Under the pieces are notes generated by a model. It was not told the origin of the DNA, did not search any database, and saw only the letters and a program-made list of their open reading frames with translations. A stretch of 64,000 nucleotides of DNA, from positions 2,300-66,299 of the forward strand of contig JAQGGW010000007.1 in NCBI GenBank assembly GCA_028289135.1, written 5' to 3'. The position numbers and the translations under genes were made by a program. The DNA is from Candidatus Saccharimonadota bacterium. GTDB lineage: Bacteria; Patescibacteriota; Saccharimonadia; Saccharimonadales; JACDBH01. Shown piece after piece: positions 1 to 64,000 of this stretch. Positions within the stretch are counted from its first letter, which is position 1. Each line of letters opens with the position of its first letter.

Positions 1-201
1 AGCGGCAAGCCTAAAATTATCATTGCCGACGAACCGACCGGAAACTTGGACAGCGCCAAAGGCGAAGAGATTATGACGCTTCTAAAGGGTCTTAACAAAG
101 ACGGCATTACCCTGCTAATTATTACCCACGACATGAATGTTGCCCGCCAAGCAAAAAGGGTGGTTGAAATCCGTGATGGCAAGATAACGGAGCGCCGCTA
201 A
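1..201 (+). CDS. ABC transporter ATP-binding protein, C-terminal fragment (MacB/LolD-like)
   Basis: Frame 1 is open from the window edge to TAA 199-201. The translation ...KIIIADEPTGNLD...LLIITHDMN... carries the Walker B/D-loop and H-loop of ABC ATPases. The FtsX permease gene starts 2 nt later. Confidence 0.85.
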   Translation, partial: SGKPKIIIADEPTGNLDSAKGEEIMTLLKGLNKDGITLLIITHDMNVARQAKRVVEIRDGKITERR

Positions 202-202
202 T

Positions 203-1624
203 ATGAAGCTTTTTGACTACATCCGATTGGCATTTAGAAATATCCGTAGGCAAAAACTCCGCAGCGCCCTAACAATTTTTGCCGTAGTTATTGGTGCTAC
301 CTCCGTAACTATCATGCTTTCACTCGTTACCGGAGCCAAAGGATTCTTTAAAAGCCAGGTGGAAAGCAGCGGCCTTTTGGAGCAGGTGGCCGTGTCGCCA
401 AAACAAGACATTACCGACTTTAACTCGGCCAACAACGGCGGCCAGTGTGATTCTTGTACCAAGCTAACAGATGCAATAGTCGAAAAGGTCAAAGCCGTAC
501 CGCACGTAATTGGCGTGGCCCGGCAGGTGCAGGACGGCAGTCTGGAAGCCATTACCTACAACGGCAAAAAGCTCAGCCTGCAGCGCACAACAGCCTACGA
601 CGCCAACGGTATTATTACCCGCAATATTTTGGCAGGCCGCGATTTGGCAGAAGCCGACAAAGACGGCGTGATTACCATAACCTCCGACTACGCTGACAAA
701 TTTGGATTTAAAGGAAACTACGCAGGGCTCATCGGCAAAGACGTAACTCTTTCGACGCGGGGTTTTTATAACGGGGTAGGGGCGGACATCCAGCCGCCGG
801 TGCAGTGCCAAGGGGCTTGCGACAACAATAACAATAACCCTGGGCAAAACCAAAAAGCCACCGTCTTTACGGCCAAAGTTGTGGGTATTACCGACACGAA
901 TGACAGCGACGCCACAGTACGGGTGCCGATCGACTGGGCGCGCGGATTCCAGACTATGCGGATGTATCAGCAGGATAAGGTTACGCAGGTAGATTGTTCC
1001 AAAGCCCGCGGGCCATGCAACCCGCCGCAGCCAACCTTTTCACTAGTTACGACTGACCAGCTGGCAATTAATGGTTACGCCAGCCTTATTGCCAAAGTAG
1101 ACAACAGCAAAAACGCGGCCGGCGTCTCAACCGAAATCAAAAAACTTGGTGTTGGAGCGGCAGACGCATCGGCTTCAATCAACCAGCAATTGACAGTATT
1201 TAACATCTTAGGATTAGTGCTGGGCGGCATCGGCGGCATCGCCATGGCGGTCGCGGCAATCGGCGTTGTTAACACCATGATTATGGCAATCTTGGAGCGG
1301 ACCCGTGAGATTGGTGTCATGCGCGCCGTTGGTGCCAAGCGCTCCACCGTGCGAAGCCTGTTTACCTTCGAAGCATCGATGCTTGGTTTCTGGGGCGGGG
1401 TATTTGGCGTTGCCATTGGCTTTGGCCTGACCCGTGTCGCTAACATTTTTGTGAATAAGCAGCTGGCATCACAGGGGCTAAAGGCCCACGACATTATTGG
1501 TCTGCCGGTGTGGCTTATTCTGGCCGTTGTCGGCATTTCTACCCTCATTGGTCTATTGGCTGGGCTTTACCCAGCATCACGCGCGGCCAAGCTTGACCCT
1601 GTTGAAGCGCTGCGATACGAATAA
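203..1624 (+). CDS. ABC transporter permease, FtsX/MacB family
   Basis: 473-aa ORF with an N-terminal TM helix, a large extracytoplasmic domain and a C-terminal multi-TM bundle. It ends ...AAKLDPVEALRYE, typical of MacB/LolCE-type permeases. Confidence 0.85.
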   Translation: MKLFDYIRLAFRNIRRQKLRSALTIFAVVIGATSVTIMLSLVTGAKGFFKSQVESSGLLEQVAVSPKQDITDFNSANNGGQCDSCTKLTDAIVEKVKAVPHVIGVARQVQDGSLEAITYNGKKLSLQRTTAYDANGIITRNILAGRDLAEADKDGVITITSDYADKFGFKGNYAGLIGKDVTLSTRGFYNGVGADIQPPVQCQGACDNNNNNPGQNQKATVFTAKVVGITDTNDSDATVRVPIDWARGFQTMRMYQQDKVTQVDCSKARGPCNPPQPTFSLVTTDQLAINGYASLIAKVDNSKNAAGVSTEIKKLGVGAADASASINQQLTVFNILGLVLGGIGGIAMAVAAIGVVNTMIMAILERTREIGVMRAVGAKRSTVRSLFTFEASMLGFWGGVFGVAIGFGLTRVANIFVNKQLASQGLKAHDIIGLPVWLILAVVGISTLIGLLAGLYPASRAAKLDPVEALRYE

Positions 1625-1789
1625 ACCCAGATCTTATACATTGCACATCTTGGGCCAAAACCTGTGTCAAAAGTTCTCACTATATGTTAAATACGGCTCA
1701 AACTTTGTGCTCGGTTTTGACTCCAAGCTGCACTAATGTATGAAGATCTGGCAGCCTCATTGCTTAGATAAAAGTAAATAATCGTAAGC

Positions 1790-1818
1790 TTGCAAAAATA
1801 GCAAATCTGTGCTATTGT
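1790..1818 (+). promoter_or_regulatory. sigma70-type promoter
   Basis: TTGCAA (1790-1795), 17 nt, TATTGT (1813-1818), preceded by TG at 1810-1811. It lies 24 nt upstream of ATG 1842. Confidence 0.5.
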
Positions 1819-1841
1819 TAAAGTGTTAAATAAACACAAAT

Positions 1842-2453
1842 ATGGCAAGAATTTTTACAGAAACACGGCGTGAAGCGCGCCAGGAAAAATCTATAAACAA
1901 GAAGCTCACTAAGCTAGCAACTTCGCATGGCTTGGAACTTTCGGACGACCGCTTAGCCCATTTAACAGATAATGCCAAGAGATTCCAAGACTTACAGTTG
2001 AGCGGCAGAGGCCGACGTGTTAGTTTTGTGCAAGATGGTATAGGCATTGACCCCCAAGTAAGCTTCAAAAGCTGGGAAAGGGTATCCGCTATCGATTTTG
2101 CTCCAACCATCGCTGAAGGAGTTAGGGCCACTAAACAGCAACGCGCCTTAACTACCGAGCTGTCGCTTGACGTATTGCACGCATTGCAGGATTATACACT
2201 GCTCGTTGATGGCGGCTATATAGAAAAACCCACCCGTCTTGCCAATTATACAAATAAAGATATGAGCAAAGTTGCTGAACGTGTTGGGTTTGTTCCTTTG
2301 CCGCAGGCACCTGGTTTTATTAGTGCCGACTATGACGCTATGCAAGCAGCGCTGTTTTCACCCGAAACTTTCCGCGTTGAAGCTATGTTAATGCAGCGCC
2401 AAGAACGGCTTCAGTCTGCACTTGGTAACACTGCAGCGATTGGACAGGGTTAA
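1842..2453 (+). CDS. hypothetical protein
   Basis: 203-aa ORF behind a promoter-like motif. I recognised no family motif. Confidence 0.5.
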   Translation: MARIFTETRREARQEKSINKKLTKLATSHGLELSDDRLAHLTDNAKRFQDLQLSGRGRRVSFVQDGIGIDPQVSFKSWERVSAIDFAPTIAEGVRATKQQRALTTELSLDVLHALQDYTLLVDGGYIEKPTRLANYTNKDMSKVAERVGFVPLPQAPGFISADYDAMQAALFSPETFRVEAMLMQRQERLQSALGNTAAIGQG

Positions 2454-2457
2454 GATT

Positions 2458-2874
2458 ATGAGCCATACACATGAAGCACTTCGCTCACCAGTTGTAGAGA
2501 CTTTAGTTGAAGCTGCAATCCCTGAAAGCAGAGTGTATACAGTTGACGGCATTACCTTGCCAGATTTTGACCTTGACCTAGGTGTGTTATCACTTTTTAA
2601 AGACACACCTACTGATATTTTGGATGAGTTGTTTCAGGATGCTTATCCGGAGAATAAAAAAGATGCTCTTAATTCTGTTTCAGAGCAAGAACTAACTAAC
2701 CTTGCTGGGTTTGCTAACGAAAGTATTAGCGCAGATCATATTAAAAAAGCACAGCCAAACCAAACAGTATATATTGGTCCGCGCGCAATTCATCGCCGGC
2801 CAGCCCTTAAAGCAGGTGCTATGAGGCTTGGAATATTTTGTTTTATTGGCGTATCTGAATTAAACGATATCTAA
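2458..2874 (+). CDS. hypothetical protein
   Basis: The track ORF 2422..2874 is trimmed to ATG 2458 (MSHTHEALRS...), just after the upstream stop. No recognisable motif. Confidence 0.4.
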   Translation: MSHTHEALRSPVVETLVEAAIPESRVYTVDGITLPDFDLDLGVLSLFKDTPTDILDELFQDAYPENKKDALNSVSEQELTNLAGFANESISADHIKKAQPNQTVYIGPRAIHRRPALKAGAMRLGIFCFIGVSELNDI

Positions 2875-2905
2875 AAATCACCGGTTTTTGAGGGCCGGTG
2901 ATTTT
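2875..2905. terminator. bidirectional rho-independent terminator
   Basis: aaaatcaccgg (2875-2884) pairs with ccggtgatttt (2895-2905), with A- and T-tracts on either side. It sits between convergent genes. Confidence 0.7.
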
Positions 2906-2927
2906 ACTTTAAGGAATTTAGGGAGGG

Positions 2928-3464
2928 TTAGTTAGAAGTTGAGCTGGTGCTCGTCATGTCGGATGCTGGGGCTATGTCGCCGTCAGGTCCGCCGTGACCT
3001 CTATGACCGCCGCCATGAAGCATGTTGGCATATTCGGTTGGGATTTTGTTGTCGGATACCCATTTGTCGAATGCTGTTTTTTCGGCTTCTCTGGCGGCTT
3101 TGCGTTCGGCGGCTGTCATGGTGCTCATTTTGCCTCGATTGGCATCGCGTGTTGTTTGAAGCGACTTAAACTCAGCCACAATCGCATCGGATTGTGCCTG
3201 GGTGATTGTGCCCGCAGTTACGCCAGCTTTAAGCTTGGTTTGCAGCTTGGTAAGCCTTGAAGCTTCGTGGTCGGCACGGTTCTGGTCAAAGACCGCTTGG
3301 ACGTCCGCTTTTTTAAGGCCAAACTTGGCTGCAATTTTATCTACAATGCTGGTCTCGGTTGTGCCGGTGGTGCTGGTTGCAGCGTTTGCTACACCCACGC
3401 CCAATGCGCCAACGCCAATGGATGCCACCGTTGCGGCGACTAGTAATTTCTTTTTCATACTCAT
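2928..3464 (-). CDS. secreted hypothetical protein with His/Gly-rich C-terminus
   Basis: Signal peptide MSMKKKLLVAATVASIGVGALGVGVANA, a helical Ala/Lys/Thr-rich body, and the tail ...HGGGHRGHGGPDGD. Confidence 0.5.
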   Translation of the reverse strand: MSMKKKLLVAATVASIGVGALGVGVANAATSTTGTTETSIVDKIAAKFGLKKADVQAVFDQNRADHEASRLTKLQTKLKAGVTAGTITQAQSDAIVAEFKSLQTTRDANRGKMSTMTAAERKAAREAEKTAFDKWVSDNKIPTEYANMLHGGGHRGHGGPDGDIAPASDMTSTSSTSN

Positions 3465-3570
3465 GCATATCTCCTATTTATAGTTTGTACCACGCTAGCT
3501 TGTGGTAATAGGGACTATATATTCTCAGGGTGAGAATCAGCTGAGGCGAATATAGGAGAAAATACTAGGT

Positions 3571-3963
3571 TTAAGCAGTGGCTGGAGCGGTATCTTCTTG
3601 GTTGTCGATTTCTTGGACGCCGCTACGGACAAAATGTGAGGCGTAGGAGATTAGTGTGTAAAACAAGTAGTAGGCGCTAAAAGTTGCACCGGTCGACATT
3701 TGTACCATGGTGTGCGAGTCTTTAAAAATGTTATTGAACGGCGAGACAAACGGATCGGTAAAAATGGTAATTCCGCGGGAGAGCGGGCCGCCAACAAACA
3801 GCAGCGCAAATATAATACGTAGCGCAAGCCCAATAAGAAGTGTCGCGCTGGCGAAGGCAAAGATGGTGTAGGCTCTTTCGGCAAGGTCGAAATGATTTAT
3901 TTTGGGAATATTGAGGGACAAGGACTTTAGGTCATTTTCTGTCGACTGGACTGTATGTGCCAT
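3571..3963 (-). CDS. YggT-like integral membrane protein
   Basis: 130 aa with two hydrophobic helices. The segment ...ALRIIFALLF...TIFTDPFVSPF... resembles the YggT family core (TdP..P). SD aaggag lies 8 nt upstream of the ATG. Confidence 0.4.
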   Translation of the reverse strand: MAHTVQSTENDLKSLSLNIPKINHFDLAERAYTIFAFASATLLIGLALRIIFALLFVGGPLSRGITIFTDPFVSPFNNIFKDSHTMVQMSTGATFSAYYLFYTLISYASHFVRSGVQEIDNQEDTAPATA

Positions 3964-4102
3964 GGCGGGACTCCTTATGTGATGCGCATAAGTATTGCTT
4001 TAAACATAAAATTTTGCAGTAATCAAGCCCGCAGCTTGGCTGTAATAAAACCGACATTCTTATGTTTATGTATCTTGATTGATGGTTGTTAATGGCCTGG
4101 CT

Positions 4103-6940
4103 TTAGCGGTAGGCAGCTTGGAATTCTGGGCCGTTTTTAAAGCGGTAGTGCAGGTAGGCGAGGGCTAAGAGTCCAAAAAGCAGGCTCATTGCGACTGCGG
4201 AAAAAGCCATGGGGTGCGCGGCACTGACAGCGAGCAGGCCTTGTTTGGTGGAGCGTGCGGCGGCACTGAGGTTGGTGGTGGCTTCGCCCAGGACTTTGCC
4301 TGCTTTTGATTTTGTTTCGGGAGTTTGCTGCGGGGTCGTCTGTGGTTGCTGGGCCGTTTTTGACGCAGGGTTAACGTCTGTTAAAAGTGGATTATTTTGT
4401 GCGGTGTTTTCTGAAGGTTGGGTGCTGACGCCGGCAGTGATGTCGATGGCGGTTGGCTTTGGTGTGCCGCTGGCGGAGGTAGTGGTTGGGTTTTGGGGTA
4501 CAGGGTCTGGTGCCGGAGATGTGCTTGTTTGGCCGGAAGTTGTGGTTCCACTCGGAGTTGACGTGGCGGCAGGCGGCGGGCCGATGTTTGGGTCGCAGGC
4601 GTCGTCTTGGCCGTCTTTGTCAATGTCTTGGCCGCTGGCTGTAATCACTCCGCAGGCGGTTGGGTTGTCTGGATCCAAAACATCAACGGTTGTTGTGATA
4701 CTGACGGGTTGGTTGGTGACATCTTGGCCGTCGATTGTGACTGTTTGGGTGCCGGCCGTATCAGTTGGAATCTGGATGGTTATGTCACCATTATTGCCGG
4801 AAGTTATGCTGCCACTTGGGACTCCATTTGTGGTGATGGTGTAGGCTGTATTTGGCTGCAGGGCAAAGTCGTGGCCGCTAATTTTGGCGGTGGTTGGTTT
4901 GGCTTTGGCGACCGTTGGTTCGCTGGCTGTATTGGTTGCAATCCGCTTTATTGTGCGGCCGGTTTTTGGCACGTTTTTAAGTGCTGAATTTTCGTCGCTG
5001 ATGGGCGGCAGTGTGGCATTTGGGTTGTCTGGAATAATGCCTAGGTTGTTAGTTATATTTAGAATTTTTTGGGCGAGGAGGAACTGGCCGAAGGCGTTGG
5101 GGTGGAAACTTTCGTTGCCAATGACATGCATAATATCGCTGCCAGCCGTGAGGCCGTTCATGGCAATGCTGCCGGCAGTTGCTTCGCATAGGCGGTGGCC
5201 ATTGAAGGCGTCTTCGACGTCGGCGTAGTAGACTCCGGCTTGGGAGGCGGCGGTTTTTACCATGGCGTCGATGCGGCCGATGAGTTCTCCGGCAAAGGTT
5301 AGCTCGCTTTCGCTCATGTGGACGTTTGCGCCGCAGTTGCCGGTGCTCAGCGCAATTTGCGGGTAGCCAACTGCGTAAATCCGTGCACTATTTGGCGCGG
5401 CGGATTTGAGTTTTTTGTAAACATTTGTGAGCGTTGGAAGTTTGCTATCGACAGTTTTAAAAACTTCCAGCCGGTCTTCGTAGGTGGGGTAGCAGGTACC
5501 GGCATGGGCGCAGGATTTTACGAGCGGGCCAAAGTTTAGGTCGTTGCCGATGACGCTGAGGGTTATTAGTTGGGGCTGGTTTTCGGAGACGAATTTAATT
5601 TGTTTGCTGTAGCCTGGTAACCAGGCACCCAATCCATTCACCGCAGGCTGATATGTTGGCCTATACTGGTTATCTCGATCAGTTCTTATACCATCCTTAT
5701 CGATGCCGCTACCGCCACCCACGTTATATGTCATTGCTCCAGAACAAGCCACCGAATGGAAACTGTCAATGCTCAGCTTTTTAGCAATTAAGTATGGGTA
5801 AGAAAGGGTCGAAAGGTGGCATTTATTGTTATTGTCGTCTGTGCCAACTTCGTAACTCTGCGAGCCTTCGCCGGAGCTAAATGAATCACCCATACCAAGA
5901 TATTGCATGCCGGCAAGAGTTGTGCCGGGTGCTGCCAAGGCAAATTGGCCGGTTTTATAACTGCTGCTAATGTCGTATGAAGCATAAATCTTAAGCTGAT
6001 CGTTGGTTATAAAACGCATCTGTAAAATACTTCCCAGATCGCTGACTTTGCTTCTAAAATATGTGTCTAGATCTTGCGACTGGCAGTTAATTGGTTGGCC
6101 AATAACGCTTGGCACAGAGTCGCAGGTGCTGAGGTCAAAAATGCGAAAATAATGAAACGCTTTGGATGCTACAGCTACAAAACGCCCGTCGCCGCTTATG
6201 GCAATGCGTTCTGCCGAGCCAGTGCCGTCGCCATTTTCTAGCGAGACTTGAAAAGGCAGGACTTCCATGGTTTCTAGATTTATGCGCAAAATTCCGTGTC
6301 CAGGCGAATCGACTACAGCCCATTTGCCGTCGCTTGAGCCAACCATATTGTCTAGCAAAACCGGCAGCAAATTGCCGGCAGCATCGGTGATGGGGGTTTG
6401 GGTTACGGGCGTAACTTCGGCCCAGATTTTTCCATTCAGCGAACTGGTGTAGCGGATGGAACCCGTGAGTCGTGACAGCCAAACATAATTGCCAATGGCG
6501 GGTGCGCCGCTTTGGGTACTAACAAATACGTCGGAGCCGGGGAAGGCAAAAAACGGGTAAGGGCTGTGGTCAGGGTGGACGGTTTCGGCCACATACGGCG
6601 TACCCGGCACATCCATAAATCCATTATCCAAGACTTCGCCTGCAGTAGTGTCCAAAAAGCAGCCGCTAATCTGGCTTTCGCTATAAAGCAGCGGCGGGAT
6701 AATAGCGCCGTTTCGTTTTGTAAAGCTTAGGTTGCTGCAGTCGACGTTGCCGTGTTGGATAAAAGTGCTCGGCAACTGGTTGTCGGTTACGTTTGGATTT
6801 TGGGCCGCAAAAACCGGGTCGCCGATTGCAAACCAAGGTGATTGCGCAGGCGACGCCATGAGTTTGGCGGGCAAGGCAGAAAGGCCGCACAAAGCGGCCA
6901 AAAGCAGGATTCGTTGCAGGGTTGTTTTGCCACGCTTCAT
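4103..6940 (-). CDS. large secreted SGNH/GDSL-family hydrolase with Pro/Thr-rich stalk and C-terminal TM anchor
   Basis: 945 aa with a signal peptide (LLLAALCGLSALPAKLMA). SGNH blocks are GMGDSFSSGEG (block I), SVIGNDLNFG (block III) and ESFHPNAFG (block V, DxxH-like). A long T/P/S/Q-rich linker is followed by the terminal helix FSAVAMSLLFGLLALAYL. Confidence 0.7.
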   Translation of the reverse strand: MKRGKTTLQRILLLAALCGLSALPAKLMASPAQSPWFAIGDPVFAAQNPNVTDNQLPSTFIQHGNVDCSNLSFTKRNGAIIPPLLYSESQISGCFLDTTAGEVLDNGFMDVPGTPYVAETVHPDHSPYPFFAFPGSDVFVSTQSGAPAIGNYVWLSRLTGSIRYTSSLNGKIWAEVTPVTQTPITDAAGNLLPVLLDNMVGSSDGKWAVVDSPGHGILRINLETMEVLPFQVSLENGDGTGSAERIAISGDGRFVAVASKAFHYFRIFDLSTCDSVPSVIGQPINCQSQDLDTYFRSKVSDLGSILQMRFITNDQLKIYASYDISSSYKTGQFALAAPGTTLAGMQYLGMGDSFSSGEGSQSYEVGTDDNNNKCHLSTLSYPYLIAKKLSIDSFHSVACSGAMTYNVGGGSGIDKDGIRTDRDNQYRPTYQPAVNGLGAWLPGYSKQIKFVSENQPQLITLSVIGNDLNFGPLVKSCAHAGTCYPTYEDRLEVFKTVDSKLPTLTNVYKKLKSAAPNSARIYAVGYPQIALSTGNCGANVHMSESELTFAGELIGRIDAMVKTAASQAGVYYADVEDAFNGHRLCEATAGSIAMNGLTAGSDIMHVIGNESFHPNAFGQFLLAQKILNITNNLGIIPDNPNATLPPISDENSALKNVPKTGRTIKRIATNTASEPTVAKAKPTTAKISGHDFALQPNTAYTITTNGVPSGSITSGNNGDITIQIPTDTAGTQTVTIDGQDVTNQPVSITTTVDVLDPDNPTACGVITASGQDIDKDGQDDACDPNIGPPPAATSTPSGTTTSGQTSTSPAPDPVPQNPTTTSASGTPKPTAIDITAGVSTQPSENTAQNNPLLTDVNPASKTAQQPQTTPQQTPETKSKAGKVLGEATTNLSAAARSTKQGLLAVSAAHPMAFSAVAMSLLFGLLALAYLHYRFKNGPEFQAAYR

Positions 6941-7021
6941 ATCTGTAAAATCTTACGAATATTAAAGCATGCAAAACAGTATTACGCAATGTATATTTAA
7001 TTAGTAAAGCTTATGCTTTTA

Positions 7022-7540
7022 TTAATATATTGGGAAGCGAGACAAACTTCCGCAATACACGCCGGTGGAATAATCGTTCTGGGAATGATCACTATAGGAT
7101 ATGTTGCACGAGAGGTTTATGGATGTAAATTTAAAGTCTACGGAAAAATCATTTTTGCTATTAAAACTTTTATCGTTAATGTTGTCGGCGAAAATTGCTT
7201 TCTGAGACTTTAGTGATGTATACATTTTAACCAATACATCAGCCGATTCCTTGGCTGACTGGTTTGACGAGTAGACCAGGTTGACTGAGCATCCAAGTGA
7301 ACCGGTACTACTCTCAGGATTTGAGAATTGGCAGCCACGAGAAAAAGTGGTTTCAATGCCTTGGGCGCGCAAGTCGGCCGCTACTTTGTTAATGGCCACG
7401 GTGGCTTGGTCGTATTTGCGGCGTTCGATGTGGATGTAGCTGTATTTATAGACAAAAAAGCCCGCAATCAGCAGCAGGATGAGACTGCCGGCAATTTTTA
7501 ATCTCTTATAACCCTTTTTTGGTTTGGCAACTTGTTGCAT
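7022..7540 (-). CDS. membrane-anchored hypothetical protein
   Basis: 172 aa with an N-terminal TM (IAGSLILLLIAGFFVY) and an extracytoplasmic domain with Cys residues. Confidence 0.45.
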   Translation of the reverse strand: MQQVAKPKKGYKRLKIAGSLILLLIAGFFVYKYSYIHIERRKYDQATVAINKVAADLRAQGIETTFSRGCQFSNPESSTGSLGCSVNLVYSSNQSAKESADVLVKMYTSLKSQKAIFADNINDKSFNSKNDFSVDFKFTSINLSCNISYSDHSQNDYSTGVYCGSLSRFPIY

Positions 7541-7580
7541 GTTGCATTTATATAAACATTAGCGCTTATGAAAGGCAAGA

Positions 7581-8174
7581 TTATTTCTGCGTTAGGTCGC
7601 AAGGCGGCTGCTGGGCGAGAACAGCAAGATCTGGAGCCGAAATATCGGCATAGACGAAGTTGGCGAATTGGGTGATGCCTGGTGCGCCTTTTATCTTCGC
7701 CCACTCGGTGGAGGTTTTATATGTTTCATTATGTTCTGGGTGGGAAGTAATTTCGCGGCCATTAGTTATGCAGATTACTTCTGCTACAACACCTGGTGCA
7801 TAGGCGCCATTGCAGGTTTTATCTATTTGTGAGGTGCTAACGCCTGGGTAGACTTGGGTGTCGGCGTCGTGAATTGGGTCAAGATCGTCAAAGGTTAGTT
7901 TTGGTCCGCCAGTGTATAAAGGAGCGGGGGATATTGGGCAGTAGCTAGTTGGGCTGTTGCTTGTGGCATATGCGGTGCCGGTGCTGTTATCCTCGCCTGT
8001 TGTAACGACACCACCATTGACATTTTCGGATACCCTAACTGAGTTATTAGCGGTGGTTGGCGGGGTGTCGGATAGGCTGCCTTTGCCTTCGGATGCGCAG
8101 CCTGTAAGTGCTGCAAATGCAATGCCGAGGGCGAGAAAAGGGTGCTTTGAACGGCGTGTGGTAAATTCTGACAT
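7581..8174 (-). CDS. putative lipoprotein
   Basis: Start moved to ATG 8174, with SD aaaggag 5-6 nt upstream. MSEFTTRRSKHPFLALGIAFAALTGC carries a lipobox (LTG/C). Confidence 0.55.
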   Translation of the reverse strand: MSEFTTRRSKHPFLALGIAFAALTGCASEGKGSLSDTPPTTANNSVRVSENVNGGVVTTGEDNSTGTAYATSNSPTSYCPISPAPLYTGGPKLTFDDLDPIHDADTQVYPGVSTSQIDKTCNGAYAPGVVAEVICITNGREITSHPEHNETYKTSTEWAKIKGAPGITQFANFVYADISAPDLAVLAQQPPCDLTQK

Positions 8175-8390
8175 AAAAACTCCTTTAATATTCATTACCT
8201 TAACACTTTATTAAGGGGTTAGCGAATAAGCTATCTTACAGGAATTAGCACCTTACTTCGATAATCGAGCCCACAAACTGTGATATTTATCACACTTATG
8301 GGAAGGTAGTTGAATTTCTGTTCGTAAAGTTGTACAATATGTTTAGATACATACTTTACAATATGTTAAATACAGTATGTGGGAGCCAAC

Positions 8391-9947
8391 ATGAGCATAG
8401 AAGCAGTTCCAGCAGTAATACCCCAACAAGTCGGGCCAGATATTGATACACAAGATGCCCAAAACATAAGCAGAAACCCATTGCGCCGCTTGATAATGGC
8501 GGGCGCAGCATTACTTGCCAGTACAGCTGTAATTAATGAGACAGCTTACGCATCCGATGGGGTCGGCCAAGACGCGGCTATATCTACGTGCGCAAATGGT
8601 GAGAACCCGGCAGATTATATAAGCACTGGACAGAAGGTTCCCTGCAAGCGCCCGGGTGATACTTTGTGCCAACCATACGATCCAAACGTAAGATATGGAA
8701 TTCAAGATCCCAATGCTCCATATGATATTTATGGCCGTCAGGTTACGAAAGTGTTTTGGTATTGCGGTACAACTCCTCTTGCACCTGCACAAACACCTCC
8801 ACCAAAAGGTGAGCTTGTTATTCCACCCATTACATCGGTTGGAACTGCTTCTAAATTTGTAGCAATATCACCAGAGCGTATTTTTAATACCCGCGATGGA
8901 ACAGGAGAAAATGGAGTCGCAAAGCCCATTGCCGCAAATAGTTCTGTTGATATTGATATTCGTAACCAACCAGGTATTTCAAAAGACGCAACTGCTGTAG
9001 TGGTTAACCTAACAGCAATCGGCCAAGCAGCAGGTTATGTAACGGCTTATCCAACCGGCACACCAAGACCAAATGTATCAGCGCTTAATATAAACAACCC
9101 GGGCGACATTGTACCGAATTTGGTTACAGTTCCAATTGGGGCAAATGGCGATATTACTGTTTATAGCCAAAGTGGAACTGAACTTGTGGTTGACGCAGAA
9201 GGCAGCTATGTTCCTGCAGCGTCTGGATCGGCCGCAGGCAGGCTTATAGCTGGGTTAACCCCTGGGCGCGTGTATGACAGTCGTGACGCAAATGCCCAAA
9301 TGCATTTAGGCGAAACCAGGACGCTAGACGTAACAGGTGTAGCCGGGATTCCAAAAACTGGGGTTGGCGCAGTTGAGCTAAACATGACTGCCGTTGATGC
9401 TCAAGCTTCTGGCTTTATTACAGTTTGGCCCGACGGTATTGCACGGCCAGATACTTCTGTAGTGAACTTTGCCTCAGGAGCTAATAGCATTGCTGCAAAT
9501 CGTGTATTAGTCCCTGTTACAAATGGCAAGATAGATATATATGCTTCACAAGACATAAGTATAGTAATTGATGCTGTAGATGCATTTACAGATAATTCTG
9601 CAGTTGTGAGTACCTCAGGCTTATTCCAGGCAGTTACGCCTACAAGACTTCTAGATACCCGTTATGACCAAAACCGGCCTCAAGCAATGCAAGGCTATCT
9701 TGTTGATATTTCCAAAGCCGGACTAGATCCATCGAAATTTATAGGCATGGAAGGCAATTTGACGATAACTGGGCTAAACAACCAGATGACGTTTGGTACT
9801 GCCTATACGGAAGTAAACAATGGCCGGTCAACAGTTAATGGAATGTTAACCCGCGCAAATGGTTTTGCCGCACTGCTTAGAACTTCTGTTGCAGTAAACC
9901 GCCCCTCAGATATGATAGTTGATGTCAGCGGTCTGTATTCTAAGTAG
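8391..9947 (+). CDS. secreted protein with three ~130-aa internal repeats
   Basis: ATG 8391 is preceded by tgggag. A hydrophobic signal follows ...NPLRRLIMAGAALLASTAVINETAYA. Three repeats each open with P-x-R-[IVL]-x-[ND]-[ST]-R (SPERIFNTRDG, TPGRVYDSRDA, TPTRLLDTRYD). Confidence 0.6.
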   Translation: MSIEAVPAVIPQQVGPDIDTQDAQNISRNPLRRLIMAGAALLASTAVINETAYASDGVGQDAAISTCANGENPADYISTGQKVPCKRPGDTLCQPYDPNVRYGIQDPNAPYDIYGRQVTKVFWYCGTTPLAPAQTPPPKGELVIPPITSVGTASKFVAISPERIFNTRDGTGENGVAKPIAANSSVDIDIRNQPGISKDATAVVVNLTAIGQAAGYVTAYPTGTPRPNVSALNINNPGDIVPNLVTVPIGANGDITVYSQSGTELVVDAEGSYVPAASGSAAGRLIAGLTPGRVYDSRDANAQMHLGETRTLDVTGVAGIPKTGVGAVELNMTAVDAQASGFITVWPDGIARPDTSVVNFASGANSIAANRVLVPVTNGKIDIYASQDISIVIDAVDAFTDNSAVVSTSGLFQAVTPTRLLDTRYDQNRPQAMQGYLVDISKAGLDPSKFIGMEGNLTITGLNNQMTFGTAYTEVNNGRSTVNGMLTRANGFAALLRTSVAVNRPSDMIVDVSGLYSK

Positions 9948-10009
9948 GTATTAAATTATTTTGGAAGGTTTACGGCCGCCTAGCATAAGAGGTATACTTA
10001 GCGGTAAGT

Positions 10010-10489
10010 ATGGGTGCAAAACGGAAAGTAATATTAATAGTGGTGGTGGGCTTAGTTGTCATAGGCGCTGGTGTTGGTGGCGCAATTTTATTTAAAACTA
10101 ACCGTGAAAAAGCTTTTTTGCGCAGCCACACAAGTAATACTCGACCTACAAAAAAAGCGGATAGTGCTTACACACCACCTGAAGTAGTTAAGTCTTTTGA
10201 TAGTTTAGAAACACAGTACAGCCAAGGTAAATATGCAGAATTTATACCTGCTGCAGAAGTCTATGCAAGAGATGAATCACACGATAGTAGCTCGCGCTTA
10301 AGTATGTATGAAATGTGTATTAGGGCAGCACTCAAAACAAAAGTCCAAGCAGAAGCAGATGTATGTAAACAAGAGGCTCTTACCTTAGCTGCCGCACGGA
10401 CAGACCAAGCCGGACGAGATGGCTGGAAAAACCTGATTACTGATGCTTATAACGGCGTAAATCCCAAAGATTCAACGGTAAGCCAATGA
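10010..10489 (+). CDS. small N-terminally anchored membrane protein (partner of giant protein A)
   Basis: 159 aa with TM VILIVVVGLVVIGAGVGGAILF. Its stop overlaps the start of the next gene (ATGA at 10486-10489). Confidence 0.55.
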   Translation: MGAKRKVILIVVVGLVVIGAGVGGAILFKTNREKAFLRSHTSNTRPTKKADSAYTPPEVVKSFDSLETQYSQGKYAEFIPAAEVYARDESHDSSSRLSMYEMCIRAALKTKVQAEADVCKQEALTLAAARTDQAGRDGWKNLITDAYNGVNPKDSTVSQ

Positions 10490-13400
10490 GAATTTTATTT
10501 AAAAAGGGCAAACTTTGTACGGCTGTTTTTATACTTTTTTTGATGTTTATGGCTTTTGGTTTGGCCAAGGGGCAAAAGGCCGAGGCATATATACCCGGTG
10601 TTAAAAGTTCAGTTTTCCCCGACACTAGCCTGCCTGGTGGCGCGGATACTTATGCCGTTGTCCAACTACGTCAAAGCGGAGCACAAGTTCGCGCCCAAAG
10701 TACAATTGCCAACATTTATGTGCCAGTTGGTTTAGTGAACCAAAATATTGCAATAAACATCCAAGATGGCTGCAATAACTCGGGGCCCGATATTCAGGGC
10801 TGGGTAGCAAACACTTTGTTTTATATTGAAGATCCAAACATTGGATTTGGCGTAACAACGGCTTCAAACTGCGGCCCAGGCGGAACTATACCAATGAACT
10901 TTATTGCTTCGCCATCATCTAGGACTTACCAGGACAATGAAAGCGGTGTTAATTATTATGTATACAAATTCCGAGCCCAGGCTTATGGTTCGGAATCACA
11001 ACAATACCTAAACGCCTTTAGGCTAATAGGCGGCACGGGTGGTGTGTTTTTGGGTGTTGCTGATACTGATTCCTTTTGCGACAACATATCTTATCCAAAA
11101 TCCTGTCCTTCAGCTCCTCCAGGTCAAAGTTTGGTTTACTCCACTTTTTATAACCGAGGTAACCCATTTGGAGCAGACTATGGCCAAACGCTAGAAATAA
11201 ATACAGGATGTAAAAATCGTATAGGCGGAATTAGTTTGTATGACCTTGACGCAAGTGATCCCGCGCTGAATCAAGTTAATTTGCACGTTAAGCTCGAGTC
11301 AAGGCCAACTGCAGGTGGTCCAACAACATTACTGGCTGAGCTGGATAGGAATGAGCTGATTTGGATACAAGCAAACGACGATCAGTATGCCAATTTCCCA
11401 GGGAACTTGCAAATGAGCCTTGCAGCTAATACAACATTTATTATGACTATAACAGGGGTTAGTTATAACAATGCTATCCAAGCACGGCCATATCTTTTAA
11501 ATGCCAGCGATCCAAACGTATGTGGAAGTAACCCGCAAGGCTACATTGATAGTTGCCAGCTTGAAGGCGGGCATACGGTTATATATGGCTGGGCTTATGA
11601 TGGCGACTCAAACTCAAGTGGTGAGCCTCCAGTTAACCTAACTGTGAATGGGACTTCTTACGCTAATTCGGGGAATATTAACAGTGATAATCCGTATCGT
11701 GATGCGGAGATTGAAGCGTATTTAGGCGTCGGACCCTCTAAACGCAGTTATGGCTTTAGGTGGGACGCTGGTGTGTTAAACGTGGGCGGACTATGGGCAA
11801 TTTCGGGTACGGTATTAAACGTTGGCGGCGGGTCAAACCAAGGACTCGGGCTTAATACTGCAGGAGGTGCGCCGGCAGGTGGGTTTGGCTATGGATTTCC
11901 GGGAGGCGCGGTGCCTGTTGCGTGTCAACAGCCACCAAACGTTACCATATCTGGCAGTGTCTATGATGCCCAGGATTCTTCTATAAAATACGCAGGTGTA
12001 TTTATATATACTTGCGTAGCCGGGGTCTCTGCCACTACGGACGGAGCGGGCAATTATAGCTTTACTATTCCTGCTGGCACCTATTTCTGTGTCGGATCAA
12101 ATGATCTGCCAACTTATACTGACGCTATTCATCCACGGCCTACGACTGGGTGGGGGTATTTGTCCTGTCCAAACTACCCGGCTGCATCAGTAATACCTAG
12201 CGGCCAAAACCCTAACTATTGCACGGCAAGCTACCGTTATGACAACCAGCAGGCTGGGCAGTATACCGCCAACGGCTACGACCGTGGCATAGAAACAGGG
12301 TACGACTTCGCGTATACACGGCCGCAAGTTAATGTCCAGGGAGCGATTTATAACGCATACAATTTGGGTCAAAGATATGACATCTCGATTCAAACGTGTG
12401 CTTCACACTTTTATATACCCGCCAGCGTCTCAACTTCAAATGGTGTCTATAACATTACTATGTACCGCGGTGACACATACTGCTTACGCCCATCAGGGGC
12501 ATTACCTTCTGGATATTACAACGTCAGGCCGTGGTCAGAGGGCTACGGTGGCTGCGCGGCGCATAACGACCTATCTGGATATAACTATTGCGCCGGAGTT
12601 GGTACGTATGAATGGCAAGTAGCAGGAGGCCAGTATCCATTGGGGCCTAATATTGACCGCAATGCGGATAACGGATTTGATTTTGTATTCCGCTTTGCGC
12701 CTGTGGTTAACTGTAACTTAATTGGTCCAAGTGTATCAGAGGCAGGGACGCCTTTTACCGTCCAGTTTAATGGTATAGACAACAGCAACTCCTTGCAGCC
12801 TAAAGTAACAAGCGGTAATTATAGCTACACCATCCAAGGAATCGCCAGCTATGGGACTTCATATGCAGGAGGGTTAGATCCGCGCGGTTCGCCAGGCAAG
12901 GTTCTTGTTACTAATACCTATACGGCCCCAGCTGCTGGCGCATATCCTTTTACCGGGAGTATTACCGCAGTCGGAGATGGTATTCCAGCAGGGCCAGTAG
13001 CTTGTGGCGGCTTGTCATCGGTTAAGATATCTACGTTTCCATACTTTAAAACGTATGGCGAAGATGTTGTGACGGGTAATGGCTTTGATACAACAAGTGC
13101 AGCGCCAACATGCCCCGCAACGCCTGGCAACATATACGCATACGCCCAAAAAGATACTCCGGCCGGCGTTTTCAGCTCGAATTATAAGGGGGCGGGTGCG
13201 CAAAATGGTGCAATGACCCGTGGAAGTATATTAGGCTTCTTTACTGCAGCTAACAGGACCGCCGTAAATACGCCGCCAAAAAGTTTAACGTTTGCAAATA
13301 CCGCTCCAGTATCCACCGATGAATTTGGGGGTAATTATGGAGCTGGCACGCCGTGTATTACGGATTACTTTAGTGATCCTGCATTAAGCCCTGTAAATGG

Positions 13401-14100
13401 CGGCACGCGCGACCCTGGTCTTACTTCTGTCAACGGCAAAGAAAAGCCTTGGACAGGAGTTCTTGCAGGGGGCTCAGGAAAGTACCGTTATCTGGCCACA
13501 GCAAATACTAATATCACGGGGATTAGCGTTCCGGTTGGACAGCAGCTGGCAATATATGTTGATGGCGATCTTACGATTTCTGGTGATATAACTTTTGCTT
13601 CTGGAGCAAGTTTGCCAACAGACTTACCAAACTTAGCGGTTATCGTCCGAGGCAATATCTTTATTACGCCAAACGTTAAACGCATCGATGGTTTGTATGT
13701 GGCCCAGCCAAAAGTAGGGCAAGAAGCTTCGAAGGGACGAGTTTATACCTGTGCTTTGCCGTTTGCCCAGGTTGCAGCTGTTAATTTGGCAACTACTTGC
13801 GGTACGGGGTCCCAGCCACTCGCAATAAATGGCTCATTGGTAGCGCAGCAGGTCAAACTCCTCCGGGCGGTAAATTCATTAAAGGACAGCACGTATAGTA
13901 ATGTGCTGCCGGCTGGTGAAATACCAAACTTTGCAGATGGTTCTAGTACCGCCGGCGGTGCAAACACCAAGGCCGCCGAAGTTATTAACTATACCCCCGA
14001 AATGTACCTTGCGCCTTCGGCGCTAAAAGACCCTGGGCTGGCATGCATTAACACTAATTGTAACTACGACTCAATTTTTAGCCTGCCTCCGGTTTATTAA
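10486..14100 (+). CDS. giant secreted Cys-rich surface protein A (candidate adhesin)
   Basis: 1204 aa with a Sec-type signal (...FGLAKGQKAEA/YIP) and many Cys residues. Cna-B/CarboxypepD_reg-like segments are present (ISGSVYDAQD...TTDGAGNYSFTIPAGTYFC). The C-terminal ~350 aa (from FPYFKTYGEDV, nt ~13035) is shared with 14675..17818. Confidence 0.75.
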   Translation: MRILFKKGKLCTAVFILFLMFMAFGLAKGQKAEAYIPGVKSSVFPDTSLPGGADTYAVVQLRQSGAQVRAQSTIANIYVPVGLVNQNIAINIQDGCNNSGPDIQGWVANTLFYIEDPNIGFGVTTASNCGPGGTIPMNFIASPSSRTYQDNESGVNYYVYKFRAQAYGSESQQYLNAFRLIGGTGGVFLGVADTDSFCDNISYPKSCPSAPPGQSLVYSTFYNRGNPFGADYGQTLEINTGCKNRIGGISLYDLDASDPALNQVNLHVKLESRPTAGGPTTLLAELDRNELIWIQANDDQYANFPGNLQMSLAANTTFIMTITGVSYNNAIQARPYLLNASDPNVCGSNPQGYIDSCQLEGGHTVIYGWAYDGDSNSSGEPPVNLTVNGTSYANSGNINSDNPYRDAEIEAYLGVGPSKRSYGFRWDAGVLNVGGLWAISGTVLNVGGGSNQGLGLNTAGGAPAGGFGYGFPGGAVPVACQQPPNVTISGSVYDAQDSSIKYAGVFIYTCVAGVSATTDGAGNYSFTIPAGTYFCVGSNDLPTYTDAIHPRPTTGWGYLSCPNYPAASVIPSGQNPNYCTASYRYDNQQAGQYTANGYDRGIETGYDFAYTRPQVNVQGAIYNAYNLGQRYDISIQTCASHFYIPASVSTSNGVYNITMYRGDTYCLRPSGALPSGYYNVRPWSEGYGGCAAHNDLSGYNYCAGVGTYEWQVAGGQYPLGPNIDRNADNGFDFVFRFAPVVNCNLIGPSVSEAGTPFTVQFNGIDNSNSLQPKVTSGNYSYTIQGIASYGTSYAGGLDPRGSPGKVLVTNTYTAPAAGAYPFTGSITAVGDGIPAGPVACGGLSSVKISTFPYFKTYGEDVVTGNGFDTTSAAPTCPATPGNIYAYAQKDTPAGVFSSNYKGAGAQNGAMTRGSILGFFTAANRTAVNTPPKSLTFANTAPVSTDEFGGNYGAGTPCITDYFSDPALSPVNGGTRDPGLTSVNGKEKPWTGVLAGGSGKYRYLATANTNITGISVPVGQQLAIYVDGDLTISGDITFASGASLPTDLPNLAVIVRGNIFITPNVKRIDGLYVAQPKVGQEASKGRVYTCALPFAQVAAVNLATTCGTGSQPLAINGSLVAQQVKLLRAVNSLKDSTYSNVLPAGEIPNFADGSSTAGGANTKAAEVINYTPEMYLAPSALKDPGLACINTNCNYDSIFSLPPVY

Positions 14101-14198
14101 CGGGCCCTATTCCCAAGGGTTTATCTTAAAAGCCAAAATCAGCTTCCAGTCAATCTGTTTAGTATCACGTGCAAAAATGATCTATAATTTATTTAAGC

Positions 14199-14675
14199 AT
14201 GAGTGGTATTAAGCTGAGTAGGCTTGTGGGGTATGTAGTTATTTTAGCTGTTGTGGGTGTGGCATGCTACTTTGTGATGCACGCACTCAGGTCACATAAT
14301 AAGGCTATAGCCCAAAACACTTGCGTAACTGACAAAACAGGTATGGCGCTCTCCAAAGATATAACACTTCTAAAAGCAAAGAATGTCAGCAAACTAAAGC
14401 CAATTGCCACCCAGATTGAATCACTAAAAGGCTACCAAAAAAGCCCGACCTGTATGTACGTATTAACAATGTATTACATTAACGCCTCGGATGCCATTAA
14501 GGCCCAGGCTGAATACGATACATTGAAGGAATTAAAACCGCATGGTTCATATGGCATAAATATACAAAAAGCTACGCTATCTCTTACAGATCTAAAAACA
14601 CTAATCGAAGGAGTAAAGCTTAGGTCGGAGCAGTTTAAAAATAACGTGCTTTATGGCCCGGTGGTACCGAAGTAA
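14199..14675 (+). CDS. small N-terminally anchored membrane protein (partner of giant protein B)
   Basis: 158 aa with TM LVGYVVILAVVGVACYFV. TAATG overlap with the next gene. TATAAT at 14183-14188 lies 11 nt upstream of the ATG. Confidence 0.55.
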   Translation: MSGIKLSRLVGYVVILAVVGVACYFVMHALRSHNKAIAQNTCVTDKTGMALSKDITLLKAKNVSKLKPIATQIESLKGYQKSPTCMYVLTMYYINASDAIKAQAEYDTLKELKPHGSYGINIQKATLSLTDLKTLIEGVKLRSEQFKNNVLYGPVVPK

Positions 14676-17600
14676 TGACAAGCCAAAGTGCCAGCATAAA
14701 TATAGGCGATAGCTATTATAAAAAGTTATGGCTGTTTTTTGGTCTCAGTATTGTTATTTGTTTTTTAATGGCTTTTTGGTTTGGGAGCGCAAAGGTGCAC
14801 GCAAACCAGTTGAACCTCGATCCAGGCTCTTCGATCCCCAGCAATTATTATGACTATCTTGCTAACTGCAACTCTGCTTTGCCGCAGTATAACCCAAGCC
14901 ATAGTAGCCCTGCGATTGTACAGTGGGTAGCTGATAGTTCTGGGGGTGAGGTTCAGACAATTGAAGTGCAGCCAGGAAATGATGGAAGGTACCGGTTGCA
15001 GTACATACTTGCCGGTGCTGTTTGCTTTTCTAATAATGCCGTCAGCCAAACTTTTGCTAAGATAACTAGCGCATCCGCAAGCACGGGAACAGTTAATAAT
15101 GCTGTAGATAAAACTACAGGAATAACATATGCGCACACCGGCTCACCTGGGTCATATGACGCAAGCGCCATCTTTTTTGACTATGATTTTGGCGGTCCTA
15201 TAACTACAACCCAGAACATAACATTTACAATCAGCACGAAGGTTTTAAACCATTTTACGAGCGGATTAAATGGTTGCGTAACAGGGGCCGGTTCAACGAT
15301 AGATACTTGTACTGGCCAGAGCGATATAAATATTAGTTTGACCTTCGAGGTTTCCCAGCATGCACCCATTGCCAATCTTGATTCTGCGGGTAGCTGCAGT
15401 GTAAATATTTCTGGGTGGGGTTTTGACCAAGATGCCCCAGGCACAGGACTGGCTTTTCATACGTATTTGGATCATAAAGCGGGCGAGGTTGGCGCAATTG
15501 GACTGCCCGCACAAAGCAGCACCGTACTTCGGTCTGACGTTAACAATCTAGCTGCCTATTCCGGCTACGGTCTTACAGGCAAACATGGGTTTTCGTTTGC
15601 GATGCCAGATGCCTATAAGTATTCTGACCATGCGGTATATGTGTACGCAATCGGGGTTGACCCTGCCGGCAGCCCAGATGGTACTAACGCTCTTGTAAGC
15701 GGAACTTTTACCGCATGTCCGCCGGAACATCCTCCAGCCGGCACTATCGTTACGGCAAACTGCTCAAAAATAGCTGGTAACTTTTCTGATAGTGATCACG
15801 GAGGTTCTTATAAAATAGACGTCTACTTTGGGTCTAAAACGGCCGCAAACAAAACTACAATTAGCACGGATTCTTCGGATAACTGGAGTATTACTGTACC
15901 GAATAAATATAAACACGCTTATGACATGCAGGTGTGGGTTGAAGGATACGGCAAAGCAAACGATGGCACGGAAGATGCAGACGCTACGACTCTTGCTAAC
16001 AGTCCTTCGGATTATGGCACATGCCAAAGTTCCGCCTGTTCTTCGGTTGTTGGTGATAAGAATAACGCAGGGTACGTCGACACCATTGGAGACGGTGGGG
16101 TATATACCATACAGCGCGGTGACAAATTTAAGATAAAAATGGTTTATAAAAATACGGCCCCCGCAATTGGCGGTACGACATGGAGTACAGGCCAGGAAAG
16201 CGGACAGGTTGATGTGGGCACAGACGGCCCGGCCGGTGCAAGTACTTATGGGAAAGCCGTGACATCAAGGCTTGCACCGTTTGGAGGGAATTCAAGTGTC
16301 GCACCTGGAAGTACAGCCAGCTATGCGTGGTCTCATGACTCATCAGAAGATGAGGCGGGGGATTACACTGTTAAATACGAGATGGTACAGGAACCTTCCG
16401 AATGGTTTGGGAGTACCTGCGGGTTCACTATAAGGGTAGTTTTGCCGCCTCCTGTTATCACTTGCACACTTCAACCAGGCGGGACATACGAAACAACTAT
16501 GCCTTATACGCCACAGGCCACAATTACCCATAGTGGTCCCAAGTACTCCCCAAGCTTTAGTAATATGGTTGTAACATTTTCTGTAGATGGGACGCAGGTT
16601 GGTACTTATGGGCCCAAGACAGTAGCCAATGGCAGCTCAGCATCAGCTGTGTCGTCGGGGCCGTACACAAGCCCCGATCCTGGCAAGCATAACGTAACGG
16701 CAACGGTAACGGGTTCCCCAGATCCGGCTTCGCCTATAGTTTGCGAAGCAGTTTCCGTCGAGTTTGTGTTGATGCCGTATCTAAAAACTTTTGGGGCGGA
16801 CATAAGTACGGGCAGCAACTTTAGTAACAACAATCCTGTTCCTACCTGCACGTCAACTACAGGGGGTATCTACGGTTTTGCAAGCGGATCAGGGCCAAGC
16901 TATAAAGGTGCATCAGCGCAGTACGGCGCAATGGCACGCGGGCCAATATTGGGGTTCTTTACGGCATCAAATCGTTCGTCGCTCAACAACGCGCCAAAAG
17001 GGCTAACTTTTAGCAATACAAACGCGCTTGAATTTGGGGGTAACTACGGTCCAGGCCTCCCTTGTATTACCGATTATTTTAGCGATCCAACTTCGGTCCC
17101 AGCTCCACTAAATGGCGGGACGCGTGATCCTGGACTTTTGGCAGCAAATGGCAAAGAAACAACGTGGGGCGGTTCGGTAGCTGCCGGATTAGGCAAGCAC
17201 CGCTATATTGCAAACGGCAATATTCAGATTGCTGGCCTGACCATACCTGCCGGCACCCAGGCTGCAATTTATATAAAAGGGAACCTAACAATATCAGGTG
17301 ACGTTAGTTTTGACCCCGCAAGCTCAATTGCCGCACTGCCGAATCTGGCGATAATAGTAAGAGGTAATATTTTTATTACGCCAAACGTGCAGCGGATCGA
17401 TGGCCTTTTTGTGGCCCAGCCAACGAATATCATTACCCCGTCAGATGGCCGGATTTATACCTGTGCGAACCCGTTTGCAGCCATTCCAGCCGTTAATCTT
17501 GCGACCGCATGCGGCAATAGCGGTTCGGCACCGTTGGCAGTAAACGGCGCGTTAGTTGCGCAGCAAGTTAAATTCTTAAGAACAATGAATTCGTACGGTG

Positions 17601-17818
17601 TAAATGGGACGGCGAGCAATTTGGCGCCTTATGGTGAAATACCAAATTTTGCGAATGGTTCAGAAACAGGCAACGGGGCAAACACTAGGGCCGCGGAAGT
17701 TATAAATTATACGCCAGAAGTCTACCTGGCTCCGTCTGCTATAAAAAGCCCTGACTTGGAATGTGTGGATATATCATGCAAATACGAATCAATCTATAGT
17801 TTGCCGCCTGTTTATTAG
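14675..17818 (+). CDS. giant secreted Cys-rich surface protein B (paralogue of A in the C-terminal domain)
   Basis: 1047 aa with an N-terminal signal/anchor (LWLFFGLSIVICFLMAFWFGSAKVHA). The C-terminal domain from MPYLKTFGADI (nt 16772) has long runs shared with A, e.g. LPNLA[VI]IVRGNIFITPNV[KQ]RIDGL[YF]VAQP, AAEVINYTPE[MV]YLAPSA, and the end ...S[IL][FY]SLPPVY. Confidence 0.75.
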   Translation: MTSQSASINIGDSYYKKLWLFFGLSIVICFLMAFWFGSAKVHANQLNLDPGSSIPSNYYDYLANCNSALPQYNPSHSSPAIVQWVADSSGGEVQTIEVQPGNDGRYRLQYILAGAVCFSNNAVSQTFAKITSASASTGTVNNAVDKTTGITYAHTGSPGSYDASAIFFDYDFGGPITTTQNITFTISTKVLNHFTSGLNGCVTGAGSTIDTCTGQSDINISLTFEVSQHAPIANLDSAGSCSVNISGWGFDQDAPGTGLAFHTYLDHKAGEVGAIGLPAQSSTVLRSDVNNLAAYSGYGLTGKHGFSFAMPDAYKYSDHAVYVYAIGVDPAGSPDGTNALVSGTFTACPPEHPPAGTIVTANCSKIAGNFSDSDHGGSYKIDVYFGSKTAANKTTISTDSSDNWSITVPNKYKHAYDMQVWVEGYGKANDGTEDADATTLANSPSDYGTCQSSACSSVVGDKNNAGYVDTIGDGGVYTIQRGDKFKIKMVYKNTAPAIGGTTWSTGQESGQVDVGTDGPAGASTYGKAVTSRLAPFGGNSSVAPGSTASYAWSHDSSEDEAGDYTVKYEMVQEPSEWFGSTCGFTIRVVLPPPVITCTLQPGGTYETTMPYTPQATITHSGPKYSPSFSNMVVTFSVDGTQVGTYGPKTVANGSSASAVSSGPYTSPDPGKHNVTATVTGSPDPASPIVCEAVSVEFVLMPYLKTFGADISTGSNFSNNNPVPTCTSTTGGIYGFASGSGPSYKGASAQYGAMARGPILGFFTASNRSSLNNAPKGLTFSNTNALEFGGNYGPGLPCITDYFSDPTSVPAPLNGGTRDPGLLAANGKETTWGGSVAAGLGKHRYIANGNIQIAGLTIPAGTQAAIYIKGNLTISGDVSFDPASSIAALPNLAIIVRGNIFITPNVQRIDGLFVAQPTNIITPSDGRIYTCANPFAAIPAVNLATACGNSGSAPLAVNGALVAQQVKFLRTMNSYGVNGTASNLAPYGEIPNFANGSETGNGANTRAAEVINYTPEVYLAPSAIKSPDLECVDISCKYESIYSLPPVY

Positions 17819-17857
17819 CCCAAACAACTGCAAGAAGTTGTTTAAAAGCGTCATGCT

Positions 17858-17868
17858 TATGCTATAAT
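17858..17868 (+). promoter_or_regulatory. extended -10 promoter (TRTGnTATAAT) of the pilM operon
   Basis: tatgctataat at 17858-17868. ATG 17880 is 12 nt downstream. Confidence 0.6.
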
Positions 17869-17879
17869 TTTAAGTAATT

Positions 17880-18920
17880 ATGAGTATGTTGAGTGGGGTA
17901 TCTGACTTCTTTGGACTGGACATTGGTACCACGGCTATTAGAGCCGTACAGCTTAAAGGCAACGGCCCAAATAAAACCCTTGTCAAATACGGGTACGTTC
18001 CAATAGACCCAAAACTAGCCATGAGTGACGCCAAAGCGGATCAACAGAAACTGGTTCAAATAGTGCGTGGGCTCATAGACCAGTCGGGGATTACCATAAA
18101 AGAGGTGGCCGTTGGACTGCCGTCTAACAGGGTATTTACGACAGTGGTTGATATCGACAGGCTCAGTCCAGCTGAACTTGGCAAGACAATAATGTTCCAG
18201 GCTGATTCATTGATTCCAACACCCGTAGCAGAAAGTAAAATTGACTGGGCGCTACTGGGTGATTCACCAAAAGAGCAGGGCAAGGTCGAAGTATTATTGT
18301 CGAGCGTATCAAATGACTATATTGAGGGCAGGCTTGATGCTTTGGAGTCGATTGGACTCAACGTTATTGCTTTTGAACCAGATACCATCGCATTAGCACG
18401 CTCTATGATTGCGCCTGAGACAATGCCTCCAACCATGATCGTCGATATAGGCAATAAAACCACAGATATTATTATTACAATGAACGGCGTGCCGCGGCTT
18501 ACGCGCTCAATTCCAACAGGCAGCGAGGCCGTTGTAAAAAGTGCAATGCAGAACCTGAATATTGATGAAAAGCAGGCCCAGCAGTTTGTATTCAAATTCG
18601 GCTTAGGCAAAGACAAGCTCGAGGGGCAAATCTATAACGCGATTATTGGTACGGTTGAACTGCTTGTAAGCGATATCGACAAGTCGATCAAATTCTTTGT
18701 TAGCCGCTATCCTAACACCCGTATTGACCGGATTATTGTCACGGGCGGAGCATCAACCTTGGCGGAATTCCCACTATATCTTGCGAATAAGTTTGGTATG
18801 AATGTCGAGATTGGCAACGCATGGCGCAACATCGCTTTTCCGGCTGACCGTCAGAACGAACTATTGAGCTTGTCAAATCACTTCGGGGTAGCTGCCGGAC
18901 TAGCCCAGAGGCAAGAGTAA
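17880..18920 (+). CDS. pilM: type IV pilus assembly protein PilM (actin-like ATPase fold)
   Basis: 346 aa. The N-terminus FGLDIGTTAIRAVQLKG and the later GGASTLAEF are typical of PilM/FtsA-like proteins. It is first in the pilMNO-pilBTC cluster. Confidence 0.8.
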   Translation: MSMLSGVSDFFGLDIGTTAIRAVQLKGNGPNKTLVKYGYVPIDPKLAMSDAKADQQKLVQIVRGLIDQSGITIKEVAVGLPSNRVFTTVVDIDRLSPAELGKTIMFQADSLIPTPVAESKIDWALLGDSPKEQGKVEVLLSSVSNDYIEGRLDALESIGLNVIAFEPDTIALARSMIAPETMPPTMIVDIGNKTTDIIITMNGVPRLTRSIPTGSEAVVKSAMQNLNIDEKQAQQFVFKFGLGKDKLEGQIYNAIIGTVELLVSDIDKSIKFFVSRYPNTRIDRIIVTGGASTLAEFPLYLANKFGMNVEIGNAWRNIAFPADRQNELLSLSNHFGVAAGLAQRQE

Positions 18921-19579
18921 TGATTCAGTTTAACTTGCTACCTGACGTTAAAGTAGCCTATATCAAAGCTATAAAAGCTAAGCGTGTTGTTATGGTTGCT
19001 TCCGGGATTGCCGTTGTCATTTCACTTGGAATACTAGCAGCCATGTTCTCGGCTGTAAGTATCCAAAAAAACCACATCAAGGATTTAAACGTGGACATCA
19101 GGAAATATGAGAATGATCTGTCGGGCACCCAGGATCTTGCTAAAATCCTTACTATCCAAAACCAGCTAAAGAGCTTGCCGGCACTATATAGCCAGCGGCC
19201 CGTTACGAGCCGGTTGTATAAATATATCCAAGCAACTACTCCTGCCCAGATCAGTATGAAAAGAATTGACCTTGATTTTGTTGCTGGTACACTCGAAACC
19301 GAAGGAACGGCAGATACACTAGAATCAGTAAACCGCTATGTTGACACGCTCAAGTTTACGACCTATACCACAGACTCAGACAAAACCCCCGTCAACGCCT
19401 TTTCTAGTGTCATACTCAAAACATTTAACCGTGATACCAAAACCGCAAGCTATACAATCGACTTTAATTTTGATCCAGTAATCTTTAATGCAGACCAAAA
19501 AGTTAATCTTATCGTTCCAAGCACTGTTACTACACGCTCCGAAACTGAGCTTCCATTTGACTCGAAAGGAACAAACTAA
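18920..19579 (+). CDS. pilN: PilN-like pilus assembly protein
   Basis: MIQFNLLPDVKV... carries the INLLP signature, followed by a single TM. TAATG coupling to pilM. Confidence 0.7.
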   Translation: MIQFNLLPDVKVAYIKAIKAKRVVMVASGIAVVISLGILAAMFSAVSIQKNHIKDLNVDIRKYENDLSGTQDLAKILTIQNQLKSLPALYSQRPVTSRLYKYIQATTPAQISMKRIDLDFVAGTLETEGTADTLESVNRYVDTLKFTTYTTDSDKTPVNAFSSVILKTFNRDTKTASYTIDFNFDPVIFNADQKVNLIVPSTVTTRSETELPFDSKGTN

Positions 19580-20232
19580 TGGCTATGCCACAAAAAGGAA
19601 AAAGGCTTTTAATAGACAGGACACAAGCTATAATGCTGGGTTTTGTTGTTGGCGCCTCTGTTATTACGATGTTTTCACTTGTAGCAAGTAAGTCATATTT
19701 CACCCAAGCAAATTATCTCAATAAGCTGGCCGGCAAAAAAGAAAAAGCCGTCAAGCAGCTTAAGAGCAATAAGGACGCGGTTAGCAAGCTGGTGGCTTCG
19801 TATAAAGACTTTGCTTCAAAAAACCCAAACCTTATCGGAGGTGCTAATGCCGGGAAGGATGAACGCGATGGCGACAACGGCCGTCTGGTGTTGGATGCGC
19901 TTCCAAGCAAATATGACTTTCCAGCACTCGCAACAAGCCTTGAGAAACTGCTAAACGGCTATACGATAAATACAATAAGCGGTAGCGACGATAGTACCAA
20001 CCAAACAGATACGGCAGCAACACCGGTTGCGATCCCGTTTACGCTTGATGTAACATCCGACTACGCTGGTATCCAAAAGCTGAGCAGCACATTTGAAAAG
20101 TCGATTCGTCCATTCCAGATACTAAGTATTAAACTTAACGGTACAAATGCCATTTTGCAGTCGACAATAACCGCTCAAACGTTTTATCAGCCCGAGAAGA
20201 ATCTAAAAATAGGATCAGAGGTCGTTAAATGA
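19579..20232 (+). CDS. pilO: PilO-like pilus assembly protein
   Basis: 217 aa with an N-terminal TM followed by a coiled-coil segment. It sits after pilN and is translationally coupled (TAATG). Confidence 0.55.
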   Translation: MAMPQKGKRLLIDRTQAIMLGFVVGASVITMFSLVASKSYFTQANYLNKLAGKKEKAVKQLKSNKDAVSKLVASYKDFASKNPNLIGGANAGKDERDGDNGRLVLDALPSKYDFPALATSLEKLLNGYTINTISGSDDSTNQTDTAATPVAIPFTLDVTSDYAGIQKLSSTFEKSIRPFQILSIKLNGTNAILQSTITAQTFYQPEKNLKIGSEVVK

Positions 20233-20477
20233 AACAAAAAGATATAGTTATTATTGGATTCACTATTGTGGTAGCTGGCATATTTTCGTATGTTATCTGC
20301 AATAACTTTTTATTTACTGCGAAAGACCAAAAACAAAATGTAGAAGTTGTAGCACCGATTACTTCTGAATTCCTGCTTCCTGACAAAGCTATATTCAATA
20401 CTGATGCTATTAACCCGACAAAGGTAATCGAAATCGCGCCAAATACCAATAACCAGCCGTTTACGAACGCCGAGTAG
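20229..20477 (+). CDS. small membrane protein of the pilus operon
   Basis: 82 aa with TM IVIIGFTIVVAGIFSYVI. ATGA overlap with pilO. No family recognised. Confidence 0.45.
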   Translation: MKQKDIVIIGFTIVVAGIFSYVICNNFLFTAKDQKQNVEVVAPITSEFLLPDKAIFNTDAINPTKVIEIAPNTNNQPFTNAE

Positions 20478-20494
20478 GGTAAGGGGGTTTTAGC

Positions 20495-22285
20495 ATGAGT
20501 GTACTTTCCGCTTCCATCCAAAAGCAGGTTGAAGACCAGCTTGTTAAGGGCCAACTTGTTGCCGCCGATAAACTCGCCGCCGCTAAGCAAAAAGCAACGT
20601 CATCAAATACGCCGCTGTTTTTGCAGCTCGTTAACGACAAATTAATAGATAACGAGCACCTGACAAAAACCATTGCCCTTGTAACAAAGGTCCCATACGT
20701 AAACCTCAACAATACGATTGTTGACCAAAAAACCCTTGAGTTGCTTTCGCACGACATTGCTGAGCGTTATATGGCGGTGCCTCTGGGCGAAATGCAGAAC
20801 CGGCTTGTAGTAGCCATGTTGGACGCCGATAATGTCCAGGCCGTTGACTTTTTAAGTAACAAAATTGGCCGCCCGCTTAAGGTCTATACTGCCAGTGAAG
20901 AAGGTATCCGCAACGTTTTGCTGCAATACCCTTCTTCTTTGTCAAAAGGCGTTACGGAGTCGCTGGAGCATCAGGCAGAACAAAATGACCAGCCAGGCGA
21001 AGATCCTAAGGACACGTCTAAAGTTAAAAACATCAAGACAATAGTCCAGGACTCGCCAATCTCGAAAGCGCTGTCCACAATTTTGGAATACGCGGCCAAA
21101 AACCGGGCCAGCGATATACACATTGAACCGCTAGAAAAAGAGCTTAAAATCCGCGCCCGGATTGACGGCGTACTTCGTGAAATTATGAAGCTGCCAAAAA
21201 CCACCGAACCGCCACTGGTTAGCCGTATCAAAATCCTTAGCAACCTCAAGATCGACGAACACCGCATCCCTCAGGATGGCCAGTTTACGATTCATGTGGA
21301 CGACAAAGACATTGACCTTCGTATTGCCATCAGCCCGGTTGTTTGGGGCGAACAAGTGGTTATCCGTCTGCTAGACAAGTCCGGAACCAGCTTTAAGCTT
21401 GAAGACATGGGCTACACCGGACGGGCTCTAAGGACTATCCGTGACGGCGTAAAAAATCCAAACGGGATGGTCTTGACCTCTGGTCCAACGGGTTCTGGCA
21501 AGTCCACCAGCCTCTACGCGCTAATCCAGGAAATCAAGAACGAGAGCATTAACATTGTCACGCTCGAAGACCCGGTTGAGTATAAGATGGATGGCATTAA
21601 CCAGATCCAGGTAAATGCCGACGTTGGCCTGACATTCGCGGCCGGCCTCCGTTCTATCTTGCGCCAAGATCCAAACGTGGTGATGGTGGGGGAGATCCGT
21701 GACCCAGAAACTGCCAATTTGGCGGTGCAGGCAGCGCTAACAGGGCACTTGGTGTTTAGTACGCTGCACACCAACTCGGCAGCCGGAATTTTGCCGCGGC
21801 TTCTGGACATGGATATTGAGCCGTTTTTGATTGCCAGCACCGTGCGGGTTGTGATTGGCCAGCGTCTGGTGCGCAAAATTGCCGTCCCTGAGCCGTATCA
21901 GAGCGACAAGATAGAAACGGCAGCCATAAATAAATATATTGGCCATTTGCTGCCCGAAAAAGAGAGTGACATTGCCGCCGTCGCCGAAGATTTAGGCTAT
22001 AAAACCTTGCCTCTTCGTGGCCAAACCGCTTATACTTTGTACAAGGGCAAGGACGCGCCTGACGCGCCCGGTGGCTACAAGGGTAGAATTGGGCTTTATG
22101 AAGTCTTTGAAGTTAAAGAAAACATCCAAGACCTCATTATGAAGCGGGCAACAGCCGGCGAAATTCAAAAAGCAGCCCAGACAAATGGCATGATAACCAT
22201 GCAGCAGGACGGATATTTAAAAGCATTAGCAGGCAAGACCAGCTTGGCCGAAGTTAACAGGGTGGCCGCAGATGACGTTGCATAA
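20495..22285 (+). CDS. pilB: type IV pilus assembly ATPase PilB (GspE family)
   Basis: 596 aa with a GspE-N-like domain (LSHDIAERYMAVPLGEMQNRLVVAMLD), Walker A SGPTGSGKST, a Walker B-type LEDPVEY box, and HLVFSTLHTN. Confidence 0.92.
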   Translation: MSVLSASIQKQVEDQLVKGQLVAADKLAAAKQKATSSNTPLFLQLVNDKLIDNEHLTKTIALVTKVPYVNLNNTIVDQKTLELLSHDIAERYMAVPLGEMQNRLVVAMLDADNVQAVDFLSNKIGRPLKVYTASEEGIRNVLLQYPSSLSKGVTESLEHQAEQNDQPGEDPKDTSKVKNIKTIVQDSPISKALSTILEYAAKNRASDIHIEPLEKELKIRARIDGVLREIMKLPKTTEPPLVSRIKILSNLKIDEHRIPQDGQFTIHVDDKDIDLRIAISPVVWGEQVVIRLLDKSGTSFKLEDMGYTGRALRTIRDGVKNPNGMVLTSGPTGSGKSTSLYALIQEIKNESINIVTLEDPVEYKMDGINQIQVNADVGLTFAAGLRSILRQDPNVVMVGEIRDPETANLAVQAALTGHLVFSTLHTNSAAGILPRLLDMDIEPFLIASTVRVVIGQRLVRKIAVPEPYQSDKIETAAINKYIGHLLPEKESDIAAVAEDLGYKTLPLRGQTAYTLYKGKDAPDAPGGYKGRIGLYEVFEVKENIQDLIMKRATAGEIQKAAQTNGMITMQQDGYLKALAGKTSLAEVNRVAADDVA

Positions 22286-22339
22286 ACAAGAAGGAGTGGG
22301 GATGACAAAATCTAACATACAGATCAGGGGCAAAATCTA

Positions 22340-23410
<1,071 letters not shown>

Positions 23411-23416
23411 GGTAAG

Positions 23417-24640
23417 ATGTTAACTTTTAAGTATGAAGCCCGCGACTCACGTACCGGCCAGCTCATAAAAGCTGAGGTAGAAGCCGATAATGAGCAGTCT
23501 GCCTCAAAACTCATTCGGCAAGAAGGGCTATCCCCGCTACAAATTACTATGAAAGAAGCGGGAAGCAGTAACCCTATTAGCAAGTTCCAGAACCGTGTTA
23601 AAGCAAAGGACAGGATTTTGTTTGCCCGGCAGCTCTCGACGCTTATTAATGCGGGGCTGCCGTTGGTACAAAGTTTGCGTAGTGTTGCCGATCAAACAGT
23701 TTCGAAGCCGCTAAAAGTAGTTATTAATAAAATCATTACCGATATTGAAGCCGGCGGGGCATTCGCAGCTTCCCTCGAAAAGCACCCCAAGGTGTTTAAC
23801 CAGGTGTTCATTAGCCTCGTTTCCGCTGGTGAAGCATCGGGCACGCTCGATAAAGCATTGGAACGGGTTGCACTCCAACAAGAAAAAGACGCCGAAATTT
23901 TAAGCAAAGTCCGCGGCGCGATGGCTTACCCAATCATTGTGTTGATGGTTATGGGCGGTGTGGTGGGCTTTATGATTGTAAAAGTATTGCCGCAGGTAGA
24001 GAGCATTTATAAAGGCATTCCTGGCACCAAACTGCCGTTTATCACCGTAGCGCTGCTGGCAGTTTCGCACTTTATTATCAATTTTTGGTGGGTGGTAATT
24101 ATAATTACAGTTCTGGTGGTTTTTGCTACAACCAAATGGGCGCGGACAGGGCCTGGTAAAGAAATTATTGACAAACTCAAGATGAAGATGTGGCCCGTTG
24201 GCCCGTTGTTTATGAAAATGTATATGGCTCGGTTTGCCCGCACGGGTACAACTCTTGTTTCAAGCGGTGTGCCGCTACTCCAGGTGCTGGACATTACTTC
24301 TAGGGCGGTAAACAATGTTCACATTGGCCGGTCTCTAAACAAGGCTGCCGAAAAGGTAAGGGGCGGTAAAGCGCTCTCGGCCGCAATCGATAAAGACCCT
24401 AACTTTTTGGAATTGGTACCAAACATGCTTAGGATTGGTGAGCAATCTGGCCAGATCGAGCAAATGATGGAAAAAGTTGCCGAATATTACGAAAAAGAAG
24501 TGGACCAGCAGATTAAAACCATCTCTACCATTATTGAACCCGTCATGATGGTATTGCTTGGGGTCGTCGCATTTATCTTGGTTGCGGCAATCTTGCTGCC
24601 AATATATGGTTTAGCCGGACAAACCCAGAATATCCGTTAA
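23417..24640 (+). CDS. pilC: type IV pilus platform protein PilC (GspF family)
   Basis: 407 aa with a duplicated GspF domain (FARQLSTLINAGLPLVQSL ... FARTGTTLVSSGVPLLQVL) and three TM segments. Confidence 0.9.
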   Translation: MLTFKYEARDSRTGQLIKAEVEADNEQSASKLIRQEGLSPLQITMKEAGSSNPISKFQNRVKAKDRILFARQLSTLINAGLPLVQSLRSVADQTVSKPLKVVINKIITDIEAGGAFAASLEKHPKVFNQVFISLVSAGEASGTLDKALERVALQQEKDAEILSKVRGAMAYPIIVLMVMGGVVGFMIVKVLPQVESIYKGIPGTKLPFITVALLAVSHFIINFWWVVIIITVLVVFATTKWARTGPGKEIIDKLKMKMWPVGPLFMKMYMARFARTGTTLVSSGVPLLQVLDITSRAVNNVHIGRSLNKAAEKVRGGKALSAAIDKDPNFLELVPNMLRIGEQSGQIEQMMEKVAEYYEKEVDQQIKTISTIIEPVMMVLLGVVAFILVAAILLPIYGLAGQTQNIR

Positions 24641-24747
24641 AATACTCTCTGAGCGTCTCTGTAAGAAAACGCTTGTGTTTTAAGTGAAGTGCCGTTATTA
24701 TTCATGTATATAAATTAATCATTCTCAATTCGAAAGGGAAACAACAA

Positions 24748-25230
24748 ATGGTGGGCAACTTTAAAAGTAAAAGAGAAGAAGGCTTCACGATTATTGAAGT
24801 CTTGATTGTTTTGGCAATCGCAGGTTTGATTATGTTAATCGTGTTCTTGGCAGTTCCTGCTTTGCAGCGTAACTCTCGTAACACACAACGTAAGAGTGAT
24901 GTTACGGCAATTCTCGGTGCGGCATCAGAATATGTAACTAACAATGGCGGTAAATTACCTGCCGCGACTGGAGCTTTTAATACCGTATTCGTAAACTCGA
25001 ATGTAAATCTTGGCTTTTACCTTCCAGCCAACGTAAAATATAACTATTCGGCAGCCGCACGTGCATCAGCTCCTGCTGTTGCAGCAGGTAACGACGCTGT
25101 TACGGTTTACAACTACCTAAAGTGCAACGGCAATGTTGCGACTATAACTGGAGCATCAGCACGAAGTCTTGCTTCGCTCTACAATGTTGAAGGTTCGGGT
25201 GGTGACACTCCACAGTGCTCAGAGTCATAA
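24748..25230 (+). CDS. pilA: major type IV pilin
   Basis: The leader MVGNFKSKREEG/FTIIEVLIVLAIAGLIML has Gly-1, Phe+1 and Glu+5. A C-terminal Cys pair is present (YLKCNG...TPQCSES). It has its own SD-bearing 5' UTR and its own terminator. Confidence 0.9.
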   Translation: MVGNFKSKREEGFTIIEVLIVLAIAGLIMLIVFLAVPALQRNSRNTQRKSDVTAILGAASEYVTNNGGKLPAATGAFNTVFVNSNVNLGFYLPANVKYNYSAAARASAPAVAAGNDAVTVYNYLKCNGNVATITGASARSLASLYNVEGSGGDTPQCSES

Positions 25231-25242
25231 AATAAAATTATT

Positions 25243-25269
25243 AAAAGAGCCTCATCACGAGGCTCTTTT
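25243..25269 (+). terminator. rho-independent terminator after pilA
   Basis: aaaagagcctc / atcac / gaggctctttt. Confidence 0.8.
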
Positions 25270-25271
25270 AA

Positions 25272-25282
25272 TATGCTAAGAT
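25272..25282 (+). promoter_or_regulatory. extended -10 promoter of pilD (leaderless)
   Basis: tatgctaagat at 25272-25282. The A of the pilD ATG (25290) is 8 nt after the hexamer. Confidence 0.55.
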
Positions 25283-25289
25283 AAGCACA

Positions 25290-26141
25290 ATGATAGTATT
25301 GATCTTAATAGTTCTTGGGTTATGTTTTGGTAGCTTTGTAAACGCCACCGTGTGGCGAATACACGAGCAAAAAGCTTTAAAGCAAAAGCCCAAGCGGGGA
25401 TCAAAGAAACCAGCCTTAACCGCCAAAGAGCTTTCGATCTCAAAAGGTCGTAGTATGTGTACGCATTGCCACCATGTTTTGGCTGCCAAGGATCTCATAC
25501 CGGTGTTGTCTTGGGTAGAGCTTCGGGGCAAATGCCGGTACTGTGGCAAAAGGATCGAAGACACTCCGCTTGCCGAACTGCTGACTCCACTACTGTTTGT
25601 AATTTCTTATCTGTGGTGGCCAACCACATTCACGACCATGCAAACGGTTAATTTTGTTATGTGGTGCGTGGCGCTAGTTGGCTTTGTGGCGCTTATGATC
25701 TATGACATCCGCTGGCTCACGCTGCCAAACCGGATTGTGTACCCGCTAACCGTGCTGGCGGCTGGTGTAGCCATCCTAAACATCACTGTGTTTCATGGCG
25801 GCATGTCGAGCCTTAAGGACATCGGTTTTGCCGTACTTATCGACGCCGGGCTCTTTTACGGCTTGTTTCAGCTATCCAAGGGCAAATGGATTGGAGGCGG
25901 TGACGTAAAGCTCGGATTATTACTTGGTTTGCTTATAGCAGCACCTATACCAGCATTTTTAGTGCTGTTTTTTGCTTCGCTTATTGGGACGGTATTGATT
26001 TTGCCTGGTCTAATAACCAAAAAGGTAACGGCCAAAAGCCACATTCCATTCGGACCGTTTTTAATTATTGCGACAATAATTGTCCGCCTCTTCGGTGCCG
26101 GCATAGTAGCCTGGTACAAAAAGAAATTTTTACTGTATTAA
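25290..26141 (+). CDS. pilD: prepilin peptidase (A24 family) PilD
   Basis: 283 aa with a CxxC...CxxC zinc motif (MCTHCHH...GKCRYCGK), multiple TM segments, and the Asp boxes IYDIRWLTLPN and GGGDVKLG. Confidence 0.88.
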   Translation: MIVLILIVLGLCFGSFVNATVWRIHEQKALKQKPKRGSKKPALTAKELSISKGRSMCTHCHHVLAAKDLIPVLSWVELRGKCRYCGKRIEDTPLAELLTPLLFVISYLWWPTTFTTMQTVNFVMWCVALVGFVALMIYDIRWLTLPNRIVYPLTVLAAGVAILNITVFHGGMSSLKDIGFAVLIDAGLFYGLFQLSKGKWIGGGDVKLGLLLGLLIAAPIPAFLVLFFASLIGTVLILPGLITKKVTAKSHIPFGPFLIIATIIVRLFGAGIVAWYKKKFLLY

Positions 26142-26143
26142 CA

Positions 26144-26172
26144 CCCCACAAGGCAGGCCTTGCGGGGGCCCC
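26144..26172 (+). terminator. GC hairpin (CCCC-N6-CAGG-N6-GGGG-GCCCC), probable U-tract-less terminator of pilD
   Basis: ccccacaagg/cagg/ccttgcgggg starts 3 nt after the pilD stop. Same architecture as 29432-29460, 45276-45304 and 61936-61959(-). Confidence 0.5.
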
Positions 26173-26211
26173 ATGATAAAGTTTATTTTATCCCCTACAT
26201 ATTAATTTGCA

Positions 26212-26265
26212 GGGTTACAGCTCATTCCAATCGTGAAAAAGACCGAGATAAACTCGGATCTTTTT
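26212..26265 (+). ncRNA. candidate small RNA, copy 1 (conserved 5' block plus intrinsic terminator)
   Basis: gggttacagctcattccaatcgtg is followed by the hairpin aaaaagaccgag/ataaa/ctcggatcttttt. The -10-like TATTAA at 26200-26205 ends 6 nt upstream. Confidence 0.3.
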
Positions 26266-26292
26266 CCAGTACTCAGTATCCATGTCTTAAAC

Positions 26293-26346
26293 AAAAAGAT
26301 CCGGCTCCGCCGGTCTTTTTGCAGGAACGAAAGTGGCTGTAACTGG
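26293..26346 (-). ncRNA. candidate small RNA, copy 2
   Basis: The minus strand reads ccagttacagccactttcgttcctgcaaaaagaccggcggagccggatcttttt, a paralogue of copy 1. TATGTTATTCA lies upstream on the minus strand. Confidence 0.3.
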
Positions 26347-26418
26347 AGTGAATAACATACAAATAAAGAAAAATTCCCATAAGGGGCCCCCGCAAAGCCT
26401 GCTTTGTGGGGTACCGGT

Positions 26419-26429
26419 TATGCTATACT
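26419..26429 (+). promoter_or_regulatory. extended -10 promoter of the minor-pilin operon (leaderless)
   Basis: tatgctatact at 26419-26429. ATG 26437 is 8 nt after the hexamer. Confidence 0.55.
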
Positions 26430-26436
26430 AACAGGT

Positions 26437-27240
26437 ATGAAAAGCGCCAAGGCGGTTGGTGTTGCAGGGTACACCATTTTAGAGGTTATGATCGTGCTCG
26501 TGGTAACGGGTGGTTTGTTTGCGAGTGTAGCTGCAATGCTCAGCGGTAAACAAGCTACAACCGAGTTCAACCAAGCAGTCCGTGACTATGAAGCTAAAAT
26601 CCAAGCAACGGCGAGCGATGTAGCTACGGGTTTTTATTCAACAGGAACTTTTAGCTGTAGCGTAAGTGGCCCAGGCCCCGTTACGTTTGCTCCAGCGCCG
26701 GTTAGTTTGCCCGGCACGAACAAAGGCTGTCTGTTTTTAGGCAAAATGTTGGCAACAGGGGCATTATCTACAGATATTTTTACTTTGGCCGGCCGCCAAT
26801 ATAAACCAGATAATATTACAGATATCGAGACTTTAGCGGACGCCTCAGCCCGGGCAGTATACTCTCCAGTAGATATTACAGAACCCTACACCAATAAATT
26901 TAGCATGATGATTAAAAACGTCTATACCATACCTGGCAATGTATCAATTGGCGGTTTTGGATTTATATCCGAGCTAAGCGGAGCAAATGGTGCTGGTAGC
27001 CCAGATACTGGGAGCAGGGGTGTTTTGCTATACGGCCTGACAGGTACCACATCTCCAAATGCCAACAACCGTGCAGCCAATGCTGCGCTTATTAATGCCG
27101 GCGTAACTCCTGAGCCTACGGGTGTAAGGGTGTGCCTTTGGGATGGTGGCAATCACAAAGGAGAAATAACGGTTGGTGATAACGGCAGTCAAACAACCAC
27201 AGAGGTAACGTTTGACAACGGAGTCAGCCCAGTATGTTAA
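26437..27240 (+). CDS. minor (pseudo)pilin, prepilin-type N-terminus
   Basis: Track ORF trimmed to ATG 26437. MKSAKAVGVAG/YTILEVMIVLVVTGGLF is a class III signal with Glu+5. Confidence 0.8.
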   Translation: MKSAKAVGVAGYTILEVMIVLVVTGGLFASVAAMLSGKQATTEFNQAVRDYEAKIQATASDVATGFYSTGTFSCSVSGPGPVTFAPAPVSLPGTNKGCLFLGKMLATGALSTDIFTLAGRQYKPDNITDIETLADASARAVYSPVDITEPYTNKFSMMIKNVYTIPGNVSIGGFGFISELSGANGAGSPDTGSRGVLLYGLTGTTSPNANNRAANAALINAGVTPEPTGVRVCLWDGGNHKGEITVGDNGSQTTTEVTFDNGVSPVC

Positions 27241-27704
27241 GACAGCGTAAATCACTTTTGGAGCGTGGCGACACTATCGTCGAAGTCTTAATTTCCATAG
27301 CCGTTGCGGGCTTGGTTCTTGCCATTACCTACAGCACTATGAACCGTAACCTACTCGTTACACAAGCCAGCCAGGAGCGTACCGAAGCCACCAAAATCGC
27401 ACAGGGCCAGCTAGAACTTATAAAAGCACACAACGATACAGGGGACACTACCATTACAAGTGGTACTTTTTGCCTTGATGCTTCTTCGACGACAGCTATC
27501 CCGGGCTTTACTGGCGGCTCACCTTTGCCCTCACTGCCTGATAACTTCGCAAACTATCCAGCTGGCTGCCGCGGCAAAGGCCTTAACGGCTTTTATAACA
27601 TCGGGATTACAACTAATAGCGGCATTTACAAAGTCTTCGTACGTTGGGACAGCGTTTTGGGCAACGGCCAACAGGACCAAGTCATAATGGTATACGAAAT
27701 ATGA
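27234..27704 (+). CDS. minor pilin, prepilin-type N-terminus
   Basis: MLRQRKSLLERG/DTIVEVLISIAVAGLVLAI has Glu+5. It overlaps the upstream gene by 7 nt. Confidence 0.75.
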   Translation: MLRQRKSLLERGDTIVEVLISIAVAGLVLAITYSTMNRNLLVTQASQERTEATKIAQGQLELIKAHNDTGDTTITSGTFCLDASSTTAIPGFTGGSPLPSLPDNFANYPAGCRGKGLNGFYNIGITTNSGIYKVFVRWDSVLGNGQQDQVIMVYEI

Positions 27705-28345
27705 GATTTTTTAGTAGCAACGGCCAAAAGAATAAAGAACAGGGCTTTACAATCCTTGAGCTGCTTATATCTACCGCGGTATTTTCGGTTGTTTTACTTC
27801 TGTGCGCGACTGCCATTGTCCAGGTAGGCCAGATCTACTATAAGGGAGTTGTAACGAATCGAATTCAGGATACTTCACGCAAAGTTGCGAACGATGTAAT
27901 CGGCGCGATACAGTATGGCGATACTAATTTGCTGCACCAAAAAGTTCCTATCACCGGGGGCTTCGCGGAATGCCTTGGTACTATTCGCTACACCTATTTA
28001 CTTTCTAAATCAGTGGGTACAGGGACTGGGCAATCGGCACATGTGTTATGGAAAGATCGTATTGGGGCGTCTGGTTCTTGCGGGTTAAACCCAGTAAACC
28101 TCAACGCGCCTGTGGGCCAGGGCGAAGAGCTGCTTGGGCCAAATATGCGCGTTAAAGACTTTACGATTAACTCGCTGACTGGCAGCACGTGGCAGGTCAC
28201 TATAACAGTTGCATACGGCGCAACAGATGACGTATTTAACCTTGTAGGTGGTGTCTATGATTATGGCCACTGCATTCCAAGAAACACAGGCGGGCAGTTT
28301 TGTGCAGTGTCATCAATTACCAGTTATGTGACAGAAAGGTTATGA
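27701..28345 (+). CDS. minor pilin, prepilin-type N-terminus
   Basis: ATG 27701 overlaps the upstream stop (ATGA). MRFFSSNGQKNKEQG/FTILELLISTAVFSVVLL. Confidence 0.8.
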   Translation: MRFFSSNGQKNKEQGFTILELLISTAVFSVVLLLCATAIVQVGQIYYKGVVTNRIQDTSRKVANDVIGAIQYGDTNLLHQKVPITGGFAECLGTIRYTYLLSKSVGTGTGQSAHVLWKDRIGASGSCGLNPVNLNAPVGQGEELLGPNMRVKDFTINSLTGSTWQVTITVAYGATDDVFNLVGGVYDYGHCIPRNTGGQFCAVSSITSYVTERL

Positions 28346-28352
28346 TAAAAGT

Positions 28353-29426
28353 ATGAAATTGCTCAAGGTAAAAAACCAGCAGGGATTCGTATCAATCTTT
28401 TCGGTTTTAATTATTATGAGCGTCCTTACTTTGCTTGCTATAGGCTTTTCTAATATTACCCGCAGTGCCCAAAAGCGAACTTTGGACAACCAGCTAAACA
28501 CTCAGGCATTTTATGCCGCTGAGTCGGGCGTAAATGAGGCAAAAAAGGCCTTGCTCATCAACCCTACTGCCTCAAAGTCCACATGCCAGGGAACTACTAC
28601 ACCAGCAGTGCCAGGTACTTTTACTACCTATACTCTTGACGCTACACTTTCTTCTGGCTACACCTGTGTACTCATCAACCCCGCAATAGATCTTAAGTTC
28701 GACTCTGTTTCTACCCAAGGTGTAGGCTCGCCAAAAACCGGTACAATCGAAAGTTCTACGGGTCCGTTTGGGTCATTTGATGTCAGCTGGTCAGGACCAG
28801 GCGGAGGAGCCGTTCCAATCCCCAAACCGGCGGGAAGCTACCCATATATTTTAGATAACTCCGCATCTTGGGGCAACAAACTAGGCGTTTTGCGGGTTGA
28901 CCTAGTCCCAGTTGACCTAGGGCTCGACAGGGCTACGCTTGCCACCAAAAGCTACTCTTTTTATCTTTACCCATCACAAAATAGCCCCTCGAACCAAGCA
29001 ACACTCGGCGGCTTAAATGGTACGGCCGACCAAGCACAGCTCGTCTACGTTAAATGTGCGGCCACTGTTTCGCCTTGTAGCGCAACTGTACACGTCACCA
29101 ACAATGCCAGCAGCAAATTCTACATACGCGTGCAGTCACTTTACAACCCGTCGTCCTCAGTTATCCTCAACAATTTTAAGAGTAATACAGGAACGGCCTT
29201 AACAACAAAAAGCGGACAGGTAATTGTGGACGCAACTGGCAAGGCAAATGACGTGCTGCGGCGTATACAGGTAAGGGTAAAACAGTCAGGAACCGATAAT
29301 TTCTCATCTGACTATGCCATCCAGTCTGGAGAATCCATCTGTAAACGCTTGCAGGTTGCCAAGCCAGACAATGTAACTCCTACAACTACTGATCAGTCTG
29401 ATACGGCTTGCCAAACAAATAATTAA
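28353..29426 (+). CDS. PilX-like minor pilin / pilus tip component
   Basis: MKLLKVKNQQG/FVSIFSVLIIMSVLTLLAIGF lacks Glu+5. It is followed by ...AFYAAESGVNEA, the PilX_N-type motif. 357 aa with C-terminal Cys residues. Confidence 0.65.
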   Translation: MKLLKVKNQQGFVSIFSVLIIMSVLTLLAIGFSNITRSAQKRTLDNQLNTQAFYAAESGVNEAKKALLINPTASKSTCQGTTTPAVPGTFTTYTLDATLSSGYTCVLINPAIDLKFDSVSTQGVGSPKTGTIESSTGPFGSFDVSWSGPGGGAVPIPKPAGSYPYILDNSASWGNKLGVLRVDLVPVDLGLDRATLATKSYSFYLYPSQNSPSNQATLGGLNGTADQAQLVYVKCAATVSPCSATVHVTNNASSKFYIRVQSLYNPSSSVILNNFKSNTGTALTTKSGQVIVDATGKANDVLRRIQVRVKQSGTDNFSSDYAIQSGESICKRLQVAKPDNVTPTTTDQSDTACQTNN

Positions 29427-29431
29427 ACATA

Positions 29432-29460
29432 CCCCATGAAACAGGTTTCATGGGGACCCC
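29432..29460 (+). terminator. GC hairpin of the CCCC-N6-CAGG-N6-GGGG-ACCCC family
   Basis: ccccatgaaa/cagg/tttcatgggg/acccc, 6 nt after the stop of 28353..29426. Confidence 0.5.
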
Positions 29461-29473
29461 GTAAATTACGTTT

Positions 29474-29625
29474 GCTCCCGACCATCCCCCTCCTTGGAAA
29501 TTTCGGCACATTGATTTAGCCGCTGGAGACAGTTTTACGCTATTAAATCAACGTGCCGAAACTTCCCGTAAACCTCACCATGTAGCTAAAAGTCATGTGA
29601 AGCCCCCTGATGGGGCTTCACGGGG
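29474..29625 (-). repeat. ~130-150-nt repeat, copy 1 (contains a 71-nt hairpin with a 23-bp stem at 29496-29566)
   Basis: ggaaatttcggcacattgattta ... taaatcaacgtgccgaaacttcc. The reverse complement aligns by eye over ~130 nt with 63305-63442. Confidence 0.8.
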
Positions 29626-29645
29626 AAAGAAGTGGATATTATTAT

Positions 29646-30569
29646 CTAGATTTGTTTATCGTGAAATTTGGTGTGGATTTCTTTGAGGTGGGGGTCGGTG
29701 ACGTGGGTGTAGATCTGGGTGGTGGCGATGTTGCTGTGGCCAAGCATCGCCTGCACGCTTCGCAAATCAGCGCCGTTCATCAGTAGGTCGGTCGCAAAAC
29801 TGTGCCGCATGGTGTGCGGGCTAACGTGTTTGGTAATTCCGGCCAGCAGGGCATAGCGCGCAACTAACCTTTGTACGCTGCGTGCCGTTAAACGGTAAAA
29901 GTTGCCGTCCAAGTTTATTTGTTTGTGGCCGCTGTAGCGCACAAACAGCGGCTTAGCATTATCCATCCGCATGTCTAGGTATTTCTGAATGCAATCCGCT
30001 GCGGTGTCGCTGATAAAAATCGGCCGGTCTTTTTGGCCTTTTCCGCGCACCGTAAACTCTTTACGCTTTAAGTTAATATGATCTTTGTCGAGCCCAACCA
30101 GCTCCGATACACGCAGCCCAGATGAAAATAATAGCTCCATAATTGCTTTATCACGCAGGCCCGCCAAGCTATTTGTGTCCGGTGTTTCAAACATACGCTG
30201 CAGTTCTTCGGGAGTTAAAAACGTAACTTGTTTGCGGACGGTTCTTGCCAGCTCAACTTTGTCGGCGCTCATGCAGGGGAGGTCGCGTTTGGTGCAGTAT
30301 TTTAAGAAACTTCTAAGGGCAATCAAATGATAGTTCTGCGTGTTTTTTTGCAGCTCGTCCGACACGTTTGTGCCCAAGCGGTTGAGCCACAAACGCCACT
30401 TACGAAGCATCTCGGGGTCGATGTCACTAAGTTTCATGTCATCCCCGGCAAAGTCCAGCAAACGGGTCAGGTAATGGTCATAGTTTTGGATAGTCTTTTG
30501 TGAGCGGTTTTGCTCGATCTCCAGATATTCCAAAAAGTCAGTCTTTAGTTTGCTTACAAGCATAAACAT
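29646..30569 (-). CDS. xerC: tyrosine recombinase, XerC/XerD-like
   Basis: 307 aa with an N-terminal SAM-like core-binding domain (FLEYLEIEQNRSQKTIQNYDHYL) and a catalytic region ...SPHTMRHSFATDLL...LGHSNIATTQIYTHV (R..HxxR..Y). Confidence 0.8.
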   Translation of the reverse strand: MFMLVSKLKTDFLEYLEIEQNRSQKTIQNYDHYLTRLLDFAGDDMKLSDIDPEMLRKWRLWLNRLGTNVSDELQKNTQNYHLIALRSFLKYCTKRDLPCMSADKVELARTVRKQVTFLTPEELQRMFETPDTNSLAGLRDKAIMELLFSSGLRVSELVGLDKDHINLKRKEFTVRGKGQKDRPIFISDTAADCIQKYLDMRMDNAKPLFVRYSGHKQINLDGNFYRLTARSVQRLVARYALLAGITKHVSPHTMRHSFATDLLMNGADLRSVQAMLGHSNIATTQIYTHVTDPHLKEIHTKFHDKQI

Positions 30570-30657
30570 AGTGTAACTGATGTAAAACAGATGTAAAGGT
30601 GAGTAAAAAATGTATTCAGCATGCTATCTGTTAGCGCTGGAAAAGTCCCGCATTTTC

Positions 30658-30666
30658 TGCTAGAAT
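30658..30666 (+). promoter_or_regulatory. extended -10 promoter of ndk
   Basis: tgctagaat at 30658-30666. This rules out the track start GTG 30668 and favours ATG 30695, which has SD aaaagga. Confidence 0.5.
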
Positions 30667-30694
30667 AGTGAAAAGTAACAAAAGGATAAATCTC

Positions 30695-31204
30695 ATGGAA
30701 CGAACTTTCATCATCTTCAAACCAGACGCAGTCCAACGCGGCATTGTAGGCGAAATCTTAACTCGCTTCGAAAAGGCCGGTCTTAAAATAGTCGGCACCA
30801 AAATGATCAAACCAACAGAAGAAGAGTTCCACCACCACTACGAAGGCATCAGCCAAATGATCTCACGCCGCGGCCAAAAAGCCTTTGACGTTACGCTTGC
30901 CATGATGCAAGAAGGCCCCGTCATCGCAGCAGTCCTTGAAGGCATTGAAGCCGTAAGTTTGGTCCGCAAAATGGTCGGCACAACCGAGCCAAAGAGTGCA
31001 CTGCCTGGTACCATCCGCGGCGACTACGCACACATGAGCTTTGGCTACGCAGACGGGCAGGGCGTTGGGATCCCCAACCTCATCCACGCATCTGGCGACG
31101 CCAACGAAGCCAAGCTTGAAATCGCACATTGGTTTAGCGACAGCGAACTCTTCGACTACGAAACCGCAGCTGAAGCCTTCACCCAGACTAAGTCAAAAAA
31201 ATAA
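30695..31204 (+). CDS. ndk: nucleoside diphosphate kinase
   Basis: MERTFIIFKPDAVQRGIVGEILTRFEKAGLKIVG ... GTIRGDYA ... NLIHASGD (active-site His) ... EIAHWF. Confidence 0.9.
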   Translation: MERTFIIFKPDAVQRGIVGEILTRFEKAGLKIVGTKMIKPTEEEFHHHYEGISQMISRRGQKAFDVTLAMMQEGPVIAAVLEGIEAVSLVRKMVGTTEPKSALPGTIRGDYAHMSFGYADGQGVGIPNLIHASGDANEAKLEIAHWFSDSELFDYETAAEAFTQTKSKK

Positions 31205-31219
31205 CAGTTTTCAAAAGAT

Positions 31220-31251
31220 AAAAAAGCTCGTCATTATGACGAGCTTTTTTT
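31220..31251. terminator. bidirectional rho-independent terminator
   Basis: aaaaaagctcgtca/tta/tgacgagctttttt, between ndk (+) and the tRNA-Arg region (-). Confidence 0.8.
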
Positions 31252-31254
31252 AAC

Positions 31255-31277
31255 GTGCCTCTGGCAGGAATCGAATC
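31255..31277 (-). repeat. degenerate copy of the tRNA-Arg 3' end (fragment 1)
   Basis: gtgcctctggcaggaatcgaatc compared with tRNA gtgcccctggcaggaatcgaacc. It is followed by the hairpin agaatgcc/tgc/ggcattct. Confidence 0.7.
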
Positions 31278-31346
31278 GGAAGAATGCCTGCGGCATTCTG
31301 AGTACACGCTAAAGTCGCTTATGGGTAGATTTACTTAAAATACGAA

Positions 31347-31371
31347 TGGTGCCCCTGGCAGGAATCGAACC
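31347..31371 (-). repeat. exact copy of the 25-nt tRNA-Arg 3' end (fragment 2)
   Basis: tggtgcccctggcaggaatcgaacc is identical to 31419-31443. It is followed by the hairpin aacatgcc/tgt/ggcatgtt. Confidence 0.8.
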
Positions 31372-31418
31372 CAGAACATGCCTGTGGCATGTTTCTGTCG
31401 GTGTGAGCGATAGTAATT

Positions 31419-31493
31419 TGGTGCCCCTGGCAGGAATCGAACCTACAGCCTCTCCTTAGGACGGAGCAATTTTATCCATTGAACTACAGGGGC
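31419..31493 (-). tRNA. tRNA-Arg(CCT)
   Basis: The minus strand reads GCCCCTG TA GTTC AATGGATA AAAT T GCTCC GTCCTAA GGAGA GGCT GTAGG TTCGATT CCTGC CAGGGGC A CCA. The acceptor and T arms are well paired. The D and anticodon stems each have a mismatch. CCA is encoded. Confidence 0.75.
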
Positions 31494-31545
31494 GCACTGA
31501 GCTTTAGTATACATGAAGTATGGCTCAGTACACATTGCTACATCA

Positions 31546-31574
31546 TTGACAAATCACAAAGCTTATGCTAAAAT
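31546..31574 (+). promoter_or_regulatory. sigma70-type promoter
   Basis: TTGACA (31546-31551), 17 nt, TAAAAT (31569-31574), with TATGC upstream of the hexamer. Confidence 0.65.
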
Positions 31575-31598
31575 GTATCCGTTAATCCTAAAACAAAC

Positions 31599-32246
31599 AT
31601 GACCAACCACGACGCCGAACCAAACCCAACAGATTTTCTTGATCCCACCGAATACAGCCGTGCACTGGGTCTTTTTCAAAAGGCGGTGTTGAAACGCGGG
31701 TTGTTTACAACTTTTGCAGGTGAAGATTTTCACGGCTCAAGCACGTACAGTGGTAAAGCTCCCTTTATTCAGAGGGATGACCCCCTAGGCGTAAGGCGTG
31801 AAATAACGTTCCAAGTTGGACAAATGCAAACAAAAGTCATTCTTAACTTACATAATAGTGCCATAGCTCGCTCAAGGCAGGCTGCCGACTCCGGCCCGGG
31901 CTACCAAGAGGCCGCAGAATCTGTAGAGGCGAACGGTTTGTCTATCGGGACTATTTTTGTTGGTGGTCTTGGGGACGAAGACTCTGATAATGGCAGTTTA
32001 GGCATATTTATCGAATTTTATGAAATGCCGCTTATACAAGTGACCGTGGATCAGAATATTCCCGGCACAACACCAAAAAGAGCAGCCGATATGCAGGTAT
32101 TTGCTGATTTCTTAGGTTTAGATCGTAGCTTTGCTACTGGTGAGCGTGAAGAAATGTATAGCCCATTTACAGAAGAAGATCTGACGAACTTTACCCAAGG
32201 ACTTGAACGGCTGTACCAACTCGATAGCAACGAAGTTACTTTATAG
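31599..32246 (+). CDS. hypothetical protein
   Basis: 215-aa ORF behind a consensus promoter. No motif recognised. Confidence 0.5.
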   Translation: MTNHDAEPNPTDFLDPTEYSRALGLFQKAVLKRGLFTTFAGEDFHGSSTYSGKAPFIQRDDPLGVRREITFQVGQMQTKVILNLHNSAIARSRQAADSGPGYQEAAESVEANGLSIGTIFVGGLGDEDSDNGSLGIFIEFYEMPLIQVTVDQNIPGTTPKRAADMQVFADFLGLDRSFATGEREEMYSPFTEEDLTNFTQGLERLYQLDSNEVTL

Positions 32247-32307
32247 CCTAAAGCTTTAACCAATGTACCCTTGTTAAGCCTTATGCTTTATACTGTTAAC
32301 AACAACC

Positions 32308-32871
32308 ATGGCCAAAGACACAACCGAAGCAGCCGAGAAAAAACTCTTTAAAGAGCAGTTTGAGGACGAAGATGTCCTTTTAGTTTTTCGCAAGCACCCG
32401 GTGGTTATGCGCAAAGGGCTTGTCCTTGCCAGTGTGGCGGTGTTGTTTGGCACGGTGCCGGCACTGATTAAGCCCGAATTTAGCTGGTTTTTTGGCGGGC
32501 TAGCTGGGGGCTTTATCCTGTCGGGCCTGGTGTTTTTGCCGTTTTGGATCAGCTGGCATTTTAGCGTTTATATTGTTACCAACCAGCGCTTGATCCAGAT
32601 TACTCAAAAGGGTCTGTTCCACCGCAGTATGGTGGGCTTGGGGCTCAACCAGATCCAGATGGTAAACTACGAAATCGCCGGTCTGCAGGAAACACTGCTT
32701 GGGTTTGGTACAATAATGATACAAACTTTTGTGGGGAGTTTGACCATTCACGAAGTTCACAAGCCAGCCTTGATCCAAAAAGAGCTGCTCGAAATCCTGC
32801 GCGAACAGGGCATCAGCGCCTCTACCACCCCAGTTACGGGCCAAGGCATTGAAGACGAAGACCAAGAATAG
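32308..32871 (+). CDS. membrane protein with bacterial PH (bPH_2/YdbS-like) domain
   Basis: Two TM helices are followed by ...YIVTNQRLIQITQKGLFHRSMVGLGLNQIQMVNYE...GFGTIMIQT, typical of DUF304/bPH_2. Confidence 0.55.
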   Translation: MAKDTTEAAEKKLFKEQFEDEDVLLVFRKHPVVMRKGLVLASVAVLFGTVPALIKPEFSWFFGGLAGGFILSGLVFLPFWISWHFSVYIVTNQRLIQITQKGLFHRSMVGLGLNQIQMVNYEIAGLQETLLGFGTIMIQTFVGSLTIHEVHKPALIQKELLEILREQGISASTTPVTGQGIEDEDQE

Positions 32872-32888
32872 GAACATTTAGAATATTT

Positions 32889-34004
32889 ATGAAAAAGCCC
32901 AATCTCAAGAAAATTAAACTAAAAAAACCTGACCTCAAGCAGGGAATCCAGCACGTCAAAAAACTGCGCAATCCTATTAAAAACGTTAAGGCATACCGCA
33001 CAAACCGCACCAACGTTACTGCCAAGGCCGTCGTGCCGTTTATTACCAACGAAACTGTCGCCGAACACCGTGAAGAAGTGCTAAAAGGCGCCCGCAAATA
33101 CATTTATCCGCTCCAGCATTCCAAGCATAAGATTGTGGTTATTTCCTCCAGCATTTTTGCCACTATGGTCGTGGGTCTGTTTGCCTACGGGGCTGTTTCA
33201 CTCTACAAACTCCAGTCAACCTCCACATTTGTCTACCGCATCACTCAAGTCGTGCCTTTCCCAGTGGCACGGGTGCACGGCAATATGGTTAGTTACGAAA
33301 GCTACCTTTTTGAACTCCGCCACTACATGCATTATTACGAAACCCAGCAAAAACTTAGCTTCCAGACCAAAGAGGGCAAACAACAGCTCCAGGCCTACAA
33401 ACAGCGCGCGCTTCAAACCGTTATTGACGACGCTTATGTAAAACAACTGGCCGAAAAGAACAAAGTAAGTGTCACCAACCGCGAAGTCGACCAAGAAATT
33501 GCCATCGTTAAGGCCCAAAACCGCCTTGGCACCAGCGACCAAGTGTTCGAAGACGTCCTGCGCGATTTCTGGGGTTGGTCGCTCAACGACTTTAAACGCT
33601 CATTGCGCCAGCAGCTTTTGGCGCGCAAAGTAGTCAGCAAGCTCGACACCGCCGCCCACACAAAAGCCACCGCTGCTTTGGCCGAGCTTAACTCTGGCGC
33701 TGTCTTTGGTGACGTGGCCAAAAAATATTCCAACGACACCGCAGCCAACGGCGACTACGCCAGCCTAATCGACCGCTCCAACCGCGACGTGGACGCCCGG
33801 GTCACAGCCGCATTGTTTGCTCTAAAGCCAGGCCAGACCAGCGGAATTATCGACACCGGCTACTCTCTTGAAATCGTAAAACTTACAGGCATAGAAGGCG
33901 GCAAAGCCCATGCCAGCCACATTCAGATTAACCTCAAGAACCTCAAAGATTTCCTAGATCCAATCAAGGCCAAACAAAAAGCCCACCGCTACATTAAAGT
34001 CTAG
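32889..34004 (+). CDS. membrane-anchored parvulin-type peptidyl-prolyl isomerase (PrsA/PpiD-like)
   Basis: N-terminal TM and a SurA_N-like helical region. The C-terminal segment ...FGDVAKKYSNDTAANGDYASLIDR...ALFALKPGQTSGIIDTGYSLEIVKL looks like a PpiC domain. Confidence 0.6.
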   Translation: MKKPNLKKIKLKKPDLKQGIQHVKKLRNPIKNVKAYRTNRTNVTAKAVVPFITNETVAEHREEVLKGARKYIYPLQHSKHKIVVISSSIFATMVVGLFAYGAVSLYKLQSTSTFVYRITQVVPFPVARVHGNMVSYESYLFELRHYMHYYETQQKLSFQTKEGKQQLQAYKQRALQTVIDDAYVKQLAEKNKVSVTNREVDQEIAIVKAQNRLGTSDQVFEDVLRDFWGWSLNDFKRSLRQQLLARKVVSKLDTAAHTKATAALAELNSGAVFGDVAKKYSNDTAANGDYASLIDRSNRDVDARVTAALFALKPGQTSGIIDTGYSLEIVKLTGIEGGKAHASHIQINLKNLKDFLDPIKAKQKAHRYIKV

Positions 34005-34010
34005 CCAAAG

Positions 34011-34955
34011 TTATTTCTTAACAGTAACAGATGAAAAGATGTCTTTAAGAACAGGGTAAGTGTCCGGTTTTTGGACGGTGGTGTAGCTAACGGTAAAGAG
34101 CTGCTCGTGGCCTGGGGCGGGGAAGACGGCCATGTATGTCTGGTTGTCAGGCGTGCAGACAGGTACGCTTGTTTTATTCATAACAACGCTAAAGACTGGT
34201 TTCCAGCCGTTGCCAACCTTGGTACAAGTCGTAAGGTCGGCGGTTGGCGTTAGCTTTACGCTGGCCGTAGTGGAGTCAACTTCGTGTTTAAGCGCGGTGG
34301 TTTTGTCAGCAAGCGCCACAGACTTGGAGTGGCGGTAAAACTTAAAGCTATAGGTGTAGCCAACACCCTTGGTCGACTGCGTGCCCAGGGTGCCGGAGTT
34401 GGTTTTTAGCAATATTCCAGCGCCCAAAACCACCAGCACAGCGACTAAGCCCTTGATGTTAATTGGCTGCTTTGGCTCGGGTGCTTCCGCAGGCTCGTCA
34501 TCAAGCTCCATTTCATCCTCCACCGGCATTCCAGCTTCGGCAGCAGAAACTGCGTCAACAGCCGCGTCATCCGAGGCAGCTGGTTCAATGGCGGCAAGTT
34601 CATAAGACAGCGCTGGAGTCACTGGTGTAGGTGTTTCAGACGTTTGAAATGGCTGGGCTTCTTCTACGGGCAAAGGCATGGCTAAAGGTTCAGACGCAGC
34701 TTGCGGAGAAGTAGCAGTTTGCTCAGGCGTAGCTTGTGGCACGGGTGAGACTACTTGATCTGTTGGGGTTAAATCAGCCGGCTCAACTGATGCTTTTTCG
34801 GTTTCGTCGAATGTTGGCAATGGCGGCAAGTCCGAAACAAGCGACATAGGCGCCTCTGTAACTGGCGGTACGGCAAAAGAAGCATCGTCTGCTGGAGAAG
34901 CAGGCACTCCCGTTTGGCTCCCGTTTGGCTCATTCGGAATATTTGTCTGATCCAT
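34011..34955 (-). CDS. membrane protein with acidic Pro/Ala-rich N-terminal region
   Basis: 314 aa with a low-complexity P/A/E/T N-terminus, TM GLVAVLVVLGAGILL, and a C-terminal globular domain. Confidence 0.45.
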   Translation of the reverse strand: MDQTNIPNEPNGSQTGVPASPADDASFAVPPVTEAPMSLVSDLPPLPTFDETEKASVEPADLTPTDQVVSPVPQATPEQTATSPQAASEPLAMPLPVEEAQPFQTSETPTPVTPALSYELAAIEPAASDDAAVDAVSAAEAGMPVEDEMELDDEPAEAPEPKQPINIKGLVAVLVVLGAGILLKTNSGTLGTQSTKGVGYTYSFKFYRHSKSVALADKTTALKHEVDSTTASVKLTPTADLTTCTKVGNGWKPVFSVVMNKTSVPVCTPDNQTYMAVFPAPGHEQLFTVSYTTVQKPDTYPVLKDIFSSVTVKK

Positions 34956-35016
34956 GAGCCAATCATAGCATAAGTATTAAGATTCTAAGAGGTTATTGCC
35001 TAAAATGTTTGAGCTT

Positions 35017-35439
35017 TTAAAGCCAGCTGGCGATGTAGTTCTTAGGCAAATGGTCGGCTCGCGCCCCAATAAGCGTCGTGCGTCGGTATTTAAAAGATGG
35101 AACACCACGTTTTACTTTGTGGCCAAGGTAGACGTAGGCATTAAGCGTTTTAGCGCCGGTGTGAATCCTGACCAGTTTGCGGCTGTAGTCACGCGGGACA
35201 TCTTCAAAACCGTCGAGTCTTTTAATGTCAGCCCGGCTCATTTGGTAGACCGCGCCCCAAACCTGGCCGCCATCATGCTTAGCAATGTTCAGATATGCTT
35301 TGTTATCCCAGTCGATGCATTCACCCCCGTAATACAGGGTATAGCCGTTTAAATATCCCACGCTCAAAAGCTTAGCACTCGGGCAGCGCTGGTGCATTTG
35401 GTGTTTGTTAAGGTTGGAGCCGTAGGCAAAATAAAGCAT
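35017..35439 (-). CDS. gamma-glutamylcyclotransferase (GGCT/AIG2-like) family protein
   Basis: Track ORF trimmed to ATG 35439, because the longer form overlaps the upstream methyltransferase gene. MLYFAYGSNLNKHQMHQRCP... carries the YGSN signature. Confidence 0.6.
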   Translation of the reverse strand: MLYFAYGSNLNKHQMHQRCPSAKLLSVGYLNGYTLYYGGECIDWDNKAYLNIAKHDGGQVWGAVYQMSRADIKRLDGFEDVPRDYSRKLVRIHTGAKTLNAYVYLGHKVKRGVPSFKYRRTTLIGARADHLPKNYIASWL

Positions 35440-35443
35440 ATGA

Positions 35444-36319
35444 TTATTTCCTCGACCGTTTAACAACTTTACGGGCAAGTGCTGCGCCCAAAGCAACTGT
35501 ACCTGCAGCAGCGGCAGTATTGTGGGCTGATGGCAGTTTATCTTTATTCTGGTTTGCAATATGTTTGCTGGCGGCAACGGCAAGGCGGGCGGCAGTAGCT
35601 GCGCCTTTGCGGCTAAATGGCGACACATACTCGCCACTTTGAGGGTGCAGCACATGCGGAATTTTCCCAGGCTGGGTAACATAACGGCTAGTACCAAAAA
35701 ACGGTGTGGCCACTTCGTTGGCGAGCTTTTGGAAGGCACGGGTACTTGGAGGGAGCTTCGTGAGCGCGGAGGCAGCTTGGGCAAAATTATCTCTGCTTGG
35801 GTTTCTCGCGTCTTTATAAAACTGCACGGCAGGGCGTGCCCTCAAGTTAATAGCATGACCATTGGACATGTCTGGGCCAACTGAAATCAGCGCTCCAGGT
35901 TTGGCCACATCATAAAAACCTTTCGCGGCTTTAAGGGCTGCTTCCGGATCGTCGATTGATAAATGAGGCAGGAGCCAGTAAGAAAAGACCACATCATATG
36001 TGCCGGGTTCGCCTTGCAGATGTGTAGCATCGCCGGCGATATGCTTAACATTTTCGGGTGCTCCGGCGGTAACTTCGGCTAAAATCTTAGGGTCACGGTA
36101 GCTGTAGTCAAAGTTGGTCCAGGTAATGTCTGGGCGCAGTGCAGCTACTTCATTACCAAACGGCGAAGCGCCGGCACCGGCGTCTAAAACTTGCGCATTG
36201 GGCGCTAATCTTTTAGCCAAGTCCTCAACGCTTTCAAAACCATGCATCCGCGCCAAAAGCTCAGCGGAGCGGTGAGTAGTAACGGCTTGTTCGTAGACGG
36301 TAAGGTTTGGTTGTGTCAT
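35444..36319 (-). CDS. class I SAM-dependent methyltransferase
   Basis: Motif I VLDAGAGASPFG, followed by ...YDVVFSYWLLPHL. The Ala-rich basic C-terminal tail is unusual. Confidence 0.65.
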   Translation of the reverse strand: MTQPNLTVYEQAVTTHRSAELLARMHGFESVEDLAKRLAPNAQVLDAGAGASPFGNEVAALRPDITWTNFDYSYRDPKILAEVTAGAPENVKHIAGDATHLQGEPGTYDVVFSYWLLPHLSIDDPEAALKAAKGFYDVAKPGALISVGPDMSNGHAINLRARPAVQFYKDARNPSRDNFAQAASALTKLPPSTRAFQKLANEVATPFFGTSRYVTQPGKIPHVLHPQSGEYVSPFSRKGAATAARLAVAASKHIANQNKDKLPSAHNTAAAAGTVALGAALARKVVKRSRK

Positions 36320-36324
36320 TTTTA

Positions 36325-36891
36325 TTATTCTTGTGGTTCGGATGAATTTTTAATAAGAAAGGCTAGTCTTTGTAAATCAAGACCAAGAGGATTCGTAGAC
36401 CTACCGCGAAGCGTTTCGTCTGAAATTCGTGCTATTTCATTTACAGCATTAACGGTACGTTGCCAGTGAAACAAGTTAAATACGCTGTCAGGTACCTCAA
36501 TACCATTTGCTTCATAACCTTGCGCGGTGGTTCTCTTAACTTTTCTGACCGTTGCACTTGGTCCGCCGCCTATACACCATAGTGGAACGTTTGTATCTTT
36601 ATGGACGTCACCTGCCGTAAGTACGCCTTTTGCACGCCCCTCTTGCACTAATGTCTGAAACTCAGTCCAGGCAGGGTCTGCAAACATTGGCTCAAGAATT
36701 TTATCCGCCAACCCCGTAACCAACCCTAATTGTGCGCGGTCATGTTCGCTTAGAGCTAAATTTTTACCATAATATGTACGTGGTTCAAGGGCAGCCGTTG
36801 TCAGTTGGTTAAGTGCTGCTTTGTCTATAGCGTCAACAGTTAAGGCTTCTGCGCCTGCTAAAGGGTCTTGTGGTGTTGGATCGTGTGTCAT
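36325..36891 (-). CDS. hypothetical protein (first gene of the methyltransferase/GGCT operon)
   Basis: 188-aa ORF, 5 nt upstream of the methyltransferase gene. On the minus strand, TTGACA-17-TAGATT (preceded by TGA) lies upstream. Confidence 0.5.
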   Translation of the reverse strand: MTHDPTPQDPLAGAEALTVDAIDKAALNQLTTAALEPRTYYGKNLALSEHDRAQLGLVTGLADKILEPMFADPAWTEFQTLVQEGRAKGVLTAGDVHKDTNVPLWCIGGGPSATVRKVKRTTAQGYEANGIEVPDSVFNLFHWQRTVNAVNEIARISDETLRGRSTNPLGLDLQRLAFLIKNSSEPQE

Positions 36892-36969
36892 GAAGTATTT
36901 GTTTTTTAATTAACACCTATAATCTATCACACTTATGCTTAAATGTCAATGTTATGTTGCTGCCTAAAA

Positions 36970-37644
36970 CTAGGCAAGGGCGAGTAAAACTATGCCAAGG
37001 ATTAGGCTGATGGCAACAAGGGCTTGGGAGGCGTAGTTTTTAAGCAGTTTTTGGACGCGGGCTAAGAATTTATCGCGCTCCGCAGTGGGCGTTAGGCGGA
37101 AGGCAAGTACGACGGCAATTTGTATTACCAAAGCAGCCACTGCATAGGTGGCAACGGCGGCAACTAATGAAAGATTACTTAAAGAAAACTGGCCAGCACG
37201 GACCATGGCGATCACAAATACCACGTCCAAAACAGATTGCACGGCCACAATCAGCCCGCCGAGCAAAAATAATTTGAGGTGGTTTAGTTTGAGCCATTTG
37301 CGGGTTTTTGACGGCAGTTCTCCCTCGGTTTTGCCTGATTTTAGCCGCATAAATGTGACAGTAGCCACGCAGAGCAAGATAACCCCAGCAGCTCTTTCAA
37401 CACCCGGCAAAAACCAAGAGTTTGCATGCTCAAAATGCAGCACAAAAGTGCCGATTCCTTTCGCAAATACCAGCCCCATGAGCATCAGGGCAGTAAAGCT
37501 CCCGCTTAAAAAGATCAGCGCGCGTTTGTAGGGGTGTTTTTGCACCAAAAGCACGGGCATAATCCCAATCCCTACAGGGTCAACGGCCGAAAGGCCCAAA
37601 ATTGCCAACGAAATAAAAAGTCTTAGCACGCTAATAGTATACAA
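36970..37644 (-). CDS. integral membrane protein (GAP/Sap-like, uncertain)
   Basis: 224 aa with about 6 TM helices. The AVDPVGIG motif near the N-terminus is reminiscent of GAP-family proteins. Confidence 0.4.
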   Translation of the reverse strand: MYTISVLRLFISLAILGLSAVDPVGIGIMPVLLVQKHPYKRALIFLSGSFTALMLMGLVFAKGIGTFVLHFEHANSWFLPGVERAAGVILLCVATVTFMRLKSGKTEGELPSKTRKWLKLNHLKLFLLGGLIVAVQSVLDVVFVIAMVRAGQFSLSNLSLVAAVATYAVAALVIQIAVVLAFRLTPTAERDKFLARVQKLLKNYASQALVAISLILGIVLLALA

Positions 37645-37660
37645 CTGCTTAACATCAACT

Positions 37661-37671
37661 TATGCTACGAT
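37661..37671 (+). promoter_or_regulatory. extended -10 promoter (leaderless gene)
   Basis: tatgctacgat at 37661-37671. ATG 37678 is 7 nt after the hexamer. Confidence 0.5.
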
Positions 37672-37677
37672 GTGGTT

Positions 37678-37980
37678 ATGATTTCAAACGAGAAAATGAC
37701 CGCTGTTGAGATGGAACGGATTCTTGAGCATTATGAACTAAACAGGATTCACACCGACGTTTTTGAAAAGGCAATTCTTTTGGTAATAGCTTCATTAGGG
37801 CTAATTACGGCTTTGGCGTGGGACACCGCGCTGAGCAGCCTGTTTGAGCGCATGTTTGGCGGCCGGCAAACTTTGGCCGAGGAGCTTAGCTACGCGGCTG
37901 TTATAACTATTATCGCGGCTGTGGTATCTGTTTTGTTAGGGCGGTCCATCAAGAAAAAAGCCAAGAAAACTAAAAAATAA
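37678..37980 (+). CDS. small membrane protein
   Basis: 100 aa with two TM helices (LLVIASLGLITALAW..., AAVITIIAAVVSVLLG) and a Lys-rich tail. Confidence 0.5.
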   Translation: MISNEKMTAVEMERILEHYELNRIHTDVFEKAILLVIASLGLITALAWDTALSSLFERMFGGRQTLAEELSYAAVITIIAAVVSVLLGRSIKKKAKKTKK

Positions 37981-38033
37981 ACGATCGTAATAAGGTCACA
38001 CCTTTTTATCAAAACTATTTCAATCAGTTAAGG

Positions 38034-38062
38034 TTGTAAATAAGGTAAAAAAGTGCTAAAAT
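38034..38062 (+). promoter_or_regulatory. sigma70-type promoter (leaderless gene)
   Basis: TTGTAA (38034-38039), 17 nt, TAAAAT (38057-38062), with TG at 38054-38055. ATG 38069 is 7 nt after the hexamer, so the track start 38063 is implausible. Confidence 0.6.
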
Positions 38063-38068
38063 ATGCTT

Positions 38069-38899
38069 ATGATCGATGCTAGAAATATACTTTCTGTAAA
38101 CCCTTTTGATCTCGAAGATGCAAGGATTGCAAAGCGCCTTGGTATACACCTGCCTGATCTTTGGATGACAGAGCGTTACGAAGAGCGGTTAGCCCGTGAA
38201 GGATTTAGCTTACAGGTTGACCCAGATAAACTCATAGCAGCCTTTGACAGGCTTGAGATAGGCGGCGACACCGTAGGTTTTGGTGTGCTGTTTGACTCAT
38301 TAGGCTATGAAGCTGGGCCAGAAACAATCCGTAAGTATGCAGGTGTTGATAAATTTAGATACGGGAGCAATGTAAGCGACCGTGATAGTGATTTGCCATT
38401 TTTTACGCTTCTTGCGGACCCAACTCCTACAGTTGTCGAGCACTCTGCAGAGCGCGCAACATTTGGGTTACTGCTCGGGTCAAAAGTAATGAGCGAAATG
38501 ATCGATTATGAAGCGCAGGAAGAGCTGGAAGTACAGCGCGATAAAAAGGCCAATCATCTTAAGGTCACCGGACTTTATACCAATGTTGGCGTCGTAATTT
38601 CTAATATGATTGCACGAGTATCCGGTGCTTATGATGGTATACCAGTAGTGGGAAATCCAATTGTCACGGCTGTAGGCGCTGGCGTTTTGGGTGCGGCTGC
38701 AAGCGGACTTGGCAGACATAAGAGCAGTGAAGTTAAAAACGGCGAAGTATGTGAATACGCTGAATCAATCGCAGAAGAAATGGTTCTGCCTGTAGCTCAG
38801 CAATTTTCTGTAATTTCCTTTCAGCCAATGATAGGTACTGACCCAACCATCTCACGCAAACTACTCAAAGAAATTAGAGGCGAAGTAGAAAACCTGTAG
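38069..38899 (+). CDS. hypothetical protein
   Basis: 276-aa ORF from ATG 38069. A Gly/Ala-rich hydrophobic segment (VVGNPIVTAVGAGVLGAAASGLG) lies near the C-terminus. Confidence 0.5.
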   Translation: MIDARNILSVNPFDLEDARIAKRLGIHLPDLWMTERYEERLAREGFSLQVDPDKLIAAFDRLEIGGDTVGFGVLFDSLGYEAGPETIRKYAGVDKFRYGSNVSDRDSDLPFFTLLADPTPTVVEHSAERATFGLLLGSKVMSEMIDYEAQEELEVQRDKKANHLKVTGLYTNVGVVISNMIARVSGAYDGIPVVGNPIVTAVGAGVLGAAASGLGRHKSSEVKNGEVCEYAESIAEEMVLPVAQQFSVISFQPMIGTDPTISRKLLKEIRGEVENL

Positions 38900-38981
38900 A
38901 AGCTGTACTACAGAAAAAGACCTTATCTCAAGACTAGTCTTTTTGAATATATTTTTGGTGGGCCGCAAAGCCAAAAAATAG

Positions 38982-39776
38982 TTATTTATCCGCACGCTGT
39001 TTGGCTGACAGCAAAATAAACGCATAAAAAGCAGCACCGGAAAGGCCAAGCGCAAAACTAAGCACGGCCGGGGTTTTAGTAAGTGTTTGGTGAATTATAA
39101 TCATAAAAAGCAGCGAGCCACCATAGCTAAGGGGCAGCCTGCGCAAAAATCCTTCCAGGAATTTCGCACCTTGGGACTTGTTCAAAAAATACAAAATACT
39201 GCCTAGCATAACGGGGAAGCTGCTGATAATCCCACCCCAGACCGGCCCTAAAAAGCGGGCAGCAACTACCGCGCTTGCTATCAGCACACCGCCAACGAAA
39301 AAACGCAGAGCATACATGTGCTTAGGGAGGGGAATTTTGTTTGGAACAATAACGCTAAAGTCACGAAACTTATAAAGGAAAGCCGCTAATCCTAGCGTAG
39401 CCAGAAGCACCACAGCGTAAAAGTCCAGGCTTGAGAGTTGTCTAATAGCAATCGCCGCGGCAAGCCACGCAAGAGTAGCAAGCGTTATTGCGATTGGGTG
39501 TTTTCTTGCATGGGACGACTTCTTGACGGCTTGCATAAACACGAGCGCATAGATCAGCGTGGCGATAAACATAAGTGGTGCAATGGAAACCGCCGAACGC
39601 GCGTCCGCAGGCCCTTCGGTAATGGCAATAAAAGATAAACTGACGAGAATAGTGGAAGGAAGACCTGCAACCGCACCGCCAATACGCGATCCAAGCCGCT
39701 CTGACAGCCACACAACGCCAGCAACATAACCGCCGCCCACAACAAACGAAGCAAATATCTTTAAGGCGTAGTCCAT
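38982..39776 (-). CDS. integral membrane protein
   Basis: 264 aa with about 8 predicted TM helices. No family recognised. Confidence 0.5.
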   Translation of the reverse strand: MDYALKIFASFVVGGGYVAGVVWLSERLGSRIGGAVAGLPSTILVSLSFIAITEGPADARSAVSIAPLMFIATLIYALVFMQAVKKSSHARKHPIAITLATLAWLAAAIAIRQLSSLDFYAVVLLATLGLAAFLYKFRDFSVIVPNKIPLPKHMYALRFFVGGVLIASAVVAARFLGPVWGGIISSFPVMLGSILYFLNKSQGAKFLEGFLRRLPLSYGGSLLFMIIIHQTLTKTPAVLSFALGLSGAAFYAFILLSAKQRADK

Positions 39777-39978
39777 GGTCTCATCATAGCAAACATCAGG
39801 TTATTTTTTAGTTTCCCAGAGGTTGGTGATGTCTGTCCAAGTGAGCTTTTCGAGGCTGGTATCAAAACGACAAAAACTAACATTAAAAGTGTGAAGTATT
39901 TCACTGAAGGTTATATTGCTTTGCCATACACTACTATTGCAACGTTGCGCTGATACGTAAAAAGCTAAGGAGAATATT

Positions 39979-40143
39979 ATGGCAGACAACACATCAGGCC
40001 GAGGATTTGCATCAATGGATGAAGACAAGCAAAAAGAAATTGCTAGCAAGGGCGGCAAAGCTACCGGCGGCAAGAACTTAAGCACCGAAGCACGCGCCAA
40101 GGGCGGCAAGAACAGCCATGGCGGCGGTCGTAAGAGCGAATAA
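39979..40143 (+). CDS. KGG-repeat general stress protein (YciG/Con-10-like)
   Basis: Not in the ORF track because it is only 54 aa. SD aaggag lies 7 nt upstream. Sequence: MADNTSGRGFASMDEDKQKEIASKGGKATGGKNLSTEARAKGGKNSHGGGRKSE. A terminator follows at 40181-40213. Confidence 0.8.
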   Translation: MADNTSGRGFASMDEDKQKEIASKGGKATGGKNLSTEARAKGGKNSHGGGRKSE

Positions 40144-40180
40144 AAAGTTTTAGCAAACAAATTCCATAAGAGTCCCCTGG

Positions 40181-40213
40181 AAGGACACCTCACTCGATGG
40201 GGTGTCCTTTTTT
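40181..40213 (+). terminator. rho-independent terminator
   Basis: aaggacacc ... ggtgtcctt followed by a T-tract. Confidence 0.7.
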
Positions 40214-40266
40214 GCTACTAGATAATTTTGTAGCAAAGTAATTATCATTTTTACGTGTGAACATAG

Positions 40267-40295
40267 TTGACGGGAGGCGTGAGTAATGGTATTTT
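40267..40295 (+). promoter_or_regulatory. sigma70-type promoter of the leader ORF and SAM-hydrolase-like gene
   Basis: TTGACG (40267-40272), 17 nt, TATTTT (40290-40295), with TG at 40287-40288. ATG 40303 is 8 nt after the hexamer. Confidence 0.55.
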
Positions 40296-40302
40296 AGGTT
40301 AG

Positions 40303-40365
40303 ATGAAAAGACGAAGTGCCGAATTGACCATGATGATGCCCATGCAATGCCCTCAGGCTGGTTAG
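40303..40365 (+). CDS. candidate 20-aa Met-rich leader peptide
   Basis: MKRRSAELTMMMPMQCPQAG has four Met in five consecutive codons (40330-40344). Its 3' end and stop lie inside the 5' arm and loop of the downstream hairpin. Confidence 0.35.
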   Translation: MKRRSAELTMMMPMQCPQAG

Positions 40366-40415
40366 TTAGACATTTAATCAAGAATTTTACCGGCCTGAGG
40401 GCCGATTTTTAATTT
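40349..40415 (+). terminator. candidate attenuator terminator
   Basis: A 14-bp stem pairs gccctcaggctggt (40349-40362) with accggcctgagggc (40389-40402), including one G.U pair. The loop is 26 nt and AT-rich, and cgatttttaattt follows. Confidence 0.45.
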
Positions 40416-40439
40416 ATTAGTAAATATTTGAGGAGAAAA

Positions 40440-41297
40440 ATGATGAGCAGGGAAACAGAACCAAAAGTGGTGGCAATTATTAACGACTGCCGTGACCCGA
40501 ATGCAGTAGCCCGCCAGCAGATGATGGTTGGCAACCTTTTTGACGCCAACCAAACATTTGTTGGTGTCGATTCGGAGTTGGAGGCAAGCGGCAACTTGGT
40601 GGATTTACTGGACATAAGCAACGGGCGGCCAAATATAATTTTGGTTAACAAAGCGCCTCGCAATGGCAGTGCTAGGCAACACAAAAACGGCACGCCTTTT
40701 GGGTTTTTTTGGCACGGTGAAACCCTGGTTGTTAGCAGTGTCGACGGCCTAGCCCTGTCGCTGCCTAAAAAACTAGGGCTAACAGCGGTGGTGCGTGAGC
40801 TGGATATTGAGTCGACAGTCGACGATGTGCTAGAACAAACGGGTGAGGCCGACGAGCCGGGTCTAAGGGATAAGATTATCGACACCCAATACCGAAGCCT
40901 TGAATATGTACCACGCGTGGCGCGGGCGCTTTGGAACCGGGCCAACATCCAAAGTGAGCTAAAAAGTCTTGACCATGTTCCGAATGCCAATCTACGTGGT
41001 TGGGGAGTAGATAACTTTGGTAACGTCAAAACAACGGCATTACCTGGTGATATTGGTTTTGATCCAGAACAGGGGGATGGTTTTAGGATTACGACAGCGT
41101 TAGGCGAACTTAGCTGTTACCGTCAGCTTCGCAGTGTTCCAGATGGAGAATTAGCAGTTACAGTCGGTAGCTCTGGCTTTGGAAAAGATAGATTTTTGGA
41201 AGTTGTGGTGCAGGGCGGCAGTGCCCACGACAGGTTTGTGCAAGCTGACCCAGGCTTTAAATTGTCCGAAACAAATTTGTTTACGCCCGCGTCTTAG
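40440..41297 (+). CDS. S-adenosylmethionine hydrolase-like protein (DUF62 / SAM hydroxide adenosyltransferase family)
   Basis: SD gaggag at 40430-40435. The N-terminus VVAIINDCRDPNAVARQQ, ...LVVSSVDGLA..., VDNFGNVKTT and ELAVTVGSSGF...FLEVVVQGGSAHDRF match, from memory, the conserved blocks of the DUF62/fluorinase/chlorinase family. Confidence 0.45.
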   Translation: MMSRETEPKVVAIINDCRDPNAVARQQMMVGNLFDANQTFVGVDSELEASGNLVDLLDISNGRPNIILVNKAPRNGSARQHKNGTPFGFFWHGETLVVSSVDGLALSLPKKLGLTAVVRELDIESTVDDVLEQTGEADEPGLRDKIIDTQYRSLEYVPRVARALWNRANIQSELKSLDHVPNANLRGWGVDNFGNVKTTALPGDIGFDPEQGDGFRITTALGELSCYRQLRSVPDGELAVTVGSSGFGKDRFLEVVVQGGSAHDRFVQADPGFKLSETNLFTPAS

Positions 41298-41820
41298 GGT
41301 TTTTGGCGAGATCCTTTGTCATAATGTGACGGAGCTCTTTGTTACCAAAGTAATCTGTTTCTGACCCTGTAATTCGAAAACCATTGTTTAGGTAAAAACC
41401 TATAGCTCTCTTGTTCTTTGGGCTAGTAAGTAAGTAGAGTTTTCTGTGTCCTGAAAGACTGGCTAATTGTTCGGCAAAAGAGATCATTTCACCACCGTAA
41501 CCTTGGCTTTGCAGATCAGGGTCAACCCCAATGCTTAAAATTTCTATCGCATCGTGTTCTGGACGATCGACAAGCGTCAAGGAGCTAATAAGCCGGCCCT
41601 CTTCGTTCTTCCAAACATAAGTATTACCTTGATTTTTACCTGACAAGAACTCTACCAAATCGCTAGGCGACTCAGTGGGAAACATATAGGGACTTGAGGC
41701 TGTGACTCTAGAATCTAGTGCAAACAGGATGTCGGCATGCTCAATGACATTAATGTGCACAGGTACACCAAAAGCTTCCTTCATAAGTAAAACCATAGAA
41801 TAAAAGATATAAAAAAGCAA
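41281..41820 (-). CDS. GNAT family N-acetyltransferase
   Basis: ...EILSIGVDPDLQSQGYGGEMISFAEQLA... is the acetyl-CoA motif A (Q/RxxGxG/A), followed by ...NKRAIGFYLNNGFRI. The start is uncertain (M1, M9 or M13). Confidence 0.7.
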   Translation of the reverse strand: MLFYIFYSMVLLMKEAFGVPVHINVIEHADILFALDSRVTASSPYMFPTESPSDLVEFLSGKNQGNTYVWKNEEGRLISSLTLVDRPEHDAIEILSIGVDPDLQSQGYGGEMISFAEQLASLSGHRKLYLLTSPKNKRAIGFYLNNGFRITGSETDYFGNKELRHIMTKDLAKNPKTRA

Positions 41821-41864
41821 TTTGGTGGGCTATAGCGGGCGAGGTTAGAACTTATTTCAAATAC

Positions 41865-41873
41865 TGCTAGACT
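41865..41873 (+). promoter_or_regulatory. extended -10 promoter (leaderless gene)
   Basis: tgctagact at 41865-41873. ATG 41880 is 7 nt after the hexamer. Confidence 0.5.
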
Positions 41874-41879
41874 TATCCT

Positions 41880-42557
41880 ATGCTAATTAAAACTGAAAAG
41901 TTTATTACAAAAGGCTCAAAAAAGGCCATTTTCTTTTTATGTCCATACGGCACGAATATTAAGCGATTAAAGTGGGCTATCCACTCGCTTCAAAAAGCAG
42001 GCTACACAGTGGAGGCCTACGAATTTAGTAACCATGTACTTGATCTTGGCGACCCATCCCAACTTATTATAGCCATTAAGCAGACGAGAGAAGTGATTCA
42101 AGAAAGCGTAGCCAAACTTAAAGGGCAGGGATATACGAATTTTGGTTTTATTGGCAGTAGCCTCGGATCTTTTATTATTTACAATTGTTTGGCGGTATTG
42201 CCAGAATTAAAGTGGGGGATAATTAACACCGGCGGTGAGGTAGCCGATGCTGTTTGGTCGGACAAAGTAATGCGAAAACCTTACGAAGCTAATGGGTACA
42301 CTAAGGAAAATCTGCAAAATGCCTGGAGTGATATTCAGTACCCGGACTTGGGTGATCTAAAAGGAAAGAACCTGCTGCTCATTACTAGTATTTCAGACGA
42401 AATAGTGGGTTATGAAGGCGCCATCAAGTGCTTTGATTATATAAAATCTGCCGGTCCAAATGTTGAAGTGCAGGTACACAAAAGGCTTGGACACCGAAAG
42501 ACGGTGCTGCGTAACCTTTTACGGTTGCGAAAGTTGGTTCGGCGGGTTGATTTATAG
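41880..42557 (+). CDS. alpha/beta hydrolase
   Basis: 225 aa with the nucleophile elbow GFIGSSLGSF (GxSxG) and a C-terminal ...HKRLGH (His). Confidence 0.6.
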   Translation: MLIKTEKFITKGSKKAIFFLCPYGTNIKRLKWAIHSLQKAGYTVEAYEFSNHVLDLGDPSQLIIAIKQTREVIQESVAKLKGQGYTNFGFIGSSLGSFIIYNCLAVLPELKWGIINTGGEVADAVWSDKVMRKPYEANGYTKENLQNAWSDIQYPDLGDLKGKNLLLITSISDEIVGYEGAIKCFDYIKSAGPNVEVQVHKRLGHRKTVLRNLLRLRKLVRRVDL

Positions 42558-42591
42558 TTCCAGGTTGTGGCGAAGGAGGTATGGAACTGTT

Positions 42592-43296
42592 TTAGCTTTC
42601 TAGAAAAGCAATGAGCTTTTTGATTCCTGATATATTCTTGGCTCCGCCTAGAAAGTGGCCGAGTCGTTTGTTTTCGTAATATGTTAAAAGGGCGCCAGTT
42701 TGTTCAAGCGCCTTTTTGGTCCTTAGGGAATCGTTATAATCCAGTATCGAGTCGGGCTTTGATAGATACAAAAGCACCTTTTTGTCTTTAAACTCGGCAG
42801 CAGTTTTAACTGGGTCAATGTAGCTAAACTCTTTAGCCAGCATTGCTTCTGTAATGCCTTGTTTTACAAATTTTTCTTTGGCTCGGCGAGGTGGTTTTGA
42901 AGTATAGATATTTCTTGCCAGATCGCCATAGGTTAAGTTAAGGACTGTGTGGCTAATCTGAGGCGTGGTCCGGCCCAGCAGACCGGCTACTAACGTCCCC
43001 ATGCTGGTACCGTGGGCAGAGAAGCTGCTTACACCTTCACCGGATAGCCGTTGTATGCGCGCCTGGGCATCGTTAACAATGTCTTTGTAGAAGCCGTGCC
43101 ACTCGTCTAATTGCGCTCTAACCATCAGCGAGATTGGATAATCATAAATAATTACCGAGTAGCCGCACTTGTTCAAGGCTCTGACGAATAGGCGATAGGT
43201 GCTGATTTTGGTGCCCAAGGCAGTAAATACAAACACCACCTTTCCAGAGCTAACAAGGCTTTCTTGAACGCGAAAACGAGCATGAACTTCTATCAT
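42592..43296 (-). CDS. alpha/beta hydrolase
   Basis: Start moved to ATG 43296 because the longer form would begin inside the terminator at 43311-43338. Elbow motif AHGTSMGT, and ...NKRLGHF near the C-terminus. Confidence 0.6.
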   Translation of the reverse strand: MIEVHARFRVQESLVSSGKVVFVFTALGTKISTYRLFVRALNKCGYSVIIYDYPISLMVRAQLDEWHGFYKDIVNDAQARIQRLSGEGVSSFSAHGTSMGTLVAGLLGRTTPQISHTVLNLTYGDLARNIYTSKPPRRAKEKFVKQGITEAMLAKEFSYIDPVKTAAEFKDKKVLLYLSKPDSILDYNDSLRTKKALEQTGALLTYYENKRLGHFLGGAKNISGIKKLIAFLES

Positions 43297-43310
43297 CCCC
43301 CTAATATAGC

Positions 43311-43338
43311 AAAAAACACCTCTCACGGAGGTGTTTTT
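43311..43338. terminator. bidirectional rho-independent terminator
   Basis: aaaaaacacctc/tcacg/gaggtgttttt. Confidence 0.7.
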
Positions 43339-43391
43339 GGTTGGTGGGATATTAGACTTATCTTGCTCTTTATCTTTCAGTAAAACGGTGG

Positions 43392-43817
43392 TTAATTATA
43401 TTTCTTCTCAAAGTCTCCACGATTGATGATGTCGACTATCCCAAGAACTTCTTGCTCATCTTCTAGCTCAACAACTGCATAAACAATACGTACTTTACGA
43501 AGCATTTCGCTATTTGGTAAAGTGGCTACATCACTTGGTTTAAATCTCCAAAGTTGGACTCTTTGATTATTATACATTGGGGTGCCTTGTCCTTTATCTA
43601 ATCCTCGTAGAGTTAGTGAACCTTCGCCTTTTGGATTTTTGGAAATAAAGCTAATCACATCTTCTAGTAAGCTTTGCGCTCGCTTATCTTTCTTGCCAGT
43701 GTAGTTTTTAATTGCTCTGCTCAAATCCTGCGGCTCGTCTTTAAAGTCGTAGCCATCAAAGCTGTCACCAACTGCTCTCCAACCATCGTACTGAGCAACG
43801 GTTTTTAAAATTCCCAT
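43392..43817 (-). CDS. hypothetical protein with RelE/ParE-like C-terminal region
   Basis: Starts at MGILKTVAQ... The end ...VQLWRFKPSD...LRKVRIVYAVVELEDEQEVLGIVDIINRGDF resembles the RelE/ParE toxin core (R..Y....v.i..i.hR). It overlaps the upstream ORF. Confidence 0.35.
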   Translation of the reverse strand: MGILKTVAQYDGWRAVGDSFDGYDFKDEPQDLSRAIKNYTGKKDKRAQSLLEDVISFISKNPKGEGSLTLRGLDKGQGTPMYNNQRVQLWRFKPSDVATLPNSEMLRKVRIVYAVVELEDEQEVLGIVDIINRGDFEKKYN

Positions 43818-44040
43818 TCTTAGCAGGTGTTTCTTCTGATACTTCGTTAGCAGTATGTGAACTATCCAAATCACTAGGCATCTGAGTGCTAGCATCAAGT
43901 TCTTCTAAACCGTGAAGGCTCATAAATCTCGCGGCCACATCGACTGGGATAGGTAATATACTAACATCTTGAGAAGTTAGCTGTGATTCTTGTTCTTCAA
44001 ATAGTGGCAGAGGCTGTTGATGTGCATCTTGCATTGACAT
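43765..44040 (-). CDS. hypothetical acidic protein (possibly the N-terminal part of a frameshifted gene)
   Basis: 91-aa ORF overlapping 43392..43817 by 53 nt in another frame. An A5 run lies at the junction. Confidence 0.3.
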   Translation of the reverse strand: MSMQDAHQQPLPLFEEQESQLTSQDVSILPIPVDVAARFMSLHGLEELDASTQMPSDLDSSHTANEVSEETPAKNGNFKNRCSVRWLESSW

Positions 44041-44140
44041 ATCAATATAATATCATAAGCGTTATAAAAAGTCAATATGATATCAAGCTCGACCGACTAG
44101 AGCACACCTGCACCCGTGCTCGGAACTAGGAGGTAGTTCC

Positions 44141-44178
44141 TGTGCGCGGGCTAGGTGACCGAACCGGCGATCTAGCGG
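44141..44178 (-). repeat. degenerate copy of the tRNA-Asp 3' end
   Basis: tgcgcgggctaggtgaccgaaccggcgatct compared with tRNA tggcgggctcgaccggattcgaaccggcgatct. The hairpin gcgggc/tgt/gcccgc is adjacent. Confidence 0.6.
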
Positions 44179-44225
44179 GCTGTGCCCGCGATCGGCGCTT
44201 CAAACCGAGACGAACCGGGCCAAAT

Positions 44226-44255
44226 AAAAAGCCCTAGCTTTCGCTAAGACTTTTT
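44226..44255 (-). terminator. rho-independent terminator after tRNA-Asp
   Basis: aaaaagccctagc/tttc/gctaagacttttt. The two mismatches become G.U pairs only on the minus strand. Confidence 0.6.
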
Positions 44256-44258
44256 ATT

Positions 44259-44335
44259 TGGCGGGCTCGACCGGATTCGAACCGGCGATCTCCTCCGTGA
44301 CAGGGAGGCATGTTAGGCCTCTACACCACGAGCCC
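44259..44335 (-). tRNA. tRNA-Asp(GTC)
   Basis: The minus strand reads GGGCTCG TG GTGTAGAGGCCTAACATG CCTCC CTGTCAC GGAGG AGATC GCCGG TTCGAAT CCGGT CGAGCCC G CCA. Confidence 0.9.
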
Positions 44336-44468
44336 ATGTGGTCAGTTCTTTTAAAATAAAAAAACCTGGAACGTGATTCCAAGCATTTACGCCTGTCACA
44401 CGTTTTGTTCATCTTATCAGAACAGGGGTAAAAAAGCAAACGGTTAGCTTGCTGGTATAGTTAGGTAT

Positions 44469-44963
44469 ATGCCTTTATTTAAAGCCGCCAACAAATTGGA
44501 CAGGGTTTTTGAGATTTCGATTATTCTTAAGGCCGTCGACGGATTGATTGAAACTGCTGGTGGTGTTTTATTGCTGCTTGTAAATCCGGCCAGCATAACC
44601 AATTGGGCGACAAGAATTACGCAGCATGAGCTCAGCACTGACCCGCATGACTTTATTGCCCGGCACATTTTGCACAGCGCCCAGAATTTTGCCTCTGGCG
44701 GACGCACTTTTGCCGCCGTATATTTGCTGATCCATGGGCTGTCTAAGATTGTGCTGGTGGTGGAGATTTTGCGCGAGCATTTGTGGGCTTACAGGGGCAT
44801 GATCGTGTTGCTTGGATTGTTTATTATCTACCAGGTCTACCGTATGTTTTATGAGCCGGCAATCTGGCTGGTTGTATTAACTGTTTTTGACGCGTTTGTT
44901 ATTTATTTGACGATCCGAGAAGAGAAGCGCCAGCGCTTGGCGCTTGGAAAGCACTCGAATTAA
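44469..44963 (+). CDS. DUF2127-like membrane protein
   Basis: 164 aa with four TM helices. ...AAVYLLIHGLSKIVLVVEILREHLWAY resembles DUF2127. Confidence 0.45.
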   Translation: MPLFKAANKLDRVFEISIILKAVDGLIETAGGVLLLLVNPASITNWATRITQHELSTDPHDFIARHILHSAQNFASGGRTFAAVYLLIHGLSKIVLVVEILREHLWAYRGMIVLLGLFIIYQVYRMFYEPAIWLVVLTVFDAFVIYLTIREEKRQRLALGKHSN

Positions 44964-44988
44964 ACTAAGGCAATAAGAATGAAATGTT

Positions 44989-44997
44989 TGCTATAAT
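44989..44997 (+). promoter_or_regulatory. extended -10 promoter of the tRNA-Thr/tRNA-Gly pair
   Basis: tgctataat at 44989-44997, 11 nt upstream of the tRNA-Thr 5' end. Confidence 0.6.
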
Positions 44998-45007
44998 TAC
45001 CCCTGTC

Positions 45008-45083
45008 GCCGAAGTAGCTCAGTTGGTAGAGCAGCTCACTCGTAACGAGCAGGTCGCAGGTTCGAATCCCGTCTTCGGCTCCA
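45008..45083 (+). tRNA. tRNA-Thr(CGT)
   Basis: GCCGAAG TA GCTC AGTTGGTA GAGC A GCTCA CTCGTAA CGAGC AGGTC GCAGG TTCGAAT CCCGT CTTCGGC T CCA. Confidence 0.85.
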
Positions 45084-45116
45084 TTCCCACAAAAAGTCTC
45101 ATTCGTTTTAAGACAC

Positions 45117-45191
45117 GCGGGTATCGTATAACGGCTATTATGTATCCTTCCCAAGGATGAAACGAGAGTTCGACTCTCTCTACCCGCACCA
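45117..45191 (+). tRNA. tRNA-Gly(CCC)
   Basis: GCGGGTA TC GTAT AACGGCTA TTAT G TATCC TTCCCAA GGATG AAAC GAGAG TTCGACT CTCTC TACCCGC A CCA. Confidence 0.85.
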
Positions 45192-45275
45192 CGTCGTAAG
45201 ACTAAGTACAACCCGCTGTATTTGAGCGAACAAGTAGCTCAAATCCTGCGGGTCGTACTATAGCTCACTCCTTAA

Positions 45276-45304
45276 CCCCGCTGAACAGGTTCAGCGGGGA
45301 CCCC
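45276..45304 (+). terminator. GC hairpin of the CCCC-N6-CAGG-N6-GGGG-ACCCC family
   Basis: ccccgctgaa/cagg/ttcagcgggg/acccc, downstream of the tRNA pair. It is preceded by a 53-nt hairpin at 45206-45258. Confidence 0.5.
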
Positions 45305-45342
45305 AATTGATACTTTATCTTGATCTAACGTTTATTGCTCGG

Positions 45343-45888
45343 TTACAGTTGCTTTCGATCTTTGAGGGCTGAGAGTTTATTTTTGTAGAGAAAGCTGATT
45401 ACGGCGACGGTGAGGAGCCAGCCTAGGAGGACGGTTTTGGTTAGGGTAGTTTCGCGATTTTCTACCTCTGTTAGAGAGCGAGCGGAGACGACGTAGTATT
45501 GGTTGGCTTCAACGGCGACTGCGGCAAGGCGGATGTTATATTCGGGCTGCCAGGTGACAGCGTTGTAGCCGGATCCTGCGCTTTTTAGGACGCCGATTGG
45601 GATTTCGCGCAGCGGGGCTTGGCCGTTGTAGACGGAGGAGGCAACTGCGCGGCCTTGTTTGTTATAGATAACAATAAATGGAGCCAGGCTTTTGCTGGCG
45701 TCGACCTTGCTGGTTAGCAGTGAAGCGGGGTCAACACCGTTATTTAACACTGCCGCAGCATCTTCGGCCATCTGGATCTGTGGGTCATTGGCACTGGAGC
45801 GTAAAACCGACTGGCTGGCGGCATAAATTGTGCCAAAAATGATGGTTATGGCCGCGAGCAGGGCAAGAGATTTTAGATATTTCTTCAT
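45343..45888 (-). CDS. hypothetical exported protein with C-terminal TM anchor
   Basis: 181 aa with signal MKKYLKSLALLAAITIIFGTIYA and the C-terminal helix VLLGWLLTVAVISFLY. Confidence 0.5.
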   Translation of the reverse strand: MKKYLKSLALLAAITIIFGTIYAASQSVLRSSANDPQIQMAEDAAAVLNNGVDPASLLTSKVDASKSLAPFIVIYNKQGRAVASSVYNGQAPLREIPIGVLKSAGSGYNAVTWQPEYNIRLAAVAVEANQYYVVSARSLTEVENRETTLTKTVLLGWLLTVAVISFLYKNKLSALKDRKQL

Positions 45889-45932
45889 ACATTTATTATA
45901 CGCTTACATAGTAAGTATCTCAGATACAGCAT

Positions 45933-45943
45933 TATGATAGAAT
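45933..45943 (+). promoter_or_regulatory. extended -10 promoter (leaderless gene)
   Basis: tatgatagaat at 45933-45943. ATG 45950 is 7 nt after the hexamer. Confidence 0.55.
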
Positions 45944-45949
45944 AACTTC

Positions 45950-46633
45950 ATGAATGAACGAATACCACTCACCCCTGAAGAAGCAAGTATTACCGCCAAA
46001 CGTATTCTTAGCGATGCGGATCTTATAAAAGGAGGGGCAGATATTGCTCCAAGCGGTACATTGCGTCCGGCTGACTGGCAAGTCGAGAATATATTTGAAA
46101 AGGAAATCGACGAGCCTCGAATAAAAGAATTTATGAATTCGACACCTGAGGGACATGTTATAACTCACAAAAAGAATGAACTTCATGATTTCAATATGGC
46201 TTTACATGGAGCTGCGCGTCACGCTGTAAGATTGCGTAAGCCAGGACCACTGCCGAAACCTTCTGATTTTAAGAGATTCATGCAAGCAAATGGTATAGAG
46301 GTTGATTTTGAAGAACTGGAAAGAGAAAGTGAGAGAAGAAATGAAGATTATCCTTATACTGAACAGTTAGCAAGTATAGATTATACTGCTCCGCTCGACG
46401 AAGTGACAAAGGAACTATTAGAACATCCTGAATATCGTTTAGGTAAACCAGTAAATGTTTTGAACCACTCACCAGACGGTAATCCTGGGCATCTTGAAGA
46501 TGGTTGGCAGATAAGAGATATCTTAGCAAATGGAAAGCTCTTAGCCGCACCAGTTGACGGTCGAGATCTTAGCGTACCAGTGACAGTAGGCGAGTTAGAT
46601 GCCTGGAAGCAGCTTATTCCCCCTGCGCAGTAG
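45950..46633 (+). CDS. hypothetical protein
   Basis: 227-aa ORF that looks soluble. No motif recognised. Confidence 0.5.
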   Translation: MNERIPLTPEEASITAKRILSDADLIKGGADIAPSGTLRPADWQVENIFEKEIDEPRIKEFMNSTPEGHVITHKKNELHDFNMALHGAARHAVRLRKPGPLPKPSDFKRFMQANGIEVDFEELERESERRNEDYPYTEQLASIDYTAPLDEVTKELLEHPEYRLGKPVNVLNHSPDGNPGHLEDGWQIRDILANGKLLAAPVDGRDLSVPVTVGELDAWKQLIPPAQ

Positions 46634-46696
46634 TTTTTTATACATGCATGCATCATCTGCTGGAAAGTGGTCTTTGGTGTATAATAAAACGAACAT

Positions 46697-47053
46697 ATGA
46701 CCACGCCCACGAAGTATTTTCATGACCGTTCGGTGCTCCTCCTGCTGGCAGTTAATAGTATTTTGGTAATTACCGGCATCTTGCTGGTGCTGTTCCAGCT
46801 CGACAGTTCGAAGGGGAATACTTATTATATCCAGTTTCGCGGCGTTTCGAGCTCGGGCGAGTTTAAGACAGGGAACGCCTATGACATGAGCAGCTTTGTG
46901 CTGTTCTTTTTGATTAGTTTTGCCGTTTCACTCCTGATTAGCACCCGGATTTATCACCAACGGCGCAACTTGGCGCTGAGCGCGTTGGCTATGACCGGAA
47001 TCCTGGCCTTGTTCGCGATTGTGGTCAGCGGGTCTTTGCTGGGTCAAAGATAA
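46697..47053 (+). CDS. small membrane protein coupled to the GT2 gene
   Basis: 118 aa with four hydrophobic helices. TAATG overlap with 47053..48645. Confidence 0.5.
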   Translation: MTTPTKYFHDRSVLLLLAVNSILVITGILLVLFQLDSSKGNTYYIQFRGVSSSGEFKTGNAYDMSSFVLFFLISFAVSLLISTRIYHQRRNLALSALAMTGILALFAIVVSGSLLGQR

Positions 47054-48645
47054 TGAATGTGCGCGATATTGAGATCCCGTTTGTCGAAGAGCGCACCTGG
47101 AAATACCGGTTTTGGGAAATTTTCCCAGGGGCGGTGAGCTGGACTATCCTCCTTATGCCGCTGGTGTTGAGCATCTTTAATACCACCCTTTTTGCTGTCT
47201 ATATCATTGGGTTTTTGCTGATTTGGTTCGTAAAGTCGATTGGCCTGAACATCCGGTCTTTGCAGGGTTTTAGGACGATGAGCCAGCAGAAAAAGCTCGA
47301 TTGGCAGGTTTTGATGGATGACATTGAGGCTGGCGAAGTGCTGCACGACCACAAATGGATACCGCGCTGGCACCGCCAGAACGTTGCCCGGCTAAAGGAG
47401 CAGCCGCTGTGTCTGCCGCCGAGCGAAGTAATCCACGCGCTGATTATCGCTACCTATAACGAAAGCCGTGACATTTTGGAGCCGACTATAAAGTCTTGTT
47501 TGGCGAGCAAATATGACATGAAAAAGGTGATTTTGATGATTGCCTACGAAGAGCGTGACGGAGCGCAGTCCAAGCAGTCGGCGCTGGATTTGGTCAAAGA
47601 GTATGGGGACGATTTCATGCACGCTATTGCCGTTGGGCACCCAATGCTGCCGGGTGAAGTGCGCGGCAAAGGCGGCAACGTGACATATGCCGGGCGGGTG
47701 CTGCAAAAGTACTTAGAAAAAGAGAAGATTGACCCGCTGCGCGTGATTGTAACTACGCTGGATTCGGACAACCGGCCGCACGCGCTGTATCTTTCGGCTT
47801 TGACCTACACCTATTGTTCCACCGAAGACCCGCGCTACGTTAGCTACCAGCCGATCCCGATGTATACCAACAACATCTGGGACGCGCCGAGCCCGATGCG
47901 TGTGATTGCAACCGGCAACTCGTTTTGGAACATTGTGCTTAGTATGCGGCCGCACATGCTGCGCAACTTTTCTTCTCACGCCCAGGGCATGCAGGCGCTG
48001 ATTGATTGTGATTTTTGGAGCGTGCGGACAATTGTGGAGGACGGCCACCAGTTTTGGCGTACTTATTTCCGCTATGACGGCCGGCACGAGGTTTATCCAA
48101 TCTATCTGCCAATCTACCAGGACGCGGTTTTAAGCAGTACTTACCGCAAGACGCTAAAGGCGCAGTTTATCCAGCTCCGCCGCTGGGCGTGGGGCGCGAG
48201 CGACATTGCCTACGTTGCCAAGATGGGTTTTAGAAAGGGAAGCAAAGTGCCGCGGACTGACATGGTCTTTAAGTTCGCGCGGCTTGTTGAAGGGCATATT
48301 AGTTGGGCAACGGCGTCGCTGATTTTGGCTTTTGGCGCGCTTATTCCTGTGCTGGTGCAGCCCAAAAACTATGTGGCCCAGTCTTTGCCGCACATTGCCA
48401 GTAACATCGAGACTTTGGCGCTGGCCGGCATATTTATCACCCTGTTTTTGAGCTTTAAATCTTTGCCGCCAAAACCCGAACGCTACAAGCGCCACCGCAA
48501 CATTTTTATGGTGCTGCAATGGGTTTTGCTGCCTGTTACGACGATTTTATATAACACCTTTGCCGCGGTTTATTCACAGACCCGGCTGATGTTTGGGTGG
48601 TATTTAGGGAATTTTGATGTTACGGATAAGGCTGTCAAGAAGTAG
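47053..48645 (+). CDS. membrane-embedded processive family-2 glycosyltransferase (cellulose/chitin-synthase-like)
   Basis: 530 aa. ...ALIIATYNESRDIL..., TTLDSDNRPH (DxD-type), and QLRRWAWG (the Q(Q/R)xRW motif of processive GT2), flanked by TM helices. Confidence 0.7.
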   Translation: MNVRDIEIPFVEERTWKYRFWEIFPGAVSWTILLMPLVLSIFNTTLFAVYIIGFLLIWFVKSIGLNIRSLQGFRTMSQQKKLDWQVLMDDIEAGEVLHDHKWIPRWHRQNVARLKEQPLCLPPSEVIHALIIATYNESRDILEPTIKSCLASKYDMKKVILMIAYEERDGAQSKQSALDLVKEYGDDFMHAIAVGHPMLPGEVRGKGGNVTYAGRVLQKYLEKEKIDPLRVIVTTLDSDNRPHALYLSALTYTYCSTEDPRYVSYQPIPMYTNNIWDAPSPMRVIATGNSFWNIVLSMRPHMLRNFSSHAQGMQALIDCDFWSVRTIVEDGHQFWRTYFRYDGRHEVYPIYLPIYQDAVLSSTYRKTLKAQFIQLRRWAWGASDIAYVAKMGFRKGSKVPRTDMVFKFARLVEGHISWATASLILAFGALIPVLVQPKNYVAQSLPHIASNIETLALAGIFITLFLSFKSLPPKPERYKRHRNIFMVLQWVLLPVTTILYNTFAAVYSQTRLMFGWYLGNFDVTDKAVKK

Positions 48646-48715
48646 ATTTCTACATGCTCATGCTTGCTGATTTTTAGGTGTTCTCGCATACTTGGTTCAT
48701 TAACTGGAGAATATT

Positions 48716-49162
48716 ATGGCTACACCCGATCAAGCTCCCTTAGACCTAGTAGCGGAGTACTGTGCTTTTGTAGATGAAATGTCGGGCGGTAAGCCCGCGC
48801 TTGGCGCAAAAGAGTCGTGGAAAACTTATAAAATAGTAGGCGGCACGGTAAGCGGGCTTGTGCTTGTAAATGAGGTAGACTTTTTTACTACCTGGGATGA
48901 AGCAGCAAGTGAACGACTAGGAGAAACGCAGTATATTCGCACAATAGAATCTTCTTATGAAGGTTTTAAGAGAGCTGAGGATTTACATCGTGTTGAAGGC
49001 TTCAGTGTATGGTTACCAGGATTTGAAGGCAACAACTTTGTTGAAGAGGGCGAAGATGAAAGCAAAACCGATTTTGTCTGTGCAGTAGCTCGGCACAGCC
49101 TAGCGCAGGCAAGACTCTTACGGGATGCAGGGCGTTTACAGGTAACAGATCAGGCCGATTAG
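48716..49162 (+). CDS. hypothetical protein
   Basis: 148-aa ORF with SD ggaga 7 nt upstream. Confidence 0.5.
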   Translation: MATPDQAPLDLVAEYCAFVDEMSGGKPALGAKESWKTYKIVGGTVSGLVLVNEVDFFTTWDEAASERLGETQYIRTIESSYEGFKRAEDLHRVEGFSVWLPGFEGNNFVEEGEDESKTDFVCAVARHSLAQARLLRDAGRLQVTDQAD

Positions 49163-49581
49163 CTCTTAAGCGCGAGTTGGTGGTAGGCCTTGTAGGTAGC
49201 GGCGGCCAGCGGGTCAAAACGTTTTAGGACTTCGAAAGTTACTTTCGCGATGTTTTTGGTGCTGAGCGTGCCGTTTATTAGGTATTTTTTGCTGATCAGG
49301 CGGCCGATGATGGTGGCCGTCAGGCCGGTTGAGGCGTCGATTGAGTCATAACGGTGGCCTAGGGACTTAAAGAGGCTTAAAAGCAGCCTATCGCGGTTGA
49401 AGGGGCGCTTTTTGTTTGTTGCGCCAACAACAAGCAGGGATTTTTCATAATCCGGCACCTCGTTGGTAGTAAAGTGCCGCTGGCAGGCCAAGCAAGTGCG
49501 CCTGCGCCAAACTGCTGGGGTGCGGGCCTTAGCGCGGCTATTAGTAACCTGTGTTTCGTTTTGGCAAAAAATACAAACCAT
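49159..49581 (-). CDS. nrdR: transcriptional repressor NrdR
   Basis: MVCIFCQNETQVTNSR...WRRRTCLACQRHFTTNE is the zinc ribbon. It is followed by an ATP-cone-like region ...KRPFNRDRLLLSL...VLKRFDPLAAATYKAY. Confidence 0.8.
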   Translation of the reverse strand: MVCIFCQNETQVTNSRAKARTPAVWRRRTCLACQRHFTTNEVPDYEKSLLVVGATNKKRPFNRDRLLLSLFKSLGHRYDSIDASTGLTATIIGRLISKKYLINGTLSTKNIAKVTFEVLKRFDPLAAATYKAYHQLALKS

Positions 49582-49587
49582 AGCTAC

Positions 49588-49598
49588 ATATTGTCATA
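49588..49598 (-). promoter_or_regulatory. extended -10 promoter of nrdR (leaderless)
   Basis: The minus strand reads TATGACAATAT. The nrdR ATG (49581) is 7 nt after the hexamer. Confidence 0.45.
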
Positions 49599-49955
49599 AC
49601 GCTAACGTTTTTGCTAGTGGAAAACTATGCAAAAAGCAGGGGATAAGCTTTTTGGAAAAGAAAAACCGCCCTTGGATTACTCCTAGAGCGGCTTATGGTT
49701 CCACACCTCATATAACCTTAAAGGCTATATTGTTAATTCTGGACGTCTATGACAATTGGCCGGGGCCGTTGTAGACGCTGCTTGGCAGGCTTCGGTGTTG
49801 TTAACTCTTCGTAAAACAACACGAATCCCTCAAGTGCATGTGCACGAGTGGTACTCACTCAGTTCTCCCGATTAACTTGATTATGCTAACACATAATATT
49901 ACTATTGTCAATGCTTATGCTTAACCCAACAGGGGTGACGTAGCAAATTCTACAA

Positions 49956-50474
49956 TTACAGTTCTCTATATTCGGGATGGACCTTAGTAATTTGTCCCTG
50001 GTCATTTATGTTAATTTTGGGTTTACCTTCCCACGTAAGCATATGACCATTGAAATCAGGGAAGCTAATTACACTTGCGTTGAGATCGTTATCTCGCATT
50101 TCGATAGCATGACGCCCATCGCCTTCTAAAGCAATGTAATTTGCACTATGCTGAGGGTTGCTTATATCGGCGATAAAAGCCTCAACTTCATTTTTACCTA
50201 ACCCCTCAAGTGCGCTATCTGGATCGGTGACTGCTCCATAACCAGTTGGATCTGCCTGCAATGCCTCTTCAAATGCGCTTTGTTCAGGGTCCTCGAGGCG
50301 CTTAATTTCTTTTCTAAGCCCATTAAGCGTTTTTTCTTCTACGAAGTCCATAAGTCGGAGAATGTCTTTGGTGTCCAACTTATCCGCTTTGAAAGCTTTT
50401 AGCGGGTTAAAAAAATCATGCTTATTATTTTGTGGACCTTCGCTTGAATTGTGGCTTTCTGGTGAATGGGGCAT
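49956..50474 (-). CDS. hypothetical protein (tandem paralogue 2)
   Basis: 172 aa. It shares blocks with 50498..51025: ...GYGAVTDPDSALEGL... against ...GFGAIFDPDKALIEL..., and ...SFPDFNGHMLTWEG...INDQGQI... against ...SFPDTGTHVLQWEV...INNQGQI... Confidence 0.55.
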   Translation of the reverse strand: MPHSPESHNSSEGPQNNKHDFFNPLKAFKADKLDTKDILRLMDFVEEKTLNGLRKEIKRLEDPEQSAFEEALQADPTGYGAVTDPDSALEGLGKNEVEAFIADISNPQHSANYIALEGDGRHAIEMRDNDLNASVISFPDFNGHMLTWEGKPKININDQGQITKVHPEYREL

Positions 50475-50497
50475 TTATATTTTCCTTTTTCTAGAAT

Positions 50498-51025
50498 CTA
50501 AAACTGTTCTGGAGGTGGACTAAGGATTTGTCCTTGGTTATTTATGGAAACAGGATCTTCAACTTCCCATTGGAGGACATGGGTACCTGTGTCGGGAAAG
50601 CTAGAGATGCCCGCGCTTGTCCGTCTGTGCGCATACACCGCATTACGAATATCTTCATCAGGGAATTGTTCTAGGTATTTTATGTATGAAAGGTTGGGAT
50701 CGCCTTCCATTTCTTTATATCTTTCGGTTTTTTGAGGATCAAGCAGATCATTAACGGCTTCGTCTGCGAGTTCAATTAGTGCTTTGTCGGGATCAAAAAT
50801 TGCTCCGAAGCCTGTACCATGATCTCTAATTATATTAAACAATTGGTCTGTATGACTTATGCCTTCATCATCTGGACGAGTCAGTTTTATATAATCTCCA
50901 GCAGAACGCTTGCCAAGATATTCAATAGCTTTGTCCTGAAACGCTTTTGGCTGGCGGGCAGCTTCAATGGCCGCTTTGAGGTCTTTATTATTGGAGCTAT
51001 CTTTGAAAGGGTTTTGTTCTGCCAT
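50498..51025 (-). CDS. hypothetical protein (tandem paralogue 1)
   Basis: 175 aa. See the paralogue at 49956..50474. Confidence 0.55.
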   Translation of the reverse strand: MAEQNPFKDSSNNKDLKAAIEAARQPKAFQDKAIEYLGKRSAGDYIKLTRPDDEGISHTDQLFNIIRDHGTGFGAIFDPDKALIELADEAVNDLLDPQKTERYKEMEGDPNLSYIKYLEQFPDEDIRNAVYAHRRTSAGISSFPDTGTHVLQWEVEDPVSINNQGQILSPPPEQF

Positions 51026-51080
51026 AATTTTATAATCCTATATTATCATAATAGCATAAACATGATGTAAAGTCAACGGA

Positions 51081-51091
51081 TGTGCTATACT
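51081..51091 (+). promoter_or_regulatory. extended -10 promoter of tgt
   Basis: tgtgctatact at 51081-51091 covers the track start GTG 51082, so translation more likely starts at the in-frame GTG 51100. Confidence 0.45.
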
Positions 51092-51099
51092 TAACCCCG

Positions 51100-52191
51100 G
51101 TGAATGATCTAAAACTGAATATATTTGAAGAGATAAATCAAAGTCCTAATGGGCCGCGAAGTGGGGTTTTAAAGACGCGGCGGGGTGATGTGAAGACGCC
51201 GACTTTTATGCCGGATGGGACGCGGGGCGTGGTTAAAAGTTTGACTGCAGAGCAGGTGAAGTCGGCCGGGATTGATATTGTGCTGGCAAATACGTTTCAT
51301 CTGCACATACAGCCGGGTGAGGATGTGGTGGCAAAACTTGGCGGGCTGCATGAGTTTGGTAAATGGCAGGGTCCAATGTTGACTGACAGCGGCGGTTTCC
51401 AGGTTTTTAGCTTAAGCAAACTGCGCAAGATTACCGAGGATGGCGTGACTTTTAAAGATCCGGTGACGGGCGATATGCGTTTTATTAGTCCTGAAATCTC
51501 GATGCAGATCCAGCTCAAACTGGGCGCGGATATGATTGTGGCTTTTGACCATTTAACAGGGCTGGACGAAGAGTCCATCAAAGATACGCAGGAGGCTTTT
51601 GACCGGACGCATAGGTGGTTGGAACGATGCATTGTTGAGTTTAAAAAACTGACCAAGGACATGAAGCCAGAGGAACGGCCGCTACTGTTTGGGGTGGTTC
51701 AGGGCGGATTAGACCTGAGCTTGCGTGAACAAAGTCTGAAAATTATCCAAGACTCTGAAGTGGATGGAATTGCGATCGGTGGTTTGTCTGTTGGCGAGCC
51801 GCGCGAGGAAATGTACAAGGTTTTAAACCACTTGGCACCGCTTTATGACCCAAAACGACCGCGGTTTTTGCTGGGCGTTGGCGATCCGCGCGACCTGCGC
51901 TACGCCATTGAGCACGGGATTGATATGCTGGACTGCGTTTTGCCGACACGCAATGCGCGCCATGCGACGGTGTGGGTGGAGGGAGACAAGCAGATCCACC
52001 TCACAAACGCGCAGTTTATTGATGATATTTCGCCGATCGACCCGGGCTGTGACTGCTACGCCTGCGTTAATAACTATTCCAAAGGCTTTTTGCGGCACCA
52101 GTTTAAGGTCAATGAGCCTTTAGCTGGGAGCTTGGCTTCAATCCATAACTTGCGCTATTTGCAGCGGATTTGTGAAAGCTACCGGATTTAA
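51100..52191 (+). CDS. tgt: tRNA-guanine transglycosylase (queuine tRNA-ribosyltransferase)
   Basis: ...TPTFMPDGTRGVVKSL..., LANTFHL, LTDSGGFQVFSL, VFGVVQGG, DGIAIGGLSVGE, and the zinc site CDCYAC...H. The exact start is uncertain (51082 or 51100). Confidence 0.88.
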   Translation: MNDLKLNIFEEINQSPNGPRSGVLKTRRGDVKTPTFMPDGTRGVVKSLTAEQVKSAGIDIVLANTFHLHIQPGEDVVAKLGGLHEFGKWQGPMLTDSGGFQVFSLSKLRKITEDGVTFKDPVTGDMRFISPEISMQIQLKLGADMIVAFDHLTGLDEESIKDTQEAFDRTHRWLERCIVEFKKLTKDMKPEERPLLFGVVQGGLDLSLREQSLKIIQDSEVDGIAIGGLSVGEPREEMYKVLNHLAPLYDPKRPRFLLGVGDPRDLRYAIEHGIDMLDCVLPTRNARHATVWVEGDKQIHLTNAQFIDDISPIDPGCDCYACVNNYSKGFLRHQFKVNEPLAGSLASIHNLRYLQRICESYRI

Positions 52192-52667
52192 ACTAGTTTT
52201 TGCCACCAAGGATAGAAGCGGCGAAGATATTTATCTTCGAGCCGCATGATTTTATAGGCATGGTCATGTGTAACACTAGGGAATTCTTTGGACATCTTTT
52301 TTGCTAAGGCATTTCTTGATCCTGTGTATTCAACAATGCTAGCAGCAGCTCTTGCACTGCCAGTGCCTCCATGGCTTTCAAAATTGCGATTTTTAAAATG
52401 TTTGTGCTCATATTCAAGAAAAGTGATGAGCTGGTCAGCTGTTATGCCAAGCTGAAGTTGACCGGTTACAAAATTATAGAAATCAGTGGTAAGAAGTTTG
52501 TCGTAGTATTTGGTAGGAGTTTTATCATAAAAAAACCGCCGCCGGAACCACAAGATTGGCCCTGCAAACAAGTAAAAGAGAGTAACTGCACCTAGTGCTA
52601 CTCCAACGATCATTCCGATAGTGTCTCCGAGTGACATGCGCGCCGAGGCAAATATATCCATAGGCAA
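52188..52667 (-). CDS. membrane-anchored hypothetical protein
   Basis: 159 aa with TM IGMIVGVALGAVTLFYLFAGPILWF. Its 3' end overlaps tgt by 4 nt (convergent). Confidence 0.45.
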   Translation of the reverse strand: MPMDIFASARMSLGDTIGMIVGVALGAVTLFYLFAGPILWFRRRFFYDKTPTKYYDKLLTTDFYNFVTGQLQLGITADQLITFLEYEHKHFKNRNFESHGGTGSARAAASIVEYTGSRNALAKKMSKEFPSVTHDHAYKIMRLEDKYLRRFYPWWQKLV

Positions 52668-52777
52668 GAGTATACACCTCTTTATTACAGTTAATTTGCC
52701 AAGGAATTAAGTTGTTGGTGTAGGTGTCGTGGGGTATTATTAGCGTAAGTATTAATAAGTGGGCAAGGGCGGACAAA

Positions 52778-55177
52778 ATGGCAGGACGTCAAAAGACGGT
52801 TCATGCGGCGGTTGCGAAGAAAAAAGAAGTTGTCGTGGCTAAGAAACCAATAACCAAAAAGCTTCTTAAAAAAACGCACCAAAAAGCAAAAACTATCAAA
52901 ATCAAACACCATCACGCCAAGGCGTACCGCAAACGGCATGTCAGCGCGCTGTTTTTGTTCATTATTTTGTCATCGGTTTTAATAACCTGGCTACTGATTT
53001 ACCGCGAGCAGGTCGGGCACAGCTTGGACGGCGCCCAAAACTACATTTCGGAGGTTTTTAACCCGGCAACCGTAAGCACTCAGACCGTTTCTTCGACACT
53101 AGGGTTTAGCGTAAGTTATGACATTCGCACCTTTACTGCCAGTGCTATTGATTCTGCTACCGGCGACTTGTTTATTGGCCAGGAACTGGGCGTAAATCGT
53201 GCTTACCAAACGGTCAGGATTTTTACGGGCAACAGCGACATAACAAAAAACAGCCAGCGCAGTTTGACGATTAATTATTATGACAATTTGCCGGTCGCGG
53301 AGCTAACTGACGGCGCGTTAATCCAGCAGGAAAAAACCGTAGCCGAAAATGGCGTAGATACGTCCAAAGCCCAGGTTCGGATGCTTTCTAGCACTACCGA
53401 AAATATAAATGGCACGCTTTTTAGGGCAAGCGAATGGAAAGTCCAGCAGGCTTCTACTTCTTCAATTGCTTCAAAGGTAGCGGTTGGATTCCGTACATAC
53501 GCGGGCGTTGTGCACGGTAAGGCTATGATTATGAAAGTAACCTACGGCATTAGCGGCGGCCAGAACGGGGAAATATTTAAATCCGTAATTTCTTCAATGA
53601 CATTTTCTGGCCGCAAGCAGGCGCAGGCCAAGGCAAGCAAAGTGGTAGCAGACAAAATTAGCAGCAACCGCTCATTGATTGACACGGTTTTGTTTACGCG
53701 GATGGCAAGCGCGGCAACGGCCTTGGACAGCTCGGAGGAAATCAGCTCACGTTTTAGCCCGACGGTCGTAAAGATTTATAACCTGTACTGCATGGATATT
53801 GCGGTTGATGGAACGGCTTATTCAAAGGACACTTGCGAAGGCAGCACGGGGTCAGGGTTTTTTATAAATGGTGATGGCTACATTGGTACAAACGGCCACG
53901 TGGCGTCGGCCGATCCGTTGGATATTGTTATTAATAATGCCATCCAAAACCTGGTGAACGGCGACCAGACTAACTTTAATTATTTGGCAAATGTGGCCGG
54001 CGTGCGCGACACGGACTTTAGCGGCAAAGAGTCTACCAACGAAATTATCGACATTGCGGTTAACAAAATGTACCAGATAAATCCGGCCCGGATAACGACG
54101 ACAAATGCTGTTTATAATCTGATGGTTGGGATTAACGAAAAGCAGCCGAACATCGGGGAAATGATAAAAGACACCCAAAACCGCCAAGTTTATGCTGAGC
54201 AAAGCGGCGTAAAAAAGGCTAAGCTGGTGGCTAAGGATTACAGGGTGGTGGATGGGATTATTGTAAACGGGGCGGCCAGTTTTAAGGCGTCTGACGTGGC
54301 AATTATTAAAATCGATGGAAGCGATTATCCGGTGGCGCACTTAGGCAGTTTGAGCGCGGTTTCGCAGGGCGCGGGGCTGCTGATTTTGGGATATCCAGGC
54401 GAAGCTTCGGACAACGGTTTGGTGGACGCGTCTGTTAGCAAGCCAACGCTGACTGCCGGCAAAGTGTCGTCTATTAAAACTGTGTCTGGCAGCACAAAAC
54501 AGCTGATTGAAACCGACGCCACGATTGGCCACGGAAACAGCGGCGGGCCGGTGTTTGATGAAAGCGGCGACGTGATCGGGATTGCTACTTATACCATTGA
54601 TGGAAGCGGCCAAGGCAACGGGACGTATAACTATATCCGCGACATCCAGGATTTGAAGGATCTTGCGGCTGATAATAACGTGAGTATTAACGGCACCAGC
54701 GCGACCCAGAAAGAATGGAACAAAGGCATTGACCTGTTTTATAATGCGCATTATTCAAAAGCCGTGCAAAGTTTTGTAAAGGTCCAGGAGCTTTATCCGC
54801 AGCATCCAAAAGCCAGTGATTTGATTGCGGCAGCCAATGAGCGGATTGCCAACGGGCAGGAAGTTAAAGATTTCCCATATGTTGTTGTGGCTACTGCGAT
54901 TGTTTCGGTGCTCGGGATTGTAGTTTCGGCATTTGTAATTTTACGCCACCACCGCAAACACAAAGTTTATGTTGCCCAGGTTGCGAACGGTACAATCCAA
55001 CCGATGCAAAAGGGCGACCGGCCGCACCGTCTGAGGTATATTGGCGGCGGTGAGCCAATGGAGCCTGTTGCGCCCGCCGCTGAGCCAGCAGAGGAAACGG
55101 AGAAGCCAGAGGAAGTAGCTGAGTCCGAACAGCCTAAACAAACTGCAAAGCGCCCGCCGCGCAAAGTCCAGTTTTAG
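52778..55177 (+). CDS. membrane-anchored trypsin-like serine protease (S1 family, HtrA-like core without obvious PDZ)
   Basis: Starts at ATG 52778 (MAGRQKT...). N-terminal TM. GSGFFINGDGYIGTNGHV (His), ...ASDVAIIKI (Asp), TDATIGHGNSGGPVFDESGDVIGI (Ser). A TPR-like segment, a second TM, and an acidic/Pro-rich tail follow. Confidence 0.7.
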   Translation: MAGRQKTVHAAVAKKKEVVVAKKPITKKLLKKTHQKAKTIKIKHHHAKAYRKRHVSALFLFIILSSVLITWLLIYREQVGHSLDGAQNYISEVFNPATVSTQTVSSTLGFSVSYDIRTFTASAIDSATGDLFIGQELGVNRAYQTVRIFTGNSDITKNSQRSLTINYYDNLPVAELTDGALIQQEKTVAENGVDTSKAQVRMLSSTTENINGTLFRASEWKVQQASTSSIASKVAVGFRTYAGVVHGKAMIMKVTYGISGGQNGEIFKSVISSMTFSGRKQAQAKASKVVADKISSNRSLIDTVLFTRMASAATALDSSEEISSRFSPTVVKIYNLYCMDIAVDGTAYSKDTCEGSTGSGFFINGDGYIGTNGHVASADPLDIVINNAIQNLVNGDQTNFNYLANVAGVRDTDFSGKESTNEIIDIAVNKMYQINPARITTTNAVYNLMVGINEKQPNIGEMIKDTQNRQVYAEQSGVKKAKLVAKDYRVVDGIIVNGAASFKASDVAIIKIDGSDYPVAHLGSLSAVSQGAGLLILGYPGEASDNGLVDASVSKPTLTAGKVSSIKTVSGSTKQLIETDATIGHGNSGGPVFDESGDVIGIATYTIDGSGQGNGTYNYIRDIQDLKDLAADNNVSINGTSATQKEWNKGIDLFYNAHYSKAVQSFVKVQELYPQHPKASDLIAAANERIANGQEVKDFPYVVVATAIVSVLGIVVSAFVILRHHRKHKVYVAQVANGTIQPMQKGDRPHRLRYIGGGEPMEPVAPAAEPAEETEKPEEVAESEQPKQTAKRPPRKVQF

Positions 55178-55320
55178 GACTGGCTGCTTTTAAGCCAAAC
55201 CAAGAGAATAATTAGGATAAGAACGATCAAAATAACGACTAAAAGCTCAAGGATGGTGTAGCCGCCCTGGCTGCTGTGAAGTTTCGGTTGGGTGTTTCTA
55301 AGTTTTTTTATGATAAACAT
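55174..55320 (-). CDS. 48-aa mini-prepilin (prepilin N-terminal domain only)
   Basis: The track ORF is trimmed to ATG 55320. MFIIKKLRNTQPKLHSSQGG/YTILELLVVILIVLILIILLVWLKSSQS has Gly-1 and Glu+5. The mature product would be about 28 aa. It could be a gene remnant. Confidence 0.4.
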   Translation of the reverse strand: MFIIKKLRNTQPKLHSSQGGYTILELLVVILIVLILIILLVWLKSSQS

Positions 55321-55400
55321 AAGCCTATCATAGGTGTAATGCTCGTGCTGCGCAACCTGTTTCGTGATGTATTTTATATGAGGCAAGCATAACCATAATT

Positions 55401-55409
55401 TGCTATAAT
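55401..55409 (+). promoter_or_regulatory. extended -10 promoter of the ATPase operon
   Basis: tgctataat at 55401-55409. ATG 55420 is 11 nt downstream. Confidence 0.6.
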
Positions 55410-55419
55410 AGTAGGTGAA

Positions 55420-56304
55420 ATGAGGGTGCAAAACACGCAAACATTCTTTGGGGCAGGCTTAAAGCGCTTTGGCCTCTGTTTGAAGCGCCTAAAATATGCC
55501 CGGGCCTGGATATCCGCCGCAGCTGTAGCGGGCGTTTTGTTGGCTCCTTCGGTCGCGAGCGCCGTTACTTTAATTTCCCAGGGCTACAGCACCGACGCCG
55601 TTTTGCCAGCTGGTGCCATAGTGAGCCTAAAAAAAGATTCCATAACAGATGTAACCAGCGCCACGGTGAGCAATGTTGCCAGCACGCTGGGCGTCGTAAT
55701 TGGCGACGGAAGCTCGCAGCTGTCGATATCATCAGTCGGCAAAGACCAAGTCCAGATTGCGACCAGCGGAATTGAACAGGTGCTGGTGTCGGATATGAAC
55801 GGTACGATTGCCGCAGGTGACCAGATAACCGCTTCGCCGATCAGCGGCGTTGGCATGAAGGCCACTGCCAGCGCCAAGGTGGTTGGCGTTGCGCAGGACG
55901 CTTTCCCCAACAGCACCGCCCAAAAAGAAGACTACAAAGATAAAAGCGGGCAGACACATTCTGCCAAACTAGGCCAAGTAGCGGTGCTTGTAAACGTGGC
56001 TTATTACTACAAACAGCCGGACAAAACCATCATCCCATCGACCATACAAAACCTTGCCAACGCGCTGGCAGGCAAGACAGTTAACGCACTGCCGATTCTG
56101 CTCAGCGTTGGTATTTTTATCGTAACGCTTATTGTGGTCGTTAGCATTATCTACGCCCTGATCCACAGCAGTATTATCTCTGTTGGACGCAACCCAATGT
56201 CGCAATCGGCGGTGTACCGTAACGTCATCCAACTTTCGCTTTTGGTGGTGGTAATTTTGGCAGTGGCGGTGATAGCAATTTACATGGTTTTGAGGAAACT
56301 TTAA
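55420..56304 (+). CDS. secreted protein with C-terminal two-helix hairpin (c-subunit-like loop); first gene of the ATPase operon
   Basis: 294 aa with signal ...AAVAGVLLAPSVASA and a ~190-aa Ser/Thr/Val-rich ectodomain. The C-terminus is LPILLSVGIFIVTLIVVVSIIYALIHSSIISVGRNPMSQSAVYRNVIQLSLLVVVILAVAVIAIYMVL. The next gene starts 1 nt after the stop. Confidence 0.6.
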   Translation: MRVQNTQTFFGAGLKRFGLCLKRLKYARAWISAAAVAGVLLAPSVASAVTLISQGYSTDAVLPAGAIVSLKKDSITDVTSATVSNVASTLGVVIGDGSSQLSISSVGKDQVQIATSGIEQVLVSDMNGTIAAGDQITASPISGVGMKATASAKVVGVAQDAFPNSTAQKEDYKDKSGQTHSAKLGQVAVLVNVAYYYKQPDKTIIPSTIQNLANALAGKTVNALPILLSVGIFIVTLIVVVSIIYALIHSSIISVGRNPMSQSAVYRNVIQLSLLVVVILAVAVIAIYMVLRKL

Positions 56305-56305
56305 G

Positions 56306-57058
56306 ATGAGTTCTTTATACCTGCAAATATTTTTGGGCGCTGATTTGTTTGTGATTGGCTTGCTAACGCCGCTGATGTTCAAGCACGGCAAAGCGCATAT
56401 TAAAGGCTCAAAACAAGACGATGAAAAGCCGCACCTTACGGAAGCCGATAAAGAGCGGATGCTGCGCGAGTCGGAAGTAAAGTACCAAAAAGTTTTGGAC
56501 CATTCGGTGCAGGTTTTGCAGACAGATTTGGACAAAAGCGCCGAGCAGATTAACGGCCTTGTTACGCGGTTTGCAGGGGTGATTGTCGGCGACGAAATGG
56601 AGCGCTACCGTTCTGAGCTATCCAAGCTGCACAAGCAGGCTGAGGCCGATATGAGCGTTATCAAGCAGGAAATTGGCGGGCATCAGACTGAGATCGAGGC
56701 AAAGTTCCATCAGGAAATGGAGCTCGAAAAACAGCGTTTGATTGCGCAGATCGACACCAAACTTGGTGACGCTGTCGGGTCGTTTTTGGTGGAGACTTTG
56801 CAGCACAATGTCGACCTTGGAAACCAAACGGAATATTTGCTGGCAATGCTTGAAGAGCACAAGCTCGATTTCAGCAAAATCCTTACGGATTCAGAACCGC
56901 CAGAAGAGCGCATAAGCTCTGTTTCTGCTGTCAACGTAGCATCTACTACGCTTCCAGCAGAGAACAAATCTTCTGCATCTCTTCCTGACGGCCCTGAAGT
57001 CCGCGAGGTTTTACAGAAACCGAGCCACGAGTTTAAACAGCAGGTGGATACGAAATGA
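56306..57058 (+). CDS. b-subunit-like stalk protein (N-terminal TM plus long coiled coil)
   Basis: 250 aa with TM LYLQIFLGADLFVIGLLTPLMF followed by a charged heptad-rich helix. ATGA overlap with atpH. The assignment rests on architecture and position only. Confidence 0.45.
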   Translation: MSSLYLQIFLGADLFVIGLLTPLMFKHGKAHIKGSKQDDEKPHLTEADKERMLRESEVKYQKVLDHSVQVLQTDLDKSAEQINGLVTRFAGVIVGDEMERYRSELSKLHKQAEADMSVIKQEIGGHQTEIEAKFHQEMELEKQRLIAQIDTKLGDAVGSFLVETLQHNVDLGNQTEYLLAMLEEHKLDFSKILTDSEPPEERISSVSAVNVASTTLPAENKSSASLPDGPEVREVLQKPSHEFKQQVDTK

Positions 57059-57540
57059 AACTGAACCTGCAAGACATCATTTTTACCCCCCAAGACCTGC
57101 GTGCACTTACTATGGAAGTCCGCCGCTACGGACGCTGGTTTGCCCAGGAGAGTGTTAAGGCAAAAGTAACCGGCAAAGCTACTACTGAACCGTTTGCAGT
57201 TTCTGAAGCGGCCGCAAGCGTTATCCACGAATATGCTGCCGGGCAGGCAATTACTGGAAAGCTATTGGATAGTTTGATCGTGGAGCTCGATAATTTAGAA
57301 AAAACACTGCCGCACGTAACCATTACGCTCGCCGCAATGCCGGGCAATCTACTCAAAAAAACGCTGACCAATTGGTGCCGCAAAAACATATCTCCCGAAA
57401 TATTGGTCGACTTTAGGTTTAACGCCACGCTGCTTGGCGGCATGGTGGTGCAGCATGGCAGCCGCATTCACGACTGGTCATTTAGACGCATGATTTTGGC
57501 CAACCGTGCTAAGTTTCCGGAGGTGCTGCGCCATGTTTGA
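57055..57540 (+). CDS. atpH: F1 ATPase delta (OSCP) subunit, divergent N-terminus
   Basis: The C-terminal ...VTITLAAMPGNLLKKTLTNWCRKNISPEILVDFRFNATLLGGMVVQHGSRIHDWSFRRMI matches the OSCP C-terminal pattern (vD..LlGG.vv..g...D.S.r). Confidence 0.65.
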   Translation: MKLNLQDIIFTPQDLRALTMEVRRYGRWFAQESVKAKVTGKATTEPFAVSEAAASVIHEYAAGQAITGKLLDSLIVELDNLEKTLPHVTITLAAMPGNLLKKTLTNWCRKNISPEILVDFRFNATLLGGMVVQHGSRIHDWSFRRMILANRAKFPEVLRHV

Positions 57541-59075
57541 TAACCAGACATTCCAAGCTCTCGTGGAGGCCAACGGCCTGACTGGCGAAGTAGTGGCCAG
57601 CAACAGCTTTATTATTGAAGTAAAGGGGCTTGAAGGCGTGCGTTTGGGCTCGCAGGTTTTGTTTGAAGACGGGCAGCGCGGGATGGTACGCGAAGCTTAT
57701 GCGGACAAGGTAATTTTGTTTAATATTGATTCCGAAAAAATGCAGCCGGGGACTTTGGCCGTGGTACAAAACGACGTCTTGAGCGTGCCAGTTGGCAAAG
57801 AACTTGTGGGCCGGGTCGTGTCGGCAATGGGCGAACCGCTGGACGGCAAAGGGCCGGTTGCGGCCAAAGAAAAGTCAGGTATTTTTAACCCGGCGCCCGG
57901 AATTATGGCTAGGAGCATGCTAAACGAACAGCTGGCCAGCGGCGTGTCGGCGGTGGACATGTTTTTCCCGGTAGTATTGGGGCAGCGTATCGCGATTTTG
58001 GGCGACAGTAAGTCTGGTAAAAGTACGTTTTTAAGCCAGCTGAGCGCCAGCCAGGAAGGCACCGACCGCGTGGTGGTTTATGTGCTGATTGGCAAGCGCA
58101 AAGTGGACATCGAAATGCTTCTTGCCGGCCTGCGTGATTCGGGCGCGATGGAGCACACGATTGTGGTTTTGGCTGACATTTTTGATTCATTAACACAGTC
58201 ATATTTAGCACCGTATTCGGCCTGCGCCATGGCCGAAAACATATGGTATGGCGGCCGTGACACAATTATTATTTATGACGATTTAAGCTCTCATGCAGAG
58301 GCCTACCGGCAGCTTTCGTTGCTGCAAGAAATCGACCCGGGCCGCGACTCTTATCCGGGTGATATTTTCTATGCCCACTCAAGCTTACTCGAGCGTGCGG
58401 GCAAGCTGCTGACAACCGACAAAACCCTGACTGCGCTGCCGGTAATTATTACGCCAAACGATGACATTACGGCTTATCTTTCGACCAGTATTATGTCGAT
58501 TACCGACGGTCAGATTATCTTTGACCTTGGACTGTTCCGCAAGGGAATCCGCCCGGCCGTTAACGCTGGTTTGTCCGTGAGCCGTGTCGGCGGCCAGGCG
58601 CAAACAGGCAGGCAAAAACGGCTTTCCAGTACTCTGTTTAAAAAGCTTGCCAAGTACAAACAAGCCGAAGAATTTTCACACTTCGGTTCGAGCCTTTCCA
58701 AAGAAGCAAGCATCGACCTGCAAACCGGTAAGCTGATCTATGCGGCGCTGCAGCAGCCGCCAGAAGAGCGGCACACATTGGCTACGCAGCAGCTTATTTT
58801 GGAAACGTTATTGCTTGGCGAAGGCGAGCTGGAATTTGACATTCCGGCACTCAAAAAAGAAGCCACAGAGCGTTCGGCTGAAGCAAAAGAAGAAGCCGAT
58901 TATGACCGGATAGAAAAAGAGCTTTTAAAGAAGTATTCCAGCCCGATTAAAATTGTATTAAAAGCTGGTGAAAAAGCACCGGTAACTATAACTGGACCAG
59001 AACCCGGGATTAAGCCCCCAAAAACTGAAACTGAAGCCGAAATGGATGAAGCGGCCCGAAAGGAAAAGGCAGCCC

Positions 59076-59089
<14 letters not shown>
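57533..59089 (+). CDS. atpA: F1 ATPase alpha subunit
   Basis: ATG 57533 overlaps the atpH stop. P-loop GDSKSGKST, ...IIIYDDLSSHAEAYRQLSLLQ..PGRDSYPGDIFYAHSSLLERA..., and ITDGQIIFDLGLFRKGIRPAVNAGLSVSRVGG. A charged C-terminal extension follows. Confidence 0.9.
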
Positions 59090-61820
<2,731 letters not shown>

Positions 61821-61838
61821 GGCTGTCGTGTTTTAATC

Positions 61839-61892
61839 AAAAAGATCCGGGCTTGGCCCGGTCTTTTTGCTGAATGGAATGAACTGTAACCC
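61839..61892 (-). ncRNA. candidate small RNA, copy 3 (its hairpin also serves as the atpC terminator on the + strand)
   Basis: The minus strand reads gggttacagttcattccattcagcaaaaagaccgggccaagcccggatcttttt, nearly identical in its 5' block to 26212-26265. TAGAAT lies just upstream on the minus strand. Confidence 0.3.
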
Positions 61893-61935
61893 ATTCTAAA
61901 AGACATTAGAATTAGAAAAGCTTACATTATGCGGT

Positions 61936-61959
61936 CCCCGCAAGGCCTGCCTTGTGGGG
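61936..61959 (-). terminator. GC hairpin (CCCC-N6-CAGG-N6-GGGG family) after the gene at 61966..63012
   Basis: The minus strand reads ccccacaagg/cagg/ccttgcgggg, beginning 7 nt after the stop codon. Confidence 0.5.
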
Positions 61960-61965
61960 TGTGAG

Positions 61966-63012
61966 TTATTCCTCGACGATGTAGTTGATGGCATAACCCC
62001 CAGGAGGCAGGGCGCTGGCAACATAGACGCTAAAACCGGCAACGCTTGGGTTGACGATGTAGAAAACGGCGCCAGTGCCAATGCCTGTTAAAACAATACG
62101 GGGAACGGTGGCGTATTGGGTACGGAAGGCGACGGTGCCTATGTGTCCGGGGTTTGCCCCAACGCCAATGGCGATTGAGATTGTGCCGGCAGAATCGTTG
62201 CCGTTCATGGCCGCTGTGCCGTTTGAACCAAGAGCATTGCCGGCCCCAAAATTTGGAATTTGGCCGCTGGTTATAATATGTCCGCCGATGGTTAATGTGC
62301 CGGTGGATGTGAGGTTGCGGGCAACAAAACCAGCGGTTGAGATTGTGCCGCCAACAGCAAGGTTACCCAGCAGGTTTAGGTTGTTATTAACGGTTAAAAG
62401 TTGCTGTATGGTGACTGCACCTTGGAGCGTGGTTGAACCTGCAACCGTAAGATTACCGCGCATAGTTAGAGCGCTAAGAGTTGTGGCACCACTTACGTTT
62501 AACTCGGTTAAGGAAGTTTTGCCTGCCTCAAGTTGGGCAAGGGCGGCGTCATTGGCGTTAAATTTGCTGTTTAGCTTTAGTTGACCGCCAACTGTGACAT
62601 CGCCGGCGGTTTTTAGTTTGCCGTTAAACTGGGCGTCGGGGTCGACAGTTAGCTGGACGCCCGAGTTGCCGATGGCTGTTTTATTAACGCCGACTTTGCT
62701 GAGCGCATCAGCGTTGATTGTCACCTGGCCGGTATTTGCGTTGTCGGGTTTTTTGCCCTTGAGCACAAAGCCCAGCACGACGCCGTTGATGGCAAGAATA
62801 ACCACCACCACGGCGATGGCTATGAAGGTTGCTTTGTGGCTCGGGCGGTAGGAACGGCGGCGTTGTTTTTTACCCGCTTCAGAGGAGGCGGAAAGTTTAG
62901 TCGGTGCGGTAGCGGCCGTTGTGGTGGCAGCGGCATCAACGACCCGGGGCTTTAGTACTTCGGCAGCCGGCGCGCCGTCTGTGGGCGCATCTGGCGATGG
63001 GGGTGTGTCCAT
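61966..63012 (-). CDS. membrane-anchored surface protein with beta-helix-like Gly/Asn/Thr/Val-rich repeats
   Basis: 348 aa with a basic cytoplasmic N-terminus and TM FIAIAVVVVILAINGVVLGFVL. Repetitive ...GNLTVAGSTTLQGAVTI...LGNLAVGGTIST... segments follow. TATAAT lies on the minus strand at 63043-63048. Confidence 0.5.
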   Translation of the reverse strand: MDTPPSPDAPTDGAPAAEVLKPRVVDAAATTTAATAPTKLSASSEAGKKQRRRSYRPSHKATFIAIAVVVVILAINGVVLGFVLKGKKPDNANTGQVTINADALSKVGVNKTAIGNSGVQLTVDPDAQFNGKLKTAGDVTVGGQLKLNSKFNANDAALAQLEAGKTSLTELNVSGATTLSALTMRGNLTVAGSTTLQGAVTIQQLLTVNNNLNLLGNLAVGGTISTAGFVARNLTSTGTLTIGGHIITSGQIPNFGAGNALGSNGTAAMNGNDSAGTISIAIGVGANPGHIGTVAFRTQYATVPRIVLTGIGTGAVFYIVNPSVAGFSVYVASALPPGGYAINYIVEE

Positions 63013-63116
63013 CTTAACGTTATTCCTCTTCTTTCCGTCTTATTATAGCGCTCGTGGTTAATTTCATGAAATTGATACCCCCCACTTATTAATGACAAGA
63101 GAAGCAAACTTCTATG

Positions 63117-63301
63117 GCCAAACCTCCTGCCAGAACTGCCGACTCAGAAAAGAACATGATTGAAAATATCTGTATACCATTCGGCTCCTGCGGGACTCCC
63201 TATGGTCGGCCCTAAAGGGCTAGTCCTCGGAGCTCGTAATGGCATACAGACATTTTCATCAGTTTTTTCTGGTAGCCGCCATTTCCGGTAGTAGGTTTGG
63301 C
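63117..63301. repeat. 185-nt long imperfect palindrome / irregular hairpin
   Basis: gccaaacc (63117-) pairs with ggtttggc (-63301). The inner 20-bp arm gaaaatatctgtataccatt (63162-63181) pairs with aatggcatacagacattttc (63238-63257). Its two mismatches are G.U only on the minus strand. Confidence 0.7.
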
Positions 63302-63304
63302 TCC

Positions 63305-63442
63305 GGCCGCTTCACAAAGCTTTCATATACATGGTGAGTGTGGCGGGAAGTTTCGGCACATTGATTTAATAGCGTAAAACTGTCTCTGAGCGGTCTAAAT
63401 CAATGTGCCGAAACTTCCAAGGAGTGAGGCTTTCGGGTGCTA
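63305..63442 (+). repeat. ~130-nt repeat, copy 2 (perfect 23-bp-stem hairpin at 63346-63418)
   Basis: ggaagtttcggcacattgattta / atagcgtaaaactgtctctgagcggtc / taaatcaatgtgccgaaacttcc. The flanks catggtgag... and ...ccaaggag... also match the reverse complement of 29474-29625. Confidence 0.8.
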
Positions 63443-63501
63443 ATGCTGATTTTAGTTCGGCATAAGTTGCAAAAAGCTCGCGTTTAAAGAACAATTAACC
63501 T

Positions 63502-64000
63502 ATGCGGAAGTTTTTGATGGGAGTTTATGTGCTGGGGGCGGGGCTGGTGAGCCTTGTTGTGACTATGGGGGTAGTGAGCGCTTTGGCTTCGACCAATTAT
63601 CGTATAAGCGAACCTTCGGTTGGGGGGATTGGTACGGCCAAGACATCGTCGCCAGGCTACCAGGCCCTTACATCTGGTGGGATTATTGGTTTTGGTAACA
63701 GTACGGGTACTTTGACACAGATTAATGCCGGGCACGAAACAACAGATGAGCCAGCTTTATCTTTTGCGGTAGCATCATCAAGCGTTAACTTCGGCAGTTT
63801 TTCTGCTACTACTACAGCTACCACAACCTCTACCTTTGCCGTACTGGACTACACCAGCTATGGCTATGTGGTGCAGGTGCTGGGTAATGCGCCGAGTAAT
63901 GGTGTGCATACAATTGACTCTATGGCTTCAACCGGGCCTTCGACCGTGGGCGTGGAGCAATTTGGGATAAACCTGGTGGCTAACACTTCGCCGTCATCAT
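63502..64000 (+). CDS. secreted hypothetical protein (N-terminal part, runs off the window)
   Basis: ATG 63502 is open to the window end and is not in the track. MRKFLMGVYVLGAGLVSLVVTMGVVSALA is a signal peptide, followed by ...STNYRISEPSVGGIG... and a Ser/Thr-rich body. Confidence 0.55.
   Translation, partial: MRKFLMGVYVLGAGLVSLVVTMGVVSALASTNYRISEPSVGGIGTAKTSSPGYQALTSGGIIGFGNSTGTLTQINAGHETTDEPALSFAVASSSVNFGSFSATTTATTTSTFAVLDYTSYGYVVQVLGNAPSNGVHTIDSMASTGPSTVGVEQFGINLVANTSPSS

Follow-up and report, generated by a model that had tools for sequence, protein, structure and literature searches.

The type IV pilus locus of this Candidatus Saccharimonadota bacterium is interrupted, between pilD and the minor-pilin genes, by a large palindrome, which raises the question of what kind of element it is and what it does at this boundary. 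An initial annotation had read the palindrome as two convergent members of a small-RNA gene family, with a mobile terminator or insulator cassette as the alternative. Here, the whole stretch of 64,000 nucleotides that contains the locus (the window) was analysed, as well as related Saccharibacteria loci, a collection of other genomes and viral contigs.

Repeat units of the window and the pilus locus

Upstream of the palindrome, Pfam families identify a pilin gene (24748-25230) and the PilD gene (25290-26141, stop codon 26139-26141), whose product has its nearest homologs at 68% identity. Downstream are four minor-pilin-like genes (26437-29426), a XerC/D-like recombinase gene on the reverse strand (29646-30569) and NDK (30668-31204). 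The region 26135-26420 folds as a single long hairpin of -124.6 kcal/mol, compared with -70.5 +/- 4.6 kcal/mol for its shuffles (z = -11.8). The two inverted unit copies that had been described are present; the description of the palindrome as near-perfect does not hold, since its arms are 69% identical overall, with an identity of ~90% in the hairpin, 53% in the spacer, 64% in the box and 64% in the terminator. Each arm of the palindrome is one copy of a composite intergenic repeat, ~130 nt in length, and the two copies are joined tail to tail.

The window contains four full units of ~130 nt and one solo hairpin, instead of the three copies initially counted, and exactly these were recovered when it was scanned with a covariance model built from 16 units. 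The anatomy given for the unit was correct, with a GC hairpin (hereafter the module), an AT-rich stretch, a conserved block (the box) and a terminator. The first full unit, c1 (26142-26272, + strand; 94.3 bits, E = 2.7e-22, full length), carries its module at 26144-26172 (+ strand; CCCCACAAGGCAGGCCTTGCGGGG followed by GCCCC), 2 nt after the pilD stop codon, and the A.C mismatch in its stem on the + strand corresponds to G.U pairing on the complementary strand. The c1 box (26214-26235, + strand; GTTACAGCTCATTCCAATCGTG) lies 41 nt past the module and is followed by an intrinsic terminator with a bulged A, bidirectional on both strands (26236-26265; AAAAAGACCGAG..CTCGGATCTTTTT). The inverted unit c2 (26283-26416, - strand; 111.6 bits, E = 5.9e-27), which has as its ortholog the single unit of locus L119, has a bidirectional intrinsic terminator at 26293-26320, where both strands score, a box at 26322-26343 (- strand; CTGTAAC on the + strand at 26337-26343) and a module at 26383-26411 (- strand; the + strand reads GGGGCCCCCGCAAAGCCTGCTTTGTGGGG).

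The further copy reported between atpC and a convergent gene was borne out as c3 (61832-61964, - strand; 100.2 bits), with its terminator at 61839-61868, box at 61870-61890 and module at 61931-61959. The stop codon of atpC (61557-61820, Pfam) is 18 nt before this terminator, and that of the other ORF (61966-63012, - strand) is 6 nt before the module. Two elements had been overlooked. The full unit c4 (45271-45391, + strand; 88.2 bits, E = 1.2e-20) has its module at 45276-45304, with the compensated stem GCTGAA/TTCAGC, and GTTACA at 45342-45347, and is without a canonical terminator; a convergent ORF (45343-45888, - strand) has its TAA stop within this GTTACA. The solo hairpin module (29432-29460, + strand; CCCCATGAAACAGGTTTCATGGGG followed by ACCCC) is a partial match to the covariance model (35.4 bits), placed 5 nt after the stop codon of a PilX-like ORF (28353-29426), and has no box after it. 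All five window modules are intergenic (5 per 64 kb), and their orientation has no replication-strand bias in the window (3 vs 2, with a uniformly positive GC skew). Pattern searches of the window gave three matches for the hairpin against 0.00 expected, two for the box against 0.04 expected, and two for the terminator against 0.00 expected.

The intrinsic terminators assigned to c1, c2 and c3 have terminator-like scores on both strands. The -10-like hexamers that had been assigned to the units have no fixed offset on either strand, and a sigma-70 scan gave no promoter inside any window unit. Two further possibilities, that TGTAAC serves as an ECF-like or sigma-70 -35 element and that a promoter precedes GTTACA, were also rejected, as there is no -10-like peak at any offset on either strand. 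The promoter of the minor-pilin operon is instead a host feature outside the repeat, an extended -10 element (TGCTATACT, 26421-26429, + strand) that begins 9 nt past the c2 module, beyond the palindrome, with the ATG at 26437 (flank 26421-26439). Three other genomes (L119, L120 and L121) share the gene order of the pilus locus, and this extended -10 and start (TTATGCTATACTwACAGGTATGAAA) are common to all of them, whether the unit is present or absent; the operon mRNA is probably leaderless. The locus has two back-to-back bidirectional terminators ahead of an independently promoted operon.

Full units in Saccharibacteria and the small-RNA reading

Full units were found in Saccharibacteria alone, with 16 copies on 10 contigs; this set includes genome loci and five contigs from a metagenome scan for the hairpin, 35-65 nt and GTTACAG. 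By covariance model, L120 and L121 (21 kb each) have no units or modules. Conservation of the block in other genomes was checked, and GTTACA is invariant in the 16 units. The spacer between module and box is 37-41 nt long, AT-rich and weakly conserved in sequence, and the box is followed by a pyrimidine-rich, semi-conserved tract (CACTTCCGTTTC-like). A terminator is present in 8 of the 16 units, with a shared bulged A and compensated inner stems, and the other eight still keep the box. No solo box, that is, GTTACA without the hairpin, was found. Outside Saccharibacteria, the box was linked to 1 of 141 modules (L129), which is chance level, and the long-unit pattern had one chance match in viral contigs, without the hairpin. 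The consensus fold of the whole unit (RNAalifold, both strands) is the hairpin alone, and the individual spacer folds differ from one another.

Other candidate features of the unit were rejected. Small ORFs, including ATG-TAA start-stops, are inconsistent among the copies in the alignments inspected, and resemblance of the box to the 3' end of 16S rRNA reaches p = 0.005 in L114 alone, the other 15 units being not significant. A semi-conserved ARATGWAAA motif follows the module in the unit alignment; it varies too much to be a long-range pairing partner of GTTACA, and covariation is impossible because the box is invariant. A group II intron or IIC target was discarded too, with no intron detected in the loci scanned.

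The coincidence of the element with gene ends only, which would make it a pure terminator, was checked as well; units are not confined to gene ends, and every orientation and context was seen. Without exception, the outer end of the unit is formed by the module, which abuts the essential feature next to it; this can be a promoter, the end of a tRNA or a stop codon. Of 21 Saccharibacteria cases, seven have the module 2-6 nt past a co-oriented stop codon or tRNA 3' (CCA) end, and several other modules are 4-26 nt upstream of the -10 element of a gene pointing away. The L040 unit at 7027-7140 fills the gap between two divergent promoters, the L116 unit is immediately ahead of a start codon, the units of L012, L028 and L115 constitute inter-tRNA spacers, and c2 and its L119 ortholog are antisense to both neighbour genes.

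These contexts bear on the reading of the units as a small-RNA family, in which each would encode a trans-acting RNA with a GUUACAG seed, a pyrimidine-rich tract and an intrinsic terminator, made from a weak spacer promoter or by trailer processing. The anatomy and the conserved block behind this reading stood, and the invariant box, the semi-conserved tract and the homologous terminator of eight units agree with it, as does a spacer close to the length of a promoter. A co-oriented gene or tRNA immediately precedes seven units, whose CAGG strand is thus certainly transcribed as a 3' trailer, and the inter-tRNA units would be freed by processing. Small RNAs derived from 3' UTRs and tRNA spacers exist, such as 3'ETS-leuZ of E. 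coli, and the unit resembles them in having a conserved block and a terminator immediately after a gene or tRNA, releasable by processing; unlike them, many units are outside a trailer context. What the reading lacks is a promoter-like site in the window units, a fold conserved on either strand apart from the hairpin itself, and a box found independently of the hairpin. The terminator is missing in half of the units that keep the box, and full pairing of the hairpin is found only on the strand opposite to that of the proposed RNA. The positions between divergent promoters (L040), just ahead of a start codon (L116) and antisense to both neighbours (c2 and L119) speak against it as well. The sole proposed target, an 11-nt complement at 11348-11358, is present but pairs with c1 alone, since c3 reads GGAATGAACTG, and it is compatible with chance because 11-mer windows were freely chosen. 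The small-RNA family is, in our assessment, unlikely, and the alternative of the initial annotation, a mobile terminator or insulator cassette, fits better.

The retention of the cassette can be followed at orthologous sites. In the spacer between pilD and the pilin genes, one unit is present in L119 and no unit in L121; the palindrome found there in L120 is unrelated. The orthology of c2 with the L119 unit (stem ATGAAA/TTTCAT) is seen in the common sequence around the box and the same position ahead of the promoter, and c1 is a lineage-specific addition. The ortholog of c4 is the L040 unit at 7645-7769, between tRNA-Thr and the same convergent gene, with a different stem. Because stem subfamilies recur across genomes, these stem differences would correspond to turnover or gene conversion and not to stepwise compensation. 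Two units are kept at orthologous sites between genomes with a PilD only ~65-67% identical, which argues for a host-level function over recent mobility. No pair of empty and filled sites with a clean junction or target duplication was found.

The hairpin module, its strand asymmetry and its dispersal

The module has 29 nt, (A)CCCC-A-N5-CAGG-N5'-Y-GGGG-N-CCCC, with a 24-nt stem-loop and a 5-nt tail, which on the folding strand reads GGGG-N-CCCC-R-N5-CCUG-N5'-U-GGGG. In ~190 kb of Saccharibacteria DNA, nearly all short-loop CCC..GGG hairpins have the CAGG/CCTG loop. The sequences flanking the module are variable, with a preference for A or T and without duplication, and in Saccharibacteria neither flank has the T-run of an intrinsic terminator.

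The stem is free in sequence and constrained in pairing. The covariation score of 34 distinct modules lies at 0.59-0.66 and that of shuffled sets at 0.16-0.21; none of 500 shuffles reaches it, slid controls are lower too, and five or six stem pairs are changed on both sides. A search for CCCCA-N5-CAGG-N5-Y-GGGG-N-CCCC in which pairing was not required gave 28 matches in 27 viral loci, and all 28 have 4-5 of the 5 inner pairs complementary. Standard pairs amount to 99.4% on the strand with the CCTG loop, compared with 92.6% on the strand with the CAGG loop (34 modules). This difference stems from position 5/20, beside the CCCC/GGGG clamp, which is G.U, A-U or G-C on the CCTG strand and A.C (20), A-U (12) or G-C (2) on the CAGG strand, these counts being partly set by the search patterns; the ~16 stem variants with position 5/20 free of the search pattern agree (~8 A.C, 6 A-T and 2 G-C). 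Folding, whether of RNA or of single-stranded DNA, is therefore a property of the CCTG strand. The module is a structurally constrained, strand-asymmetric element, with a stem kept by compensatory change.

An identical 24-mer was found at at least 113 loci in Clostridia and Saccharibacteria, in a scan of one genome per species for the exact 24-mer of the A/T stem variant only (c1 and c3 carry the G/C variant), so that this taxonomic range is a lower bound. Among the matches listed, most are from Clostridia (Oscillospiraceae and Lachnospiraceae) and at least seven are Saccharibacteria contigs; single Clostridia MAGs contribute 20 loci or more. Secondary searches of these loci showed variant stems in the same genomes as the identical 24-mer. 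The Clostridia modules are located between housekeeping genes (L026), and tRNA and rRNA operon spacers hold modules in both phyla.

Modules also adjoin relaxase genes in several homologous mobile-element families, for example between a NikA-like gene and a MobA/VirD2-type relaxase in L003 and upstream of a MobA/MobL relaxase in L068. Within 500 nt of the modules (147 de-duplicated ORFs), the only families enriched among the matches listed are Relaxase (7), MobA_MobL (5) and NikA-like (5), and no Y1_Tnp was present among the matches listed (25 of 152 families). Widely shared elements bearing relaxases would account for the identical stem in many genera. The module is an independent element dispersed across phyla, in Saccharibacteria and gut Clostridia and on relaxase-bearing elements and phage contigs. 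Searches by tblastn with IS200 TnpA and E. coli RAYT queries, over the window and all loci (genome fragments), returned one IS200-like match, in L106, 6.7 kb from the module, and neither the window nor ~190 kb of DNA from related Saccharibacteria contained IS200/RAYT-like or relaxase genes. Rfam at gathering thresholds gave tRNA and rRNA only for the window and 18 loci, and by E-value it gave only sub-threshold noise for the palindrome and two Clostridia modules. A search of the literature by sequence and topic returned nothing on this hairpin or on Saccharibacteria repeats; the module is uncatalogued in Rfam and in the searchable literature.

The position of the modules next to transcript ends could also indicate a cis-acting RNA element for end protection or processing, in which a protein-bound stem-loop would cap the 3' ends of mRNAs and tRNA precursors, or 5' ends if reversed, with the AU-rich spacer as an endonuclease zone. 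The E. coli REP elements are known to stabilise upstream mRNA. The seven Saccharibacteria modules (of 21) that closely follow a stop codon or CCA end, at 2-6 nt, those in tRNA and rRNA operon spacers of both phyla, the Clostridia modules that are often directly 5' of a Shine-Dalgarno-like purine run in the CCTG sense, and the alternation of G.U and A-U, a classical signature of RNA pairing, are consistent with such a role. However, in Saccharibacteria the sense transcript usually has the CAGG strand, with the A.C mismatch in 59% of module variants, and the fully pairing strand is antisense. The orientation of the module relative to transcription is mixed between the phyla, and the invariant GTTACA at a fixed distance is left unexplained. 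We know of no candidate binding protein for the module, and we assign a low probability to this explanation.

It was also considered that the unit could be bound as double-stranded DNA by a recombinase, for example the XerC/D-like protein encoded 3 kb away, or by a nucleoid protein, with the cruciform module and GTTACA as two spaced binding sites. Module and box keep a fixed spacing despite the free sequence between them, a conserved Xer-like gene adjoins the pilus locus in 4 of 4 syntenic genomes, and the semi-conserved ARATGWAAA motif, which may resemble XerD arms, follows the module. Against these observations, a free, co-varying stem points to a folded single strand rather than to recognition of half-sites, Clostridia modules are common without the box, and the inverted partner arm of dif-type sites is absent. 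A site of this type is therefore very improbable.

Comparison with known repeats and proposed role

The REP, BIME and REPIN sequences of Proteobacteria are short palindromes mobilised by RAYT (TnpA_REP), a group of Y1 HUH transposases. As in REP, the module is an imperfect palindrome of ~25-30 nt with a conserved tetranucleotide beside the stem (here with 34 distinct variants), it is extragenic in all five window copies and often a few nt from stop codons, with dispersed copies that are numerous in some genomes, the difference in pairing between its strands suggests that a folded single strand is what is recognised, and it may act at transcript ends or in attenuation. As in BIMEs, it is present singly or as inverted pairs with a linker, the 270-nt palindrome being such a pair. 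Unlike REP, the flank is GGGG/CCCC (GGGG-N on the CCTG strand) and not GTAG, the tblastn search of the window and the loci, which are genome fragments, returned no RAYT, and the Saccharibacteria unit adds GTTACA at a fixed distance and its own terminator. REPs are lineage-specific, whereas identical stems of the module cross phyla, on conjugative or mobilisable elements and phage contigs.

In IS608 a TTAC cleavage site is located 19 nt from the left hairpin, and the end hairpin of IS200 is a bidirectional terminator. Like the non-autonomous IS200/IS605 derivatives known as PATEs, the unit has asymmetric ends that are not mutual inverted repeats, and each end has a hairpin at or close to it, which is the module on one side and the terminator with its bulged A on the other. 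As in IS608, a short invariant motif is found at a fixed distance from the hairpin, this being 37-41 nt in the unit and 19 nt in IS608, and as in IS200, there is no evident target duplication and the terminator hairpin is bidirectional. Unlike PATEs, the two hairpins of the unit are unrelated in sequence, there is no tnpA or tnpB nearby, and the boundary on the terminator side is undefined.

The Correia elements (CREE) of Neisseria and similar MITEs are intergenic and may carry promoters or terminators. The unit is comparable to CREE as an intergenic repeat of 100-270 nt that forms a long hairpin as RNA, and CREE alters the transcription and processing of its neighbours. In contrast to CREE, the basic unit is a half-palindrome (14 of 16 are single), without terminal inverted repeats per unit, and no TA duplication was seen. 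The ends of the unit are unrelated, where a MITE has terminal inverted repeats, and only the c1 and c2 pair mimics such repeats.

Diversity-generating retroelements (DGRs) are also present in the Candidate Phyla Radiation (CPR), to which Saccharibacteria belong. The DGR target hairpin has a GC-rich stem of 7-10 bp and a 4-nt GRNA sense loop, 4-34 bp past the VR with its TR copy, in Firmicutes and phages (PMC3240598). The module is similar in its GC-rich stem of free sequence and fixed 4-nt loop, a few nt past a surface-protein gene; it differs in its CAGG loop and in being found also behind tRNAs, in rRNA spacers and upstream of promoters. A DGR target hairpin was therefore rejected, because the loop consensus differs and there is no TR/VR repeat at the 3' ends of the flanking genes.

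Here it is proposed that the unit is a composite repeat of Saccharibacteria with a REP-like selfish hairpin module, which serves the host as a transcript boundary, and we hold this explanation with a confidence somewhat below even. The best reading of the unit is a REP/BIME-like repeat that here may insulate pilD from the minor-pilin operon. The module would be a present or past selfish element of hairpin-forming DNA, with its folded single strand recognised by a strand-specific enzyme, for which an HUH-type nuclease is the prime suspect, and mobile elements would carry it from genome to genome. GTTACA, at its fixed distance, may be a second recognition or cleavage site. The unit would then act in cis as a host transcript boundary; at the pilus locus, the two bidirectional terminators would stop transcription from pilD and bar read-through in both directions, and the minor-pilin operon would initiate at its own extended -10 promoter. 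A broader proposal, tentative and on present evidence rather doubtful, is that the 29-nt module represents an undescribed family of mobile single-strand DNA hairpins, a cross-phylum analogue of REP that would spread on phages and on conjugative or mobilisable elements. An HUH nuclease, of the relaxase type or another, would process it, and genome-reduced Saccharibacteria would have built it into a longer cassette kept at orthologous gene boundaries.

Saccharibacteria genomes are streamlined (~1 Mb) and thought to be poor in selfish elements, and the type IV pilus is thought to be needed for their epibiotic life. In such small genomes, a non-coding cassette of 130 nt kept at the same boundaries over deep divergence is unexpected, and its retention indicates either that the cassette is functional, in regulation or as a boundary, or that an efficient selfish element is at work. 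The cross-phylum hairpin could not be recognised as a separate module by the initial annotation, made from the sequence alone. As an uncatalogued 24-nt stem-loop with strand-specific pairing that is shared across phyla, it gives a testable handle on how such hairpins spread and on the enzyme that reads them. In the type IV pilus locus the unit would delimit transcripts, and it is a probe for the annotation of operons in uncultured genomes.

Repeats and tRNA-associated sequences in the window

A second repeat family, unrelated to the units built on the hairpin module (a 29-nt stem-loop), is present at window 29471-29610 (+) and, inverted, at 63302-63443, the two copies being 84% identical across 85 nt. 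At the core of the repeat lies a long hairpin, of ~23 bp (GGAAATTTCGGCACATTGATTTAG..TAAATCAACGTGCCGAAACTTCC), and the region 29462-29625 folds better on the - strand (-67.3 vs -55 kcal/mol; z = -5.7 and -5.1). The family had no match in Rfam, and none was found in any of the other loci compared with the window. The solo hairpin module (29432-29460, +) directly precedes the first of these copies.

Between tRNA-Gly and unit c4 (45271-45391, +), one of the ~130-nt repeats, lies a 43-nt hairpin, ACCCGCTGTATTTGAGC..GCTCAAATCCTGCGGGT (45213-45255). The orthologous site in the Saccharibacteria locus L040 lacks this hairpin, and the module there directly follows tRNA-Thr.

Just downstream of the intact tRNA-Arg(cct) gene (31419-31493, -) are two partial copies of its 3' half (31255-31296 and 31349-31390), with a gene for a XerC/D-like recombinase nearby; these partial copies could represent degenerate attachment sites left by an integrative element. 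In the giant-protein region, several colinear repeats, 70-80% identical and ~3.71 kb apart, indicate that 13320-14045 and 17029-17763 are paralogous segments.

Modules in viral and Clostridia loci

The viral contig L129 carries a hairpin module (2699-2727) within an ORF of 101 aa (2596-2901); therefore, the modules in phage DNA are not strictly intergenic. After the contig's second module, at a distance of 14 nt, come GGGTTACAG and a terminator-like hairpin. In the relaxase-linked families (L003, L068 and ~40 more Clostridia loci), AGAGGAGnAGC comes after the module (CCTG strand), and a further ~25 nt lead to a second inverted repeat. This conserved block of ~90 nt adjoins NikA-like/relaxase or MobA/MobL genes in these families and may be part of the oriT region or of a leader.

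Minor-pilin promoter and pilD-to-pilin spacer

The sequence TTATGCTATACTwACAGGTATGAAA is conserved at window 26418-26442 and in three other Saccharibacteria with a syntenic pilus locus (L119, 10950-10975; L120; L121). It consists of an extended -10 and, 8 nt downstream, the ATG, and it suggests that the minor-pilin operon is leaderless in four distant Saccharibacteria. A similar promoter, TGCTATACT, adjoins the unit of another locus, L114. The spacer between pilD and this operon, which holds the palindrome of units c1 and c2 in the window, has an unrelated palindrome of ~150 nt (GTTTACCGTTTTCTCCGCCACCTGGCGGAT...) in L120 (~10900-11100), and this spacer looks like a hot spot for the insertion of palindromes.

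Follow-up and report, generated by a model that had tools for sequence, protein, structure and literature searches.

What controls the gene at 40440-41297, and why does a short reading frame crowded with methionine codons stand directly in front of it? Our analysis covers the window, i.e. the whole stretch of 64,000 nucleotides, and focuses on the roughly thousand positions that contain this gene and its leader. The promoter, the leaderless ATG, the Met-rich upstream ORF (uORF), the 14-nt inverted repeat and the U-tract that the first-pass annotation described are all present where it had placed them; the Shine-Dalgarno sequence GAGGAG that it reported exists as well, but lies a few bases away from the position implied. 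The features to which we refer are the following.

40267-40272, + strand: -35 hexamer TTGACG, found by promoter scan; the closest relative, L001, has TTGACG at equal spacing.

40287-40295, + strand: extended -10 element TGgTATTTT, found by promoter scan.

40303-40365, + strand: leader ORF MKRRSAELTMMMPMQCPQAG, 20 codons and a stop, taken from the ORF list and the sequence.

40330-40344, + strand: Met run ATG ATG ATG CCC ATG, with Met at codons 10-12 and 14, read from the sequence.

40349-40362, + strand: segment 2, GCCCUCAGGCUGGU, the proposed antiterminator strand, recognized as an inverted repeat and by family-wide pairing.

40389-40402, + strand: partner strand of segment 2, ACCGGCCUGAGGGC, recognized as an inverted repeat and in the fold of the 14-bp helix.

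40391-40404, + strand: probable intrinsic terminator hairpin CGGCC-UGAG-GGCCG (segments 3 and 4), found by terminator scan.

40406-40410, + strand: U-tract T5, 1 nt 3' of the terminator stem, from the sequence and the terminator scan.

40430-40435, + strand: Shine-Dalgarno sequence GAGGAG of the regulated gene, read from the sequence and unpaired in the predicted folds.

40440-41297, + strand: regulated gene for a divergent DUF62-fold protein, based on profile, fold and database matches.

The annotated start of the regulated gene is probably its second ATG, at 40443, and the encoded protein is 100% identical to a 284-aa hypothetical protein of a Saccharibacteria MAG. The earlier description of a DUF62 gene holds for the fold, but was overstated at the level of profile HMMs: the C-terminal domain profile PF20257 reaches 22.1 bits with the window protein, below the Pfam cut-off of 25.5, and the N-terminal domain profile PF01887 matches neither this protein nor any of the 33 family members. 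PF20257 matches 32 of the 33 members at E <= 0.01 (best E = 9.5e-10); when the family profile was compared with the PDB, the hits were confined to two DUF62 chains and, within these, to the C-terminal domain (E = 0.004). An NCBIfam search with the window protein gave no match, and a single-sequence phmmer search against the PDB returned nothing useful. According to the AlphaFold model (pLDDT 92.1, pTM 0.90) and Foldseek, the two-domain DUF62 fold is present in the window protein; without exception, the top 21 PDB matches belong to the DUF62 hydrolases or are SalL, ClA or FlA (E-values between 9e-11 and 2e-7, probability 1.0, TM-scores of 0.5-0.6, identity of 13-17%). Members of the family, which appears to be restricted to the candidate phyla radiation (CPR), carry a DxFGN-like motif. 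The reaction of characterised DUF62 enzymes is the hydrolysis of (R)-SAM, which yields adenosine and L-methionine (10.1101/2025.08.29.672840). Judged from a fold match at this level of identity, the putative enzyme of the window most likely cleaves SAM as well, releasing L-methionine. At one related locus (L028), the presumably leader-controlled gene is followed 27 nt downstream by metG, the gene for MetRS.

The next question is how the leader in front of this gene is expressed. A 17-nt spacer separates TTGACG from the extended -10 element, and the promoter scan scores 9 out of 12 matches, with the TG extension present in addition. Between the -10 hexamer and the uORF ATG at 40303 lies a spacer of 7 nt, the A being the eighth base, so that the transcript start is expected at or adjoining the AUG; on this promoter geometry, the mRNA of the window should be leaderless. 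The same arrangement prevails among the relatives: of 24 leaders scanned, 20 have their best sigma-70-like -35/-10 match at a position that leaves 5-12 nt to the uORF ATG, and nothing resembling an SD precedes this ATG. The Met codons of the window uORF occupy 40330-40338 and 40342-40344, i.e. four out of five consecutive positions.

Such leaders are found far beyond the window. Among 81 loci of distant homologues, which represent many Patescibacteria lineages and share 41-67% protein identity, about 27 possess a short upstream ORF with a run of Met codons, and so do two of four further loci fetched afterwards; the leader is absent from roughly two thirds of the homologous loci. Counted in all frames, clusters of at least four Met within at most six codons occur in 21 out of 82 upstream regions, compared with a single cluster in the other 1.08 Mb. 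This distribution suggests that the device recurs across many CPR lineages. Together with the DUF62 fold, the conserved uORFs lend strong comparative support to the core idea of the first-pass annotation, according to which a leaderless Met-rich ORF and a terminator produce a methionine response. The closest relative, L001, whose protein is 67% identical, agrees with the window in its promoter spacing and likewise has a leader ORF of 20 codons, MKKTISESTTMMPMLRPQAG, which ends in MMPM..PQAG before its stop; the helix arms are identical to those of the window, the loop has diverged, and T6 follows directly after the stem. Because both arms are identical, this pair of loci yields no covariation.

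What is more demanding is the interpretation of the RNA structures. An alignment of 20 leaders with MAFFT gave no consensus pairs in RNAalifold; since leader lengths are too divergent to be aligned, we computed duplex energies locus by locus, with pairs across loci and shuffled sequences as controls, and all structural statistics are based on energy minimisation of single sequences. Sequence prediction places a short GC hairpin adjoining a T-run in 25 of 25 leaders, 10-41 nt 3' of the stop codon; the terminator calls were limited to the region 3' of the uORF stop, and the one in L028 was assigned by hand. The 3' end of the uORF, which contains segment 2, pairs with the 5' arm of this terminator: the mean energy within a locus is -18.2 kcal/mol as compared with -11.7 kcal/mol across loci, the mean z-score against shuffled sequences is -4.1 for the 25 leaders, and 89% of the terminator-arm nucleotides are sequestered by the pairing, while the pair types of the helix differ between loci. 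In most leaders, the start of segment 2 lies 8-13 nt downstream of the last Met codon. Given the size of the footprint, this is where the front of a ribosome would be when it stalls on the run. Segment 2 thus starts just outside the footprint, which means that an antiterminator strand would be free during the stall, rather than a terminator arm being masked. A segment 1:2 protector or pause hairpin, as in the four-segment design of the trp type, is not consistently predicted for the 25 leaders (mean z = -0.34), only three of which score below -2.

In the window itself, the inverted repeat consists of 14-nt arms (40349-40362 and 40389-40402; 93% complementary) that are 26 nt apart; CGA and T5 come after the second arm. 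Segment 2 lies inside the last uORF codons and adjoins the UAG stop; the third Met codon is 10 nt away from its start, and the last Met codon ends 4 nt before it. The 64-nt stretch 40349-40412 folds into the 14-bp helix with -28.7 kcal/mol (z = -6.1), and none of 200 shuffled sequences folds as well; no other structure in the leader comes close to this helix in stability. Nested within its 3' arm, and absent from the first-pass annotation, is a 5-bp all-GC hairpin, CGGCC-TGAG-GGCCG, which adjoins the T-run; accordingly, the partner strand is made up of segment 3 and the terminator loop, and extends 3 nt into segment 4. In the predicted folds, masking of segment 2 lets the 5-bp terminator form (-9.3 kcal/mol), and a free segment 2 gives the 14-bp helix. 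The repeat arm is not a dispersed element of the window: at up to three mismatches it has four matches in the window, compared with 1.3 expected, and only one exact copy. As a candidate terminator of the upstream KGG gene the hairpin was rejected; that gene has its own hairpin and T6 at 40181-40215.

Which of the two structures terminates transcription is the point on which the reading of the locus turns. It had been proposed that the 14-bp hairpin and the U-tract form the terminator, and that a ribosome stalled for lack of Met-tRNA covers the 5' arm and so prevents termination. This account, which we regard as unlikely, can draw on the outstanding stability of the 14-bp helix and on the presence of U5 only 3 nt beyond it, and a ribosome stalled on the last Met codon, 4 nt from the arm, would indeed cover about half of it. 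However, with the 5' arm masked, the nested hairpin and U5 are left free to form – this is the predicted fold – so that masking would not prevent termination, and when the ribosome stalls at Met10-12 the arm stays free in any case. The corresponding segment of 23 other leaders has as its partner the 5' arm of a terminator that is a hairpin of its own, and no U-tract follows the resulting helix. A loop of 26 nt and a CGA spacer are atypical of intrinsic terminators, and both would be unusual features here if the 14-bp helix were one. The masking step is probably wrong, since segment 2 acts as an antiterminator strand in the predicted pairings across 25 leaders. The 14-bp helix of the window is therefore most likely the antiterminator and not the terminator; the latter is probably the nested hairpin CGGCC-UGAG-GGCCG with U5 at 40391-40410, as far as sequence can tell. 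Two details of the window remain less tidy: its terminator stem is short (5 bp), and the 14-bp helix, whose end is only 3 nt away from the U-run, might have some terminator activity of its own. Furthermore, a stall on the fourth Met codon covers part of segment 2, and the predicted fold then favours the terminator; the fit to the antiterminator model is clean for Met10-12 only.

We consider it probable that the region is a ribosome-mediated transcription attenuator, which senses methionine through the charging of elongator Met-tRNA and controls the DUF62-fold enzyme. As predicted from the leader sequences, it would be a classical antiterminator/terminator switch that dispenses with the protector hairpin, i.e. 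a three-segment variant. Transcription would begin at or beside the AUG of the 20-codon leader ORF and yield a leaderless mRNA. With sufficient methionine, the ribosome would pass the Met codons, reach the UAG stop and cover segment 2; segments 3 and 4 would then pair, and the polymerase would terminate in the U-tract. When Met-tRNA is scarce, the ribosome would stall at Met codons 10-12 with its leading edge just short of segment 2; the free segment 2 would pair with segment 3 in the 14-bp helix, which also takes up the loop and part of segment 4, no terminator hairpin would form, and the polymerase would read into the gene. A leader that carries no ribosome, for instance because initiator fMet-tRNA is short as well, should default to read-through, because there is no segment 1 protector hairpin; such a default is appropriate where initiation, too, depends on the amino acid that is sensed.

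Three further explanations accept the anatomy of the leader, or parts of it, and differ in what is sensed or made. According to the first one, the uORF encodes a TnaC- or SpeFL-like arrest peptide, which responds to free methionine, SAM or another molecule instead of Met-tRNA charging, possibly with the opposite logic of induction by excess. A uORF followed by an antiterminator and a terminator would serve such a peptide equally well, and the induction of a SAM-degrading enzyme by excess SAM would be reasonable. Known arrest peptides, however, need specific conserved residues, and conservation is limited here to the Met run: positions within the run and next to it tolerate many residues (P, A, S, G, Y, V, R, N, K, E, H, W and Q are all found), and the C-terminal residues of the leader peptides follow the RNA pairing. 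A further argument comes from a metagenome scan with the pattern ATGATGATGBNNATGATG, which matched at least 120 loci. The matches listed lie mostly in eukaryote-like low-complexity DNA, and none of them encodes a member of the DUF62-like family; one of them, L185, has a Met-run uORF upstream of a metY-metX-hom operon. A Met-run uORF before a methionine biosynthesis operon fits starvation sensing, and we regard the arrest peptide as quite improbable.

Alternatively, the AUG repeats might not be translated at all, but be bound as a motif by a protein or a small molecule, comparable to the triplet repeats recognized by TRAP, or belong to an undescribed riboswitch. Repeated AUG, UGA or GAU triplets might in principle constitute a binding site of this kind, and Rfam has no model for such a motif either way. 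Against this stands that the Met codons of each run always share one reading frame with whole-codon spacers, that an in-frame ATG always precedes the run (by 6-12 codons), promoter-proximal and leaderless, and that a stop codon is then placed at segment 2; nor is there a conserved structure around the Met run. We consider this explanation very improbable. Least credible of all is a functional small peptide, e.g. a precursor that is modified by the adjacent SAM-utilising enzyme, with the hairpin setting the ratio of peptide to enzyme: the neighbouring enzyme does belong to a SAM-binding fold, and the order of precursor gene, partial terminator and enzyme gene is familiar from peptide natural-product clusters, where it is common, but the sequence is unconserved beyond the Met run with a C-terminus dictated by RNA pairing, genes for a transporter, a protease or other maturation functions are absent from the loci, and DUF62 chemistry targets SAM itself.

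What would an attenuator sensing Met-tRNA charging mean for these organisms? We tentatively put forward that Met-codon leader peptides constitute an overlooked class of methionine regulation, in CPR bacteria and beyond. If this is true, the CPR version would be of ancient origin and mostly leaderless, an attenuator of three segments that reads the charging of Met-tRNA and, by default, the failure of initiation. Methionine is awkward to sense in this way, because it is also required to start the translation of the sensor, and the three-segment, default-on design would be a simple answer. By switching on a SAM-cleaving enzyme, auxotrophic epibionts could use SAM – their own or host-derived – as an emergency reserve of methionine, and DUF62-type enzymes would gain a physiological setting, namely methionine recovery under starvation. 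The cellular function of the DUF62-like family is still debated; the combination of a Met-starvation signal with a DUF62-fold enzyme leads to a testable role, the release of methionine from SAM. The physiology of Patescibacteria is known almost only from gene inventories, and this would be among the first cis-regulatory mechanisms defined for them, showing that they monitor tRNA charging. Moreover, phyla outside the CPR may employ the same device for their classical operons of methionine biosynthesis; the metY-metX-hom operon of L185, with its Met-run uORF, is a candidate. The signature, a Met-run uORF followed by a terminator, is simple to search for in other genomes, and the fact that the match before this operon was unplanned suggests that it is more widespread.

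Leader-peptide attenuation as such is well known; for a methionine-specific case with a Met-codon leader peptide, we found no prior description in Rfam or in the literature searched. The first-pass annotation had recognized no features of a SAM riboswitch or a T-box in the leader: a search of window positions 39800-40700 against Rfam 15 at E <= 10 returned only chance-level terminator and SD look-alikes and no riboswitch or T-box, and at the gathering score the only matches in 40 related loci are tRNAs and rRNAs. SAM riboswitches (SAM-I to SAM-VI, SAM/SAH) and Met T-boxes likewise couple methionine or SAM status to methionine or SAM genes through a leader, often with a terminator/antiterminator pair. 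In contrast to them, the leader described here has no aptamer or T-box signature and would sense through translation, not through a ligand or tRNA that binds the RNA. With regard to the enzyme, the protein shares the two-domain fold with the SAM hydroxide adenosyltransferases, (R)-SAM hydrolases and halogenases of the DUF62 family (PH0463, MJ1651, SalL, FlA), and its own family shares with them the DxFGN-like motif and, in 32 of 33 members at E <= 0.01, the C-terminal PF20257 signature, which in the window protein stays below the Pfam cut-off; the protein is set apart from them by its low identity and by the lack of matches to PF01887 and NCBIfam.

The polycysteine leaderless sORFs of mycobacteria act as Cys-responsive attenuators (Canestrari et al., 10.1101/834739). 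They resemble our candidate leaders in that a leaderless short ORF starts from a 5' AUG and is rich in consecutive codons for a single sulfur amino acid; a stall in this run switches on downstream genes tied to that amino acid there, and would do so here. Yet the mycobacterial ribosome, once stalled, opens a structure that sequesters the RBS, whereas here the Shine-Dalgarno sequence is predicted to be unpaired and the competing structure would be a terminator; amino acid and phylum differ, too. In the classical attenuators (trp, his, phe, leu, thr and ilv, represented by the Rfam leader families) we find the design that is predicted here, namely a translated short ORF with a codon run for one amino acid, the intrinsic terminator between leader and gene, the 5' strand of the antiterminator at the end of the leader ORF, and a choice of helix that is set by the position of the ribosome. 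Compared with these systems, the candidate attenuator would sense methionine and would work without the segment 1:2 protector or pause hairpin; its leader ORF is apparently leaderless, while theirs are led by an SD; it would regulate a cofactor-cleaving or salvage enzyme and not a biosynthetic operon; and its host is a CPR bacterium with a reduced genome.

The composition described in the first-pass annotation is present in the window in all its parts: promoter, ATG, Met-rich ORF, 14-nt repeat with T5, GAGGAG and gene.

Elements of the leader region
40267-72: -35 element TTGACG, 17-nt spacer to the -10
40287-95: extended -10 element TGgTATTTT, then a 7-nt spacer and the uORF ATG
40303-40365: leader ORF (uORF) MKRRSAELTMMMPMQCPQAG with its stop codon, ATG at 40303
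40349-62 and 40389-402: arms of an inverted repeat, 14 nt, 93% complementary, 26-nt loop
40391-40404: nested all-GC hairpin CGGCC-TGAG-GGCCG, 5 bp, from a terminator scan; missing from the first-pass annotation
40406-10: T5 tract, CGA lying between the 14-nt repeat and T5
40430-35: GAGGAG (Shine-Dalgarno, SD), upstream of the gene
40440-41297: putatively regulated gene, DUF62-like; a hypothetical protein from a Candidatus Saccharibacteria metagenome-assembled genome matches its product at 100% identity

The ATG follows the -10 hexamer by 8 nt, as claimed (40303, 7-nt spacer). The claim that other leaderless genes in the window share this geometry holds only in part: a strict TTGAnn-(16-18)-TAnnnT-(5-9)-ATG pattern opens just one other long ORF (91 codons; 44040, minus strand), a possible second leaderless gene. 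Upstream, the KGG-repeat gene ends in a terminator of its own, which makes the leader a separate unit. This neighbour (39979-40215) encodes a 54-aa stress-protein homologue (PF10685), and the hairpin and T6 behind it (40181-40215) indicate that intrinsic terminators are in use in this genome. The region between that terminator and the leader promoter contains an inverted repeat (TTTGCTACTAGAT/ATTTTGTAGCAAA, 40211-40237) whose 13-nt arms are 1 nt apart. A second and weaker promoter-like site (40219-40248) overlaps this repeat, which may bind a protein.

The nearest protein relative (L001, soil metagenome, 67% identity) has the same leader: promoter TTGACG-17-TGGTATATT, ATG 8 nt beyond the -10 hexamer, a 20-codon ORF (MKKTISESTTMMPMLRPQAG, then stop), the window's helix arms exactly, with a diverged loop between them, and a T6 tract. 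Because the arms are identical, this pair yields no covariation. The remaining homologues, drawn from many Patescibacteria lineages, are all less than 50% identical. Conservation of a Met-rich uORF, proposed earlier as a check, is evident among them: within 300 nt upstream of the gene, about 27 of 80 fetched loci contain a short ORF with a Met-codon run (e.g. MRVENKMMNMMMAPERGRI, MNVKAQIEMMMAMMTLKNEGTFSYI, MFNMDNKNSMMMMMMRMMNLFHVG, MIARNSMMMRMMTPAHGG, MKKNSKKIMMGMMSTV), and the device occurs at two of four further loci from an exact-protein look-up (MCARDIMMWAMMLKPSAEGLVVRP and MKTYAATQSMMMQMMNLWQEG, with a hairpin and T-run behind both ORFs). When Met runs are defined as at least four Met in at most six codons, 21 of 82 loci have one in the 250 nt preceding the gene, on its strand (20 kb searched), against a single one in the remaining 1.08 Mb (both strands, all frames), which rules out a chance origin.

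In a neighbour-joining protein tree, genes with the leader are spread over several deep branches, and one large clade is without it. Certain neighbours recur in this clade. A second, paralogous PF20257 protein is encoded directly downstream in eleven loci (L003, L004, L005, L015, L016, L021, L024, L037, L038, L042, L074); divergent genes for tRNA-Ile(GAU) and tRNA-Val(UAC) lie just upstream in 12 of 14 leader-less loci scanned, with tRNA-Ile alone in one more, and a 16S rRNA gene is close by in 9 of 20. At another homologue (L075, about 2775), an upstream ORF ends in HPQAG and a stop (CCCCAGGCTGGCTAA), resembling the end of the window uORF, with no Met run before it; it may be a decayed leader.

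The leaders have a common anatomy. The Met run is preceded, 6-12 codons earlier, by an in-frame ATG. Of 24 leaders, 20 have their best -35/-10 match ending 5-12 nt short of this ATG, and SD-like sequences are absent ahead of it in these 24, which points to a leaderless start. The predicted terminator, a GC-rich hairpin with a short stem (4-13 bp) and a loop of 3-8 nt, abuts a T-run and lies 10-41 nt past the stop codon and 12-113 nt ahead of the gene. In 25 loci, a segment (segment 2) between the last Met codon and a point just beyond the stop is predicted to pair with the 5' arm of the terminator: the mean duplex energy is -18.2 kcal/mol for own-locus pairs (mean z = -4.1 against shuffles) and -11.7 for cross-locus ones, and 160 of 180 arm nucleotides are taken up by the pairing, which in 24 of 25 loci occupies 60% or more of the arm. 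Arm nucleotides vary between loci, both partners changing together, although these pairs come from per-sequence energy minimisation and are weaker than true alignment covariation. A bacterial ribosome covers about 9-10 nt beyond the A-site codon; since segment 2 in most leaders extends from 8-13 nt past the last Met codon to the vicinity of the stop codon, it should be just free at a Met-run stall and covered by a ribosome on the stop. No consistent upstream partner for segment 2, i.e. no protector, was detected (mean z = -0.34). In many leaders (L007, L011, L023, L030, L039, L048, L050, L058, L070, L072, L077), the terminator 5' arm bears a shared CAGCC(T/C)(T/C)C motif whose counterpart in segment 2 is G(G/A)AGGC(T/C)G, a similarity that exceeds what pairing requires and suggests common descent or an extra constraint, the latter being conceivable because segment 2 resembles a Shine-Dalgarno sequence.

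Taking start signals, terminator, antiterminator, spacing and the missing protector together, we describe the leaders as putative three-segment antiterminator/terminator attenuators. A stall in the Met run would leave segment 2 free to form the antiterminator helix (14 bp in the window) and block the terminator hairpin; a ribosome on the stop codon would cover segment 2, and segments 3:4 would form the terminator. The comparative evidence thus supports the core of the first-pass proposal, a Met-sensing attenuator built from leader ORF and terminator, and on these grounds we regard sensing of Met-tRNA as probable.

The proposed route, as it was put, probably does not work. It had the stalled ribosome cover the 5' arm of the 14-bp hairpin and so prevent termination; in the predicted folds, masking that arm leaves the nested terminator free, and a stall at Met10-12 is out of reach of the arm. 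In the window, segment 2 (40349-40362) runs up to the UAG stop from a point 10 nt beyond the third Met codon. The nested hairpin (40391-40404) is made of segments 3 and 4; it sits inside the 3' arm of the repeat, abuts the T-run and has A and U5 behind it. Masking segment 2 makes this hairpin the predicted fold (-9.3 kcal/mol); leaving segment 2 free gives the 14-bp helix, which draws in segment 3 together with the loop and 3 nt from segment 4. At -28.7 kcal/mol (z = -6.1; equalled by none of 200 shuffles), this helix is far above chance expectation. Because masking or freeing segment 2 switches the predicted fold, the helix, previously read as the terminator, is most likely the antiterminator. 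A stall at the fourth Met codon gives an ambiguous predicted fold, and the helix, ending only 3 nt from the U-run, could itself terminate to some degree; our confidence in which helix terminates in the window is somewhat lower than in the attenuator as a whole.

Other roles for the uORF appear unlikely. A ligand-sensing arrest peptide is argued against by conservation being limited to the Met run. For a functional or modified small peptide, the C-terminus is set by RNA pairing and maturation genes are absent. An untranslated RNA motif would not readily explain why the AUG repeats keep a strict reading frame with spacers of whole codons, why an in-frame ATG sits close to the promoter, or where the stop codon is placed.

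At the sequence level, the DUF62 assignment of the regulated gene is weak: the window protein scores 22.1 bits with PF20257 (cut-off 25.5) and matches neither PF01887 nor any NCBIfam model. The family and the fold point to DUF62 even so. PF20257 is matched at E <= 0.01 by 32 of 33 family members, and the family profile matches the SAM hydrolase MJ1651 (E = 0.004) over the DxFGN region. Among PDB structures, the 21 best matches to the AlphaFold model (pLDDT 92, pTM 0.90) are without exception DUF62 hydrolases, SalL or ClA chlorinases, or FlA fluorinases (TM 0.5-0.6, identity 13-17%). The gene thus appears to encode a DUF62-fold protein with putative SAM-cleaving activity. To our knowledge, every reaction characterised for this fold displaces L-methionine from SAM; hence induction on methionine shortage makes sense, and the earlier argument to this effect is upheld. 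DUF62 enzymes hydrolyse (R)-SAM to adenosine and L-Met (10.1101/2025.08.29.672840). In one fetched locus (L028), metG (methionyl-tRNA synthetase; PF09334, E = 6e-97) starts 27 nt past the putatively leader-controlled DUF62-like gene, and both are probably on one transcript; homologues of this synthetase (same BLAST cluster) adjoin a DUF62-like gene in L067 and L076.

Met-run leaders may extend beyond this gene family, because one precedes methionine biosynthesis genes on a contig (L185) found among the matches listed in a metagenome scan. The contig does not encode the DUF62-like family. A uORF (MNNILRNNAMATMMMHMMMCCRQSYCQRLQSG, then stop) with a hairpin and T9 (about 1859-2040) is followed by metY-like (PF01053), metX-like alpha/beta hydrolase and homoserine dehydrogenase genes (2077-5655). 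Inspection by eye suggests pairing between the uORF end TTGCCAAAGG and the 5' arm of the terminator, CCTTTTGGCAA, and the arrangement would be a candidate Met-codon attenuator on a classical methionine biosynthesis operon.

Rfam 15 contains no family matching the Met-run leader, and in the literature covered, with most subscription journals outside it, we found neither a methionine-codon leader peptide nor any leader peptide or attenuator described in Patescibacteria. The logic is the same as in classical leader-peptide attenuators, but another amino acid would be sensed, the protector hairpin is missing, the start is apparently leaderless, and the kind of regulated gene and the phylum differ. 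Nearest in spirit are the polycysteine leaderless short ORFs of mycobacteria, which act on ribosome-binding-site access (10.1101/834739), whereas Met-run leaders would act on termination. The Met-run attenuator thus appears to be a variation on known leader-peptide regulation, for which the comparative evidence is strong.
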